Made by a program: the position numbers and the translations under genes. This document shows positions 1-64,000 of a stretch of 64,000 nucleotides of DNA, one piece after another. The notes under the pieces are model-generated. The model saw only the letters and a program-made list of their open reading frames with translations, did not search any database and had not been told where the DNA came from. The number at the start of each line of letters is the position of its first letter. The stretch's first letter is position 1. Origin of the DNA: an uncultured Methanoregulaceae archaeon (GTDB lineage Archaea > Halobacteriota > Methanomicrobia > Methanomicrobiales > Methanospirillaceae); assembly GCA_963705255.1 (NCBI GenBank), contig OY970061.1, forward strand, positions 2,464,001-2,528,000. The letters are read 5' to 3'.

Positions 1-639
1 CGCCTATGAACGACGGGAGCCATGATTTTGAACTGTTCCTGGTCATGAAGCCGGATGAACACTCACTGAATGATTCATTCCGACTTAGTACCTGATCAGG
101 CACTTCTCGGGAGCCGACGTGTGAATATTATTGTGGGAAATACTACGGGATTTTCCGCGCCTCATAGGAAAAATTACGATGGCCCGACGCAATCCTGCGG
201 TTCCGGTTATGTTCTCAATGACGGATTACTTGTCACAACAAAGCCCTGCGATACCAAGGCGTTGTTTTCGGCTAATGTGACCCCGTCTGAGATATATGAT
301 TATTCCATCAATATCGCAGCGGACAATAAATACCCGGTCTCTGTTGCGATTGTTCCTCTGCTCGATTATTACCAGGTCCCCCTTGCAAATAATATGAAAG
401 AGAATGTGGCATTTTTTAATCTCCGTCCCGGAAAAAAATTAGCGGTCCCTGCAAACATTCTTATCCCGCAGGATGGGGGTGTTCATGAACTCATGGTACT
501 CTGGATTCCGCAACCGTACATTTCTCTTGATGATGATTCACGGAGCGTAAAACAATACCATCAATGGGCAACATCTGAACCAAGTATCCGGGTAGGTCTT
601 GATGGGAGATCTGATCCTCAAAACAGGAGGTCCCGGTAA
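1..639 (+). CDS. Partial hypothetical protein (5' end outside window, probable frameshift near 70-90)
   Basis: ORF 70..639. An upstream frame from nt 6 encodes DGSHDFELFLVMKP, resembling the downstream DGGVHELMVLWIPQP, which suggests an internal domain repeat. Confidence 0.5.
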
Positions 640-682
640 AACGTGAGAGCGGATCTCTCCACCGGATATAACTCATAAAAGG

Positions 683-1302
683 GTGCTGATGACAGCAATC
701 ATAAAGAAAACGGGAAATCGAAATACAGTTTCTACTATCGGTATCCTGATTTCTCTCTTCATTCTATTTATTATTTTTACCGGGTGCATCACCAATACCC
801 CGTTCACCAATTCTACCCATCCGTTCCCTCCAACAATGACAACGAACCAGTCTCCGGAACAGGCTTCCAGTTTTAATTATTCTGATATCCGGTTATTTTC
901 ACCGGATCCCATTAAGACGAATGTAAGCTGATATTGCAAAAATCGCACTGAATGATGAACACGCCAAAGAATTGCTGATGCATGGTGGAATAATTGATGA
1001 CAGAGCTGGAAGATTTCACTCATGTCCAAAAGGAGCAGTCCAATGTTATTACCCGACACTCGTCATACGATACGGAGTGATACCGTTCTATATCGAAGTT
1101 GATGAAGACACCGGCAAAATAGCCCATGTAGATGCTCAGGTTGCTGATTATCCAGATCGTTATTCCAAAACATTAGGTTTGTACCCGTACAAGGAACAGC
1201 ACTGATAATACCGTAAGCGTCTACAATGACACGACGCTCATCATGACGTACAATGACTCATCCTTCGTATACTTAAAAGAACTGGGAGAGGGGAATCCTT
1301 AG
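683..1302 (+). CDS. Hypothetical lipoprotein-like secreted protein, split by two single-base insertions
   Basis: Hydrophobic signal plus TGC lipobox in 683..931. Removing one base at about 926 and one at about 1197 joins 683..931, 972..1205 and a tail ending at TAG 1300-1302. Confidence 0.55.
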
Positions 1303-1764
1303 TTCTGTAGAAAGACTTTGAAAATCCCAGCTTTGAGATCCCGGACTTCCATACACTGAATCAGCAGTCAGATGCGGTTTCTGCTACTTCATCTCAATCC
1401 GGAGAATCGCATAAAACTCTGGTATCCCCTTCAGTAATAGTGTATGTAGCGACTGCAAACAGTGCCACATCAGCTATTCCTGGAGTTATTAACTATTGGG
1501 CAAGTACGTCAAATACACCCACCGCATTCCCTGTTACGAACATTATTGCACAACTTTTGAGGTGGAATGGATCGCGAGTGGGTTATGGTTGATCAGGGAA
1601 CCGATAGCGAATATTATACAATGTTCGCTGAAGTCTGGAAGAACAAACTGTTACCTTCATCAGGGCAGTACATAACATATTCTCAGCACTACGGCGATTT
1701 TCCCCCGGGTGCAGTTCCAGCGGCGTATTATTTAACCCGTTGGTCAAACCAGGTAACCTATTAA
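1303..1764 (+). pseudogene. Remnant or partial hypothetical secreted protein
   Basis: An open frame from about 1320 to 1575 (S/T-rich, no start) continues into ORF 1567..1764 after a one-base shift at about 1575. Confidence 0.35.
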
Positions 1765-1797
1765 TTCCTATTTTTTTTCGAACTGTTGATCATTAAC

Positions 1798-2181
1798 CTA
1801 TTTATCAAAACCATATTTTTTTGCATTTTCAAAACTGGTCTTTGATTCATTATTTTGGTGCATGTTTTGAAGGGTAATCCCTTTTGAATACCACGCATAT
1901 CCGTTCGCAGGATCTATTTCAAGGGCCCGATTGTAATTTTGCAAGGCTTTTTCATATTGGTTATTAACATCGTTGTAGTAATTTCCTCTCAGGACCCAGG
2001 CTGTCGCATTCATGGGCTCAGACTGTACCAGAGTATCGTAATAACTTTGACTTTTATTGAGATCTTCAACAATTTTCGTAGTATTTTTTTCGATTACTGC
2101 GGGATTTTGCAGCGTGCACCCGGAACTAAAAAAAACTATACAGAAAATCAGCGAAATTGGAAGATAAAAATTCATATTCAT
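1798..2181 (-). CDS. Tetratricopeptide-repeat lipoprotein
   Basis: SSGC lipobox; TPR motifs AWVLRGNYY...YEKALQNYNRALEIDP.NGYAWYSKG. Start placed at MNMNFYLP. Confidence 0.8.
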   Translation of the reverse strand: MNMNFYLPISLIFCIVFFSSGCTLQNPAVIEKNTTKIVEDLNKSQSYYDTLVQSEPMNATAWVLRGNYYNDVNNQYEKALQNYNRALEIDPANGYAWYSKGITLQNMHQNNESKTSFENAKKYGFDK

Positions 2182-2320
2182 CTTTTTTCTTTCCAGACAA
2201 TAATATTTCCGGGAGAGGCATATCGGGATAAAAAGACAAATCCCGGATACTTTCATAGTATCGCGGGCCGGTTTTGCACCATGATCCCCCGCACTTCAGG
2301 GGCCTTTTGTAAACAAACAT

Positions 2321-2752
2321 GTGCCTGCCCGTGAAGGTCTTCTGACTGCAGGCCCCCGTGTGATCCTGTATCCGGTAGATGAATGCGTTAGAACCATTAT
2401 ATACGCCTCAACGAAACACCACCGGCGGACTTCGGTAAGAAGTCCTGAACGGGTTGTATGGCCATGGAACGGATTGCTCGTATTATTGGTTACCGGATGT
2501 ATCGTGAGTATTGTTGGATTTGCCCTTGCCCAGTATCTCCCGGCACTTATCATCGTTGCTCTTATAGTCATTGCGTTTCTCTACTCGGATTTTCAGGAAT
2601 CGCATAAATCAGGCCGGAGGGATCTCAAAAAAAATGCAGTCTGTTACCGTATTCGTGATCGTGACCGCCTATTGCATGATAACAGGTTTGTGGATTTTCT
2701 GGGCAGGGATCACAGACTATCCTCTATGTTGATACCCTTGTTGACTCGATAA
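2321..2752 (+). CDS. Hypothetical small membrane protein (start uncertain, possibly degraded)
   Basis: Two hydrophobic helices in the middle of the ORF. Confidence 0.35.
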   Translation: MPAREGLLTAGPRVILYPVDECVRTIIYASTKHHRRTSVRSPERVVWPWNGLLVLLVTGCIVSIVGFALAQYLPALIIVALIVIAFLYSDFQESHKSGRRDLKKNAVCYRIRDRDRLLHDNRFVDFLGRDHRLSSMLIPLLTR

Positions 2753-2947
2753 GGGAATGGCTTGATGCCCGTCACCAGGCCTGTCTCGATGCGTTAAAAA
2801 CAATGCAGTCACCGGGATCAGAAAATACTATGCAATCCCTCCAGCAGTCCATTCTCCATCTTGAGCAGCGGATGAATGCACTGGAACGAGAGAAGAGTGG
2901 ATAATTTCAGAAGCCAACGGCGACATACAGGATATTGGTAACCAGAC

Positions 2948-3400
2948 ATGTCACCGGAAGCCCGGAACCCTCAAAAATCCTTCTTTTTTTTCTATACATC
3001 GTTGATTTCATGTGTAATTCTCATCCTCTGGCTGCTTCCTGATCTTGTAATAATAATGCATGGAGGAGAAGGGGGACCTGGACTGTGGGGTCTTTTTACT
3101 ATTATCGCTTTACCGGCTACCATCATCGCCCCGCTTGTTTATGGCTGGTATATGAAGGATATGAAAGGTGCAGTACTCATCGGAGTATTACCGTTCCTGC
3201 TGACGATGATGGTTGTGAGGATATGGTCCGGTTCCGGGAACGATAGTTACCTGATAAGAACCGTTCTCTGGATCGGTTCTCTATGTGTCATCGGGGGGTT
3301 GGAAGGTTTTTTTGCTGCAAAGAAAACTGCAGGATCTTTCCTGGTCGCACTGCTTCTTGCAGGAATATGGGCGGGAATATTTTTCAGCGGAATACGGTGA
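2948..3400 (+). CDS. Hypothetical multi-pass membrane protein
   Basis: 150-aa ORF with about 5 hydrophobic segments. Confidence 0.7.
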   Translation: MSPEARNPQKSFFFFYTSLISCVILILWLLPDLVIIMHGGEGGPGLWGLFTIIALPATIIAPLVYGWYMKDMKGAVLIGVLPFLLTMMVVRIWSGSGNDSYLIRTVLWIGSLCVIGGLEGFFAAKKTAGSFLVALLLAGIWAGIFFSGIR

Positions 3401-3547
3401 GTTTTTTCCAAGTCGTCCTCTTTTATTGGTTCATCGGGTTCCAGGTTCCTGCTTTCATAACCAGTGTTGTCAAAACACTATGAACGAGGACGATTTATTT
3501 TATTCTCCCCGTTGGATTATCGCGTTCAGTAGAGGGTTGCGCTAGAA

Positions 3548-3568
3548 TCGTTATATACCGGGTAACGA
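3548..3568 (+). promoter_or_regulatory. TATA box (TTATATA 3551-3557) within inverted repeat TCGTTA-N9-TAACGA
   Basis: Read directly from the sequence; precedes a structured region and the 3910/4167 gene pair. Confidence 0.4.
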
Positions 3569-3909
3569 AATCCCCATTCGTGGACAGCCGGGGGTTGTCC
3601 CGAAAAGAAATGATGGGTTCACCAGGCGACGAACTTCGTTGAACCCGGTCCGCCCGCAGGCATGTGATCATTATCGTACATTCTTATGAGGATTTTCCCG
3701 TGCCCGGGTTGACAGCAAGGGAAGTGATAGCATAGACTCCACATACGGAAAGCAGAACAAAATGGCGGTATCCGGCAGGATACCGTCCTGGTTAACGAAG
3801 GAGAGCGGCCACTTACACCTTACCGGGGATGTACTCCGGGGGCAGGGATTCCCGGCAGGGGTATCCGGTCAGCCTGCAGGAAAAAACCGGAAGCGGAGGC
3901 GGGCACAGG

Positions 3910-4179
3910 ATGCCGAAGAGTAAATCCGTGACTGAAGGCGGTATTCCGCTCTATCTCCTGCCTCAGGCAATCGCACGGCAGATCACCAGGATCGGCAACT
4001 CAGTGTACCGCATCAGCGTGAAACGGACGCACTGGCATTATTACAACATATCCGTCAGGACAAAATCCCTGCCAAAGGAGCTTGCCCCGGCACGGGTTAT
4101 CCAACGTGCTTCCCCGCAGGAGAGGGAACCGGACAATCATTATCCTGTCATCCAGGAGGATAAACGGTGTACGGTATGA
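3910..4179 (+). CDS. Hypothetical basic small protein
   Basis: MPKSKSVTEGG... 89 aa; its stop overlaps the next gene. Confidence 0.6.
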   Translation: MPKSKSVTEGGIPLYLLPQAIARQITRIGNSVYRISVKRTHWHYYNISVRTKSLPKELAPARVIQRASPQEREPDNHYPVIQEDKRCTV

Positions 4180-4565
4180 GCCGGGGACCACACCCGGGAA
4201 GGACGCTCGCCGTTGCCATCCCGATCGCAGAAATGCGGGGGACTGTCCATATCGTCCGGCAGGCCCGCGGGAGCCTGTATGATTTCGTGATCTCGACTGC
4301 GGTCCCGGTCGCGTTTGTCCGCGTGAAGTATACGGACTGGATTCTCATGACGCTCCCGGAGGCAGAAGCATACTACCGTGATGTGATCAATGGCCTCCGT
4401 GCCATTGCATCAACAGAGAATGTTTCGCGTGAACTCTGGCTGCGTTCCCGGCATGGGACCTGGCGGTTCTTCCGGGTTGGCGAGAACGGTCCCGTTGAGC
4501 TCTCACGGAACGGCATGGTATTCAATACACCCGGTAAGGAAAAAGTCAAATCTCGTCAGGTATAG
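4167..4565 (+). CDS. Hypothetical protein resembling Hjc/YraN-type PD-(D/E)XK fold with altered catalytic motif
   Basis: AGGAGGA RBS at 4154-4160. The pattern IAEMRG.V..VR.....YDFVI......FVRVK parallels the Hjc-like G..V.R...D.I....EVK. Confidence 0.55.
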   Translation: MYGMSRGPHPGRTLAVAIPIAEMRGTVHIVRQARGSLYDFVISTAVPVAFVRVKYTDWILMTLPEAEAYYRDVINGLRAIASTENVSRELWLRSRHGTWRFFRVGENGPVELSRNGMVFNTPGKEKVKSRQV

Positions 4566-5083
4566 GGAAGTGAGGAAGAAGGGATCTCCCCTCTTTTACC
4601 TCTCTTCTGATGGGGGGGATCCTGATCCTCTTTTGGGGGCACCTCCCAAATCTCCCCTATACGGGCTCCGATTGGCCATTTTTCCGGATCCAGAGGAGGT
4701 ATTTCGTCAAAATGAGACATTATTTCGCTAAGATTTGCTCATTTTCACGTCAGTAATCCAGAGACGCTATTTGGGTGTATTTGGAAGGCGAAAAACAGCT
4801 TGGATCGGCCTTCAGGCCAGGAGCGCCGGGAGGATGGTTAATGGGGCTTTTCAATTACGATCCCATTTTTGCGAAACCCTCCGGCAGATTTCCTGCCACG
4901 GATTATCTCCAAATGCCAGCAAAACCCTCCGTTTTGCCCTCTGAAAATTTATTCAGCCAAGCCCATCTGCTCATAAAACCCATACTGATATGTCCAAAGG
5001 AGTTCTGCAGAACCCCGTGGACGAGAAGAATGACGAAGTCATTCTTCACTGTCAAAGGGGCCCTGGAGACACCAAAAGAAAAC

Positions 5084-5220
5084 GAGGTTCGGTGAACCTT
5101 CGAGAGGTCGAAGAAATGTTTCACATTTCTTCTCCTCTTCCTGGTTCTGATGAACCAGTCAGAGGTCGAAGATTTGATCTAAATCTTCTCCTCTTCGAGG
5201 TTCGAATCGAACCTCTCAGA
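5084..5220. repeat. Degenerate tandem array of two alternating hairpins (about 57-bp unit, 2.5 copies)
   Basis: GGTTC-loop-GAACC hairpins at 5084, 5141 and 5197 alternate with AGAGG-TCGAAGA-palindrome-TCTTCTC-CTCTT at 5103 and 5161. Confidence 0.85.
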
Positions 5221-5242
5221 AACAAAAGGAGGAACCAAAAAC

Positions 5243-5746
5243 ATGGCAGATTTCGTACAGAAAACAACCGTAAAATCCGCGGTTCGCATCCTCGCGAACC
5301 CGATAGCAGACGCAGCGGCGTTCAACACGATCGTCCAGTCGGTCATCACGACCAACCCGTTTGCATGCACAGCCTATGAGACCGCCGGCGTCAGCCACCA
5401 GCCGGTAGAGAAGACCAAGGAGTCCTACGTGGCGAAGATCGTGTACCAGGATTCCGACGCGAAGACCGTCGGGACCGACTCCGGCAGGTTCAGCTCCATC
5501 GCCGGGTTCAATGCCGGCGCCACGGCACTCCTCGGGAATGCAGCCCTCACCGCAGCCCACGGGGGCACCCCGGCCCGGGACACGGCACACGAGACCTACT
5601 CGGCCACCCTGAAGTGCCACGACGCGAACGGGGAGATCTACATGGTCACCTTCGGCCGGCAGAGTGTGAGCCTCACCTCGTACTCGGACGATGCGATCCG
5701 GACCAAGGTCGATACCTGGGCCGACTCGGTGGGAGCTCTCGCGTAA
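5243..5746 (+). CDS. Hypothetical protein (MADFVQ..., 167 aa, Ala/Thr-rich)
   Basis: AGGAGGA RBS at 5227-5233; strongly biased C/G-ending codons; no recognisable domain. Confidence 0.85.
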   Translation: MADFVQKTTVKSAVRILANPIADAAAFNTIVQSVITTNPFACTAYETAGVSHQPVEKTKESYVAKIVYQDSDAKTVGTDSGRFSSIAGFNAGATALLGNAALTAAHGGTPARDTAHETYSATLKCHDANGEIYMVTFGRQSVSLTSYSDDAIRTKVDTWADSVGALA

Positions 5747-5810
5747 GGTAGTAAAGAACAGTAGCGGGAAATCAGGAACGCGATCCGATCGCCCCCCTCA
5801 TGCGCCACCA

Positions 5811-6090
5811 GAGTCGAAGAGCCTGATGGCTCTTCTCCAGGCTGCCCGTCTCTTCGGGATCGGCAGCCTTCCCCCATCGGGGGGCGGGGCGCATCAGGAT
5901 GGGACTATTACGGAGATCTGGATACCTCAAAAAAATTACAGACCCGGTAATACGTCGTTATCCTTATGTGGGGGATGCCCACGCGGCGGGGAGGCAGTCG
6001 TCGCGTCAGCGAGGATTGACTGGAGAAGAATCCTTAAGGATTCTTCGACTGCGGATTTACGAGTCGAAGAGCCTGATGACTCTTCTCCAG
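5811..6090. repeat. 30-bp direct repeat pair GAGTCGAAGAGCCTGATGRCTCTTCTCCAG (5811-5840, 6061-6090) plus an inverted copy of the core at 6023-6048
   Basis: 29/30 identity, 250 bp apart. Each copy is followed by a hairpin with a C-TTC-G loop. Confidence 0.85.
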
Positions 6091-6185
6091 CCCGATACTT
6101 CGTATCGGTCTCCCCCAAGAGCGTCAAATTTCTTCCGGGGCAACCGGAGGAAATCCCTCTTCCCGCTCAAAAAGAGGCACACATC

Positions 6186-6371
6186 ATGGAAACCGAAATT
6201 CTTGGGATATCGAACCCCGGAGGGGTGAGATTAGAGAAGACCACAAGTCTTCGAAATATCGAAAGTCGTTCAGACTTGAGACACGAGAAGACTGCAGGTC
6301 TTCGAAATATCGAAAGTCGTTCAGACTTGAGACACGAGAAGACTGCAGGTCTTCGAATGGAGGCGCGATAA
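6186..6371 (+). CDS. Possible small ORF translated through the 51-bp repeats
   Basis: GAGG upstream; in-frame 17-aa repeat (LRNIESRSDLRHEKTAG); TAATG stop/start overlap with the next gene. May be incidental. Confidence 0.3.
   Translation: METEILGISNPGGVRLEKTTSLRNIESRSDLRHEKTAGLRNIESRSDLRHEKTAGLRMEAR
6207..6357 (+). repeat. Tandem array of a two-hairpin module (49+51+51 bp)
   Basis: ATATCGA-[hairpin]-GAGA(TTA/CAC)-GAGAAGA-N7-TCTTCGAA. Copies 6256-6306 and 6307-6357 are identical; 6207-6255 has a compensatory stem (ACCCC-GGA-GGGGT vs AAGTC-GTTCA-GACTT). Confidence 0.9.
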
Positions 6372-6535
6372 TGGACACAGAGATTATCGCCATCATCCTC
6401 GGGGCCCTGCTCCCGCTCTATCCCCTGCTGTTCGCCATCTACCAGAAGACCGGCAGGTATGACGAGATCGTCGAGGAGTTCAAAAGGCTCCGGGACGAGC
6501 ACGAGCATTACCGGGAGGCGCACCATGGAAGCTGA
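6371..6535 (+). CDS. Small single-TM protein (54 aa, not in the ORF track)
   Basis: GGAGG RBS at 6359-6363; MDTEIIAIILGALLPLYPLLFAIYQK...HHGS; overlaps the next start. Confidence 0.75.
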   Translation: MDTEIIAIILGALLPLYPLLFAIYQKTGRYDEIVEEFKRLRDEHEHYREAHHGS

Positions 6536-6986
6536 GACCGTACCGGTCGCGACCGTGACCGGCCTCTACCGGGGAACATTCAGCGGCCTCGAACCGCTCA
6601 CGAAGGACACCCCCCTCACGCTCGACGAGGTCCGGACAAAGCCGATCTTCTACGAGCTGGAACTGCACCCGGAGCAGGAGAAGGAGAACCTGATCATCGA
6701 CGTGATCTACGACAACATGTCGCCGCTGCGGCTGCAGGACCTGATGCGGGGGACGGACCTCCCGCGGGGCGTCCGCTTCTGGACGGACTGGTTCGAGGTC
6801 CCGCCCTACCGGGAGATGCACGATGTGGACGGCCGCAGGGTCTACCCCCGCTCGCCGGGGATCCACACGGTCCTGATCCGGACCGCGAAGCGGAAACTGG
6901 GAAATGTCCGGGATTTCAGCCCGGCAAACGGCGGCTCCACGAGCCCGGTATTTGAGTTGTCGATAGTCGCCAGACTTGAGACATGA
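6525..6986 (+). CDS. Hypothetical protein (MEAETVPV..., 153 aa)
   Basis: GGAGG RBS at 6514-6518; biased codons; the stop TGA lies inside a hairpin repeat. Confidence 0.8.
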   Translation: MEAETVPVATVTGLYRGTFSGLEPLTKDTPLTLDEVRTKPIFYELELHPEQEKENLIIDVIYDNMSPLRLQDLMRGTDLPRGVRFWTDWFEVPPYREMHDVDGRRVYPRSPGIHTVLIRTAKRKLGNVRDFSPANGGSTSPVFELSIVARLET

Positions 6987-7011
6987 GAAGAATGCATCAG
7001 CATTCTTCGAA
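6958..7011 (+). repeat. Fourth copy of the two-hairpin module
   Basis: TGTCGA-TAGTC-GCCA-GACTT-GAGACAT-GAGAAGA-ATGCATCAGCAT-TCTTCGAA. Confidence 0.85.
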
Positions 7012-7201
7012 TTTGCCATCGCGGCGGACGTGAAGTAAGAACACGGTGCAGGCCCGGGCCGCCGCGTGCGGTACCGGGCGCCTGCCCTCAGTGCAGGGTC
7101 TTCGGAAGTTGAATAAACAGCGATACCGGAAAAATTCCCGTTACAAAAGAATTATCGCCCCTCGGCAGCACAGTACACTACCATATCACGGATGTGCTCT
7201 C

Positions 7202-7362
7202 ATGCTCGTCAAGTTTGAAATTTATTCTGATGGCAAATACTGGTGCGGGCGGGGCATCGGTGTCGATATCTTCACCCAGGGGAAGATTCTCGATGAGCTG
7301 AGCTGATGGCAAATATCCGTGAAGCCATTGACCCGGGGTTGCGGGGAGATGAAGATACCTGA
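7202..7362 (+). pseudogene. HicB-family (UPF0150) antitoxin pseudogene
   Basis: MLVKFEIYSDGKYWCGRGIGVDIFTQGKILDEL, then a 5-bp duplication AGCTG (7296-7305), then MANIREAID in a shifted frame. Confidence 0.7.
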
Positions 7363-7584
7363 ACATCACCTGAGAGACCGGAACCGTGACATTCCCGGGG
7401 AAACAGGATTGCCCCCTCCCAATAATTTCCGAGGCTTTACATAAAGTGAAGTATATATCAACTCCCTTCACACATACTCGCGATGGGAAATAGCCGGCGT
7501 GCCCTTCCGCTTTTGCCCCCGGGTAAACGACCGGAGGAGCAGGATTCATCGCAGGTATCATTCAACTACCCACAATAGTCCGGC

Positions 7585-7944
7585 TCATCTTGGCAGCCCG
7601 GCCCGGGTCGTGGAGTCCGCGAGAAGGTGCGCCGAGTATCCAAGGAAAAAGCAGGAGGCGCTGAAGACGAGCAGGAAATGGGGCATACCAGGGTAGAGCA
7701 ACGCAGGAATCGCCGTGAGCACGAAGATCACGGCAACGGATTTCAGCGCCCGCCGGCTGTGAAAGATGCCCCGGTGCTGTGCGCTGGTCGGTGGCTCCAG
7801 GATATCGGGGAAAAGGGAGCCGGTGGCAACAGCAATAATCCCGAATACAAACAGTTCTGTTGATGTGCCGTGAAAGGAACCGATAACGTGTACGTATGCC
7901 AGAAACAGTACCACGCCGATTACGAAGTGCGCCTGCCGGTTCAT
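7585..7944 (-). CDS. Membrane-bound metal-dependent hydrolase (YdjM/DUF457-like)
   Basis: N-terminal H, PD, HRGIFHS and H-LLAD motifs. Confidence 0.8.
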   Translation of the reverse strand: MNRQAHFVIGVVLFLAYVHVIGSFHGTSTELFVFGIIAVATGSLFPDILEPPTSAQHRGIFHSRRALKSVAVIFVLTAIPALLYPGMPHFLLVFSASCFFLGYSAHLLADSTTRAGLPR

Positions 7945-8055
7945 GATCCATGTGCAGTTTACGTGGGCCGGTATTAATACCCGGGAGCGGGGCGGGTGAA
8001 AGTATTGGACTCACCGCCGGGATGAAGCTGGATTCCCGTTATCAGGGTCTTCACT

Positions 8056-8397
8056 TCACGCACCAGCAACGAGGCGGTTCATGATGAGGAGCGCCCCGAT
8101 CCAGATCCCGTACGCCCCTCCGAGGCTCGCAAAGAGACTGAAGCGGTACATCAGGAACCAGAATGCCAGCAGGAACAGGAGAGTGGGGATCGCGAACCAG
8201 AATGCCGAAATGACCAGCTGCTGGGTCGTCTCCCGCCCTGCCTCGGAGTAGGTGAAGAGGAATGCGAGGGTCGTGATGATGGGCGCTGCTGCAAGCATGC
8301 CGCCGTATCTGGGATCTGCATGCTCGGCAAGGAGGGTAACCCCGACTATGACGCTTCCGCCGACAACAAATTTCAGGAGCGCAGAGAGATAGTCCAT
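8056..8397 (-). CDS. Small membrane protein (DUF3147/GlpM-like)
   Basis: LKFVVGG...YGGMLAAAP; four TM helices. Confidence 0.65.
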   Translation of the reverse strand: MDYLSALLKFVVGGSVIVGVTLLAEHADPRYGGMLAAAPIITTLAFLFTYSEAGRETTQQLVISAFWFAIPTLLFLLAFWFLMYRFSLFASLGGAYGIWIGALLIMNRLVAGA

Positions 8398-8656
8398 CTC
8401 TTGGATCATTTCCCCGTGAGGGTTAAATAGCCGGTCATTCAGAACGGCTGCCCGGGCAGTTCTACGTCAGTTATTTCCGCAGAGCGGCCCGGAGCACCGG
8501 GCAGATCCCGTACCGGAACCCGGGTCGGATAGGACCGCCGGGTCGTTCGCTGTGATGGACCGGGCCACCTTACTGGAACCGGCTTTGCCGACAGCAGCGC
8601 CCCATGGGCCTGGCCCGCGTCCAGTTTCCGGAAAAGCCCTTCCTTTCCTGCAGATC

Positions 8657-9154
8657 TCAGATCTCAACGATCTCGGCAGATCTCTTCGTGGTATCGACCA
8701 GCGCGACCGTACTCCTGCCAGTCAGGTGCCCGTACACCTCCCCGGGGTTGACAATCAGCAGGGAGACCTGTTCCCTGACCTCCGGGCGGTGGGTGTGGCC
8801 GTACACGAGCAGATCAAGGGAGGTGCACCCCTCAAGCGTCTCCAGTAGCTCCCGGTCATTGCCGTGCACGAGCGCGATCCTCATCCCGCCTGCATCGATC
8901 CGGGCGAACGTCCCCGCTATCCTCAGGTGCGGGTATGCGGAGGATTTCTTCTCCAGCAGGGAGCGGTCGCCGTCGTTGTTGCCGAACACGGCAGTAATGG
9001 GGGCCGACAGTTCTTTCAGGGTGTCGAGCATGAACGGGGAGACGAGGTCCCCCGCGTGCAGCACGTGCTCCACGCCCTCTCGGTTGAAGCGCGATACGGC
9101 TTTTTTCGTCTGCACAATATCATCGTGGGTATCGGACATGACTCCAATAAGCAT
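8657..9154 (-). CDS. Metallophosphoesterase, MJ0936/YfcE family
   Basis: SDTHD, HAGD, GNND, HG, YGHTH and NPGE motifs. Confidence 0.9.
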   Translation of the reverse strand: MLIGVMSDTHDDIVQTKKAVSRFNREGVEHVLHAGDLVSPFMLDTLKELSAPITAVFGNNDGDRSLLEKKSSAYPHLRIAGTFARIDAGGMRIALVHGNDRELLETLEGCTSLDLLVYGHTHRPEVREQVSLLIVNPGEVYGHLTGRSTVALVDTTKRSAEIVEI

Positions 9155-9268
9155 ACCGTCCACCACGGTTCCTTCGTCCTTCGGCCTGATAATCATTTCC
9201 GCAAACGGCGTCTTCCTGCCGGCGAAACGCTCATATCCTCCCATACGGAATCTCCTCCCGGTGATCGC

Positions 9269-9616
9269 ATGAAGACGGGATTTGGATGGATAGAGAGCGG
9301 GGGCACCCGGTACGAGCATGACATAGTCATCCATACCGACGGCTCGGTCTCAAAGCGCAGGAAGAAACTTTCGAAACCCCATAAAGGGGAATACGGGCAC
9401 ACGCCGCTCTCGGCCGGAGAACTGGAATTCCTGGAAAAGGAACGCCCCGAGGCAGTCTATATCGGCACCGGCCAGTACGGCGACCTCCCGCTGACCCCGG
9501 ACGCTGTCACGCTGCTCGAAGCCTACGCACCGGTTGTCAGGCCGACCCCGGAGATACTCCGCCTGCTAGAAGAGGAACAGCGGAAGTATGCCGCCGTGCT
9601 GCACGTGACCTGCTGA
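9269..9616 (+). CDS. Mth938-like domain protein
   Basis: FGWIE..G..YEHDIVI, YIGTGQYG and C-terminal LHVTC. Confidence 0.85.
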   Translation: MKTGFGWIESGGTRYEHDIVIHTDGSVSKRRKKLSKPHKGEYGHTPLSAGELEFLEKERPEAVYIGTGQYGDLPLTPDAVTLLEAYAPVVRPTPEILRLLEEEQRKYAAVLHVTC

Positions 9617-9699
9617 GATGGGACTATCCGAATATCCTAATAGTCCCCGCACCCGATTGATGATGAGAGGATCCTGTTCGTGCAGGACAGCATGTCAGC

Positions 9700-10539
9700 A
9701 TGGTGAAAGTCGGAGTCCATGTCTCGATTGCCGGGTCGCTCGACCTCGCGGTAGACCGGGCACAGGATGCAGGGTGCGACGTCTTCCAGATGTTCTCCCG
9801 CAACCCGCGGGGGTGGGGGTACCAGCCGCTTGCCGACGAGGTATGCGATGAGTTCAGGACAAAGATCCGGACGACCGGCATCGTCCCGGTCGACCATATG
9901 CCCTACCTCCCCAACCTTGCATCCCCCAAGGAGGACATCTGGGAAAAATCGGTGGCCGCCCTCACCGCTGAGCTCGGCCGTTGCGGCAGGCTGGGCATCC
10001 CCTACCTGGTGACACACCTCGGCCACCACCTGGGGGACGGTATGACCGGGGGGAGGGCGCGGGTTATCAGGGCTATCAATACCGCTCTGGGGGTATCGAA
10101 TGATGATGTCATGCTCCTCCTCGAGAATACTCCCGGCGAGAAGAACAGCGTGGGCAGCAGTTTCGAACACATCCGCGGGATCATGGATGGCATTCAAAAA
10201 AAAGGCAGGCTCGGGATATGTTTCGATACCTGTCACGCGTTCGGGGCGGGGTACGAGCTCAGGACAGAAGAGGGGCTCCGGGAGACGCTTGCCCGGTTCG
10301 ACGAACAGGTGGGACTGAAAAATCTCCGGGTTGTCCACCTCAATGACAGCAAGGGCGACCGCGGGAGCGGGCTCGACCGTCACGAACACATCGGCATGGG
10401 GTTCATCGGTGAGGACGGGTTCCGGCGCATCCTGCATAACCCGGTCTTTTCTTCGCTCCCGCTGGTCTGCGAGACTCCCGTGGACGAGCGGCGGGACGAC
10501 CGCGGCAACATTGCGAAGGTCCGGGAACTCGCGCAGTAA
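9700..10539 (+). CDS. nfo: Endonuclease IV
   Basis: GVHVSIAG, HMPYLPNLAS, LLENT, CFDTCH, HLNDSK and DRHEHIG motifs. Confidence 0.95.
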   Translation: MVKVGVHVSIAGSLDLAVDRAQDAGCDVFQMFSRNPRGWGYQPLADEVCDEFRTKIRTTGIVPVDHMPYLPNLASPKEDIWEKSVAALTAELGRCGRLGIPYLVTHLGHHLGDGMTGGRARVIRAINTALGVSNDDVMLLLENTPGEKNSVGSSFEHIRGIMDGIQKKGRLGICFDTCHAFGAGYELRTEEGLRETLARFDEQVGLKNLRVVHLNDSKGDRGSGLDRHEHIGMGFIGEDGFRRILHNPVFSSLPLVCETPVDERRDDRGNIAKVRELAQ

Positions 10540-10542
10540 CGG

Positions 10543-10746
10543 TCAGTACCTGCGGAGCGTTTCCCCGGTGTGCACGTCCGCAGCCTGCTCATAGTATTCC
10601 GGGAGCAGTGCCCGCTCCTCGACGACGCCGACCGCCTCTTCGATCTTCCTGGTAAGGTCGATGCAGTCTTCCCCGTGGCCTCCCCTGACAGCAACCCGGA
10701 CCCTTCCTTCCCGGTCAATCGTGATATCCAGTTCTTTCATATCCAT
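10543..10746 (-). CDS. DUF2997-family small protein
   Basis: ELDITIDREGRVRVAVRGGHGEDCIDLTRKIEEAVG....PEYY; last gene of the operon. Confidence 0.8.
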   Translation of the reverse strand: MDMKELDITIDREGRVRVAVRGGHGEDCIDLTRKIEEAVGVVEERALLPEYYEQAADVHTGETLRRY

Positions 10747-10765
10747 GAATTCTTCTCCTGTTCCT

Positions 10766-12400
10766 TCATGTCAGCCGGTACACCGGCTCATTCGTCTTTA
10801 CCATCGTTCCCGTCATGAGGTCCCGTGCGGTGACGCAGAGGTTCCGGTCGGCATCGAGGGTGAACGTGCATTCAAACCGTGGCTCTCCCTTCTTCGCGGG
10901 CGGTGCCGCCTCAAGGAGCGTCAGGTCTTTCCCGTTCACCGGGACCGGTTCCCGGCTGTCACCCGGTTCAGGAGCGGGCCCGGCAAGCCTCATTCGCCCG
11001 CCCGTATCGGAGACCAGTTCGATGCCTGCCGAATGGTCATCCGGGGACCCACTGCTCTCGCAGAGCGGGATGCCAAGGTACGCCTGCCCGTCGTACGCCG
11101 CGCTGATGACGATGCGGGCGACCTGTCCGGCGCTGGGATACCGGGTCCCGCTGCGCACGAGGAAGCGGTACCGGTGCTCCCGGCTCTCCGGGTCCCAGTA
11201 GCGGAGCGTGTAATCGTTCCGGATCCGGTCCTTGGCCCGGACGGGAGAGCGGTAGAGTGCTGCGCCGTGTGCCACGGCATCGAGCGGGCGATCGCAGTGG
11301 ACCGGAATGGACGGGAACCGGCGTTTCACTATCTCCTGCACGGGCGGCATGGCGCACCCCTCACCGCTCATGACCACGGCGACAACCGGCATCTCCTCAT
11401 GCCCGCTTGTGCGAAGGGACGAACTGATGCGCCCGAATACCCGGTCCACGGCTGCCGCCAGCCCCTGGTCATAAAGGATGCGCCGGAGATCAGCCTGCCC
11501 CATCCGGGCGCGGAAGGCAGACCCGGATACCGGGTCGGTAAGGTCAAGTTGAACCTCATCCATAACCGGAAGAAGCTCCCGTACCCGTTTTGCTTCCCGG
11601 AGAAGGTCGGGGTACAGCCGGACTGCCCGGGGGTCGGTCTCTGCCAGCCGCTGGTGCCGGAGCAGGTCACGCACTATCCAGCCGTCGACAGCAGCACACC
11701 CGGCAGGCTCCCCGGAATATGCGAGGGTGCGCACGCCCCCATGTTCCACCCCGGTACCCTCGTGAGCGGGGGTGACGGCTGCACCTGCAAGGTCCGTCCC
11801 GTCCATCCGGACCACCATGACGACCTCCCCGTCGTCTGCGGATACCCCGTACGCGGTGATCGCAGCCTGGTATTCGCCGACAAATGAGCATGAGCCGAAT
11901 CCTGCCATCCGGGCGACCCGGCCAAGCCACTCCGGATAATCCACAGGAGCATCGGGAGGAAGGGAAAAAACAATTCCGGTTTCCCCATCCCGGTCCCTGG
12001 CAGCATGCGCACCCAACAGGACCCGGGAGAGAAAATCGGTTGCGGCTTCGCTATACCCGGTCCTGCGGACCCCTCCCGCCGGGATACGGACCGTGCTCTT
12101 CTCGCACAGGTATTTCCTCATCCACCGGGCCGTGGCAGGATGATTTTCGCACCGCTGCCGGACGACTTCTTCTCCGGCAAGGACCTGCCCGTCATCCTTG
12201 TAGTGGACCAGCGACGGCACATAAAAGAGCCCCTCAACACCCCTCCCTGCAGGAAATTCTGTGGACAGACCATTGAACCCGAGGGTGCGGGCCTGGCCGG
12301 ATTCCGCCATGAGAGCAAGGACCGTGCTGCTCACCCCGAAGTCCACCCCGAGCCGCATTCTTTCGTGTGTCTGATTTCCTGACCGGTCCATCGTCTTCAC
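10766..12400 (-). CDS. Atypical Hsp70-family protein with degenerate nucleotide-binding motifs and no lid
   Basis: LGVDFGVSST, VPSLV, AVAHGAA and SBD-like FECTFTLDADRNLCVTARD. GTGA overlap with the upstream gene. Confidence 0.8.
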   Translation of the reverse strand: MKTMDRSGNQTHERMRLGVDFGVSSTVLALMAESGQARTLGFNGLSTEFPAGRGVEGLFYVPSLVHYKDDGQVLAGEEVVRQRCENHPATARWMRKYLCEKSTVRIPAGGVRRTGYSEAATDFLSRVLLGAHAARDRDGETGIVFSLPPDAPVDYPEWLGRVARMAGFGSCSFVGEYQAAITAYGVSADDGEVVMVVRMDGTDLAGAAVTPAHEGTGVEHGGVRTLAYSGEPAGCAAVDGWIVRDLLRHQRLAETDPRAVRLYPDLLREAKRVRELLPVMDEVQLDLTDPVSGSAFRARMGQADLRRILYDQGLAAAVDRVFGRISSSLRTSGHEEMPVVAVVMSGEGCAMPPVQEIVKRRFPSIPVHCDRPLDAVAHGAALYRSPVRAKDRIRNDYTLRYWDPESREHRYRFLVRSGTRYPSAGQVARIVISAAYDGQAYLGIPLCESSGSPDDHSAGIELVSDTGGRMRLAGPAPEPGDSREPVPVNGKDLTLLEAAPPAKKGEPRFECTFTLDADRNLCVTARDLMTGTMVKTNEPVYRLT

Positions 12401-15205
12401 CCGCAGATCTGGATATCGTACGCCCCGGGGACCTGCCGGCAGTCGCAGAGTTCGATCTCGGACCGGAAGCGGTACCAGAGCATCCGGTCAAGGAACATCC
12501 AGGAGCCTGCATCGCTCTTTCGTCCGGCCGCCGCTGCCTGTTGCCGGACCGCCGGGATATCCTCAAGAGTCGTCTCGGACAGGGGCCTTGTCCAGGGAAG
12601 CGTCCAGGACCGTACCATCCCGTCAAGCCCGCCGGTTGTCAGCTCCGTCCCGCCCGCGGTCAGCACAATCCCGCTGATGGCTGCGGAATGGGCGGGGACC
12701 GTCCGGATGAGCCGGTTTTCCTGAAGGGAAATGAACGCGAGGGTTCCGGTGTCATAGCCCGCGGCGAGGACCAGCCCGCCCGGAGTAAATAAAAGCGCCG
12801 TCACTTTTCCGGGAAGGGCATTCAGTATTCCGTCAGGAGTGCCATCCGGTAGCCGGTAGAGACGGACGACCGTATCGGCACCAGCCGCAGCAAGCAGAGA
12901 GTCTGTCAGGGCTGATGGCAAGGGCGCTCACCTCGCTGCGGGAGTCCCTGACGACCGCGTACGGCACCTGCTCGTTCGTTCTCCAGAGCCCGACCGTGGT
13001 GTCATTGCTCCCGGTCGCGAACAGCCGGCCGTCCCGCGAGAGCGCCATGCAGGTGACGATACTCGCATGTCCACGGCGGGTCCTGACCTGACGGCAGTCC
13101 GTAACGCTCCACGTCCTGATCTTCCCGTCCCAACCCCCTGAAATGAGCTCGGACCCGTCTGGCATCCATGAAAGGCAGCGCAGGGTTGTGGAGAGCCTGT
13201 CTGCACCCGCCACGAGGCTGCCGCCGTCCAGGTCCCAGATGCGCAGGGTGGCATCGGTGCCCGCACAGGCAAGGTGGGTACCCCCGGGGCTGACCGCCAC
13301 TGCCCGGATCCCGGGGGTGTACATATCGACCACCCGGGCAGGGTTCAGCTCCCCGTCCGGGTAAACCCGGGCAAAACCGTCTGACATTGCCGCGATGACC
13401 GCAGGACGGTCTGGGGAAGCGGCAAGCGATACGACATCGCCGGCATGGTGTTCGAGTGTCCGCCGGATCTCTCCCGAAGGGAGATGCCAGACTTTGACGG
13501 TCCCGTCCCAGCTCGCAGTCGCAAAACTCGTACCGTCAGGAGAGATTGTACAGCAGGTGACTGCTTTTTTGTGTCCTTTGAACTCCTTCATCAAGGCGGA
13601 GGCGGGCATAGTGTATAGGCGGATGGTGCCGCTCGAATAACCGGTTGCAAGGAGGTTGCCATCCGGGGCCGGGGCACAGCAGGTGATGTGGCGGCTGTAG
13701 AACGGCACCGTAGCAACCGGCACTTTCCCGGACCAGTTCCAGCAGCGGAGGGTATGGTCGCTGCAGCCGGCCGCACACCACGGGCCAGCAGGAGAGACCG
13801 CACTGCACACGACGCTACCGCACTGCCCGGAAAATACCCTCACCTTCGTTCCGGATACCGTGTCCCACAGCGACGGTGGGGCACGATCGTACAGAACCAA
13901 GACCCGGCTGCTGTCATCACTGAAGGTGATTGACCTGACAGCATCACCGGCACCGTTCAGCACGGACAGGCAGGTGCGTGCAGGAAGGTCGAGAAGGGAT
14001 ACGGTGCCATCGGTATGGCCGGCTGCAAGCCTGATTCCGTCCGGGGAAAAGGCGAGACAGGCGATCGGGGACGGGTGGGCCGGGATCGTGCCGGCCATCT
14101 TCCCGCCATCCACGAAGAGAACGTTTACGATCCCTCGGGTATCTCCGGTGATGACCGTCAACCCGTCCCCGGAGAGAACCGCTGCCCCGGCTTCACCGCT
14201 CCCGTTACCGGGCCATGACCAGGTGCGGCGCCCTGCCTGCAGTTCGTGGCAGTGGAGTGCGCCGTCGTCGCTGCCGAAGATTATGCGGGTGTTGTCCGGT
14301 GGTATGGCAAGGAACCGGGCAGACCCGGTACCCGTGCTGATGGTTACCCGGTTTCGTGCAGTGCTGATCTGCCAGACCGAGATGATCCCGTCGCAGCTGC
14401 CGGTGGCGAGCAGCGTGCTGTCCGGGGAGAAGGCCAGGCGCACGACCCTGCTTGCCGGGCGTCCGATACTGCGGGTCAGCAGCCCTGCTGCAGGTACAGG
14501 ATAACTCCACTCACTGGGGAGGACTGCCAGAATGTCTGAAAAGACATTCCCGGCGTCCCCGGGGGGTGTCCATCCGGAAGATTTGATCGCGGCGATGGCA
14601 GTGATTGTCAGTTTCGGGGGTGCAAACGGGGCGAGCTGCCAGAGGTCCGCCCACCGTCTGTCCTGGATGAGCCCGCTCACGACGACCTCCCACTCGACAG
14701 GTGACCATCCCCCGGCAGACCTGGTGACCGGGTCCCCGACAAGTGCGGCGGCAAGAAGGTTGCACGTCCTGCTATCACGTGCGCGGCGCAGGGCATTCCT
14801 CCGGGCCGCAGGGTCTGCCCGGGCATACCCTCCAGCCAGCAGCGGGCAACCGGCAGCCGTGTCTGTCCCGGACAAGCGCTCCTTCTGCCCGGTCACAAAA
14901 GAGAAGAGTGCCTGATCGGCAGGATCGTGGGGGGTGTACCCGCGTACTATTACGAGGTTCACCAGCTCAGGAATGCCATTCCTGAGAACTTCGCGGCAGA
15001 TCAGGTCTTCCTGTTCCCGGGACACGAGAGAACCGAGGCCGTCGATGACAGCGGCGCGGAGGTCCGGCGAGTCCGTTGCGGTGAATAACGATAAAAGTTC
15101 CTTCACTGCCAGGATATCTCCCCTTTTTACTGCATTTGTATACTTCCTGGCTGCCCGGCTGCAGAGCCAGGAGTTGATGAGAGGGACGCGGCAGGGACCG
15201 TCCAT
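12397..15205 (-). CDS. Large WD40 protein (helical N-terminus plus about 15 WD repeats), split by a 1-nt insertion at about 12904
   Basis: Repeated (F/I)SPDG.LLA.GS.DGT..(V/L)W units. Removing one base joins ...ISPD to DSLLAAAGADT..., giving about 935 aa. Confidence 0.85.
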
Positions 15206-15210
15206 GGTGT

Positions 15211-16770
15211 TCAGGTGTGGACCGGGTCGAAGGTCTCGAGGGCAATCGACCGTCCTGCGTCTGCGCAGGACCGGGCCGGCCGGGAGGCGGAGACCGCCCG
15301 GCCCTCTGCGAGGTACTCACGCAGTGCGGCCACCGTCTCGCGCTGTGAGATCGAGAGCGGCACCTGCTTTTTCAGGCACCCGAGGATGTCTTCGGTAGTG
15401 ACCCGTCGCAATCCCTCGTTGAACGCGAGGTACATGGCATCGATGACGGTCTGCTCAATCTCGGCGCCAACGCACCCCTCGCCCTCTTTTGCAAGAAGGT
15501 CGAGGTCGTATTCTGCGGGGAGGCACTTGCGTTTCCGCAAATGGACCGAGAAGATCTCCCGCCGTTCCTCGACCGTGGGCAGGTCGAGGAAGAAGATCTC
15601 GTCGAACCGTCCTTTCCGCAGCAGTTCCGGGGGAAGGGCCGCGATGTTGTTTGCCGTCGCCACCACAAAACAGGGGGAGGTCTTGTCTTGCATCCAGGTC
15701 AGCAGGTGGGCAAACACGCGCTGGCTGGTGCCCGCGTCCCCGCTTCCGAACGCAAACGCCTTCTCTATCTCGTCCACCCAGAGGATGCAGGGGGCGATGG
15801 TCTCGGCAAGGGACAGGGCCCGCCGGGTGCGCTCTTCTGATTCTCCGACAAGGCTGCCGAAGAGGGCCCCCACGTCAAGCCTCAGGAGCGGGAGGTGCCA
15901 GAGGTCGGCGATCATCTTTGCGGTCAGGCTCTTCCCGGTGCCGGGAATACCGATGAGGGCGATCCCCTTGGGGGCAGGCAGGCCGTACTCCCGTGCTTCT
16001 TCCGTGAAGGCCCGTTCCCGGAGGCGGAGCCATTCCTTAAGTACCGAAAGGCCCCCGACATTCTCCGGGATCTCAGTCAGGCTGTAGAACTCCAGGGCAT
16101 CCGAACGGCTCAGGACATCTTTCTTGTCAGCTATGACCGCGTCGATGTCCCGGTCGTCGAGAGTGCCGTGCGTGACGATCGCTTTTGAGAACGAGCGGCG
16201 CGCCTGGTTGAGGGTCATGCCGAGTGCGGCCTGGATGATCTTCTCCCGCCCGCCCTTCGAGAGCGAACTTGCAATCCCGCTCGTGACAAGGAGCATGTCC
16301 AGCTCGTTCCCGAGCTCGGCAGCAGCGGGCGGCGGGAAATGGATGACCACTGCATCGTCCCGGATCTCGTCGGGTATTTTATGGACCGGCGTGATGATCA
16401 CGATGGTCCGCCGGTTGTACCGGAACTTCTGGGAGAGGTTGCGGACCCTGCGCTTCACCTGCGGGTTGTTCCAGAACTCGTGGAAGTCCTTGAGTATGAT
16501 CACCGCGTTCTCGTCGGTCTTGGTGATGTCCTCCAGTGCCGCTAGGGGGTCGCGGGACTGGGTGAGGAAATTCCTGTTGCCCGAAATGACCGCAAAGCCG
16601 TCGGCGCTGTCCCAGGTGATGCACTGCCGCGCGGGTTCCCATGTGTCGCAGACCTCCCGGATGCGCGAGACGACCCGCTCTTCCTCCGGGCTCATGACCA
16701 CCACGAGCGTGACCCGTGCCCGGAGCGAGACGTTCAGCCGCTGGGAAAAGTCCGGTTCGGGCTGCTGCAT
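15211..16770 (-). CDS. Ycf46-like AAA+ ATPase (degenerate N-terminal plus active C-terminal AAA module)
   Basis: VGGLSVLKEWL, Walker A GIPGTGKS, Walker B ILWVDEIEK and SRH ATANN...PPELLRKGRFDEIFF. Confidence 0.9.
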   Translation of the reverse strand: MQQPEPDFSQRLNVSLRARVTLVVVMSPEEERVVSRIREVCDTWEPARQCITWDSADGFAVISGNRNFLTQSRDPLAALEDITKTDENAVIILKDFHEFWNNPQVKRRVRNLSQKFRYNRRTIVIITPVHKIPDEIRDDAVVIHFPPPAAAELGNELDMLLVTSGIASSLSKGGREKIIQAALGMTLNQARRSFSKAIVTHGTLDDRDIDAVIADKKDVLSRSDALEFYSLTEIPENVGGLSVLKEWLRLRERAFTEEAREYGLPAPKGIALIGIPGTGKSLTAKMIADLWHLPLLRLDVGALFGSLVGESEERTRRALSLAETIAPCILWVDEIEKAFAFGSGDAGTSQRVFAHLLTWMQDKTSPCFVVATANNIAALPPELLRKGRFDEIFFLDLPTVEERREIFSVHLRKRKCLPAEYDLDLLAKEGEGCVGAEIEQTVIDAMYLAFNEGLRRVTTEDILGCLKKQVPLSISQRETVAALREYLAEGRAVSASRPARSCADAGRSIALETFDPVHT

Positions 16771-16771
16771 C

Positions 16772-17170
16772 CTAGTCCCATCTCCTCATGACGATCCTGA
16801 TAGTCCCGTCCGTCTCGCTGGTCTGGGAGACCAGCTCGAAACCGTCCGCCAGGGCCTGCGAAAGGACCATACTCCGCGCATATTCCTTTTGGATGGCCCC
16901 GGCCTGATCCTTCAGCTGCTGCGCTATCTTCCGTTCGCCGGCTCCGGTAACCCCCCACCAGTCCGCGACCATGTCGTAGGTCCCGTCGCCGTTCCGGACA
17001 AACCCGATGCCGTACCCCTTGGTCTGGGTGACGGCGATATCCACCGTGTGTTCCCCGTGGTGTCCCCGGATAGTAATATCGGTCTCCACTTCATACCCGA
17101 GGTTTTTCAGGCAGGCGATGAGCGCCTCCCGGTGCCGGAACAGTGTCTTTACGCGGCTGTAATGCGACAT
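16772..17170 (-). CDS. DUF1257/Ycf35-family protein
   Basis: MSHYSRVKT, L..LGY, IGF...DGTYDMVADWW and QKEYA...GF motifs. Confidence 0.85.
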   Translation of the reverse strand: MSHYSRVKTLFRHREALIACLKNLGYEVETDITIRGHHGEHTVDIAVTQTKGYGIGFVRNGDGTYDMVADWWGVTGAGERKIAQQLKDQAGAIQKEYARSMVLSQALADGFELVSQTSETDGTIRIVMRRWD

Positions 17171-17174
17171 GGTC

Positions 17175-17816
17175 TTACCCTCTCCTGCAGCGTGCTGCCA
17201 CCCGTCGGGTGACGTGCGGTCCCGGGAAGCCGGTCACCGTGATGCTGCCGTCCGGCAGAATGGTATACTCTGCCTGCCTGCAGGGAGTCCCAGGCACAGC
17301 GGTACTGGAAGCAAGGTTCCCGTTCAGCGCGATGGCGCACTGGTTGCCCGACCCCGTAAAAGGGTGGACTGATGCGCATGAAGGGATATAGGGCCCGGCT
17401 ATCAGGAGGTCGGTCATCATCAGGAGGCGGAGGTACGATGGCCGGCCATCCCGCAGGATACGGTCGTGCGTGTACCCCGTGAAGGTAACGATACTCAGTC
17501 CTTCGCGTTTCAGGCTGCGCCCAAGATCTGCAAGCGCGGCTGCCTGTGCAAACGGCTCACCACCGGAGAATGTGACACCGTCAATATCATCAAGGGCGAA
17601 GATCTGCTCTGCAAGCTCATCGACAGCAACTAGGTAGGCGGGAGAAAAAGACCATGACTGCGGGTTGAAGCACCCCCTGCACCGGATCGGGCAGCCCTGC
17701 ACCCAGACGACTGCCCGGAGGCCCGGGCCGTTCACTTCCGAGCGGGCGAGAAAACCCGCGAGGTTGAGAACGCTCTTAAGTCGGCATCCGGGATCGCTGT
17801 TTTCATGCACCATCAT
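17175..17816 (-). CDS. NrdG/activase-like radical SAM (4Fe-4S) protein
   Basis: NGPGLRAVVWVQGCPIRCRGCFNP (CxxxCxxC), GVTFSGGEPF and DLLIAGPY. Confidence 0.9.
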   Translation of the reverse strand: MMVHENSDPGCRLKSVLNLAGFLARSEVNGPGLRAVVWVQGCPIRCRGCFNPQSWSFSPAYLVAVDELAEQIFALDDIDGVTFSGGEPFAQAAALADLGRSLKREGLSIVTFTGYTHDRILRDGRPSYLRLLMMTDLLIAGPYIPSCASVHPFTGSGNQCAIALNGNLASSTAVPGTPCRQAEYTILPDGSITVTGFPGPHVTRRVAARCRRG

Positions 17817-18107
17817 TTTTCCGCCATGATGTATTGGCCGGTCAAAATGTTCCGGTGTGGGGGATCGATGTATCTTATAGTATTACCCAATCATCCCGGA
17901 ATGAAGATCACCCTCGGGGACGTGCAATATCAGCATACTTATGAGATACGATCTGACTATACAGGTTCGGTTTTCACCTTTTTATAGCCATTGTCCCCGC
18001 TGTTTGTAATTCATAAGGATTTCGCCCGGGCCGGTCCCGGGCGCGCGGCGTCCCCCTGTTCTGCCTGCCCACGCCATTATCATCCTCAAGAAATAATAGA
18101 TCAGGCA

Positions 18108-19118
18108 GTGAAAGCGACATTTGACGGCACATCAATACGCCTCGGGAAGGAAGGGCGCGCACTGTACGAGCAGAGCGGGTACGGGAGGCTGGACCCGCAG
18201 GGACTGCGGCTATCCCCGCAGGAGGCCCTCTACCTTCTCCACCGGCAGAAGATCGCATTCGAAGACTTCACGTTCGACACCCTTTTTGCCGAGTTTGCCG
18301 AAGAGCGCAATTTCCTCCGGAGTTTCCTCGTTTACCGCGACCTCCGCGAGCGGGGGTACGTGGTCCAGACCGGCCCGCACGATTTCCGCGTTTTCCGTCG
18401 CGGCGAGAAACCCGGGACGGGGGAGTCCCTCTACCTCGTCCGCGTCCTCTCGGAGCGCGACCCGATCCGATTCGAGAAGCTGATCGAGGAAGTGGTCGCT
18501 TCGAGGAACATGCGCAAGCAGTACATCCTTGCCGTCGTCGATGATGAGGACGAGCTCACCTATTACGAGATCAAGCTCCAGAAGCTGGCCGGGGCCGGTA
18601 TTCCGTCCCAGCCGCTCTCGCACCATGAGGCGATGCTGGTCGGCAAATCCGCGATGGTCCGGGTTCCCGCACACTCGGATCTCGAACAGGCTGGCTACGG
18701 GAAGCGGCTCGATGCCGAACGCCTTATGCTCTCCCCGGTGGAACTCCTCTATCTGATGGGCGAGAACGTGCTCACGCTCCGCCAGGGCAGTGAGACGATA
18801 AGCACGGCGGACCTCCTCGCGCTTGCCCGGGAGAGCGACCGGGAAGTCGTGGAGAAGCACAAGGTCTATACCGAGCTGCGGGGGCATGACTTCACCCCCA
18901 GGACCGGCTACAAGTTTGGCCACCACTTCCGGGTCTACTGCGGCAGGAATGTCCACTCGGACATGCTGGTCCATGCCGTTGAAAAGGAAGCGGTCATGCC
19001 CATGAGCGTCATCTCGCGGTCGGTGCGGATGGCGCACAGTGTCAAAAAGAAGATGTTGTTTGGGGCTGTACATACTACCGGAATCCAGTTCGTCGAATTT
19101 GCACGGATCAAACTGTGA
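18108..19118 (+). CDS. endA: tRNA splicing endonuclease (alpha2 homodimeric type)
   Basis: Duplicated domain: VYRDLRERGY and GYKFGHHFRVY...VRMAHSVKK. GTG start inferred. Confidence 0.92.
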   Translation: MKATFDGTSIRLGKEGRALYEQSGYGRLDPQGLRLSPQEALYLLHRQKIAFEDFTFDTLFAEFAEERNFLRSFLVYRDLRERGYVVQTGPHDFRVFRRGEKPGTGESLYLVRVLSERDPIRFEKLIEEVVASRNMRKQYILAVVDDEDELTYYEIKLQKLAGAGIPSQPLSHHEAMLVGKSAMVRVPAHSDLEQAGYGKRLDAERLMLSPVELLYLMGENVLTLRQGSETISTADLLALARESDREVVEKHKVYTELRGHDFTPRTGYKFGHHFRVYCGRNVHSDMLVHAVEKEAVMPMSVISRSVRMAHSVKKKMLFGAVHTTGIQFVEFARIKL

Positions 19119-19127
19119 GCGCTCACC

Positions 19128-20384
19128 ATGCAGGAACCTCAGATCAACCCCTGGTCAAGCACCCCGTCCCTCGATATCGGGAAGGCCTTTGCGGATTTTG
19201 GTATCGAGCCCATCGCCCCGGTGATCTCCGATCTTCCTGACATCCCCTATTTCATGCGGCGGGGGATCGTGGTCGGCCACCGGGATTACCTCCCCATCGT
19301 GCAGGCAATCCGCAACCGCATGCCGTTCCATATCCTCACCGGCTTCATGCCGAGCGGCCACCCGCATCTCGGCCACCTCATGGTGATGAAGGAAGTGGTC
19401 TGGCACGTACAGCAGGGCGGCAACGGCTACGTAACCATCGCCGACCGCGAGGCACACGCGGTCCGGGAGATGCCGTGGGAGAAGTGCCGGGAGTACGGGA
19501 AAGAGTACCTCGCCTGCCTGTTTGCTCTCGGATTCGAGGGGCAGACCTATTTCCAGAGCAGGAACGACCGGCTCAAGGACCTTGCGTTCGAGGCTGCCAC
19601 TAAGGTAAATTTCTCGGAACTCGCCGCAATTTATGGTTTTTCTCCAGAGACGGACCTTGCCCATGCAGACAGCGTCATCACGCAGGTCGCTGATATCCTC
19701 TATCCCCAGATCGACCGGGAACCGGCACCGACCGTTGTGCCCGTGGGCGTGGACCAGGACCCGCACATCCGGCTCACCCGGGGGATCGCCCACAAGATGC
19801 GGATGTTCACGGTCGAGGAGCGCGACGGCTACATCAGCGTCCGCTCGAAGAATGCGCCGGACAAGGCGCTGGATGCGGTGAAAAAAGCCTTCCCGCACGC
19901 GAAAAAATACGAGGGGCACGTGGACATCAGGGGGGCACACTGTGCGGACGTGAGCGCGAAGGTCCGGCGGATCGAGCGGGAGTGCGGAGGATATGCCTTT
20001 TACACCCCATCTTCCACATACCATATCTTCATGCCCGGCCTGACCGGTGGCAAGATGTCGAGCAGCATCCCGGAGAGTATCATCTCGTTCTACGAGCCTG
20101 AGGCAGCGGTCAGGAAGAAGGTGATGAGCGGCATCACTGGCGGGAGGATGACGCTCGAGGAGCAGAAGCGGCTCGGAGGCGAACCGGACAAGTGCTCGCT
20201 CTACCTCCTCAACCTCTTCCATATGGTGACGGACGATGCGGAACTTGCGGAAGTCAGGAGGAGATGCGTCTCGGGGGAGATCACCTGCGGGCAGTGCAAG
20301 AAGGAGACCGCGGAGCGGGTCGTGGCCTTCCTGAAAGACTTCCGGGAGAAGATGGACGCGGCAGCAGAGACGATCGAGGTATGA
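19128..20384 (+). CDS. trpS: Tryptophan--tRNA ligase
   Basis: HLGH, PVGVDQDPH and KMSSS motifs. Confidence 0.97.
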   Translation: MQEPQINPWSSTPSLDIGKAFADFGIEPIAPVISDLPDIPYFMRRGIVVGHRDYLPIVQAIRNRMPFHILTGFMPSGHPHLGHLMVMKEVVWHVQQGGNGYVTIADREAHAVREMPWEKCREYGKEYLACLFALGFEGQTYFQSRNDRLKDLAFEAATKVNFSELAAIYGFSPETDLAHADSVITQVADILYPQIDREPAPTVVPVGVDQDPHIRLTRGIAHKMRMFTVEERDGYISVRSKNAPDKALDAVKKAFPHAKKYEGHVDIRGAHCADVSAKVRRIERECGGYAFYTPSSTYHIFMPGLTGGKMSSSIPESIISFYEPEAAVRKKVMSGITGGRMTLEEQKRLGGEPDKCSLYLLNLFHMVTDDAELAEVRRRCVSGEITCGQCKKETAERVVAFLKDFREKMDAAAETIEV

Positions 20385-20385
20385 G

Positions 20386-21828
20386 ATGGCAGAACTGACG
20401 CAGAACGAGAAACGGCTGCTGGAGAAGTTGGCTGAGAAAAATAAAGCGGATGTTCAACAACTTGCGGATGAATTGGATGCGACTCCGGAAGTTGTCGTAC
20501 AGTGGGGGCTGCTCGGAAAGGACCATGGTCTGGCAGATGTCTTACGAGGCGTTAAAAAAACTCTGGAATATACTGAAGAAGGAAGGAACTATTTAGAAAA
20601 TGGCCTTCCCGAGACGCAGATTCTGACTGCAATAGGTAATTGCACCACTCTCTCCGCATTACAGAAACACCCGGCTTTCAAGATTGGTTTCGGGCAGCTC
20701 CGGAAAAAAGGCCTTATTACCGTGACCGAAGGCAATGTCACTAAAGTTTCAGGTGCTTCGACTGAAAAAGATGAATCTGCACTAAAAAACCGAGATAACA
20801 ATAACCCTCTTATAAAGGATCTTATAAAACGAGGCCTTTTGCAGGAAACTGAAAAGGTTCAGTATACTCTGTCTATCACTGAAGCAGGGACCTTAAAAGT
20901 CAAACAAGGGCTCGACCTCCGCGAAGAGACCGGCACCCTCACCCGCGAGCAGATCATATCGGGTGAGTGGAAGAACGCGAAATTCCGCAAATATGACGTG
21001 ACCAAACTCCCGAGAAAGGCGTATCCCGGCAAACTCCACCCCTACCAGCGGATCATTGCCGAGATGCGGGAGATCCTTCTCGACATGGGATTCACCGAAC
21101 TCTACGGCAGCATCGTCCAGCAGTCTTACTGGAACTTCGACGCCCTGTTCCAGCCGCAGGACCACCCAGCCCGCGAGATGCAGGACACCTTCTACCTCGG
21201 CGAGACTTTGCCGCTGCCAGCAGGGTACGAGCGGGTCAAGGCCATGCACGAGTCGGGCGGGGAGACGTCCTCAACCGGCTGGGGAGGTACTTGGAAGGAG
21301 GCGAAGGCCGAGCAGTGCGTGCTGCGGACGCACACGACCAGCCTCTCCATCCAGCACCTTGCAGAGAACCCCAATCCCCCGGTCAAGGCCTTCTGCATCG
21401 GCAGGGTCTACCGGCGCGAGACGATCGACACCACCCACCTTGCCGAGTTCGAGCAGCTCGAGGGGATCGTGATGGACGAGGGTGTCCATTTCGGGAACCT
21501 TCTCGGGATCCTCCGAGAGTTCTACCACCGCATGGGATTCGAGGGCGTGCGGTTCAAGCCATCCTATTACCCATATACCGAACCGAGCCTCGACGCTGAA
21601 GTCTATGTCGACGGCATCGGCTGGATTGAAATGGGGGGAGCGGGCGTCTTCCGCGAGGAGGTCACCGCGCCGTTCGGCATCCAGTACCCTGTCCTCGCGT
21701 GGGGGCTCGGGGTGAGCCGGATCGCCATGCTCCGCCTCGGCCTCAAGGACCTGCGTCACCTCCACCGCAGCGATGTCGCGTTCCTCCGGGAGACCCCGGC
21801 CTACCGGCGGCCATTGGGAGGCGCCTGA
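20386..21828 (+). CDS. pheS: Phenylalanine--tRNA ligase alpha subunit
   Basis: [29 protein letters not shown] and AWGLG. Confidence 0.97.
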
Positions 21829-23456
21829 TGGCAGTCATATCCCTCCCCTACCGCTACCTTGAGCGCCTCACCCGGATCGACCGGAAAGCGATCCTCGATA
21901 AGGTTGCCCTCATCGGTTCGGACGTGGAGCGGATCGAGGAAGACCATGCAGACGTGGAGTTCTTCCCGGACCGCCCCGACCTCTTCTCGCCGGAAGGTGT
22001 GGCGCGGGCCATGCGGGGTTTTCTCGGGATCGAGAGTGGCCTGCCCTCGTACCCGGTCAGGCCCTCGGGGATCTCCTTCACGGTCGACCCGGCCCTTGCG
22101 GATATCCGCCCGGTCCTCGGGGCGGCCGTCATCCGCGGGGTCTCCTTCGACGACGAATCGATCCAGAGCATCATGGCCCTGCAGGAATCACTCCACTGGG
22201 CGGTCGGGCGGGGCAGGTCCAAGGTCGCGATCGGGATCCATGACCTCGACACCGTGAAGCCCCCTTTCCACTACATCGCGTCGCGCCGCAGCCGGAAGTT
22301 CATCCCGCTCGACTTCACCGAAAAGATGAGCCTGGACGAGATCCTCGAAAAGCACCCGAAGGGAAGGGACTATGCAAAGATCGTGAAGGACTTCCCCCTC
22401 TTCCCGCTGATTGTCGACGACGACGACCATGTCCTGTCGTTCCCTCCTATTATCAACGGCGAGCGGACGCGGGTGACTCTCGATACGAAGAACATCCTCC
22501 TCGATACGACCGGGACCGACAAACGGGCAGTCGGGGTTGCCGTGAATATCATCTGTACCGCGATGGCCGAGGCCGGGGCAAGGATTGAGAGTGTCGAGAT
22601 CAACAGTATCCAGACTCCGACCCTGGCGCCCGTGGAGAGGACGGTGAGCGTCAGGGAGTGCTCCGCCCTGCTCGGCATCGACCTGACGGCGTCCTCGATG
22701 GCAGCACTCCTCGGAAAGATGCGGTTCGGTGCACAGCCCGATGGCACCGACCGGCTGACGGTTCAGGTCCCCTGCTACCGTGCGGACATTATGCACGACT
22801 GGGACATCTTCGAAGACGTTGCAATCGCGTACGGGTATGAAAACCTCCAGGCAATGCCGCCTGCAACATTCACGGTCGGGAAACCCAACCCGGTGCAGAT
22901 GTATGCGAATATCGCGCGTGATATCTTCTGCGGCCTCGGGTACCTTGAGGTGATGCCGTTCACCTTAACAAACGAGGACACCCTCTTCAAAAAGATGCGT
23001 CGGCCGGAGGTCCCCGGGGTCCTGCATGTGCTCCACCCGATCAGCATCGAGAACACCGTTGTCAGGACGGACCTGGTGCCCCTGCTCCTCGAATTCCTGG
23101 CCCTGAACCGGCACCGCGAACTTCCCCAGCGCCTCTTCACGGTCGGCGACGTGGTGGAGCGCTGTGCCACCCACCAGCAGGCGGCCGGTGTCAGCACGCA
23201 CCCCGATGCGGACTTCTCGGAAGCATATGCGTGCGCCGATGCAGTCCTGCACGAGCTCTCTATTGCCTACACGGTGAAAGAGTCTGAAGACCCGGCCTTC
23301 ATCAAAGGCAGGAGAGCGGATATCATCGTCGCCGGTAAAAAAGCAGGGGTTCTCGGGGAGATCCATCCTGCAGTGCTGAACGCCTTTGAACTGGAACACT
23401 CCGTGGCAGCGTTCGAGCTCGATCTCAGAGCCGTACCGGGATACCCCGCCCTTTGA
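21828..23456 (+). CDS. pheT: Phenylalanine--tRNA ligase beta subunit
   Basis: [28 protein letters not shown] and GEIHP; TGATG overlap with pheS. Confidence 0.96.
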
Positions 23457-24230
23457 GATACTCTTTTACGTCCCTGACCGTGAATTCCCCGTAGTGGAAG
23501 ACGCTTGCGGCAAGGCAGGCATCGGCTTTTCCCTTTACAAAACCGTCGTAGAAATGCCCGAGCGTGCCGACTCCGCCGCTCGCGATCACCGGGATCCCGG
23601 CGGCATCGGAAATGGCCGAGGTGATCGCGATATCGAAACCGTTCTTCGTGCCGTCGGTCTCCATGCTGGTGAGCAGGATCTCGCCCGCCCCGCGCTCTTC
23701 CGCCTCCTGTGCCCAGGCGACGGCATCGATGCCGGTCGGCCTGCTCCCGCCATAAATCACCACTTCGTACCAGCACTGCGTCCCGTCTTCGAGAAAAACG
23801 GGGATCGCTTCCGGGTTGGGCGTGAAGCTCCGGCGGACGTCCATTGCGACGACAATGCACTGCGTCCCGAACGCCTCCGCCCCCCGGGTGATGAGGGCGG
23901 GGTCATGGACCGCGCTCGTGTTGACACTCACTTTGTCCGCGCCGGCCCGGAGGATCTGCTGGATATCCTCAAGGGACCTGAGTCCGCCGCCGACAGTAAG
24001 CGGGAGGAAGAGCTGGTCTGCTGCCCGCTGTATCAGGTCGATGATGATGCCCCGCTTCTCCTTCGACGCGGTGATATCGAGAAAGACCACTTCGTCCGCG
24101 CCCTGGTCGTTGTACCTCCCGGCAAGTTCGACCGGGTCGCCGGCGTCCTGAGCCCGAGGAAATTCGTGCCTTTCACCACCCTGCCGTTCTTGAGGTCGAG
24201 GCAGGGAATGATCCGTCGCGTGAGCACCAT
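23425..24230 (-). CDS. hisF: Imidazole glycerol phosphate synthase cyclase subunit (1-nt deletion at about 24147)
   Basis: [43 protein letters not shown] and PVIASGG. Confidence 0.92.
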
Positions 24231-24389
24231 GGGTACAGAATCTGGGCGTGCAACCCCTATCTATATTTCCACACGGTGGTTTTGTACGCGTTCACGGGCC
24301 TTCACGGAGTTTTTATCTGATATGGGGTGCTTACTCATAGGGTAATCAGTACCGGGGACCTGCGGGTCGTTCCGGATACGAGGATGTTC

Positions 24390-25616
24390 ATGAGTTCAGG
24401 GATGCTGAAGATCGAATGGGCGGCGCAGTACATGCCGGTGCTTGCCGCGATACGAAAGCAGTTTGAGAAGGAGAAGCCCTTTGCCGGCATGACGATCGGC
24501 ATGGCCCTCCATGTCGAAGCCAAGACTGCCAATCTCGTTACTACCCTCGCGGCAGGCGGAGCCGTAGTACATATAACCGGGTGCAACCCGCTCTCCACGC
24601 AGGACGACGTTGCCGAAGCACTCAATACCGTAAAAAATGTCCACTGCTATGCCAGGCGTGCCTGCACGGTTGAGGAATATTACGAAGCGATCAACAGGGT
24701 CCTTGACGCACGACCGGTCATCACCATCGATGACGGGATGGACCTGATCCATTACATCCATACGAAACGGCGTGACCTCATAAAGAAGGTGATCGGCGGC
24801 TGTGAAGAGACGACCACCGGCATCCACCGCCTCCGCTCCATGGCTGCGGAAGGCAAGCTCGAGTTCCCGGTGGTCGCAGTGAACGACACCCCGATGAAAC
24901 GGTTCTTTGACAATGTCCACGGCACCGGGGAGAGCGCTCTCACCTCGATCATGATCACGACCAATACCCTCATCGCCGGGAAGTACGTGGTGATTGCCGG
25001 GTACGGGTACTGCGGCAGGGGGCTTGCAAAGAAGGCCCACGGCCTCGGGGCAAAGGTCATCGTCACCGAAGTCGACCCGCGGCGGGCCCTCGAGGCGCAC
25101 ATGGACGGGTATTCCGTCATGACGATGGAGAATGCTGCAGCGCTTGGGGACATCTTCATCACGACCACCGGCAACACCAGCGTCATCAACGGAAAGCACT
25201 TCAAAAAGTTAAAAGAAGGTGCCATCCTCTCCAATGCCGGCCACTTCAACGTGGAGATCGACATGGGGTGGCTCCACGACCATGCGGACAATGTTGTCCA
25301 GCGCGAGGGTATCGAGACCTTCATGCTGAAAGGAAAAGCAGTCCACGTGCTTGCCGAGGGGAGACTCGTCAACCTAGCGACCCCGAAGGGCATGGGGCAT
25401 CCCATCGAAGTGATGGACCTGAGTTTTGCGCTCCAGGCGCTCTGCGCCCGCTATATTGCAAAGTCGGGCAAAAAACTCAAGGGCGGGGTCTACGATGTCC
25501 CGCAGGAGATCGACGAAGAGGTCGCAAACCGGAAGCTCTCGTCGCTCGGGCTCTCCATCGATTCGATGACAAAAGAGCAGAAAAAATATCTCTGCAGCTG
25601 GGATATCGGGACGTAA
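24390..25616 (+). CDS. ahcY: Adenosylhomocysteinase
   Basis: CNPLSTQDD, EETTTG, FDNVHGTGES, GYGYCGRG and GHPIEVMDLSF. Confidence 0.97.
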   Translation: MSSGMLKIEWAAQYMPVLAAIRKQFEKEKPFAGMTIGMALHVEAKTANLVTTLAAGGAVVHITGCNPLSTQDDVAEALNTVKNVHCYARRACTVEEYYEAINRVLDARPVITIDDGMDLIHYIHTKRRDLIKKVIGGCEETTTGIHRLRSMAAEGKLEFPVVAVNDTPMKRFFDNVHGTGESALTSIMITTNTLIAGKYVVIAGYGYCGRGLAKKAHGLGAKVIVTEVDPRRALEAHMDGYSVMTMENAAALGDIFITTTGNTSVINGKHFKKLKEGAILSNAGHFNVEIDMGWLHDHADNVVQREGIETFMLKGKAVHVLAEGRLVNLATPKGMGHPIEVMDLSFALQALCARYIAKSGKKLKGGVYDVPQEIDEEVANRKLSSLGLSIDSMTKEQKKYLCSWDIGT

Positions 25617-25886
25617 TTGTATTGGAATTTTATAAAAACATCCGCGTGTTTCATTCCGGGGCTTGTCCATCACTCAGGTGACCTCGTAATTCTCACCCCC
25701 CGCCCACGCGATCCGATCGCGATATTCAGCCATTGCCACTTCCGGACCTGACAATTTTTTTTAAAATGATTTCTACAGAGCCAATTTTTTAGCAATATTC
25801 ACCGTTGTTGATTATGTACTACTGTTAAAAAATCCTGAACTGTGAAGCCGCAGGTGCAGCTCCCGAGAGCGGATTATGTCCATGAT

Positions 25887-26735
25887 TCACCCCTCCCTCG
25901 CCGCGTACAGGTATTCCTGTGCATACCCGCAGTATTCCCCGAAATGATCGCGTGCAAAGCGGCGGATGATATCGTATTCCCAGCCGGTGAGGGCAGAACC
26001 GGTGCTTAACGTTGGGAGATAATGCTTTTGCATGATCCGGCGGATCCAGACATCTACCGGGAAGGCCTCGTATTTCCGGAACGCGAAGAGGAGGATACAG
26101 TCTGCCGCTTTCGGCCCGACGCCGGAAAGTTTCATGAGAGCCCGACGGGCATCCTCGCAGGGCATGGCCGCGATCGAGGTCTCCCAGCTCTTTACGTCGG
26201 CAATATCGCAGGCAGTACGGAAAACATACGGCCGGCGGTACCCGAGCCGGCAGTCCGCGAGTGCGTCGTTTCCGGAACAGGACAGGGCGCCCGGTTCCGG
26301 GAATGTGTAATAGACCCTGTCTTCAAATGTCACCTCTTTTCCGAACTTTTCGGCGATCGTTGCGATCCGCCGGCGGATCATGGGGATATTGGAGTTGGTG
26401 GAGCAGATATACGACATGAGGCATTCCCAGGGAGGCTGCCAGATAAGCCGCAGGCCCCGGAACCGCTCTATCGCAGTATGAATGAATGGGTCGCGGTCGA
26501 TTGCCGAAAGGATCGACCTGAGATCCAGGTCAAGGGAGAAATAGTCCCGGATGAACTCTCCCGTTGCACCCTCAAACGAGAGATGAGGGCCATCCTGCCG
26601 TATCCGGATGACGTGGCTGCCAACGATACCATACCAGGTCCCATCGTCAATGCGGTCCCAGCGGAAGACCTGGCCGCAGGCAAGGGTCTGGTCCAGAGAG
26701 AACGGCTGGTCCGGGGAAAGGGTAATGACAGGCAT
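25887..26735 (-). CDS. 8-oxoguanine DNA glycosylase (OGG1-like, HhH-GPD)
   Basis: TLACGQVFRW, SYICSTNSNI, GVGPKAADC, AFPVDVW and GYAQEYLY. Confidence 0.9.
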   Translation of the reverse strand: MPVITLSPDQPFSLDQTLACGQVFRWDRIDDGTWYGIVGSHVIRIRQDGPHLSFEGATGEFIRDYFSLDLDLRSILSAIDRDPFIHTAIERFRGLRLIWQPPWECLMSYICSTNSNIPMIRRRIATIAEKFGKEVTFEDRVYYTFPEPGALSCSGNDALADCRLGYRRPYVFRTACDIADVKSWETSIAAMPCEDARRALMKLSGVGPKAADCILLFAFRKYEAFPVDVWIRRIMQKHYLPTLSTGSALTGWEYDIIRRFARDHFGEYCGYAQEYLYAAREG

Positions 26736-26905
26736 GGGTTTCTGATCCGGAACTATCTTTAGTACCTCCCCTATTGGGGTTTAGGGAATTTAATCCCGCG
26801 TTGAGGGCAGGAAATTCCGGAGAAAGGCTGCGTGGACACTGGATCACAAAATAGTTTCGCATTGGAACGAATAGCCTTTTAATATATAAATCAATAGTTC
26901 TTCTC

Positions 26906-27235
26906 ATGGAATTGACAGAAATCCTGAAAACATTTATTGAGGAAGGGCAGGACTGGGAGCGCAAACAGACGTCGGTGAAAGGTGTTTCCATCATCCGGCT
27001 CCCGGCGACCAAGAACCGTGCGGCCTCCCTTGCAATCGATATCAACCCTATCGGCGACAACGGTCTCCCGATGAAGAAAAAAGGCATCATGATCATGAAC
27101 CGCGCCGAAATTGCTGCATTCAGGACGGCGTTCAACAATGAAAAAGTCGACGGCCTGGTTGCAGCTCTCGAAGAAGTCCTGCCTGAACGCAAGACCTCAG
27201 GAAAACCTGCAAAGGCAGATGTCCTGCAGATTTAA
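26906..27235 (+). CDS. Hypothetical protein, PC4/YdbC-like ssDNA-binding candidate
   Basis: LAIDINP.GDNGLPMKKKGIMI.N.AE resembles the PC4 idIR...g..p.kKGIsl motif; TATA about 22 nt upstream. Confidence 0.6.
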   Translation: MELTEILKTFIEEGQDWERKQTSVKGVSIIRLPATKNRAASLAIDINPIGDNGLPMKKKGIMIMNRAEIAAFRTAFNNEKVDGLVAALEEVLPERKTSGKPAKADVLQI

Positions 27236-27265
27236 CGTCCCCGGATGCGAATTCCCGACTGAGGA

Positions 27266-27757
27266 GTGATACGTATCAGGAACTGGATAGCGGCGTGTGT
27301 AATTTTTCTTGTAGCAGCAGCAATCGTGTCCGGATGTCTTGGAGTGAAGACACCGTCGGTGTCCCGGGCAACCCCCCCCGCGATACTGGTGGATTATCTG
27401 CGCACCGGCGGAGTTGCAGGTCTGGATGAGAGGCTCGTCGTATTCGACAATGGGGTTGCGGCCTTCTCGGGCAAGGATGTAAATAAAGAGATACCGATCA
27501 ACCAGACTGAGCTTGAAACTCTCTCCAGTCTCTTCGACCAGGCACAGTTCTCGATGCTCGAGAACAATTATACGTCCCATCGCCACGGGGCTGATTTTAT
27601 ACACTATACCATAAGCTATCACGGGAAGACGGTGAATACCGAGGATTCCGCTGTGCCTCCTGCACTCCAGCCGCTGATTGATGAATTGAACCGCATCATT
27701 CTTACCGGCCAGGAGCAGGAACTGGGGGCGCGGCAGTTTGCGAACCTCTACACGTAA
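27266..27757 (+). CDS. Lipoprotein with emfourin-like (M4 protease inhibitor-like) motif
   Basis: SGC lipobox; VDYLRTGGVAG and ADFIHYTI motifs. Confidence 0.55.
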   Translation: MIRIRNWIAACVIFLVAAAIVSGCLGVKTPSVSRATPPAILVDYLRTGGVAGLDERLVVFDNGVAAFSGKDVNKEIPINQTELETLSSLFDQAQFSMLENNYTSHRHGADFIHYTISYHGKTVNTEDSAVPPALQPLIDELNRIILTGQEQELGARQFANLYT

Positions 27758-27811
27758 CCGTTACGTGGGGATTCCCCGCAAGGCTGTTTCGTGGTACAGA
27801 GGAGGAAAGAA

Positions 27812-28603
27812 CTAGGAACTCCACTCTTTTCTGCGTTGACGCATTCACGGAAAAACCGGGTTCAGGAAATCCCGCCGGCGTCTGCATGCTCTCAGAGCTG
27901 GCGGATTTATTGTGGATTCGGGCAGTGGCACGGGAGATGAACCTGTCCGAAACTGCATTTATCGTCCCGGAGCACGACGGATTCGATCTTCGCTGGTTCA
28001 CTCCCCGGGTCAAGGTGGAGCTCTGCGGGATGCCACGCTTGCATCGGCCCACGTCCTGTGGCAGCAGAGGTACCTGGGCACCGGAGAGTGTGCCCGTTTC
28101 TTCACGAAGAGCGGCACGCTCACGGCAGAATTGAACGGCGACTGGATCGCCATGGACTTTCCGGACGAGTCGGACCAGCCCGCACCGGCACCCCCCGGCC
28201 TTGCAGATGCTCTTGGCATCCGGCCCCGGTATGTCGGGAAAAACCGGTTCGATTACGTGGTTGAAACAGGATCGGAACGGGAAGTCAGGGATATACGGCC
28301 TGATTTCAGGTGTCTTGCTGAAGTTCCCGCCCGGGGTATTATTGTAACTGCCCCGGTGGATCCCGGACACGTTGATTTTGTCAGCCATTTTTTTGCCCTT
28401 GCTGTCGGTGTGGATGAGGATCCTGTTACCGGTTCGGGCCACTGCTGCCTTGGTCCGTTCTGGGAAAAAGGCTGCACAAAAACGAGTTCCTTGCGCACCA
28501 GGTGTCTGAACGGAGTGGTGTGCTCAGCGTAAGGATAGGCGCAACCAGCGGGTTCTGATCTGCGGGCAGGCGGTAACGATCTGGCGGGGTGTCCCGCTCA
28601 TCT
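27812..28603 (+). pseudogene. PhzF-family epimerase pseudogene
   Basis: VDAF...GNPAGV, EMNLSETAF, LRWFTP..VELCG|ATLASAH and EDPVTGS.HC. No start after GAGGAGG; frameshifts at about 28030 and 28470. Confidence 0.75.
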
Positions 28604-28616
28604 GACCGCAAAAAGG

Positions 28617-29510
28617 TTATTTGTTCTCGTACATGCAGGACTGGACGTCGTGCCCGAGCTTGCCGATCGCGTCCGCGCGACAACGCTGGCAGTGCCGCAT
28701 CTGCCTGACATATTTCCCGCACTCGTCCTGCATCTTCCTCTTCATCTCTGGGGTCGGCGGGGTGATATTGGCGAACTTGTACTGGGCTATCAGCGGGATG
28801 AGGTTGAAGGTATAGACCCCCATCTCCCCGACTTTTTTGGCGATCGCGGGGATGTGGTTCTCATTGATCCCGGGGATATAGACCGTATTGATCTTGACGA
28901 TCATGTGCCGTTTGACCGCCTCCTCGATCCCTTTCAGCTGCTGGGAGAGGAGGAGTTTTGCCGCTTCTATGCCTTCGTACCGTTTCCCCTTGTAATCCAC
29001 GAACTGGTAGATTTTTGCGCCAATCTCCGGGTCGATCGCGTTGAGGGTTACCGTGATATTTCCGACATCGTATTTCTGCAGGAGATCGATCTTGTCAGGG
29101 AGGAGAAGCCCGTTAGTGCTTATACATTTGATCACGCTGGGGTACTGTTCATGAAGCCTGCGGAGCGTCTCGAACGTCTCTTCGTTTGCCAGGGGGTCGC
29201 CGGGCCCGGCAATACCCACGACCTTGATGTAATTGTATTTTTCCACCACTTTTTTGACCATCTCCATGGACTCGTCCGGGTTGAGGATCCGGGTGGTGAC
29301 CCCCGGGCGGCTCTCGTTGACGCAGTCGAAATCCCGGATGCAGTAATTGCACTGGATATTGCATTTGGGTGCAACGGGTAGGTGGCACCTGCCGAAGCTG
29401 TGACACGCCTTTTCAGAAAAGCAGGGGTGCTCCTGTATTTTGCGCATCTGCGCCGGGTCCCACTGGACTTTTTTGCCTTGGACGTCTGCGATCCTTACTT
29501 CATCAGACAT
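28617..29510 (-). CDS. nifB: NifB radical SAM protein (short archaeal type without NifX domain)
   Basis: HPCF, HLPVAPKCNIQCNYC.R.FDC.NESRPG, GIAGPGDPLAN and HCQRCRADA. Confidence 0.93.
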   Translation of the reverse strand: MSDEVRIADVQGKKVQWDPAQMRKIQEHPCFSEKACHSFGRCHLPVAPKCNIQCNYCIRDFDCVNESRPGVTTRILNPDESMEMVKKVVEKYNYIKVVGIAGPGDPLANEETFETLRRLHEQYPSVIKCISTNGLLLPDKIDLLQKYDVGNITVTLNAIDPEIGAKIYQFVDYKGKRYEGIEAAKLLLSQQLKGIEEAVKRHMIVKINTVYIPGINENHIPAIAKKVGEMGVYTFNLIPLIAQYKFANITPPTPEMKRKMQDECGKYVRQMRHCQRCRADAIGKLGHDVQSCMYENK

Positions 29511-29517
29511 ATACAAC

Positions 29518-29546
29518 ACCACTAGATGCGCTTTAGTGGTATAAAT
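29518..29546 (-). promoter_or_regulatory. nifB promoter: TATA box plus adjacent inverted repeat ACCACTA-N9-TAGTGGT
   Basis: ATTTATA on the minus strand at 29540-29546, 30 nt before the ATG; perfect 7-bp arms at 29518-29524 and 29534-29540. Confidence 0.5.
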
Positions 29547-29689
29547 AGAGTGCAATCGCGGTAGTACTTCTTTTGATTGTCTCTCATACAGGATAGAAAA
29601 CAGGAACGGTTTTCCTCATTCTCATCGGTGTCAAAGAGCGGAAAAGAGAAGTGTATAATTGTCATACGTTTTAGGTACTGGTGGATACT

Positions 29690-30259
29690 ATGAAGAAATC
29701 TGAGAAGGAGAAAGGGAAGGCGGAAGTCGTCACCCGAAATAAAAAGAGGAAACAGTACGCGATGGTAGCAGCAGTCATACTGATTGTCATTGCGGGGATT
29801 CTATTTTACCTTTACAACCCGTTTTTTGCAAAAACCGGGGATACTGTTGCGATTTATTATACCGGGACGCTCGATAACGGTACCGTCGTGGGATCCAACA
29901 CCAATTCAACACCATTTGTGCTTACCATCGGCAAGACGGATATGATCCCCTACGGCCTGCCGGATGCCGTAATCGGTATGCAGCCGAATGAGACAAAAAC
30001 GGTGATACTGCCTCCGGAGAAAGCCTTTGGCGTCTACCAGCCCTCTCTTGTCCAGACCGTGAACCGATCCTCATTGCCGCCGAATACAACTATCGTTGCG
30101 GGACAGGAATATGATATCATACGGAAATCCGATAATGCCGTCGCGCGTGTGAGGATCATCAATGTCACTCCCACGACGGTTACATGGGATGGGAATTCTG
30201 ATCTGGCAGGTCAGAACCTGACCGTGAAGATCACGCTCGTGCAGATCGTAGGAAAATAA
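29690..30259 (+). CDS. FKBP-type peptidyl-prolyl isomerase with N-terminal TM anchor
   Basis: GDTVAIYYTGTLDNG, VIGM...E.KTV.LPPEKAFG and DLAGQNL. Confidence 0.88.
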   Translation: MKKSEKEKGKAEVVTRNKKRKQYAMVAAVILIVIAGILFYLYNPFFAKTGDTVAIYYTGTLDNGTVVGSNTNSTPFVLTIGKTDMIPYGLPDAVIGMQPNETKTVILPPEKAFGVYQPSLVQTVNRSSLPPNTTIVAGQEYDIIRKSDNAVARVRIINVTPTTVTWDGNSDLAGQNLTVKITLVQIVGK

Positions 30260-30338
30260 CTTTTTTGCAAGAATTCCTGCGAAATTTTCCCGGGACGGGA
30301 AACAATCCTGTGTTTTTACCCATCCATCTGAAAACTGA

Positions 30339-30412
30339 TGGGCCCGGCCGGATTCGAACCGGCGACCTCCGCCGTGTAAGGGCGACGTCATAACCGACTA
30401 GACCACGAGCCC
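30339..30412 (-). tRNA. tRNA-Val(TAC)
   Basis: GGGCTCG acceptor stem, TCGCC-CT-TAC-AC-GGCGG anticodon arm and GTTCGAATC T-loop; no intron, no encoded CCA. Confidence 0.97.
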
Positions 30413-30536
30413 GGTAACTTACTAATGTCGACCTTGGGATTATTAACATTGCTGATTTCCGGATCCCTTATTGCGGAATGGCAAAAAAGGTGACAATTTC
30501 ATCCCGCTGTAGCGTCCCGTTTTGTGCCGGCGGGAA

Positions 30537-31439
30537 TTATTCTTTTTTTGGGATCTTGATATCGATCCCGTATTTTTCCGCGTTTTTGTCCGCTATGACC
30601 TGTATGGCGGCGATCTCCGCGTCCTGGCGCTTCGGCTTGAAGAGGTGCCGGAACCGTTTCTGGGTCTTGAGGTACTCTTCAACCGGTTTGCGCACGACCT
30701 TTTTGACTTTGGTGATTTTTCCTTCGACCATCTCGTAGTTCACCCAGAGTCCGGTCTCGATCGCGAGCCGGGCTATGGCGAGGGTCTGTTCCCCCTCGAA
30801 CCCCCAGCCGGTACAGCACGGGGCATGCACCTGCACATAGCAGGGCCCGGGAGTATTGATGGCCTTCTCGACCTTCTGCATCAGGTCGGCGGGATACACG
30901 ATGGAGGTCGTAGCCACGTAGGGCGCACCATGCGCAGCAAGGATCTGCGGCATGTCCTTCTTGGGACGCTTGTTGCCGAACGAGTGGGAACCGGCCGGGC
31001 TTGTTGTGGTGCTTGCATCGTACGGGGTTGCACCCGAACGCTGGATCCCGGTGTTCATGTAGGCCTCGTTGTCGTAGCACACGTACGTGAAGTCGTGGCC
31101 GCGCTCGAATGCGCCGCTGATGCAGATCATTCCGATATCGAAGGTCGCCCCATCGCCGGCCATGATCAAGACCTTCTCTTTCCGCCCCTGTTTTTTGAGG
31201 GCTGCCTCGATGCCCGATGCCACTGCAGACGCGTTCTCGAAGAGGGAGTGGATCCACGGGACCTTCCACGCGGTCTCCGGGTACGGGGTTGAGAACACTT
31301 CCATACAGCCCGTGGAGGAGACCACAATCGTCTCGGTCCCGGCCGCCTGAGTTACCAGCCGTGCGGCAAGCGCCGCACCGCACCCGCCGCAGGCACGGTG
31401 GCCGCAGTCGAACAGGTCGCACACCTTTTTCTCTGCCAT
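30537..31439 (-). CDS. porB: Pyruvate:ferredoxin oxidoreductase beta subunit
   Basis: GHRACGGCG and TPP motif GDG...[10 protein letters not shown]. Confidence 0.95.
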
Positions 31440-31442
31440 GGT

Positions 31443-32597
31443 TCAGAGCACCTCCTTACGCAGGCCATAGAACTGGTCGCCCTCTCCTCTTTCGAGAAGA
31501 GCTACGATCTCCCTGATATCCTTTTTCCGCACGTCCCTGCCCCCAAGGCCTAGGATGTAATCCCTGACCGGGATTCCGCTCCCATAGAGGGCGTCCCTGA
31601 CTTCGAGCGCCACAGCCCCTTTCGAGCCGAGCGAGATGTTCTTGTCCAGCACGGCGACACGCTTCGCACGGGCAAGCGCTTTTGCCACATCTTCTGTCGG
31701 GAACGGGCGGAAGACGCGTATCTTGAGGAGCCCGACGTTCTTTCCCTCTGCACGCATCTCGTCGATTGTGTCCTTGACCGTCCCGCAGAGGGAGCCCATG
31801 GTCACGATTACTGTCTCTGCATCGTCGAGCCGGTAACCCTCGACAAGGGCACTGTAGTCCCTGCCAAAGAGGGAGCCGAACTTTTTTCCGGCCTTTGCGA
31901 TAACGTCCTTTGCCCGTCTCTGGGCAAGATCCATCTCGTACCTGAACTCGAGGTAATACTCGGGGGTCGCGTACATCCCGAAACTGATCGGGTCCGCAGC
32001 ATCGAGGCGTTCAGCGGGGGCAAATTTCGGGAGATATCTGTCAACATCCTCCTGCGAGAGCATGTCAACGGGTTCGTACGTGTGGGAGAGGATGAACCCG
32101 TCGAAGCAGACAAAGGCCGGCAGGAGAATTGAGGGGTCTTCTGCCACCCGGTACGCGATGTAATGGAGGTCGGTTGCCTCCTGGTTGTCCTCGGCATAGA
32201 ACTGAAGCCAGCCCGAATCCCGCAGGGAGATCGAGTCCTGCTGATCGTTCCAGATCGAGAGCGGGGCGCCAAGGGCACGGTTCGCGATGGACATGATAAT
32301 GGGAAGGCGCATCCCCGCGGCATTGAAACAGACCTCGAACATGAGGGCAAGGCCCTGTGAGGTCGTTGCCGAATAAGCGCGGGAACCCGCGGCGCTGGCC
32401 CCTACGCAGGCCGAAAGAGCGGACAGCTCATTCTCGACCGTGATGTATTCGGCATCCAGCTTGCCGTTTGCGACAAAGTCGGCCAGCGCTTCCACGATAT
32501 GGGTCTGGGGGGTGATCGGGTAGGCTGAGATCACCTGCGGGCGACAGAGGCTGACCGCCTCTGCCACTGCATGCGATCCCTCGGTTATCTCCATCAT
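31443..32597 (-). CDS. porA: Pyruvate:ferredoxin oxidoreductase alpha subunit
   Basis: SAYPITPQT, ATTSQGL, NRALGAP and RPFP. Confidence 0.95.
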   Translation of the reverse strand: MMEITEGSHAVAEAVSLCRPQVISAYPITPQTHIVEALADFVANGKLDAEYITVENELSALSACVGASAAGSRAYSATTSQGLALMFEVCFNAAGMRLPIIMSIANRALGAPLSIWNDQQDSISLRDSGWLQFYAEDNQEATDLHYIAYRVAEDPSILLPAFVCFDGFILSHTYEPVDMLSQEDVDRYLPKFAPAERLDAADPISFGMYATPEYYLEFRYEMDLAQRRAKDVIAKAGKKFGSLFGRDYSALVEGYRLDDAETVIVTMGSLCGTVKDTIDEMRAEGKNVGLLKIRVFRPFPTEDVAKALARAKRVAVLDKNISLGSKGAVALEVRDALYGSGIPVRDYILGLGGRDVRKKDIREIVALLERGEGDQFYGLRKEVL

Positions 32598-32858
32598 CTA
32601 CTTCTCCTCCTGTTTCATCTCGATCGCTTCCTTCGGGCACTCTGTGGCGCAGATCCCGCACCCTTTGCAGTACGTATAGTCCGGAATGAAGAACTCATCC
32701 TTGTCCTCGCTGATGCAGCCCTCGGGACAGAGGGTCCGGCACATCCCGCATTTCGAGCATTTTTCGTGATCGAAGATCGGTCTGAACACCCGCCACGACC
32801 CGGTCTTGTTGTCCCTCGCCTTTCCCGGCCGTGCCCGGCAGCCGACAGCCAGTGCCAT
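32598..32858 (-). CDS. porD: Pyruvate:ferredoxin oxidoreductase delta subunit
   Basis: TGSWR..RP; two CxxCxxCxxxCP motifs. Confidence 0.95.
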   Translation of the reverse strand: MALAVGCRARPGKARDNKTGSWRVFRPIFDHEKCSKCGMCRTLCPEGCISEDKDEFFIPDYTYCKGCGICATECPKEAIEMKQEEK

Positions 32859-33400
32859 TATGGGGCCCCCTTGACGGCGTTGTAAGCCTGCCGTGCCGCC
32901 TCGATGTTCTTTACCGCCAGCTCTTTCGGGAACCGGTGGTTGAGCGCATGTTCGAGCGCCGAGAACTGGATCTCGCCCGTCGCTGCCGCAAATGCACCCA
33001 TGAGTGAGGTGTTGGTAATGGGCAGCCCGAGGGCTTTGAGCGCGATGGATGTCGCGTCGATGGTGATCAGTTTCACGCCATCCGGCACCTGGTAGTCCGG
33101 TGTCTTTTCCGTGTTGACGATCACGATGCCGCCGGGTTTCACACCCAAAAAGACGTTCACGTCCTTGATCAGCGTGCTGTCCTGCACGATGATATAATCA
33201 GGTTCGTACACCTGGCTGCGGAGCCGGATTTTTTTGTTGTCAAACCGGACGAATGCCTGGACCGGGGCCCCGCGCCGCTCGACCCCGAACGCCGGGAATG
33301 CCTGGGCATAGACGCCGCCTTCGAACGCGGCGACTGCGATCAGTTCGGCGGCGGTGACAGACCCCTGGCCACCCCTACCATGGATACGTAGTTCTCTCAA
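32858..33400 (-). CDS. porC: Pyruvate:ferredoxin oxidoreductase gamma subunit
   Basis: RIHGRGGQG and FG.ERRGAPV. Confidence 0.95.
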   Translation of the reverse strand: MRELRIHGRGGQGSVTAAELIAVAAFEGGVYAQAFPAFGVERRGAPVQAFVRFDNKKIRLRSQVYEPDYIIVQDSTLIKDVNVFLGVKPGGIVIVNTEKTPDYQVPDGVKLITIDATSIALKALGLPITNTSLMGAFAAATGEIQFSALEHALNHRFPKELAVKNIEAARQAYNAVKGAP

Positions 33401-33441
33401 GAAAAATCCCTAATAATCTTACATGATAAATCAATATAAAT

Positions 33442-34314
33442 CTAGAGATCCACATCGAGCCCGAGGATCTCCCGCCTGCCGGAAAATACGTCGCGGGCGA
33501 TCTTGGCAAGCCCGCGGGAAGCGCACCATTCATCGTATACTGCGATATTTGAGCCCAGAAGCGATCCGACTTCCGGAGCGACAACCGGTGCAAGACTGCC
33601 GGCAAGCGCAATCCGGGCACCGGGGTTCAGGAGCCTCATGGCAGCACATTCCATGGCGGCGAAGAGGGCTATGGTCCGCAGGCGCTCCTCATCAGGAAGC
33701 GAGAAGTTCACCCCCGCGTGCTGGAATGCCTCATTTGCCGTACATTCCCCTGCATCGATCTTCCGGATCGCATCCACATCAAGAGCGCCATGCAGGGTGC
33801 CCGGCGCGAAGATGCAGGCATCGAATGCCCCGACCAGTCTCCCGCCTGAGACGAGCAGGGTGACTGTGTTCGAGCTGATATCGGAAACGATCACGTCGCT
33901 GCCGAGGTCCCTGCTGACCTCATACGCGATCCCGATCTTCTCCGGGCTTGACTGGTGCGAATAGGCCTTGAACCTCGGGTCGGTGGGGGATCCCCGGTGG
34001 AGGTCTGGGATGGCGATGGCCGGGATCCCGCTAGCGGCCACCTCGTCAAAGACCCGCGTGCCACCCCCGACATGCTTCCCTGCCCCCTCCCGGCTGACGA
34101 GCCCGCGGTCCCGGACCTTCCCGACACGGGTGATCCGGGAGAAGTTGTCGCCCATCGAGTAGCAGACCGCGATCCCCTCGATCTTGTTGAGCGGGCAGAT
34201 GCGGCCGAGATCGGCGATGACAAATTCCTTTGCTGCTTCACGCGAGAGCTTGAACTCACCCGAATCACCAGCGAACCGCATGGCGGTGGTGCCGTGATCG
34301 ATCCCGATGAACAT
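33442..34314 (-). CDS. Methanogenesis marker protein 12 (UPF0285)
   Basis: MFIGIDHGTT, YSMGD, GGGTRVFDE, DISSNTVT and HGALD. Confidence 0.85.
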   Translation of the reverse strand: MFIGIDHGTTAMRFAGDSGEFKLSREAAKEFVIADLGRICPLNKIEGIAVCYSMGDNFSRITRVGKVRDRGLVSREGAGKHVGGGTRVFDEVAASGIPAIAIPDLHRGSPTDPRFKAYSHQSSPEKIGIAYEVSRDLGSDVIVSDISSNTVTLLVSGGRLVGAFDACIFAPGTLHGALDVDAIRKIDAGECTANEAFQHAGVNFSLPDEERLRTIALFAAMECAAMRLLNPGARIALAGSLAPVVAPEVGSLLGSNIAVYDEWCASRGLAKIARDVFSGRREILGLDVDL

Positions 34315-34353
34315 AACAGTAATCCTATAGCATGGATGACATATTAGGTATTG

Positions 34354-35304
34354 ATGTTTGATGTGGTGACAGGCGGGGCCGGGTTTATCGGCTCGCATCT
34401 GGTTGACACGCTCGTTGCCCAGGGCAACGAAGTCCTCGTGATTGATTCGCTCTGTTCCGGGCGAAGGGAGACGATAGCCCGGCATATCGATTCCTGCAAG
34501 GGAAGGTTTGTGCAGAAAGATCTGCTTGGCGACGGCTGGCAGGATTCAATCAGGAGTGCTGACAGACTTTTTCATCTCGCGGCTGACCCCGATGTGCGCC
34601 AGAGTGCCGTAAACCCGGACCCGACGATGCAGAACAATATCATGGCCACGTACCGGGTCCTTGAAGCCATGCGTCAACACGGGGTTCCCGAACTGGTGTT
34701 CACCTCCACGTCAACGGTATATGGCGATGCCGCGGTAATCCCAACACCAGAAAACTATACCCCGCTCGAACCGATCTCGGTCTATGGCGCGAGCAAGCTC
34801 GCGTGCGAAGCACTGATCTCCGCGTACTGCCACTCGTTCGGGATGAAAGCGTGGACGTTCCGGTTTGCGAATATCATCGGTTCCCGGAGCGGGCACGGCG
34901 TTATTACCGATTTTATCCGGAAACTCGGGGAGGATCCCGCTGAGCTGGAGATCCTCGGCGACGGGAAGCAGACCAAGTCCTATCTTGAGGTGCACGAATG
35001 CGTTGCGGCGATGCTCTTCGCGGTCGGAAAGGCCCGGGGCACCGTCAATACCTTCAATATCGGGTCGGAAGACTGGATCGATGTCAAGAGTATCGCGGAG
35101 ATCGTTGCGGAAGAGATGCACCTGACCGGGACAAGGTTCAGGTTCACCGGAGGCGACCGTGGCTGGGTCGGGGATGTGCCGAAGATGCAGCTCTCCATCG
35201 ACAGACTCAAGGCGCTTCGCTGGAAGCCCCAGACCGGTTCACGGGAAAGCATCCGGATCGCCGTAAGGGACATGCTGGCAGAACAGCAGCACGGCGTATC
35301 ATGA
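34354..35304 (+). CDS. NAD-dependent epimerase/dehydratase (GalE-like)
   Basis: TGGAGFIGS, STSTVYG, YGASK and GDGKQTKSY. Confidence 0.92.
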   Translation: MFDVVTGGAGFIGSHLVDTLVAQGNEVLVIDSLCSGRRETIARHIDSCKGRFVQKDLLGDGWQDSIRSADRLFHLAADPDVRQSAVNPDPTMQNNIMATYRVLEAMRQHGVPELVFTSTSTVYGDAAVIPTPENYTPLEPISVYGASKLACEALISAYCHSFGMKAWTFRFANIIGSRSGHGVITDFIRKLGEDPAELEILGDGKQTKSYLEVHECVAAMLFAVGKARGTVNTFNIGSEDWIDVKSIAEIVAEEMHLTGTRFRFTGGDRGWVGDVPKMQLSIDRLKALRWKPQTGSRESIRIAVRDMLAEQQHGVS

Positions 35305-36452
35305 AATATATTGTTGTCTGCGGGGACGGTATGGCTGACGAGCCGATCGCGGAGCTCGGCGGGAAGACGCCACTCGAATATGCGAGGATTCCGAACATGG
35401 ACCGGATGGCAAAGGAAGGCGCCTGCGGGATGCTCAGCACAATCCCCGACAATTTTGAGGCGGGCAGCGATATCGCGAACATGTCAATCCTCGGGTACGC
35501 CCCTGAGAAGTATTACACGGGAAGGGGTCCGCTTGAAGCACTGAACATGGGAGTAGACCTGGCTCCGGGCGATGTTGCCTACCGCTGCAACCTCGTAACG
35601 GTCAATGACGGGATTATGAAGGATTTCTCTGCCGGGCATATTTCCAGCGCTGAGGGGACGGCACTACTGGCTTCCCTCCAGGGAGCGCTCCCCGGCGTTT
35701 TGCTGAAAGCCGGGATCAGCTATCGCAATCTCCTTGTTGTCCGTAACGGCAGGGGGGCAGAGACTGCGCCGGCTCATGATATTGTCGGGGAAAAAATTAC
35801 CGATCACCTGCCTTCCGGAGGTGACGCGGAGATCCTCCTTGGCTCCATGGAGAAAAGCCGCGAGGTATTCCACAATCATCCGGTGAATGCTGCAAGGATG
35901 CATGCAGGAAAAGCCCCGGCCACCCAGGTCTGGCCCTACAGCGGGGGTAAAAAGCCGGCATTCCCCCTGTTTAATGAAAAATATGGTAAAAAGGGAGGAA
36001 TAATATCGGCTGTCGACCTCCTCAATGGGATCGGCCGCTGTGCCGGCATGGAGATCATTACGGTACCGGGAGCGACCGGCTATCTGGATACAGACTACGC
36101 AGCGAAGGGACGGTATGCCCTCGACGCGATCAGGCACCTCGACTTCCTCTACCTCCACATCGAGGCCCCGGATGAGGCGGGGCATCTCGGGAGCATAGAA
36201 GAGAAGGTGAAGGCGATCGAGAATGTTGACGGGGTCGTCGGCATGATCCGGGAACAGTTCGATGGTGTCCTTGCGGTGCTCCCCGATCATCCCACCCCTA
36301 TACGAGTGAAGACCCACACCCGCGACCCGGTGCCGTTTGCGGTTGTCGGGAAAGGGAAAGACGGGACTTCAGAATTTTCGGAAAAATCTGCCCGATCGGG
36401 CGGGCTTGGAACGAAAAAAGCAACCGGTTTCCTTGAGTTCCTGTTCTCATGA
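35301..36452 (+). CDS. apgM: Cofactor-independent phosphoglycerate mutase (archaeal)
   Basis: GDGMAD, GSDIAN, GRGPLEA, HIEAPDEAGH and PDHPTP. Confidence 0.93.
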   Translation: MKYIVVCGDGMADEPIAELGGKTPLEYARIPNMDRMAKEGACGMLSTIPDNFEAGSDIANMSILGYAPEKYYTGRGPLEALNMGVDLAPGDVAYRCNLVTVNDGIMKDFSAGHISSAEGTALLASLQGALPGVLLKAGISYRNLLVVRNGRGAETAPAHDIVGEKITDHLPSGGDAEILLGSMEKSREVFHNHPVNAARMHAGKAPATQVWPYSGGKKPAFPLFNEKYGKKGGIISAVDLLNGIGRCAGMEIITVPGATGYLDTDYAAKGRYALDAIRHLDFLYLHIEAPDEAGHLGSIEEKVKAIENVDGVVGMIREQFDGVLAVLPDHPTPIRVKTHTRDPVPFAVVGKGKDGTSEFSEKSARSGGLGTKKATGFLEFLFS

Positions 36453-36650
36453 GGAGTGCGGCATCAGTACCCTGCATCATCACAGATCAGTGGGGGTAAC
36501 TTTCATCATCTGCCGCACGCGGCTCGTTTTGTGTTTCATGTCCATGGGGATATAGATTTGGACAGGGAACTTCATCCTTCTGGAACCTTTATCGTATTTA
36601 ACCCGGAATATCCAATGCAGTTATTACCGATCGCGTAGAGGTGTAGTGAG

Positions 36651-37775
36651 ATGAAAAAGAACCTGCTGATGTGGGACGAAACTCTCTTCCGCGACCCTGA
36701 AGTTCTGGAGATCGATTATGTGCCCGATCAGTTCGAGTTCCGGGACGACCAGATGCGAGAGCTGGCATTCCAGATCCGGCCAGGCATGAGAGGCGGCAGG
36801 CCCCTGAACACGGTCTGCAAAGGCCTTCCCGGCACGGGGAAGACCACCAGTATCCGGAAACTCTTTTCCGAGATCGAGGAGACGACCAAGAAACTGGTAC
36901 CGGTCTACATCAACTGCCAGATCGATAACACCAAGTTTGCCATCATCTCCCAGATCTACAAAAAGCTCGTGGGGCACCTCCCCCCCGCAAGCGGCACCTC
37001 GTTCAAACAGGTCTTCGATGCCGTGGCACGACACCTGAAGAAGGAAGAGATTGTCCTCCTGGTGGCGCTGGATGATGCAAACTATCTCCTGTACGAAAAC
37101 GAGATCAACAAGGTGCTCTACACACTGCTTCGCTCGCACGAGACGTACGAAGGTACCCGAATCGGTGTCATCGTGATCATCAGCGACATGGATGTTGACC
37201 TCACCCGTGCTGTTGATGCCCGGGTCGCATCGGTCTTCCGCCCGACCGAGATCTACTTCCCGCCCTATGGGGACAAGGAAGTCCGCGAGATCATGAACGC
37301 CCGGGTGATGCAGGGGCTGTTTTCCGGCGTCCTTTCCGAGGAACTCCTCGACCTTGTTGTGGAACAGACCCTGAAAAGCGGGGACCTCAGGGTAGGTATT
37401 GACCTCCTGAAACGGGCGACCCTGAGTGCAGAGAGGGCCGCACGGCGCACTATCGAGCGTGAGGACATCTGCGGAGCTTACGAGATCTCAAAATATCTGC
37501 ACCTTGCGTATACCGTAAAAACCCTCAAGGACGACGAGCGTCACATCCTCAGATCATTTGCAGAGAGGAGTGCAAAGGCGCATGAGATGAACGCGGGTGA
37601 GGTGTTCAAGGCAATCAAGGAACCGCTTGCCATAGGATATACCCGGTTTTATGAGATTGTGAAGAAGATGGATGCTATGCGCCTGATCAACCTAGAGTAC
37701 CGGGAAGGGAAAGGACGGACGCGGGTCATCACGCTCCGCTATGACCCGGCAAAAGTGATCGAATATCTTTCCTGA
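36651..37775 (+). CDS. cdc6: Orc1/Cdc6 replication initiator
   Basis: DYVPD..FR, GLPGTGKT, YINC, GDLR.GIDLL and a C-terminal winged helix (GKGRTR). Confidence 0.95.
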   Translation: MKKNLLMWDETLFRDPEVLEIDYVPDQFEFRDDQMRELAFQIRPGMRGGRPLNTVCKGLPGTGKTTSIRKLFSEIEETTKKLVPVYINCQIDNTKFAIISQIYKKLVGHLPPASGTSFKQVFDAVARHLKKEEIVLLVALDDANYLLYENEINKVLYTLLRSHETYEGTRIGVIVIISDMDVDLTRAVDARVASVFRPTEIYFPPYGDKEVREIMNARVMQGLFSGVLSEELLDLVVEQTLKSGDLRVGIDLLKRATLSAERAARRTIEREDICGAYEISKYLHLAYTVKTLKDDERHILRSFAERSAKAHEMNAGEVFKAIKEPLAIGYTRFYEIVKKMDAMRLINLEYREGKGRTRVITLRYDPAKVIEYLS

Positions 37776-37843
37776 GACAGGATCATTTTGAAAAATATTA
37801 ATTATCCCAAAGCCCTCTTTTTATGAGACAGGGGTTTTTTATC

Positions 37844-38791
37844 ATGCTGAGTGTTAACGAACTGGCACTGGAAATTTTTGATAACCTCGCCGACCTGGCC
37901 GAGGAATTCAACTGCGCTTATCATGAACTAGACAATGGCGCACGGATCGTAGATTGCGGGGTAAGCGTCCGGGGCGGCTACGCAGCCGGGAGGGCTTTCA
38001 CCGAGATCTGCATGGGCGGTCTCGGCGAAGTGAACTTCCGGATGGGACAGATCAAGGAATTCCCAATGCCCTTCATCGACGTGAACACGGACTTCCCGTC
38101 CATCTCGTGCCTCGGCGCGCAGAAGGCCGGATGGACAGTCAAGGTGGGCAACTACTTTGCCATGGGAAGCGGCCCGGCCCGGGCTCTCTCGCTCAAGCCA
38201 AAACACACCTTCGAGGTCATTGAGTATGAAGATGACTACGATTGCGCCGTGATCTGCCTTGAGAGCGACCACCTCCCGAATGCGGATGTGATGGAGAAAG
38301 TCGCGGAAGAATGTCACATCGATGTGGCGAATGTCTGCGCGGTTGTCGCCCCGACCGCTTCGATCGTGGGTTCCATCCAAGTCTCCGGGCGCTGTGTCGA
38401 GACGGCGATCTACAAGCTCAACGAACTCGGGTTTGATACAAAGAAGGTCGTCGCCGCCATGGGAACAGCTCCCGTCCCGCCGGTCAAGAAAGACGCGACG
38501 AAGGCGATGGGAACCACAAACGACGCGACGATTTACCATGGCCGCATCATGCTCACAATGAAGGCACCCGAGATCAAGGATTATCTCGAGAAGATCCCGA
38601 GCAATAAGTCCAAGGGCTACGGCAAGCCGTTCTACGAGATCTTCAAGGAAGCCAAGTTTGACTTCTATCAGATCGACACTTCGCTCTTCTCTCCGGCAGA
38701 GGTTATCATCAACGAGCTTACTGATGGTGTCGTATATCACGTCGGTGCGGTCAACCCCGAAGTCACACTGAAATCGTTCGGGCTCCAGTAA
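37844..38791 (+). CDS. mch: Methenyltetrahydromethanopterin cyclohydrolase
   Basis: MLSVN, EIC.GGL, MGSGPARAL, GS.Q.SGR.VE and FDFY.ID..LFSPA. Confidence 0.97.
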   Translation: MLSVNELALEIFDNLADLAEEFNCAYHELDNGARIVDCGVSVRGGYAAGRAFTEICMGGLGEVNFRMGQIKEFPMPFIDVNTDFPSISCLGAQKAGWTVKVGNYFAMGSGPARALSLKPKHTFEVIEYEDDYDCAVICLESDHLPNADVMEKVAEECHIDVANVCAVVAPTASIVGSIQVSGRCVETAIYKLNELGFDTKKVVAAMGTAPVPPVKKDATKAMGTTNDATIYHGRIMLTMKAPEIKDYLEKIPSNKSKGYGKPFYEIFKEAKFDFYQIDTSLFSPAEVIINELTDGVVYHVGAVNPEVTLKSFGLQ

Positions 38792-38859
38792 CAATACCCT
38801 ATTTTTTGGCTCCGAAGAGATCATAAGAAAATTCTCTTAACACTCTTTGGGGCTTCGGC

Positions 38860-39254
38860 ATGTTGAATCTCGAAGAGATGAGACATGAGAAGAACCTGTA
38901 GGGTTCTTCGAACAAAGGCTCCGCAGTCCAAGATTTTCGAATGAAAATCTTCTCCACAGCCTTCGGCTGTCCCCGCCTCTGCGGCAGCTCGAAAATGTCG
39001 AAACATTTTCTCGAAGCATGCCATACCTTTGGCGATGGCTGCATCCCCTATATTGAGATAGTCCCTCAGAAGGTTAGTTAAAATCCCGCCGAAAATGGGG
39101 TCGAAGATTTACTTTATAAATCTTCTCCTCTTCGAGGTCTGAAAACCTCTCAGAGATTCAAGGGAATGCCCCCCTTGTGTTGCTCTCCCTCTGAGGGAGA
39201 CTGCTGTTCCCGAATGGAAGAGCAGGCTTGAGAAGAATTCGGAGAGTTCTTCGA
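38860..39254. repeat. Second island of GA-[hairpin]-GA repeats (5 core copies, no ORF)
   Basis: Cores at 38887-38911 (+), 38927-38954 (-), 38989-39012 (-, GAAAA/TTTTC variant), 39101-39127 (-) and 39230-39254 (+). Flanks match modules at 5161-5220, 6021-6055 and 6958-7011. Confidence 0.85.
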
Positions 39255-39638
39255 TTTGAGAGAGGGGGGTCACACTCATAATCGTTGAAGAATATAAATG
39301 CATCACATGATAAAATAGAATTTCTGCAGAGCCTATTTTTCTGCGTTTTTTCAGCTTCTTGATCAAAAAAGAGAGACTGGCAAGGTTATCCCTTTTGAAG
39401 TGAGGGTATTTCCGGATCGCGTAAGGAGAGATTGCCTTTCCCGTAGCAGATCATTTCAGATCGTATCCGTCTCTCGACTTTACGTGTCCTATTCTGGACT
39501 CGCCATCATTGTATCTCGTATCTGAATTAATTTTATTCATGGAGTATCCCACTAATAATTCTCCAGACCAATGACAGACTCATTTGAGAATCCCAGAAAA
39601 TTGTGGATGATTATCAAATTTTCCAAAAAGTGTCTTCA

Positions 39639-40274
39639 TTAGTTCCCTTTCCTGTTTATCAGGAACGGCAGGAGCATAACGATGGCGATAATCACAAAGA
39701 CCTGCAGGAAAAAATACAGGAGTTCTTCATGACTCTGGTCATAGAACCTGAGGTCAAACGAAAGGATTTTATTCCATTGCACGGTTGTGGAATTATCCGG
39801 GTGCCGGGTGACGTTTGCCCCCGTGCTGATTCCTGCCAGCAGAGGGTTACGGATATCGAATTCCTGAGGTATCGTTACATTCACGTTGTATGGCACTTCA
39901 AAGGAAGCCTGGAGATCATTATTTTGCAGAGGTGCGATGTATGAAACGGTATAATTCCCCTGTTCAAAGGTGATGGATGCGGGACTCCCCCAAGGTCGGT
40001 TCCAAGCGTATGTACAGACTGAACAGTTCTCACCTGACAAATTCACGTTCCCTACATTGACAGGGACATTTTCACCCATGAGCCCAATACTTGCGAACTG
40101 GTAACTGGCGGTATCGTTAATCTCAATCGCCGCCTGGTAAGCGGTACCATTGGGCAAAACCACGTAGTCTGCTGACAACGCCCCTGCTGACGGGATTATA
40201 GCAAGTGCGATTACAACTGCAGTGCAGAGAGCAGCGAAGGTATGTCTGCATCGATCTCTGTCGGAGGCTCGCAT
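39639..40274 (-). CDS. Hypothetical membrane-anchored secreted protein (DUF5803-like)
   Basis: Signal peptide, NPLLAGIS.G and a C-terminal TM helix; start uncertain. Confidence 0.65.
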   Translation of the reverse strand: MRASDRDRCRHTFAALCTAVVIALAIIPSAGALSADYVVLPNGTAYQAAIEINDTASYQFASIGLMGENVPVNVGNVNLSGENCSVCTYAWNRPWGSPASITFEQGNYTVSYIAPLQNNDLQASFEVPYNVNVTIPQEFDIRNPLLAGISTGANVTRHPDNSTTVQWNKILSFDLRFYDQSHEELLYFFLQVFVIIAIVMLLPFLINRKGN

Positions 40275-41416
40275 TGTTTGATCACCGTTTCAGGATCTTT
40301 CAGGAGATGGCCGGTGACTACGCAGACTATCCGCTCGTCCCGATCAATCATGCCGGATTCAGCCAGTTTCCGTATACCCGCTACGGAGGCGGCAGATGCC
40401 GGTTCGACACCGATGCCCTCCTTGCGTGCAAGGTCCCGCTGCATTCGCAGGATCTCTTCATCGGTTACCGATTCTGCAAGCCCACCGGTATTCCTGATAG
40501 CCGTGAGGGCTTTTTCCGCATTCACCGGTGCTCCGATGCGTATTGCCGTTGCTACGGTCTCAGGATGCGGTTCAGGCACCACTACAGAAAGGTTTTCACG
40601 GATTGCACGGACGATGGGGCTTGAGCCCAGTGCCTGGATGCCGGTCATCATAGGCAACCGGTCAATGAAATCAAGTTCCTTCAGTTCCATCAGTCCCTTA
40701 TAGACTGCCGAGATATTGCCTGCATTCCCCACAGGAAGTACAAACCGGTCCGGCACATCCCCCAGCTGGTCGATGGCCTCGAAACCGATAGTCTTCTGCC
40801 CCTCGAGCCGGTACGGGTTGATGGAGTTCAGCAGGTAGAGGCCGTGTGATAGGCAGAGATCGTGCGCCATCTCGAGAGCACGATCAAAGTTGCCACGGAT
40901 TGAGATGACTTTTGCGCCGTGCATGAGTGCCTGCGCTACCTTACCCACAGCAACTTTCCCTGCAGGTAAAAGGACGACGGCAGGGATGCCGGCTTTTGCC
41001 GCGTATACCGCAAGGCTTGCCGATGTATTTCCGGTACTTGCACATGCGACACTCTTTTTCCCGAGCTGGAGTGCCATTGATACTCCCACCGTCATGCCCC
41101 TGTCCTTGAATGAACCGGACGGGTTCATCCCCTCATGTTTCGCGTACAAATGGGGAATTTCCATCTCCCTCCCAAGTCTTTCGAGATGGTAGAGTGGAGT
41201 GCCCCCCTCGTGCAGCGTAACCGGATTTATACGAACCGGCAGCAGTTCCCGGTATCTCCAGACGGAGAGTGGCCGCTTGTTCCATTCTTTTTTATTAATA
41301 TTGAGTTCATCGATCGGATATTTCACAGCAAGAAGGTGGCCACATTTTTTACAGTTATACAGGATCTCGTCAGCGGGATAGGTTACTCCACAATTGACGC
41401 ATGCGAGATGATACAT
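40211..41416 (-). CDS. thrC: Threonine synthase
   Basis: NPSGSFKDRG, CASTGNTS, NSINPYR.EGQKT and PVGNAGN. Confidence 0.95.
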   Translation of the reverse strand: MYHLACVNCGVTYPADEILYNCKKCGHLLAVKYPIDELNINKKEWNKRPLSVWRYRELLPVRINPVTLHEGGTPLYHLERLGREMEIPHLYAKHEGMNPSGSFKDRGMTVGVSMALQLGKKSVACASTGNTSASLAVYAAKAGIPAVVLLPAGKVAVGKVAQALMHGAKVISIRGNFDRALEMAHDLCLSHGLYLLNSINPYRLEGQKTIGFEAIDQLGDVPDRFVLPVGNAGNISAVYKGLMELKELDFIDRLPMMTGIQALGSSPIVRAIRENLSVVVPEPHPETVATAIRIGAPVNAEKALTAIRNTGGLAESVTDEEILRMQRDLARKEGIGVEPASAASVAGIRKLAESGMIDRDERIVCVVTGHLLKDPETVIKQCEPPTEIDADIPSLLSALQL

Positions 41417-41519
41417 GCAGTAGTATTGGTCTTTTCATTACATATAGGAATGCAGCTTTCCGGCATGGTGCCAGACTCGTCAGAATTGTTTATTCCTTTA
41501 AACGACTGTATCGGATATT

Positions 41520-42323
41520 CTATATGGACAACCTGCGATAGATCTCATCTTTCCGGTCCTTTTGGGCGGGAAAAGATTGTCTGGCAGTCTCAACAGCAGA
41601 CACGTCAAGATCGCAAAAGAGCAGCTGTTCTGCATCGTTTGCACGGCCGATTATCGTCCCATCCGGGTCTGCAGTCATTGAAGATCCAGAGTATGAATCA
41701 ACCGGTGTTGTGCCGGTTGTATTTATACCAACAACATACATCTGGTTCTCGAGTGCCCGTGCTTTGATGAACAATTCCCAGTGATGAATGCGGTTTTCCG
41801 GCCATGCAGCAGGAACAAGAACCGCATGAACGCCTTTTTTTGCATAGAGTCTGAACAGGTCCGGGAACCGCAGGTCATAACAGATGGCAATCCCAAACGT
41901 GAGTGAGCCCAGCGTGAACATGCCCAACTCGGTACCTGGGGCAAACCTGGTATGTTCATTCCTGTGACTGAACAGGTGCATCTTTGCATATGATGCGATG
42001 ATCCTGCCGTCCCTGTCGATAGCGACTGCAGTATTTTTTGGAAACGGATCATGTTGCTCGCGAAGCGAACCCAGAACGCCGATCTCGTTCTCTTTGGCAT
42101 AATCCCTGAGAGAGGATATAATATTCCCGTTGAGCGCCTCTGAATTTTTATTCGATTCCGGGTCCCAGCCGGTTGCGAACTGTTCAGGAAAACAGATGAG
42201 TGCAGCGCCGGAAACTGAGGCATGCCTGATGAATACTTCAGCTTTTTTTAACGTTTTTTCCGGGTCTTCCCATATGCCCGCGATCTGTGCACTGCATATC
42301 CTGACAACAGGGTCTTTTTCCAT
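41520..42323 (-). CDS. Carbon-nitrogen hydrolase (nitrilase family)
   Basis: FPE, YAKMHLF, ICYDLRFP and ARALEN. Confidence 0.92.
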   Translation of the reverse strand: MEKDPVVRICSAQIAGIWEDPEKTLKKAEVFIRHASVSGAALICFPEQFATGWDPESNKNSEALNGNIISSLRDYAKENEIGVLGSLREQHDPFPKNTAVAIDRDGRIIASYAKMHLFSHRNEHTRFAPGTELGMFTLGSLTFGIAICYDLRFPDLFRLYAKKGVHAVLVPAAWPENRIHHWELFIKARALENQMYVVGINTTGTTPVDSYSGSSMTADPDGTIIGRANDAEQLLFCDLDVSAVETARQSFPAQKDRKDEIYRRLSI

Positions 42324-42335
42324 AAAGAGGCCTTT

Positions 42336-42536
42336 TCAGGTCGGCGGGGGGTTTTTGGGAGTGCTGACGACGATCATGATGGCACTCATCACGATCAGGA
42401 CGGCAGTTGTGAAAAGGAGAAAGGGAGCCATACGGATGGTAATCCCCAAGAGCAATGCCGCCATGATGGTGCCAGCAGCAGTAATACTGCTCCCGATAAG
42501 TACCAATCCGACCGATGTTAAGTCCCAGTCACTCAT
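42336..42536 (-). CDS. Small two-TM hypothetical protein
   Basis: Fills the gap between operonic genes; hydrophobic. Confidence 0.6.
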   Translation of the reverse strand: MSDWDLTSVGLVLIGSSITAAGTIMAALLLGITIRMAPFLLFTTAVLIVMSAIMIVVSTPKNPPPT

Positions 42537-42538
42537 GT

Positions 42539-43189
42539 TTAGCCTCCGCTGATCAGGGGAAATGCCATTTTGATGCCGTTAATGACAAACTGCACGGCAA
42601 TGGCGATGAGCAACATACCCATCAGGCGGTTGATTGCCCGGTATTCCCTCTGGCCAATTCTTTTCATGATATAATCTGAATTCCTCATCATATAATAGGT
42701 GATCGCGATCGAGATCCCGATGGATAAGAACACAACGCCAATGGCAACTGGCGTGAAGACGATTGCCTCGTTCATCAGCACAATTGTCGTGGTTATCGCC
42801 CCCGGCCCCGCTATCATCGGGATAGCGAGAGGCATGATCGCGACATCATCGTTGTCTCTCGATTCATACCTCTCTGTTGCCGTAAGTTTGGTACGGGATG
42901 TTTTTGCATACACCATCTCCATCCCGATGCCAAAAAGCAGGATCCCCCCGGCAATCCGGAATGCCTCAAGGGTTATCCCGAAAAGCTGGAGAATCCAGGT
43001 GCCAAGGACTGCGACGAAAAGCAAGATCAGGAGTGCAAACCGGCATGATTCCTTTGCGATGACCTCCCGTGCGGGCTTGTCGAGATTTGATGTCAGAGAA
43101 ACATAGATGAGGGTCGAGCTGAGTGGATTAACGATAATAAGCATCGAAGAGAGCGACAACAGTATAAAACTGACAAAGTCCTCTGCCAT
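42539..43189 (-). CDS. MarC-family membrane protein
   Basis: NP, FRIAGGILLF, PLAIPMIAGPG and RLMG. Confidence 0.92.
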   Translation of the reverse strand: MAEDFVSFILLSLSSMLIIVNPLSSTLIYVSLTSNLDKPAREVIAKESCRFALLILLFVAVLGTWILQLFGITLEAFRIAGGILLFGIGMEMVYAKTSRTKLTATERYESRDNDDVAIMPLAIPMIAGPGAITTTIVLMNEAIVFTPVAIGVVFLSIGISIAITYYMMRNSDYIMKRIGQREYRAINRLMGMLLIAIAVQFVINGIKMAFPLISGG

Positions 43190-43245
43190 TAAGGATAGTG
43201 CAGCGTTAAAGGATAATAGAGATTATGGTGGAAAAAGAATCCGGG

Positions 43246-43698
43246 TTAGTATTCATACAACACGGACTCATCAATCCGGGTGTAGGTGAATACTTCGTTG
43301 GTTTTGAAATGGATGCCGATCTCCCGGGCTGCGCTTTCAGGGGAATCGGACGCATGAATCACGTTCCTACCGATATCAATGCCGAAGTCGCCACGGATCG
43401 TGCCGGGTGCTGCTTCCTGGGGGTTCGTGGAACCGATCACCTTGCGGACGATCGCAACCACGTTCCTGCCTTCCCAGACCATGAGGAAGCAGGGACCTCC
43501 CATGATATACTGCTTCAGCGACGGGAAGAACGGTTTTGAAAGGTGCTCCCTGTACTGTTCGGTCACCCGCGGCTCCGGTAATCTTTCGAACCGTGCTGCG
43601 ATGAGCTTGAGCCCTTTTGCCTCGAGCCGGGAAACAATCTCGCCCACAAGACCGCGCTGGACCCCGTCTGGCTTGACCATTACAAAGGTGCGGTCCAT
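43246..43698 (-). CDS. ndk: Nucleoside diphosphate kinase
   Basis: [22 protein letters not shown] and NVIHASDS. Confidence 0.97.
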
Positions 43699-43705
43699 GG
43701 CAGGA

Positions 43706-43897
43706 TCACTCCTTGTTTGCCGCTTTCCTGCCGGCGTTCGTCCACTGGACACGGCGCGGTACACGGCCGAGCTTGTGATTGTTCTGGCACTTTGTGCTGC
43801 AGAAGTAGAAGATGGTACCGTCTTTCTTCACGAACATCTTGCCGGTGCCGGGCTCGAGCTGGCTTCCACAGAAACTGCAGACATGTTGTTCTACCAT
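43706..43897 (-). CDS. rpl24e: 50S ribosomal protein L24e
   Basis: CSFCG..EPGTG.MFV.KDG...FCS.KC. Confidence 0.95.
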
Positions 43898-43900
43898 CCT

Positions 43901-44110
43901 TTACCGCCTCGAAAGTTTCTTTGCCTCACGCTCGGTTTCAAGAAGCATGACGATATCTCCTTCACGGATCGGGCCTACCGTGTTGCGGGTAATGATCCGT
44001 CCTTTGTTGCTGCCGTCAAGGATGCGGCATTTTACCTGCATTGCCTCTCCATGCATACCGGTTGAGCCAACAACCTCGATTACTTCCGCTGGCGTTGCAT
44101 CATCTGCCAT
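43901..44110 (-). CDS. rps28e: 30S ribosomal protein S28e
   Basis: AEVIEV.G.TG..GE..QVKC and GP.REGD..L.ETEREA. Confidence 0.96.
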
Positions 44111-44119
44111 GATGAAACC

Positions 44120-44488
44120 TCACGCCTTCAGCGCGACAAGCTGCTTGGCAAGATCATCGATCGATTCTTTTGCTTTGCCGGGCTTGACAATTGCAGCTGC
44201 GGCTGAGCCGACGTCAAGGCCGCTTGCGGCGCCGATGTCGTTCTGCTTGTTGATGAAGATATACGGGACCTTCTTCTCTTCGCAGAGCGGTCCAAGGTGC
44301 ATCACAATCTCTTCGGGTTCTACATCGGCACCGATCAGCACAAGCGCTGCAATACTGCGCTCAATGGCTTTTGTTGCTTCGTTGGAACCTTTCTTGATCT
44401 TGCCGGTATCTCTTGCAACTTCAAGGGCTTCGAGTGCCTTGTTCTGGAGCTCCTCTGGAGCCTGGATTTTTACGTAACCTTTTGCCAT
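44120..44488 (-). CDS. rpl7ae: 50S ribosomal protein L7Ae
   Basis: [15 protein letters not shown] and DV.PEEIV.HL..LCEEK. Confidence 0.96.
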
Positions 44489-44645
44489 AACTCACCTCAT
44501 TCAGGAGTAGAATGCTCCTTCATTACTCATCAGTCAGCAATGATGTAGCCATATCAATTCGACAGGAACGGAAATAAATGTTTGTGAATGGGGGCGGTGA
44601 TCGTCAAGGGCCGTCAGGCCCTGCCCGGGAAATTCGAAGGGAAGT

Positions 44646-46682
44646 TCAGCCTGCAAGCCGGTAGATATCCGTGTTGTCTGCCGAATAAATATTCACAAGA
44701 CCAGTTTGGGGAAGACTGACATTGTATTGTTCGCGCTCCGGATCACCGACATAGAGCAGGGTGGCATTGTATTTTTTCATGAGCTGGACAGTCTCGTTAG
44801 ACTGTTCGTAGATTGCCTTCACGTCGTCTTCCCTGATACTCAGCCAGCTAGTATCAACACCTCTCCACATGAATTCATGGAACGGCTGCCCGATGATGGT
44901 GGGAATTCCCGTAAATGACGAGATCCGCGAGTAGTATGAATAATCTCCCTCTTCAGCTTCAACGATGCGTTCGTCCCCGGGCAGTGCCCTTAGGTACGCG
45001 ACTCCTCCTGCATCCCCGGGATGAGTGACTGAGAGATATGCAAGTCCGTCAAGGGTCCCGGTCCCATATCCTGCGTTATACTGGATCACAAATGGCAGTG
45101 CAAACAGGATCAAGATAACTGTGAAGGTCATAACGGCGGTTTTGCGGGAAGAAAAAACAGGAATCTTTTTCCAGTCCGCTGCTTTTTGCGCTACCAACTG
45201 GAAACTGGAGAGGCCCAGCATCAGCCACGCGGGAAGGTAACACTTGAAGACAGTATTCATCCGGAAATACGTGTCCCCCATATTGTCCTTAAGGTAGACC
45301 AGCTCGCAGAGGATGATAATTACAAGGCCTGCCATTGCGAGTATACCGGAGAAATCCTGCTCTTTACGGGCAAGTAAATAGACAAGGGGAATCACTGCAA
45401 CTGCTGCGGCAAGGTAACCCGTGATGACAAACGGGACAACCACGAGAAGGAAGATCGGGCGGTTGATGATATCACGGTGAAGGACTGCTACAAAGATGGC
45501 AATGAACAGGCCGTTGACCAGCAGAAATTCGGGGACACTGGATGATAATGAGGCAGGCACAATCCCGATCCCCCCGGTATTGGTCTGCAGCTCAAGGTAG
45601 AACGGTAGATAGCACAGGATGGCAAGGGGAGGGACCACGCAAAGATAGAGCCATGACGTGATGCTGCGAAGGGAGGACCTGTTCCTCCAGAGAATCAACA
45701 GACCGAAGAGCAGGGTTATGGGCGAGTAAATTAACACGTCCCATGTATTGATCAGCGGCATTGATCCGAGACTCAATGCAGACAAGATGCAGATGAGCCA
45801 TTTTCCCCGCGAATCGAGAGATTCCCACCGTTTGTATGCGAAAAGGAGCAGGAATATCAGGGAGACCTGGTTGAAGATGGAGACAACATGGGCGTGGACA
45901 TCCCCCCAGATGAATGAGAAGAACGGGTATTCGTTGATCGTATTTGCAATTGTCCGGGTACTGTCCCATAGGATGGAAGTCAGGGGCTCACCGAGTGCCA
46001 GGTTGTAAAAGAAAGAAGGATTCGGCAGGAAGAATATAAGCAGCGTAACCCACCGAAACCGCTCGAGCAGCAGGGTTCCTATCGCGTATGTGACTACTCC
46101 GGCAAGAGCAAAGACTGTCGGTAAAGCCAGGTTGAACGCAACATTCGACGGGACACCACTGGTAATCGCCAGGCACCCGAACATCCAGTACCCGAGATAA
46201 TAATATACATTAAGGGTACCTCCTGAAAACCAGGGATCGAGCGGAGGTACAACCGGGTTTCGTATCACGGATGCAAGAAACCCGTGGTCCATGAATTTCT
46301 CAGCGTACGAGATGGTTGGGTTTACAAACCTCACATCCAGCATGAGGAAGAAGAGGATAAGGAAGAGTGCCACCCAGTGCCATTCACCTTTCAGTTCCTT
46401 GATCCGGTAGTTGCGATGGAGGAGATGCCAGACAATGAGAGCAAGGAATGGCACAATTGCTACCTGAACGGGAATTCTGGCAAGGCCGCAGTACCATGAT
46501 ACAATGGTGAATGCGAGCACCGATACCGGAAACGCGATGGGAAATGAAAACGCGCCAAACGTCTTTTTCAATGAAGGGTACACGGAAAGCTGTAACAGGA
46601 AGAGGACAACCAGCCAGCTGGCAACGGAAAATATCTGCTGTTCAGGAGTCAGGTTCTTTCCCCCCTCCGAATTTTTCAGCAA
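44646..46682 (-). CDS. DUF2298 (Chlor_Arch_YYY) integral membrane protein
   Basis: EKFMD, PPLDPWFSG, YYYLG, INEYP.FSF..GD.HAH, NTWD and RMNTVFK. Confidence 0.85.
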   Translation of the reverse strand: MLKNSEGGKNLTPEQQIFSVASWLVVLFLLQLSVYPSLKKTFGAFSFPIAFPVSVLAFTIVSWYCGLARIPVQVAIVPFLALIVWHLLHRNYRIKELKGEWHWVALFLILFFLMLDVRFVNPTISYAEKFMDHGFLASVIRNPVVPPLDPWFSGGTLNVYYYLGYWMFGCLAITSGVPSNVAFNLALPTVFALAGVVTYAIGTLLLERFRWVTLLIFFLPNPSFFYNLALGEPLTSILWDSTRTIANTINEYPFFSFIWGDVHAHVVSIFNQVSLIFLLLFAYKRWESLDSRGKWLICILSALSLGSMPLINTWDVLIYSPITLLFGLLILWRNRSSLRSITSWLYLCVVPPLAILCYLPFYLELQTNTGGIGIVPASLSSSVPEFLLVNGLFIAIFVAVLHRDIINRPIFLLVVVPFVITGYLAAAVAVIPLVYLLARKEQDFSGILAMAGLVIIILCELVYLKDNMGDTYFRMNTVFKCYLPAWLMLGLSSFQLVAQKAADWKKIPVFSSRKTAVMTFTVILILFALPFVIQYNAGYGTGTLDGLAYLSVTHPGDAGGVAYLRALPGDERIVEAEEGDYSYYSRISSFTGIPTIIGQPFHEFMWRGVDTSWLSIREDDVKAIYEQSNETVQLMKKYNATLLYVGDPEREQYNVSLPQTGLVNIYSADNTDIYRLAG

Positions 46683-47613
46683 GCGCCTCTTTTATGCTGG
46701 GAACCACCCAGTCCCCGAAATAGTAAATCGATATGACTCCTCCGACAAGGGTAACAAGGTTTTTGACAAGGTGATCAATCACTGCGATCAGGGTGGCAAT
46801 TGCCGGGGCAACACCGGCGAGCTCGAAGGTTATTGCTAGGAAGAGCTCATAGGTGCCGATGCCCCCCGGTGTAAATGGGACTGCCTTGAAGAGATTTCCG
46901 ATGACGACGGCAAGAACGATGACTGCAAACGGGATCTTCTGTTCAAACATCATCACGACAGCAACACATGCCAGGATGTCCAGCAGCCAGACCCCCGCAG
47001 ATGATATTCCCAACAGCGCGAGGGATCGCGGGCTGAGTGACGCACGCTTTATTTCGTGAAGCATGTTGAGAATAATGACGAGATATTTATTGCGGGATGA
47101 GAACTTTCCGATAACCAGGAGAACTCCCAAAAATATCACTCCCGCCGCCAGAGGTACGATAATAAGTGTTGTAAACCAGGACGGTGCGTTGAGGACAAAA
47201 AACAGTGAGATCGCACCAAGAAATGCTACGGTAACGACATCAAAGACCCGTTCAACGACAAGGGATGATACACCCTCCGAGTACGTAGTGTTGTATTCGT
47301 GCTTAAGGATGAAGACCCGTACGAAATCCCCCAGCCTGGCCGGGACAACGAGATTGACGGTCTGGCTGACGAAAATGCAGGCAGTTGAGACCTTCACACT
47401 CACTGAGTAATTGAGGCTTTTGAGGATCGTATGATAGCGCCAGCCGCGGAGCCACCAGGCACAGAGACAGATCCCAACTCCAACAACGAGGTATTCCGGG
47501 ATGATATTCTGGAGTGCGACGAGGAGCTGGTCCCTGACGCTATACAGCATATACCCTATTATACCGACGGCTATCAGTGTTGGGACAACAATTGCGCTAA
47601 TCTTTCGATACAT
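46642..47613 (-). CDS. Flippase-like / lysylphosphatidylglycerol synthase TM-domain protein
   Basis: R.WR, PARLGD..R, ERVFD and P.TPGGIG.YE. Confidence 0.85.
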   Translation of the reverse strand: MYRKISAIVVPTLIAVGIIGYMLYSVRDQLLVALQNIIPEYLVVGVGICLCAWWLRGWRYHTILKSLNYSVSVKVSTACIFVSQTVNLVVPARLGDFVRVFILKHEYNTTYSEGVSSLVVERVFDVVTVAFLGAISLFFVLNAPSWFTTLIIVPLAAGVIFLGVLLVIGKFSSRNKYLVIILNMLHEIKRASLSPRSLALLGISSAGVWLLDILACVAVVMMFEQKIPFAVIVLAVVIGNLFKAVPFTPGGIGTYELFLAITFELAGVAPAIATLIAVIDHLVKNLVTLVGGVISIYYFGDWVVPSIKEALAEKFGGGKEPDS

Positions 47614-48313
47614 GGATCTGCCACCAGAGTCTCATGACTGCCGAACCCATTTCAAATACATCTCTTGGTCTGACCGTCGTTCCTTTTCCCGCACGCCATT
47701 GCACAGGAAATTCCCGGACACTGTAGCCTTTTTTCTGGGCCCGGACAAGAATCTCCGTATCCCAGAACCAATGGTTATCGCGTATAGCGGGGAGAATGGG
47801 GAGAATACGTTCACGGTTAAACGCCTTAAAGCCGCACTGGTGATCAAAAACCCTGCTCCCAAGCAGGCTACGTACTAGGAAATTATAGGACCTGCTGGCA
47901 ACTTCCCTTCCCCCGCTTCGGACAATATCGCTATCCGGCATGAGCCGAGACCCTGTGGAAATATCATATCCATGGCGGATAGCGTCGATCAGTTCCGGCA
48001 GGTGATGCATGTCAGTTGCGAGATCAACGTCATAATAACATATGATACTCCCCCGCGCATCGCGGATAGCCCTGTTCAATGCCCGTCCCCTTCCTTGTCT
48101 TTCATCACTATGAAGGAGATGTATCCTGGGATCCTGCCTTTTGTATTCAGTAACAAGTTCTGCACTGCCATCGGAGCTTCCATCTTCAGCAATAAGTATC
48201 TCGAACGACAGGGTGATTTCCGAAAGGGATTTTATTGAAGCCGGGATGGCAATTTCCAACGATTTCCGGTCATTAAAAACCGGAATAATCGCTGTTACCT
48301 CAGTTCCTGTCAT
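47597..48313 (-). CDS. GT2 glycosyltransferase (dolichyl-phosphate hexose transferase-like)
   Basis: IIPVFN, EDGSSDG, DVD, GSR, D.QCGFKAF and WFWDTE. Confidence 0.92.
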   Translation of the reverse strand: MTGTEVTAIIPVFNDRKSLEIAIPASIKSLSEITLSFEILIAEDGSSDGSAELVTEYKRQDPRIHLLHSDERQGRGRALNRAIRDARGSIICYYDVDLATDMHHLPELIDAIRHGYDISTGSRLMPDSDIVRSGGREVASRSYNFLVRSLLGSRVFDHQCGFKAFNRERILPILPAIRDNHWFWDTEILVRAQKKGYSVREFPVQWRAGKGTTVRPRDVFEMGSAVMRLWWQIHVSKD

Positions 48314-49538
48314 GGACGCTCCGCTGCCTGATCGTTTCAGCAACTTCCAACCCGGCCCTTACGGATCCCTCCATACTTCGCTCGGGATAATTCGTTGCTG
48401 AAAACATCCCCGCTGAATACATGCCCGCATTTTCGTAACCCTGGATGAGTGACCGGTACCCCGTGGTATAGACCGGACCAGCCCAAGGATCTACGGCCAT
48501 CCTGTGCCAGTGGATCTCGTGTCCGGCTACAGAAAAACGCCGGCAAAAGTCCAGAAGCATTCTCTCATCCAGCTGAGGGGGTACGAGTCCAGAGAAGTAT
48601 GATGCAAGATAGATAAGATGCTCACCGTATCGTTCCCTGGGAATGAAATTGGTATGAGTGACGACTGCACCATAGGGTGCAGGATCTTTCATATTCAGCC
48701 AGTAGATGCCATCGGTAACCTCTCTGTCCATGGCAAGAGTCATGCAGGCGGCACCTTGGTAGGGGATGTGAGGAGTTGCAGGTCCCCCGAGCCGCTCCAG
48801 TTCCTGCGGAGGAATTGTGGAAACCGCTGCATCATACCGGGTTCCGTTCATATGCCACGAATTTCCTGTATGGGTCAGATTACTGACAGGCTCCTGCTTG
48901 TGAATTCTTCCACCTTTGTCAGCAATCGCGGATTCCAGTGCTCCGATCACTTGGTGAAATCCCCCTTTGAGATATCCGAGCCGCTCCCCTGAAACACTTC
49001 GATTAGAACGGATAGCAATGCGGCTGAAAAGCCATGCAGCGGAGACTTCTTTCCTCTGTTCACCGAATTTACTTTTCAGGAGGGGTTCAAAAAAAGAGGA
49101 ATAAATATTCGTACCTAGGTTTTCAATGATGTACTGGTCTGCAGGGATATCGTCGAGAGTGCGGAGATCCTTTTTCTTTGCTCTGATAGTAAGCCAGGCA
49201 AGTTTTGCCTTATCGATGATAGTGAGTTCCGGATACTTGAGGATCTCCAGGGGTGTGTTCAGGGGAAAAATTCTGGATTGTGCGAAATATCCCGTCGTAC
49301 CCGTCCACCATTCCAGTTTATCGAAAAGGCCTATTTTTTCAAGGAGTGAAAAGAGTGCCGAATCTCCTGAAAAACAATGGTGATAGTATCGCTCGATCCA
49401 ATAATCCTTCATATTGTATGATGAGAGACAACCCCCGAGATGAGGCATTTTTTCAAAGAGATCAATCTCATGCTCTCCCGCAAGTGCATGCGCTGCGACA
49501 AGACCGGTCAATCCCCCTCCGATAATTCCTATCTTCAT
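48300..49538 (-). CDS. FAD-dependent oxidoreductase (amine oxidase/protoporphyrinogen oxidase-like)
   Basis: IGIIGGGLTGL, ERYYHH, LGYLKGG and YPERSMEG. Confidence 0.88.
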   Translation of the reverse strand: MKIGIIGGGLTGLVAAHALAGEHEIDLFEKMPHLGGCLSSYNMKDYWIERYYHHCFSGDSALFSLLEKIGLFDKLEWWTGTTGYFAQSRIFPLNTPLEILKYPELTIIDKAKLAWLTIRAKKKDLRTLDDIPADQYIIENLGTNIYSSFFEPLLKSKFGEQRKEVSAAWLFSRIAIRSNRSVSGERLGYLKGGFHQVIGALESAIADKGGRIHKQEPVSNLTHTGNSWHMNGTRYDAAVSTIPPQELERLGGPATPHIPYQGAACMTLAMDREVTDGIYWLNMKDPAPYGAVVTHTNFIPRERYGEHLIYLASYFSGLVPPQLDERMLLDFCRRFSVAGHEIHWHRMAVDPWAGPVYTTGYRSLIQGYENAGMYSAGMFSATNYPERSMEGSVRAGLEVAETIRQRSVHDRN

Positions 49539-49728
49539 AGTGATGATCTATAGTACTTTTCAGAGCGAAATGAAAAAGGCTCCGGAAAAAAAGCCGGAAT
49601 TATGTATGCCACCTCGGAGATATTATAAGAAAGTTTTTGTATTGCCGAGATAAAGGTTCATATCAGCAAAAGGACTTAAAAGAATTAAAATAAATAATTA
49701 TCTGTTACCCATTGGATGGTGTCACCGG

Positions 49729-50907
49729 ATGCGGGTATTTTTCATAGGTTTTGGTCAAGCGGGCGGCAAAATTGTCGATATGTTTATCGAGCAGGATAAA
49801 AAGCTCGGTACAAACAACTTCCGGGGAATTGCAGTCAACACTGCGCGAACGGATCTGATGGGTTTAAAGAATATCGAAATGAAGGACCGCATCCTCATCG
49901 GACAGACAATGGTAAAAGGTCACGGTGTGGGCACTGACAACGTGACCGGCGCCCGCGTCACAGCTGATGAAATCGACAGCATCATCAGTGCGATTGATAT
50001 GCGGGGAACACATGATGTGGATGCATTCGTCATTGTTGCCGGCCTTGGTGGAGGGACCGGGTCCGGGGGGTCACCGGTACTTGCCCGGCATCTTAAACGC
50101 ATCTACCGGGAACCTGTCTATGCCCTCGGTATTATTCCAGCGCCTGAAGAAGGGAGACTGTACTCATATAACGCCGCACGAAGCCTGACAACTCTGGTGA
50201 ATGAAGCTGATAACACCTTTATTTTTGATAACAGTGCTTGGAAAAACGAGGGTGAAAGTGTCAAGTCCGCGTTCCAGCGCCTGAATAATGAAGTTGTAAG
50301 GCGGTTTGGGGTACTCTTCCGTGCCGGCGAGGTGAGCCGGATGGGCGTTGGGGAGATGGTTGTTGACTCCAGTGAAATTATCAACACTCTCCGTGGCGGG
50401 GGGATTACATCCGTTGGATATGCCGTAAGTGAAGTCATGAGCAAACGCACAAAACAACAACGGGGAATTCTAGGTGGACTGAAGGATAAATTTGGTGGCA
50501 AGCGGGAAGCAAATGAGGAAGTACTGATGGGTGAAGACCGGTCTGCGAAGATAGTTGCCCTTGTACGCAGGGCAATGCTTGGCAGATTAACATTACCCTG
50601 CGATTACTCCACGGCAGAACGTGCGCTTGTCCTCCTTGCCGGGCCTCCGGATGAGATGGATCGGAAAGGTGTAGAGAAGGCGAAGAGCTGGGTAGAAGAG
50701 AATATTGCCGGTGTAGAAGTCCGTGGAGGAGATTATCCGGTGAACAGTGAATACGTCGCGGCTGTCGTAATGCTGGCAACTGTTGGCAACGCACCCAGAA
50801 TCAAGGAACTTCTCGATATCGCTAAAGAAACAAAGGAAGATGTTATTAAGTCAAAAGAGAAAAAATCGAGTATGTTTGAAGAAGGTATTGATCCTTTGTT
50901 CGAGTGA
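49729..50907 (+). CDS. cetZ: CetZ tubulin/FtsZ-family GTPase
   Basis: IGFGQAGGK, AVNTA..DL, KGHGVG, GLGGGTGSGG, FDN.AW and RLTLPC. Confidence 0.88.
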   Translation: MRVFFIGFGQAGGKIVDMFIEQDKKLGTNNFRGIAVNTARTDLMGLKNIEMKDRILIGQTMVKGHGVGTDNVTGARVTADEIDSIISAIDMRGTHDVDAFVIVAGLGGGTGSGGSPVLARHLKRIYREPVYALGIIPAPEEGRLYSYNAARSLTTLVNEADNTFIFDNSAWKNEGESVKSAFQRLNNEVVRRFGVLFRAGEVSRMGVGEMVVDSSEIINTLRGGGITSVGYAVSEVMSKRTKQQRGILGGLKDKFGGKREANEEVLMGEDRSAKIVALVRRAMLGRLTLPCDYSTAERALVLLAGPPDEMDRKGVEKAKSWVEENIAGVEVRGGDYPVNSEYVAAVVMLATVGNAPRIKELLDIAKETKEDVIKSKEKKSSMFEEGIDPLFE

Positions 50908-52052
50908 GGTTGATGATGAAGGGATTAGTGAAATGGATTATACTTGCGATAATTCTCATTGTGTGCATTCCGATAGTATCTGCATTCACTGTTACAGGTG
51001 TCACCATAAATCCTTCGGGATCTTTGACACCAGGGACCCCGGTAACGGTCTCGTTACAGGTTGAATTTTCAGCGTCTTCAGGGGAAACGTTCCCTTCCGG
51101 CGATGATCTTCAATTCATTACTGATTTGACCAGCCCACAATGGACATATACGATTGTTCTCGATGGTGTTGATAATCCAAGGCCTCAGAGCACATCCCGT
51201 TCACTCGATTTAAGTGGTTTTGAACTTTCCTATCCATCAACGGTTGATGAATCTCTTCAGATCACTCTCCAAGGAACGGCCCCTTCCGTTGATCAAACTA
51301 CCAATAAAACAATAATCACGGTTCAGGAAAATGACCAGAACGGAAATCTTATCGCAAGCTCCGTATTCACCCAAACCACGATGGTAATAAATGTTAATGA
51401 TGTAGCGACAGCAATATCCGGGATAAAGAATAACCTCACAACATTCAGATCAAATATTGACGAAAAGGCTGCAATGGGGATTGATACCAGTGCCGCTGAA
51501 TCAAAATATAGTGAAGCATCCAGTGATATTAATGCAGCTGCAGCTCTCCCCTCCACGCAATATTCTGCTGCTTTGAATGATTTAACCGCTGCACAGACGG
51601 CAATCGATGCCGGGGGAAATGCACTCGACCTCGCGTGGGCAAACGAAGAAGTTGCAGCTGCTCAGACGCCGATAACAAATGCAGATGCGGTAATCGCATG
51701 GTTTAAAGGTAACCAGACCACCGCAGATGACCCCCAGCTCGGTGCCATTATTGCGATGCGAGAAGTTGCCGTTGGTTATATCTCGAGTGCCAACGATTTT
51801 ATCGCCAACGGACAATATGATCAGGCCCGGGCAAAAGCAGAAGCAGCATTTACGGAAGGCAACGAGTCTTACACGAATGCCCTCCAAAGGCAATATACAC
51901 TTATGCACAGTGGAGTTGATATCGGCGCAATGATCACTGGGATCTTTAAATCTGGGGTATTGGTGATTGTTGTCGGTATTATTGTAGTAGTCCTGATCGG
52001 AGTTGGAATTGTCGTCTACCGCAAACGTTCACGATGGGATGAACTGGGTTAA
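50904..52052 (+). CDS. Secreted, C-terminally membrane-anchored hypothetical protein
   Basis: Signal peptide, S/T-rich beta region, Ala-rich helical region, TM helix and RKRSRWDELG tail. Confidence 0.8.
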   Translation: MRLMMKGLVKWIILAIILIVCIPIVSAFTVTGVTINPSGSLTPGTPVTVSLQVEFSASSGETFPSGDDLQFITDLTSPQWTYTIVLDGVDNPRPQSTSRSLDLSGFELSYPSTVDESLQITLQGTAPSVDQTTNKTIITVQENDQNGNLIASSVFTQTTMVINVNDVATAISGIKNNLTTFRSNIDEKAAMGIDTSAAESKYSEASSDINAAAALPSTQYSAALNDLTAAQTAIDAGGNALDLAWANEEVAAAQTPITNADAVIAWFKGNQTTADDPQLGAIIAMREVAVGYISSANDFIANGQYDQARAKAEAAFTEGNESYTNALQRQYTLMHSGVDIGAMITGIFKSGVLVIVVGIIVVVLIGVGIVVYRKRSRWDELG

Positions 52053-52252
52053 TCCTTTTTTAAAGCTCTTTTTTATAACCAGAGAATTCAAGTCCGTAAT
52101 CAATACGTAAAAAGATGGAAGAGACCGGATCTTTTCCCTTTGCAAGCAGAATCGCACATGCATTCTCTATGATTTGGCAGTTGTTGATATCATAAAAACT
52201 TGAGATATTTTTCACCATATCGTATTCTCGATCACAACGAGACAGTTTTATG

Positions 52253-53911
52253 TTACTTTTTGAGAGTAAAAACATCAATATTGATGCTGCCCATCTTCCC
52301 ATCGCGGTGAATATAGTAATCGATTAGCCTGTTTTCGTTATCGTAAAAAGAGAACCAATAGTCCAATTTATATGTCTTTTTATCATAGCCTTCAATCGAT
52401 GGGTAACTTTCAGTATCGTGAAGGATAATTACTCCCGGATTATTTTGTGTTAAAATGGCAATTTCAGGAAGATCGCTGTACAATTGAATTTTATCCCAGC
52501 GATGACCACGATAATACCACGGAAGAGGCCAATAGTCTTCCGACGCGATGACGACATGACCTGAAGCGTCGATCAGCTGCATCACCTGACGGAGATCCTC
52601 CGAGTTCTGGACTTGCACGATCGGCTCGTTGATATCTGCCGGAATGAAAGCGACATGCCATGTCATTGCAATAAGGAAAATACATCCAATAAGTGCAATT
52701 GCAGTCTTTTGCCAGTTAATCTTATACACTGCAACAAAGCACATCGGGAGCAACTGATGAATCAGAAGCCAAGGTACTTTCTCACCAACGTAGGCATAGA
52801 ATGCCATGGTGAGGATCATCCAGTAAATACAGAATCCGAAAAAGAGATCGGATTTTGAATGTATCTCATCTCCCTTTTTTAACTGTTCCAAGCTGACCGT
52901 TGCAAGTTCTTTGGTTGAGAGAACAAACCCTCGGTGCAGTACCCAGTTTCTCGTCTTTTTTACTAGTATTGCAATGTCCTCTCCAGCCAGCAGGTACTGG
53001 AAGGTTCCGATGATTGCGAGGATAAATATCGGAAGCTCATAGAGCAGGTAAAGTGGGATATAAAAAAACCAGGGCCCGCCAAGACGCTGCTCGTTACTCA
53101 TTGAGATCCAGTGATCAACAGCCTGGTACCACCCGGTTGTATTTGCCTCGAACTGGACTCCGGTGACAGATACCTGAAAGTTTTGTCCTACGAGAGTCTC
53201 CGGATGGGTCCCGAATGCTGAGTAGAGGAGAGCCGTTAATGCTACAACAAGAATTAAAAAAATAATGCTGTGTTTTTTCCAGTGAGATGGGAGAACCAGA
53301 CGACCTCTCCAAACAGCATAGATGAAAAATGAAGCAAAAATAATCAGAATTACTGGAGTCTCCTCTTTGCAGCACAATCCCCCCGCGGTTGCAATAGCCG
53401 CAATTATCGCAAATCTGACCTGTCCACGGTCAAAATAATAAAGAAGGGATACAAGAAGCAGGAACGTGAAAAAGAGCATAAAGATGTCGTGCCTGAGAAA
53501 CCGGGAAAAATATACCATATCCGGGGATATGGCCAGAAATAAAGCCACGAGGAGTGTCTGATTCTTATTGATATACCCAAGACGATAGACATAATACACA
53601 AGCGGTATCAGGAGGGCTCCAAAGAGGGCGGGAAGAAGACGGGCGACGAGGTCTGAAGCTCCGAATAATGAGAACATCCCCGCTGTAACATAATAAAGGA
53701 AAGGTCCATGATAACTTGGATCATATACCCATGTTCCTTGGGTGAGTAACTGAAAAGAGAACCAGGAATGAATTGCTTCATCATGATGAAATAACTTGAG
53801 ATCGAGCTGCCAGAAACGCAGAAAAATTGCAATGAGGATAATTAATAAAAAAACTCTTTCAAAAGTGAATACCTGTTTGAGTTTACTGGAAAAATGAGCG
53901 GCCTGTTTCAC
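52253..53911 (-). CDS. PMT-like membrane glycosyltransferase-family protein (TIGR03663/Agl23-like)
   Basis: HHDEAIH, YDP.YHGP, YFSRFLRHD, KE and GEKVPWL. Confidence 0.8.
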   Translation of the reverse strand: MKQAAHFSSKLKQVFTFERVFLLIILIAIFLRFWQLDLKLFHHDEAIHSWFSFQLLTQGTWVYDPSYHGPFLYYVTAGMFSLFGASDLVARLLPALFGALLIPLVYYVYRLGYINKNQTLLVALFLAISPDMVYFSRFLRHDIFMLFFTFLLLVSLLYYFDRGQVRFAIIAAIATAGGLCCKEETPVILIIFASFFIYAVWRGRLVLPSHWKKHSIIFLILVVALTALLYSAFGTHPETLVGQNFQVSVTGVQFEANTTGWYQAVDHWISMSNEQRLGGPWFFYIPLYLLYELPIFILAIIGTFQYLLAGEDIAILVKKTRNWVLHRGFVLSTKELATVSLEQLKKGDEIHSKSDLFFGFCIYWMILTMAFYAYVGEKVPWLLIHQLLPMCFVAVYKINWQKTAIALIGCIFLIAMTWHVAFIPADINEPIVQVQNSEDLRQVMQLIDASGHVVIASEDYWPLPWYYRGHRWDKIQLYSDLPEIAILTQNNPGVIILHDTESYPSIEGYDKKTYKLDYWFSFYDNENRLIDYYIHRDGKMGSINIDVFTLKK

Positions 53912-53920
53912 GCCGCACCT

Positions 53921-54229
53921 TCAACTTTCTAAAACTATCTCAATGCCAATATCTTTTGGCACCTGGATGCGCATTAACTGGCGGAGCGCACGTTCATCAG
54001 CATCGATATCAATGAGGCGCTTATGTACACGCATCTGCCAGCGGTCCCATGTTGCGGTCCCCTCTCCATCCGGACTCTTCCGTATCGGCACAACCAATCT
54101 TTTGGTTGGGAGGGGTATCGGGCCGGCCAGATTCACACCTGTGCGTTCGGCAATCTCCCGGATCCTGTCACAGACCATCTCTACTTTCTTGAAGTCTGTC
54201 CCTGTCAGGCGAATTCTGGCTTTCTGCAT
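53921..54229 (-). CDS. rps10: 30S ribosomal protein S10
   Basis: [21 protein letters not shown] and RVHKRLID. Confidence 0.96.
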
Positions 54230-54249
54230 GTTGTTCACCAAAAATAATA

Positions 54250-55527
54250 TTATCTCATCTGTTTCGGCTGAATGGCAATGCACATTCCAGCAGCGATCGT
54301 TGAACCCATATCACGGACAGCAAACCTGCCAAGCTGCGGGAGTTCCTTGACATTCTCAATGACCATCGGTTTCGTTGGCTTGATGACGACAATGGCGGCG
54401 TCACCTGATTTAAGAAATGTCGGGTTTTCTTCCTTGGTCTGACCGGAGCGTGGGTCGAGCTTCTTCTTGAGCTCGATAAATGTACACGCAGTCTGGGAGG
54501 TGTGGCAGTGGAAGACCGGAGTATAACCTACCGTTAGTGCACTCGGGTGCTGGAGTACGACAATCTGTGCAGTAAACTCATCGGCAACCGTTGGCGGGGC
54601 ATCTGCGGGTCCACAGACATCACCACGGCGGATATCTCCTTTGCCGATACCACGGACATTGAAACCGACGTTGTCACCAGGTACTGCCTGGGGTATCTCT
54701 TCATGGTGCATTTCGATGGACTTGATCTCTCCATCCTTGTTGGCAGGCATGAAGGAAACTTTCATCCCCTTCTTCATGATACCGGTTTCAACGCGGCCGA
54801 CCGGAACTGTGCCGATACCGCTGATGCTGTACACATCTTGAATTGGGAGGCGGAATGGTTTGTCGGTTGGTTTTTCGGGCTCTTTGAAGGTGTCAAGTGC
54901 CGGAATAAGTGCCGGGCCTTTGTACCAGGGCATTTCAGAACCGACTGACTTGATGTTTGCCCCGCCAAGAGCGCTGATCGGGATAAAAAGAGTCTCATCG
55001 GGTTTATATCCGACCATCTTGATGAGATCGGAGAGGTCCTTCTTGACTTCGTTGAACCGCTTTTCATCGTATTTTACTGCGTCCATCTTGTTGATGGCGA
55101 TAATGATCTGGGTAATACCAAGGGTTCTTGCAAGGAATACATGCTCCTTGGTCTGCTCCATTACCCCATCTGCGGCGGCGACAACGAGGATTGCAGCGTC
55201 AGCCTGGGAGGCACCGGTAATCATGTTCTTGACAAAGTCTCTGTGTCCTGGGCAATCCACGACCGTGAAATAATACTTCGGCGTATCAAACCGCTTGTGG
55301 GCAATATCGATTGTGATGCCTCTTTCACGTTCTTCCTTGAGGTTGTCCATAACCCATGCAAACTCAAAGGTTGCCTTGCCCTTGGACTCGGCCTCCTTTC
55401 TGTAGCCTTCGATAATGTGTGCAGGTACTGCACCGGTCTCGAACATCATTCGTCCGACGGTGGTAGACTTTCCGTGGTCGATGTGGCCGATTACAGCCAG
55501 ATTCATATGGGGCTTGTCAGATGCCAT
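54250..55527 (-). CDS. tuf: Elongation factor 1-alpha
   Basis: [27 protein letters not shown] and GRFAVRDMG. Confidence 0.98.
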
Positions 55528-55693
55528 TTAATTGATCCTCCAAATGTACGGGACTGTCCGCTTACAGTCAGTTTATGCGAGTATTACTTATATGAGACCC
55601 ATCTATATAAAGTATTTCGATTGGCGAGAGCATTTTTCCGATGTAAATCATACATCGGCATCATGATATCAGATGCTTGAATATCTTCATTAC

Positions 55694-55990
55694 ATGAAGA
55701 TTCTGCCACTTCAGCGGGATGAAAAAAAGAGCCGGGTTACGGTAACCTGTGCTGAGGGTAACGTTTCGGTCTACAACCACTGCGCGTATTGTAAGCACTG
55801 TAAGGGAGTTCAAACGACAAGCCGGATAGTACCCACACCTCAGATGCAGGCACTAAATGATATGAAACGTGGATCCGCAGCAGATGAAAACCTGATGAAT
55901 GCAGCAATGATGTTCAATTCACTCATCCGTGATGGGACCGCGATTCAATGCGAAGATGATGCAGGACATGGATATGAGAGATTATATTGA
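55694..55990 (+). CDS. Small Cys-rich hypothetical protein
   Basis: VTC...HCAYCKHC...IQCED; divergent from tuf. Confidence 0.65.
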   Translation: MKILPLQRDEKKSRVTVTCAEGNVSVYNHCAYCKHCKGVQTTSRIVPTPQMQALNDMKRGSAADENLMNAAMMFNSLIRDGTAIQCEDDAGHGYERLY

Positions 55991-56208
55991 CTCTTTCCCA
56001 TGTGTGTTTTTGATATTGATATCATAGTTTTTACATCTGAATCTTTATTTAAAACTGTCAATTTGCTATTATACCATCTTTTATTGTCTGCCTTCGATAA
56101 CCTGATATGGAAAGATATTTTTGCGGTTAACACCTAGGTTGGATTTATCTACTTAGAATTAATTTTAATCTAAAAAATTTGGGAGGGTCCTGTTTTGATC
56201 GCCCGTCG

Positions 56209-56919
56209 CTAGATAAGTGCTATTGCAAGAATCACGCAGGCACGGGTGATCTCATTTGAAGCACCGACTACATCCCCGTTTACCCCTCCAAAGAGATGCT
56301 TGGAGATAACAACCAGCACTATCGGACAAAGGAACATCACGATGAGAGATCCGAAGATCTTTATCGGTTCTACGGGCAGGAAAAAAAGTGGGAGGCAAAG
56401 GAGTAAAGACAAGAGAGGGAAGGACTTCTGGGAGAATTTGTGAAGATAGCTGTGTATCCCCTCACGAAATGGAGTTCCGTACGTTGTTAAAAAAGACATG
56501 GAAAACTTTGCGCAGACCTCGCCGGTAATTATCGCAACAATTAAAGAAGGGGACTCCTGAAGCCCCGCAAATAAGAGGATTGTAATTGTTATCCCAAGTG
56601 CTAAAGCTCCGGCCCCGATATTCCGGTCGAGCAAGGCCTTCACCCTTTTCTCTCTGTTCCCATGAGCCATCAGGCCATCACCAAAATCAAGCAATCCGTC
56701 GAAGTGGTGAGCACCGGTGATTAACATCAACATTGCAATAGCGACTGCCGCAGCAACTGTCCGGTCAGCAATAAAGAACACCGGTAGTGCTACGATCAAT
56801 CCGATGATGTAACCTGCAAGAGGATAAATATAGGAATGCCTGCCGAAATTTTCAAGATCCTCTACCTTACCCAAAGGCAATACTGTCGTAAATTGCAGGA
56901 GGGAAATGACCGGTTTCAT
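56209..56919 (-). CDS. cobS: Adenosylcobinamide-GDP ribazoletransferase
   Basis: F.T.LP, TGAHHFDGLLDFGDG and FGGVNGDVVGA.NE. Confidence 0.92.
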   Translation of the reverse strand: MKPVISLLQFTTVLPLGKVEDLENFGRHSYIYPLAGYIIGLIVALPVFFIADRTVAAAVAIAMLMLITGAHHFDGLLDFGDGLMAHGNREKRVKALLDRNIGAGALALGITITILLFAGLQESPSLIVAIITGEVCAKFSMSFLTTYGTPFREGIHSYLHKFSQKSFPLLSLLLCLPLFFLPVEPIKIFGSLIVMFLCPIVLVVISKHLFGGVNGDVVGASNEITRACVILAIALI

Positions 56920-57350
56920 AAACATTCGCCATACAATCGCGAGGTGCAACCGGCGATCAGTCCAGCAATGGCATCATCAAGGAATGGCCCTAATCTTGCA
57001 AGGATGCCTGGTTTTTTTTGATCGTAACGGGTAAATTCGAACCGTGCATAGGTACCTCCAATGCACTCAGCGATGGCCATACCAATGATTTCATCACTTA
57101 GCAAAAAAATAGGATCATCAGCAATTTCAGAATTTTTTCTTTTTTTATAAAGTTCATCTTCAAGGAGAATTGCTCCGAGAATCAAGGAGGCGACGTTTGG
57201 ATCACCAAGATATTTTTTTATTTTATGCTTGATTTCAACTGCCGCCAGATCCTCTGGCATTCCATGAGAGACGTACAATCCCATGGCGGCAGTGACAATG
57301 TCATCAAGTGTGATTCCATTATCTCGTAATCGCTGTTCGATCTCAAACAT
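56916..57350 (-). CDS. cobZ: Alpha-ribazole phosphatase CobZ-like (PgpA fold)
   Basis: D.NV..L, DP..L.SDE.IG, G....FEF.RYD.KKPGIL and PFLDD. Confidence 0.8.
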   Translation of the reverse strand: MFEIEQRLRDNGITLDDIVTAAMGLYVSHGMPEDLAAVEIKHKIKKYLGDPNVASLILGAILLEDELYKKRKNSEIADDPIFLLSDEIIGMAIAECIGGTYARFEFTRYDQKKPGILARLGPFLDDAIAGLIAGCTSRLYGECL

Positions 57351-57447
57351 ATGAATAAGAGTTGGATTTTTTGGACTATTATATCGTTGTGGAATTTTTA
57401 ACCGATATCTCTAAACTGAAAGAACGGTGATGTATGAGTTGATAATT

Positions 57448-58459
57448 ATGGGGTTCTTTTCAGCCATTTCTCCTGTTACATTTGATAAACCACTATTCTG
57501 CAGCATTCTTGGCAATACTCTGCTTTCTACTGTTCCAGGAATCTCAGGTGCAGGTCCCACACCGGAAAAAACTCTTTTAACCCCAATACTTGATGCGGAA
57601 CTGATTACGTTCGGCACTATAAAAAGTCAGCCGATAAAACCGAATACTCCAACTGGTTGTCCGACTCCAGACCACCATAACCCGGGCAATGATGGAATTG
57701 ACCGGGTTGCATCCGGTTTTCATTAATTCGGGTCTCCAAAATCAGCCGACAGTCCCTTGTATCGATGCTTACGGGAATGTTGGGGAGGATCCGCGTTTCC
57801 GAGATGCCGTACCTCATGCACAGAACCTTTTCCGCCAAGGGGAATTGATAGGTACTTTTCTTTCTGCATATAGTGACCTTCTTGTGCTTGGTGAATGCGT
57901 GCCTGGGGGAACCACGACAGCATTGTGTGTGCTCCGTGCATTGAATTATGATGCCGCTGTTAGCAGCAGTTTTACAAACAATCCTGTTACGAAAAAAAAT
58001 GAGATTTGCCGCCTCGCTCTTAAACGAATCAGCGATGATGGAGTGTCACTGCCACTTGATATAATCAGATATACTGGTGATCCCATGATGCCGGTTGCTG
58101 CAGGTATCGCACGTACCTATGCAGGTAATATTATCCTAGCCGGTGGAACCCAGATGCTTGCGGTAAGTGCAGTGATAAAAGCTATTGGAGGGTCACTCCC
58201 TAACATAGTAACGACAACATATGTCAGAGATGACCCAACGGCTAATGTTGTTCATCTGGCAAAACAGATTGGAATAGGTATATCCTATGTGGATCCGGGC
58301 TTTGACGACATCGGGCATATCGGACTAGCACGATATTGCATTGGTGAGGTAAAAGAAGGGATGGGTGCCGGTGGAGCGATGTGTCTTGCTTATCTCCTTG
58401 GCTATAGTCCTGAAGCGATCAGAAGTAATATTCTTACAACCGTAAATACCTATAGTTGA
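57448..58459 (+). CDS. cobT: Archaeal nicotinate-nucleotide:DMB phosphoribosyltransferase (1-nt insertion at about 57671)
   Basis: GISGAG, TP.LDAE, GCPTP|TITRA, GECVPGGTTTA, AGGTQM and VKEGMGAGG. Confidence 0.85.
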
Positions 58460-58496
58460 ACAGACTTAATAGGATCTCAAAACAAACCTCAGACTA

Positions 58497-59057
58497 ATGC
58501 TTCCTATCTATATTGTCAATAACTTCGGGCAATTTAATCATCTTATCCTTCGGACACTCCGGGATATGGAAATTGACGCTACAATGATTCCTAACTCAAC
58601 TCCCCCACAAAAAATAGCGGAGGACTGTAGGGGAATAATTCTGGGCGGGGGCCCATCTTTAGAGCGTTCCGGTAATTGTGATACCTACCTTGATCTTGGA
58701 CTGCCGGTTCTTGGAATCTGCCTCGGGCTCCATATAATCGCAGTAAAATTTGGTGGGGAAGTGCGTACCGGGCGAAAAGGAGGGTATGGACCGGTCGATG
58801 TAGATATTTGCGAACATAATGATATCCTGAAAGGTTACCCGGATAAGATAAGTGTTTGGGCATCGCATGCCGATGAGGTTACTAAGATGCCAGAAGGATT
58901 TACACTCCTTGCTCATTCATCCATCTGCAGTGCAGAAGCGGTTGCTTTTCAAAAAATGCATATCTATGGACTTCAATGGCACCCGGAAGTAAGTCATACG
59001 TTCGAGGGAAAACGCGTTTTTGAAAATTTTAACCAAATAATTCTTGATACTATGTAA
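58497..59057 (+). CDS. guaAA: GMP synthase glutamine amidotransferase subunit A
   Basis: GQFNHLI.R, PVLGICLG, WASH.DEV and QWHPEV.H. Confidence 0.93.
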   Translation: MLPIYIVNNFGQFNHLILRTLRDMEIDATMIPNSTPPQKIAEDCRGIILGGGPSLERSGNCDTYLDLGLPVLGICLGLHIIAVKFGGEVRTGRKGGYGPVDVDICEHNDILKGYPDKISVWASHADEVTKMPEGFTLLAHSSICSAEAVAFQKMHIYGLQWHPEVSHTFEGKRVFENFNQIILDTM

Positions 59058-59122
59058 TCCATACGTTTTATGTCTATCAATTTGCCGTGTTAAATATATA
59101 TTCGGAGACAATAAGGAAGATC

Positions 59123-60164
59123 ATGGAAACCAAAACGTTCATTCTATTTTCATTCATGATTACTGGTATTCTTTTTTTTGTAACTCCCGTTACTGCAGCG
59201 GCTCCAATCAGGTACTATCGCTCCCGGAAATACTGTTTTTATTGGCGAACAGGGACTTGATGTAACCTCGGTGATGAACGGGGATTCACAGATCGGATGG
59301 TGGGCATCAGGTGCTTCGATTGCAACAAGTTCACCGGACTATACCGTTTCGATATCTGACCTGAAAAATTTCTATGTCTCTCCAACCGATTTCGGATCCC
59401 ATCAAGGATCCTGGTACAGGTTCTCAGCATCAAGCAAGGCAAATGGTACTGCTTTTCTTGTTGCCGATCCTCACCTTGGCATCCGTGTTGAAGATTCAAC
59501 GGTTAATGTTGAGGTAACTGACAAATGGGTGCCATCAGGTGATGATATCAAGTTCAGTATTGAAACAAATCTGGTTCAGATGACGCAGAGAACCGGCGTC
59601 AATTCAGTTCCTGTAACAATCTATGTCCAATCTCCGACAGGTGGAACCTTCAACGCCCTTTTGAATTCATCGGGAACGCCCAATTCGATTGTTGACATTC
59701 CTGTTACAACCAACCCCTTTTCCCCTTCATTCAGCTGGAATACGGGCAAGCGCGATATCTATCCTCCGGGAATCTATTATATCTGGGCAGATTGTGATGT
59801 GAACTCCATGAAGGATAATTACGGCCAGATCGGGAAGGCTATCAGCCAGCAGGTTAGTCTTCTCAATCAGGATCAGAACCCCCTGATTGCAAACAGCGGG
59901 TATATAACAAATCCCACAACCCAAATCACAGTTTTACCTACTCAAATAACTACAGCAATCGCAACCCCTGCGGTTACTTCCTTCACCACTACTCAATATC
60001 CATCCAGTGTTCCAACGGTTATGACAACATCACCTCTTGCGGTAATAACTTCGACAACCCCGTCTACCAGCACTCCGGTTCAGACAAAATCCTCTGGATT
60101 TGAGGCCGTCCTTGTGGCAGCCTCTATCCTCTTTGCGATAGTCCTCTTTTTCAGGAAGCAATGA
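59123..60164 (+). CDS. DUF3821-like cell-surface protein with PGF-CTERM-like tail (1-nt insertion at about 59210)
   Basis: Signal peptide, G.TVFIGEQGLDV, IGWWASG, Thr-rich linker and SSGFEA+TM+RK. Confidence 0.75.
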
Positions 60165-60216
60165 AATCCTCTTTTAGTCGCAACAATTTTATTGCATGAG
60201 CCTCTCATTCCGGTGT

Positions 60217-60723
60217 ATGAATATTGTAACAACTATTATCAAATCCCGTCATAGTATCCGGAAATTTAAAACCGAAAAAGTCGATGAAATAGTAATCAGG
60301 GATGCAATAGAATGCGCTTCACTTGCACCTACTGCAAGGAACATCCAGCCATGGTTGTTTGGTGTAATCCGGAACCCGGAGAGGCTTGCGAATATTGCAG
60401 ATCTTACCGAGAATGGAAAATTTATTGCAGAGTCTTCAGTCTGTTTTGCAGTTTTTGGAGAACGGGATGAGATGTACTACCTTGAAGACTGTTGTGCGGC
60501 AACAGAAAACCTTATTCTGGCACTTCAGGCATACGGGGTTTCATCATGCTGGGTAGCAGGGGATAAAAAATCTTATGCCGAACCGGTTAGAAAATTACTC
60601 AATGTACCAGAAAAATATACCCTAGTATCATTGATTGCTGCAGGCAATCCTGCTGAAATAACGATTTCAGAGAAAAAAGACAAACGTCATATCTTCTTTT
60701 GCGAAGAATTCAAAATGGACTGA
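60217..60723 (+). CDS. Nitroreductase-family protein
   Basis: IKSRHSIRKF, APTARNIQPW, EN.ILA...G.SSCW. Confidence 0.9.
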   Translation: MNIVTTIIKSRHSIRKFKTEKVDEIVIRDAIECASLAPTARNIQPWLFGVIRNPERLANIADLTENGKFIAESSVCFAVFGERDEMYYLEDCCAATENLILALQAYGVSSCWVAGDKKSYAEPVRKLLNVPEKYTLVSLIAAGNPAEITISEKKDKRHIFFCEEFKMD

Positions 60724-60994
60724 CCCCCGAATCATAATCTCTCTTTTTCCTGAAACGCCCACTCCTGTCATAAAAATGGAATGACTAAATATGTCAGATA
60801 ATTATTGAGATTATCGCAATTTCAGATGAAGAAAGATCGCTATTATAGAATATTATGGCACTCATACTACCTGGGCAATAGAACTCATTTGGCGAAACTG
60901 CATTTTGTCTTCCAATCATAATTCCGTCATTTACTCGTAAATCCAGGTCCTTTTTCTCGTAATCATTAAGCATCAGGCAAGACACATCTTGATT

Positions 60995-62282
60995 ATGAAA
61001 AATGCGATTCTGCAAGTGGCACTTGATCTTCTTGACCTCAAAAGGGCATTGCAGATCGCCTCAGAATCATTGGATGGTGGTGCCGACTGGATTGAGGCCG
61101 GAACGCCCCTTATCAAAAGCGAGGGTATGCAGGCAATCCGATCCCTGAAAGAACAATTTCCGGAATCGATCCTTGTTGCAGATATGAAAATTGCTGATAC
61201 TGGTGCACTTGAAGTGGAGATGGCAGCAAAAGCGGGTGCGGATATAGTCTGTATTCTTGCCGATGCTGATGATTCTGTCATTTCTGAAGCCATAAGAGCT
61301 TCACGACTTTACGGTGTCCGGATTATGGCTGATCTGATCAATGTCAATGATCCGGTGACTCGCGCAAACCAGCTTGAAAAAATGGGAGTGGATATTATTT
61401 GCGCCCATACAGGTATTGATCAGCAGATGATTGGAAAGGATTCCATCGATCTCCTTACGAAATTATCAGGAGAGATTCATATCCCCCTTGCGGTTGCCGG
61501 TGGGATAAATGCTGATCGAGCCGGAGAAGCTATACAGCGTGGTGCTGAAATTGTGATTGTTGGTGGGAATATTATCCGTTCTTCGGATGTAGCCGGCTCT
61601 ACGAGAAAGATCCGTGAAAAAATGAATGCACCTTCTTTCGGACCACATAACCTAAGATCCTCTGATGAAGAGATCCGTATTCTTCTGACGCAGGTATCTG
61701 CACCAAACGTGACTGATGCCATGCACCGCAAAGGGGCAATGGTCGGAATAAATTCTATCTGTGGCAATGTAAAATTGGTCGGTAAAGCTGTAACCGTTCA
61801 GACGTTCGCAGGTGATTGGGCAAAGCCCGTTGAGGCAATTGACATTGCCAATAAAAATGAAGTCATTGTTATCAATAATGACAACGGGACCCACGTTGCT
61901 CCGTGGGGGGAACTTGCCACGCTGAGTTGTATAAAAAAAGAAATTGCCGGGGTTGTTATTGATGGCGCTGTGCGGGATGTTGATGATATACGGGGAATGA
62001 AGTTCCCCCTTTTTGCAAAAGCTATAGTCCCCAATGCAGGCGAACCCAAGGGGTCTGGGGGAGATCAACACTGAAATACAGTGTTGTGGACAATATGTCC
62101 GACCCGGTGACTGGATTATCGGCGATGAGAGCGGGGTGGTTGTAATTCCTTCGGAACGTGCCTATGAAATTGCACGCAGGGCGCTCGAAGTGAGAAAGAA
62201 TGAAGAGAGAATACGTGAAGAGATTCGCAGAGGAAGTACGCTGTCAGAAGTTGCGCAACTAATTAAATGGGAAAAGAAATGA
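60995..62282 (+). CDS. hxlA: 3-hexulose-6-phosphate synthase fused to an RraA/HMG-aldolase-like domain (1-nt insertion at 62050-62053)
   Basis: [26 protein letters not shown] and AVAGG; WGEL, IDGAVRD and [14 protein letters not shown]. Confidence 0.88.
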
Positions 62283-62289
62283 TTTTATT

Positions 62290-62724
62290 TTAATGGAAAA
62301 CGGATCTTTCCAGCAGTGTTGCACCGGAATTTTGTATTTTTCGTATTGCATCGTCGATTTGATCAACGCGGAGAATGAGTACCGCACCTTCTTTTCCCGA
62401 ATAAGCATAGGAATATTCAATATTAATCCCTGAATCTCCCAGAATTTTTGCAACCTCGTACAATCCTCCAGGCTGGTCTTTCATCTTTACTGCGATAACC
62501 TCGGTAAATGCGATATTAAAACCAAGCGATAACAGCTTATCATGAGCTTTTTCCGGATGATCTACAAGCGCTCTGACAACTCCAAATCCATTTGCCTCAG
62601 CGATACTAAAAGCAAGAATATTGATATTCTCTTCGCCAAGTGCATGGGCAATCGCTGCAAGTCTCCCCGGGCGGTTTTCAGAAAATATCGAGATCTGTTT
62701 TATCACAAATTTTTTTGTGTCCAT
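62290..62724 (-). CDS. ACT-domain protein
   Basis: KQISIF.EN.PGRL, NI.AFSIAE and D.PGGL...NIEYSYA. Confidence 0.9.
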   Translation of the reverse strand: MDTKKFVIKQISIFSENRPGRLAAIAHALGEENINILAFSIAEANGFGVVRALVDHPEKAHDKLLSLGFNIAFTEVIAVKMKDQPGGLYEVAKILGDSGINIEYSYAYSGKEGAVLILRVDQIDDAIRKIQNSGATLLERSVFH

Positions 62725-64000
62725 TTATAACAACCTCTTGTCTATGACTTTTTTTGATTTTCCTTCAAATCTGGGCAATGAACCCGGTTCGACCAGTTCC
62801 ACATCAACGTTCACATTCAACGAGTTCCTGAGCCGGTGCTCCACTTTCTGTCGAATCTGCATCAAATCATTGATTTTGTCGCTGAATGATCCTTTGGTCA
62901 ATTCAACACGGACGAGCATATCATCAAGTGCCCCCTTTCGGTCGACAACAATCTGGAAATGCTGTCCCACTTCCGGAATTGCCATCAGCGCATACTCTAT
63001 CTGTGATGGGAATACATTGATTCCCCTTATTATCAGCATATCATCAACCCTGCCCTGGATCCGCTGGATGCGCGGATGTGTTCTGCCACAGGCACAGACG
63101 TCATCGTCAACCGATGAGATATCCCCAATACGATACCGGATCATGGGAAGGGCTTCTTTCTGGAGAACTGTGATGGTGAGTTCACCCTTCTCTCCCGCCT
63201 CAAGCGTTTCTTCGGTCTTAGGATCAATGATCTCAGCGAGTGCCAGATCTGACCAGAGATGAAATCCTTTCTGTTCTGAACATTCAGTGAACATCGGACC
63301 TGAAAGCTCACTTGTCCCATAGATATCATAAGCCTTGATACCCAGCCAGTCTTCGATTCGGTCACGCATGCCTTCAGTCCAAGGTTCGGCACCAAGAATT
63401 CCTGTGCGAAGTCTCGTGTCTTTTTTAATGTCAACCCCCATCTTTTCTGCTGCTTCCCCGATGTGCAGGAGATAAGATGGAGTACAGGCAATGGCTGTCG
63501 CACCAAGATCCTGCATCAGTTCGATCTGGCGTTCTGTGTTCCCGACACTTGTGGGAAGCACTGTTGCGCCGATACGTTCTGCACCATAATGCATACCAAG
63601 ACCTCCGGTGAACAGACCGTACCCGTAACTTACCTGAATCACATCTCCCCTGCCGAGTCCGAGCGAAGTCAGGCCGCGGGCAAGAGAGGTTGTCCAGGTA
63701 TTCAGATCGTTCTGGGTATATCCGACAACGGTAGGTTTTCCCGTGGTTCCGCTTGATACGTGGTATCTGACAAGTTCATCCTGTGAAGCCGTAAAAATTC
63801 TGTCAGGATAATTATCTCGTAAATCCCGTTTGAACATAAAAGGGAGTTTTTTTACATCGGCAAGTTCACGAATATCGTCCGGATGAACATGTTGATCTTT
63901 CATTCGATCATGATAAAATGGAGAGAAACTATAAAGACGATATACAAGGCTTTTAAGCAGTTTATATTGCATTCTCTGGAGATCCGCCTTTGGCATCTCC
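62725..64000 (-). CDS. paaK: Phenylacetate--CoA ligase family protein (5' end probably beyond the window)
   Basis: SSGTTGKP, YGLFTGG.G, YG.SE..GP, RYRIGD and GR.DDMLIIRG.NVFP. Confidence 0.88.
   Translation of the reverse strand, partial: EMPKADLQRMQYKLLKSLVYRLYSFSPFYHDRMKDQHVHPDDIRELADVKKLPFMFKRDLRDNYPDRIFTASQDELVRYHVSSGTTGKPTVVGYTQNDLNTWTTSLARGLTSLGLGRGDVIQVSYGYGLFTGGLGMHYGAERIGATVLPTSVGNTERQIELMQDLGATAIACTPSYLLHIGEAAEKMGVDIKKDTRLRTGILGAEPWTEGMRDRIEDWLGIKAYDIYGTSELSGPMFTECSEQKGFHLWSDLALAEIIDPKTEETLEAGEKGELTITVLQKEALPMIRYRIGDISSVDDDVCACGRTHPRIQRIQGRVDDMLIIRGINVFPSQIEYALMAIPEVGQHFQIVVDRKGALDDMLVRVELTKGSFSDKINDLMQIRQKVEHRLRNSLNVNVDVELVEPGSLPRFEGKSKKVIDKRLL

Follow-up and report, generated by a model that had tools for sequence, protein, structure and literature searches.

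Six genes on the minus strand of the window, the 64,000-nt stretch of archaeal DNA analysed here, are co-inherited as one unit. They encode a radical SAM enzyme, a DUF1257 (Ycf35-type) protein, a Ycf46-like AAA+ ATPase, a WD40 protein, an Hsp70-like protein and a DUF2997 protein (Table 1). We tentatively propose that they form one accessory protein-remodelling machine, probably bacterial in origin, vertically inherited and often lost in Methanoregulaceae, a reading that we hold to be quite possible, if short of probable. Both Ycf46 and Ycf35 are conserved proteins of cyanobacteria and of the plastids of algae, for which, to our knowledge, no mechanism has been established.

In the open reading frame (ORF) list, the six genes are separated by gaps of 4, 1, 5, −4 and 19 nt, and ORFs on either side place them between nfo and endA, as the preliminary description of this DNA had stated. 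Its count of six genes stands as to strand and spacing, except that the WD40 gene consists, in the window, of two overlapping ORFs in different frames: 12833–15205 (790 aa) and 12397–12921 (174 aa). An extra base at 12902 causes the split; this base is absent from the contigs of all four public sequencing runs compared, from three studies, one of which may be the sample behind the window's assembly. Because relatives carry the WD40 gene as a single frame throughout, the break belongs to this assembly or strain only. In the intergenic region preceding the radical SAM gene, an AT-rich, TATA-like stretch lies some 60 nt ahead of the start codon and is a putative promoter element.

Table 1 Features of the cluster (10543–17816) and its flanks, in window coordinates
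Feature	Position	Strand	Match or remark
nfo	9700–10539	+	flank
DUF2997 protein, 67 aa	10543–10746	−	PF11211 3.4e-16
Hsp70-like protein, lid-less paralogue with degenerate ATP-binding loops, 544 aa	10766–12400	−	PF00012 4.1e-08
Alpha-helical N-domain + WD40 propeller protein	12397–15205	−	WD40 5.7e-75; two ORFs here
Ycf46-like classical AAA+ ATPase, 519 aa	15211–16770	−	PF00004 3.2e-30 + AAA lid
DUF1257 (Ycf35-type) protein, 132 aa	16772–17170	−	PF06868 2e-22
Radical SAM enzyme, PflA/NrdG type, 213 aa	17175–17816	−	Fer4_12 2.6e-29, Radical_SAM 3e-09
Intergenic region between the radical SAM gene and divergent endA	17817–17990	.	read from sequence
endA	17991–19118	+	flank, divergent from cluster

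The cluster is old in Methanoregulaceae, vertically inherited and often lost, and its origin is probably bacterial. Of 25 genomes of the genus, 10 carry DUF1257; it is found in none of 16 from the order's other genera and in 14 of 401 genomes of a phylum sample, 13 of them in Methanoregulaceae. All nine congener loci with DUF1257 have the same gene order beside endA, with nfo opposite wherever it falls within the fetched piece; eight carry all six genes and one (L016) lacks the WD40 gene. This sharing of order and site in eight of nine loci is far beyond chance. Other genera of the family have the same order, with five loci (L131–L135) at the same site beside endA and four of these (L132–L135) also beside nfo. 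In five of five congeners compared that are without the set, the site is cleanly empty. Losses are repeated, and a genome without the cluster (G001) is nested among holders. Kept between housekeeping genes since the family's origin, the locus is unlike a typical defence island.

Co-occurrence beyond this genome, named beforehand as one of two points on which the proposal could fall, was found: among 80 loci, 7, spread over five phyla, contain all six families together, in shuffled gene order (Methanoregula, three Chloroflexota, Planctomycetota, Actinomadura and Nanoarchaeia). Every one of 13 Hsp70-like loci also carries a WD40 or HEAT partner. Among 80 viral radical SAM loci, 11 contain DUF1257, and 8 of those 11 also an AAA match.

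All six genes are under purifying selection, with dN/dS well below 1. The ratio is 0.03–0.10 for the AAA+ gene, 0.24–0.36 for the WD40 gene and 0.17–0.32 for the Hsp70-like gene (the last omitting the L012–L015 value), and these figures are rough, since dS of 0.6–2.7 is near saturation. Identity in the closest pair is 94% for the AAA+ protein, on a par with the neighbouring tRNA synthetase, 60% for the WD40 protein and 64% for the Hsp70-like protein; the latter two evolve several times faster than the AAA+ protein. A swap of the Hsp70-like cassette between close genomes was considered and rejected, because the L012–L015 dN of 1.145 is judged an alignment artefact in view of the 64% identity.

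The AAA+ ATPase combines a family-specific N-domain (about residues 1–235) with a classical AAA domain and lid, and is colinear with its relatives over the full length, N-domain included, with matches that begin near residue 7, end near residue 500 and show 40–54% identity. Walker A residues G274, G277, G279 and K280 are invariant, and Walker B D333/E334 and the arginine fingers R385/R388 nearly so. The earlier label 'Ycf46' is borne out by domain, lid, motifs and colinearity, but not by the tree, in which the window's clade (24 rows, support 99) stands apart from the cyanobacterial Ycf46 clade (29 rows, support 100). The nearest solved relatives of the AAA domain are the D2 domains of p97 and VAT (about 1e-48), and an atlas search with the N-domain matched unnamed clusters only. 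The pore-loop consensus, SLVG, has no aromatic residue, so threading is not assured.

Both small proteins match their Pfam families well above the gathering cutoffs (DUF1257, 79.8 versus 22.2 bits; DUF2997, 59.3 versus 24.1 bits), with S2, H3, G56 and Y97 invariant in 28 DUF1257 sequences and G14, G25 and C28 in 21 DUF2997 sequences. An AF2 model of DUF1257 (mean pLDDT 80.4) has an alpha+beta fold; a fold search gave no clear solved relative (best Z 6.5, to KA1 and AMPK domains; Foldseek E at least 0.13), sequence comparison with solved structures gave no match, and a word-indexed protein search returned only close Methanoregula-type relatives. The same kind of search with a DUF2997 profile found none among longer proteins. 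The DUF2997 gene lies directly upstream of the radical SAM gene in 7 of 11 radical SAM loci; both small proteins also occur without any radical SAM enzyme, and DUF1257 also without the AAA+ ATPase. By eye, no residue of DUF2997 differs visibly between loci with and without the enzyme. Prediction of a complex of DUF1257, DUF2997, a 4Fe–4S cluster and the enzyme returned a score of 0.00 (mark 0.32), which we read in neither direction.

The radical SAM enzyme had been called activase-like, and this holds: its motifs GPGxR (G30, P31, G32, R34), CxxxCxxC (C42, C46, C49) and GGEP (G85, G86, E87, P88) are invariant in 11 of 11 sequences and align to PFL-AE, the top solved-structure match of the family profile (8.9e-22). 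No glycyl-radical enzyme was found in or near the cluster, and PF01228 has no match across the genome (89.5% complete). The same enzyme type occurs in an aerobic actinomycete (L042, L043), a setting that a stored glycyl radical fits badly.

The 'pseudo-Hsp70' label likewise applies to the window copy, whose phosphate-binding loops are degenerate. PF00012 matches residues 163–382 only, and the protein aligns to DnaK residues 31–403, the actin-like nucleotide-binding domain, and 415–463, the beta substrate-binding domain, and stops there; the helical lid is absent, all 20 family members aligned ending at residue 501–502 of the 545-aa DnaK. What we take to be the phosphate-1, phosphate-2 and adenosine motifs, positioned on the genome's own DnaK, read DFGVSST, RMDGTDLAG and GEGCAMP in the window copy and DFGTSNT, DFGGGT and GGxSxIP in bacterial relatives; the phosphate-2 loop of the same genome's canonical DnaK is DLGGGT. 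Such degeneration is limited to this genus. The WD40 protein has eight matched stretches in its family match and an N-domain modelled at pLDDT 91.2 with 14 helices. This N-domain is system-specific, being common to the WD40 partners of system-positive bacterial loci; its profile found six longer proteins, all WD40 proteins, and a fold search yielded weak helical-repeat rows only (E at least 0.08).

Neither PADLOC nor the literature searched assigns the cluster a function; an existing assignment was the other point on which the proposal could have fallen. PADLOC 2.0 reported no matching system: the AAA domain matched IetA (8e-22, residues 257–481), the cluster contains no protease partner as in the IetA/IetS system, and the remaining matches were weak or repeat-driven. 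Family and PADLOC searches found no toxin-like or nuclease effector domain in the cluster. A literature search of main texts returned no description of the gene set; neighbourhoods of this kind may be listed in the supplements of PMC7159879. In that paper Kaur, Burroughs, Iyer and Aravind (2020) describe chaperone-centred NTP-dependent conflict systems; 'Ycf' and 'DUF1257' do not occur in its main text.

The division of labour proposed earlier fits the cluster's anatomy and evolutionary rates, so far as sequence can indicate. The Ycf46-like AAA+ ring would be the ATP-driven motor, and DUF1257 and DUF2997, its near-constant companions, may be its cofactors or first substrates. The radical SAM enzyme would abstract hydrogen from a loop in one of the system's own proteins. 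Most bacterial versions have the DUF2997 gene immediately before the radical SAM gene, which makes DUF2997 the leading candidate for this component. The helical-repeat/WD40 protein, held by the lid-less Hsp70, could serve as a fast-evolving target-capture arm; in this genus the Hsp70, having lost its canonical ATP loops, is probably a passive clamp. As to targets, we think it somewhat likelier that the machine watches for foreign or damaged proteins, in conflict or stress, than that it does core housekeeping.

A less likely but serious alternative is that the cluster is no conflict system and instead serves an endogenous client as a chaperone in stress or in assembly, much like the cyanobacterial stress-induced ycf46 operon. 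According to PMC13683863, severe oxidative stress induces the ycf46 operon of Synechococcus, with a requirement for (p)ppGpp; the present locus is chromosomal and stable between housekeeping genes, its AAA+ protein is as conserved as the adjoining tRNA synthetase, and it encodes no effector domain. The cluster is missing, however, from 15 of 25 genus genomes and 16 of 29 family genomes, leaving clean empty sites, so it serves no universal client; the AAA+ protein falls outside the cyanobacterial clade, the WD40 and Hsp70 proteins change far faster than a fixed client needs, and modules of the system are present on viral contigs.

Viral contigs that carry the radical SAM, DUF1257 and AAA genes can also be read as pointing to a decaying mobile-element relic, now functionless in Methanoregula, and so can the Hsp70 ATP loops, degenerate in this genus only, the repeated losses, the nesting of G001 (without the cluster) among holders, and one genome (G014) that has no WD40 gene and in which the Hsp70 gene is missing its N-terminal part. 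We consider this improbable, given dN/dS well under 1 for all six genes, genes that are undamaged in the majority of 18 loci studied across the family, and a sole break in the window that none of the four runs reproduces. Least credible by far, and rejected here, is the idea that the radical SAM enzyme does no more than activate the anaerobic ribonucleotide reductase, its gene being a chance neighbour of an unrelated AAA/Hsp70 cluster. It is the genome's top match to the NrdG model TIGR02491, and NrdD is encoded in the genome, about 1.4 Mb away; yet its score of about 92 bits (92.8 in the genome search) lies under the cutoff of 126.1, as does that against the PFLA model (64 bits; cutoff 231.75), NrdD persists in five of five congeners without the cluster, and the genome encodes a separate NrdG2-like protein at another locus. 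In 10 other genome loci, moreover, the enzyme accompanies AAA, DUF1257 and DUF2997, and it recurs in the 11 viral loci described above.

A bolder form of the remodelling-machine reading, which we think unlikely but worth stating, is an undescribed class of radical-SAM-armed remodelling systems in bacteria, archaea and viruses. Here an activase-type enzyme would mark the Ycf35-type or DUF2997 partner with a radical or radical-derived mark, and the AAA+/Hsp70 pair would then act on targets that a helical-repeat/WD40 receptor, itself diversifying rapidly, had captured; the mark on the small partner might be an oxygen-sensitive or infection-sensitive fuse. Were this so, Ycf46 and Ycf35, long orphan families, would acquire a function. 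Independently of it, the cluster ties relatives of these families to three kinds of partner, in two domains of life as well as on viral contigs: an activase-type radical SAM enzyme without a glycyl-radical enzyme, a lid-less Hsp70 dedicated to the system (accompanied in bacteria by its own GrpE) and a system-specific helical-repeat/WD40 protein. An orphan AAA+ family thus gains concrete candidate partners, and radical chemistry may be newly coupled to ATP-driven protein remodelling. The archaeal copies offer a natural presence/absence experiment at one site, together with a natural Hsp70 variant predicted from its loops to be ATP-dead.

The cluster shares features with several known systems and differs from each of them. 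The cluster shares with the Cdc48/p97/VAT unfoldases the kinship of its AAA domain and the small dedicated partner genes, but it has a single AAA domain, an unrelated N-domain, a non-aromatic pore loop and partner proteins outside all known cofactor families. As in DnaK, the Hsp70-like protein has an actin-like nucleotide-binding domain and a beta substrate-binding domain, and, as in the DnaK–GrpE pair, a GrpE-like gene lies beside 6 of 13 relatives; unlike that pair, it has no helical lid, no J-protein gene was seen, and in the window copy the phosphate loops are degenerate and the cluster includes no gene for GrpE. The radical SAM enzyme is as small as the PflA and NrdG activases and shares with them the GPGxR motif near the N terminus, CxxxCxxC for the cluster and GGEP for SAM, but it lacks an adjacent glycyl-radical enzyme and scores below both cutoffs; the reductase has an activase of its own, to judge from the NrdG2-like gene and from NrdD in cluster-free genomes.

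PMC4284462 reports a DUF2997–ycf35–fed7 cluster in cyanobacteria and red-lineage plastids. The three families of the cyanobacterial and plastid ycf46–ycf35–DUF2997 set recur here, the AAA+ protein colinear over its full length, but they are joined to a radical SAM enzyme, a lid-less Hsp70 and a WD40 protein, with no ferredoxin gene and with the AAA+ protein in a separate clade. The systems of Kaur et al., as described in PMC7159879, have MoxR–vWA or GTPase cores, unlike the cluster, and belong to filamentous or complex bacteria; like it, they join an NTPase chaperone core to WD40, HEAT or FGE-type repeat partners, and some include Hsp70 with GrpE, or a radical SAM enzyme.

The data show that the six-gene cluster is a single module, dispensable and long retained. 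The preliminary description had read it as six minus-strand genes, with gaps of 4, 1, 5, −4 and 19 nt, lying between nfo and endA; the ORFs confirm both layout and placement, and Pfam backs each of the six family labels.

Features of the cluster and its flanks in the window, with identity in the closest pair compared (flanking trpS-like gene 96% identical), dN/dS range over six genome pairs (dS 0.6–2.7, near saturation) and occurrence among 80 surveyed genome loci, by jackhmmer run locally from the window's proteins
Gene	Position	Strand	Basis	Identity	dN/dS	Loci
rSAM	17175–17816	−	ORF + Pfam	77%	0.18–0.27	11/80
DUF1257	16772–17170	−	ORF + Pfam	90%	0.05–0.24	25/80
AAA	15211–16770	−	ORF + Pfam	94%	0.03–0.10	
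WD40	12397–15205	−	ORFs (two frames) + Pfam	60%	0.24–0.36	17/80
Hsp70-like	10766–12400	−	ORF + Pfam	64%	0.17–0.32 (one value, 0.53, set aside as an alignment artefact)	13/80
DUF2997	10543–10746	−	ORF + Pfam	81%	0.07–0.22	23/80
nfo	9700–10539	+	flank			
endA	17991–19118	+	flank			

The WD40 gene, a single frame in relatives, is split in the window into a 790-aa frame ending at 12833 and a 174-aa frame onward from 12921. At 12902, one base is missing in the contigs of all four public runs (three studies), one of which may be the window's source sample, and we attribute the shift in frame either to an indel in the assembly or to a private mutation. An NrdG2-like activase gene elsewhere in the same genome (L111, 1357–2287) likewise lies in two overlapping frames, probably another indel of this one-contig assembly (completeness 89.5%).

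DUF1257 is present in 10 of 25 Methanoregula genomes and in none of 16 genomes from other genera of the order. All nine other Methanoregula holders have the cluster genes in identical order adjoining endA, with nfo as the opposite flank wherever the fetched piece reaches it, and eight have all six genes; matches are split in two low-completeness genomes, and in G014 (locus L016, 7870–8415) the WD40 gene is gone, along with the first (N-terminal) two thirds of the Hsp70-like gene, whereas the other four genes are kept. In congeners without DUF1257, nfo directly adjoins endA (5/5). Across a phylum sample of 401 genomes, DUF1257 occurs in 14, of which 13 fall among the family's 29 genomes, in six genera. 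Gene order is kept in all nine further family loci, six of them complete, two cut by contig ends and one without a DUF2997 match at E 1e-4; five of the nine (L131–L135), belonging to other genera, occupy the endA site, four also beside nfo. In a tree built from two flank genes (14 rows; L014 left out, nfo not being on its contig piece), G001, a genome without the cluster, falls among holders with support of 99/98, indicating loss. Some congeners (L011, 16519–17541; L012, 2653–3675) carry an extra 340-aa gene on the opposite strand between DUF2997 and nfo; by eye, its product has a Cys-rich motif at the N-terminus, a hydrophobic segment and a linker rich in Thr and Pro.

As judged from the sequences compared, all six genes are under constraint, with evolution several-fold faster in the WD40 and Hsp70-like genes than in the AAA gene. 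The AAA protein, with conserved Walker motifs and arginine fingers and the pore loop SLVG, would be a motor acting with two small partners, DUF1257 and DUF2997, each of which has a few invariant residues and gave no clear structural relative. The repeat protein and Hsp70-like protein would form a fast-evolving capture arm. Residues 1–245 of the WD40 protein are predicted to fold as an all-helical domain (14 helices, pLDDT 91.2); in a local profile search this domain, often repeated, was found in the WD40 partners of all 12 loci matched (those named being L030–L037, L042, L043 and L098), all with system genes, and the remaining WD40 proteins of the set gave no match to it. The Hsp70-like protein aligns with the nucleotide-binding and beta substrate-binding domains of DnaK and stops there; the loops DFGTSNT, DFGGGT and GGxSxIP are retained in bacterial and some family copies, and are degenerate in the window's copy and the four other Methanoregula copies compared.

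The rSAM protein would be a radical enzyme acting on a protein. Eleven of 11 sequences share G30, P31, G32 and R34, C42, C46 and C49, and G85, G86, E87 and P88; the top solved match is the PFL-activating enzyme (8.9e-22; QueE, 5e-4), and the score falls under the NrdG cutoff. We rejected a housekeeping role as NrdG, the activase of the anaerobic ribonucleotide reductase NrdD, because NrdD is present in all five cluster-free congeners examined and the genome has a separate NrdG2-like gene at another site. NrdD itself is seemingly split, into a 708-aa body (L115, 1114–3240) and a 125-aa zinc-ribbon protein (L116, 1285–1662) bearing the glycyl-radical motif RVTGY; both pieces recur in 5/5 congeners.

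The combination also recurs beyond the family. At E 1e-30 or better, the AAA protein has relatives among 4944 cluster representatives. Of the 80 loci, which were retrieved by a profile built on 51 relatives, seven hold all six families, in differing orders: L030 (Methanoregula), L031, L033 and L034 (Chloroflexota), L036 (Planctomycetota), L043 (Actinomadura) and L055 (Nanoarchaeia). L032 has five of the families before a contig edge. The AAA proteins of these loci are the nearest to the window's (57–61% identity). In the AAA tree, nine Methanoregula rows (support 100) lie within a 20-row clade (support 95), otherwise bacterial and separate from a 29-row cyanobacterial Ycf46 clade; we infer a bacterial origin for the cluster.

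In a neighbour survey of 118 ORFs from 16 loci, HEAT proteins replace WD40 in L046 and L089, and one or the other partner accompanies all 13 Hsp70-like genes. Six of these 13 Hsp70-like genes have a GrpE-like gene close by, recognised by Pfam in three cases and by BLASTP to those in three more. L055 and L098 encode FGE-sulfatase-domain proteins, and HsdM genes adjoin L043 and L055. In an Anaerolineales version (L037, 7183–7726), a toxin–antitoxin pair lies between AAA and WD40, its members being an MqsA-like antitoxin and a DUF4258 gene. Five WD40 ORF matches, two overlapping, follow the AAA gene in an Actinomadura locus (L042, 11528–21094), with no Hsp70-like gene within range.

The module may serve in conflict or stress, or may be a relic. 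Among the best 80 viral-contig relatives of rSAM, DUF1257 adjoins rSAM in 11, eight of these with an AAA match (five above 450 bits); one, a 48-kb viral contig (L179, 5624–9845), has the compact row DUF1257–rSAM–Hsp70-like–AAA–DUF2997, without a WD40 gene. Taken by itself, DUF1257 has matches in 14 phage records and 10 plasmid records, and neither of two such records inspected has an AAA neighbour. In one of the two, a Treponema plasmid (L140, 6001–6408), DUF1257 sits within a contractile-tail-like gene row (sheath, baseplate). The cluster's own surroundings in the window are housekeeping (endA, trpS-like, pheS/T, SAH hydrolase and POR); the proximity to a defence island considered in the preliminary description was not seen there, and for the cluster PADLOC gave only generic AAA matches. 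Window positions 1–8400 have lower GC (0.42–0.58), and just two of 13 ORFs scanned there have Pfam matches, one encoding a TPR protein and the other a GlpM-like one; this stretch may be foreign DNA.

We found no description of the six-gene set in the main texts of the literature searched. The main text on chaperone-centred conflict systems (PMC7159879) is without Ycf or DUF1257, and a Prochlorococcus preprint (10.1101/2025.10.13.678797) belongs to the related literature. Parts of the set have published counterparts in a DUF2997–ycf35–fed7 cluster (PMC4284462) and in a ycf46 operon described as stress-induced and KaiC-linked (PMC13683863).
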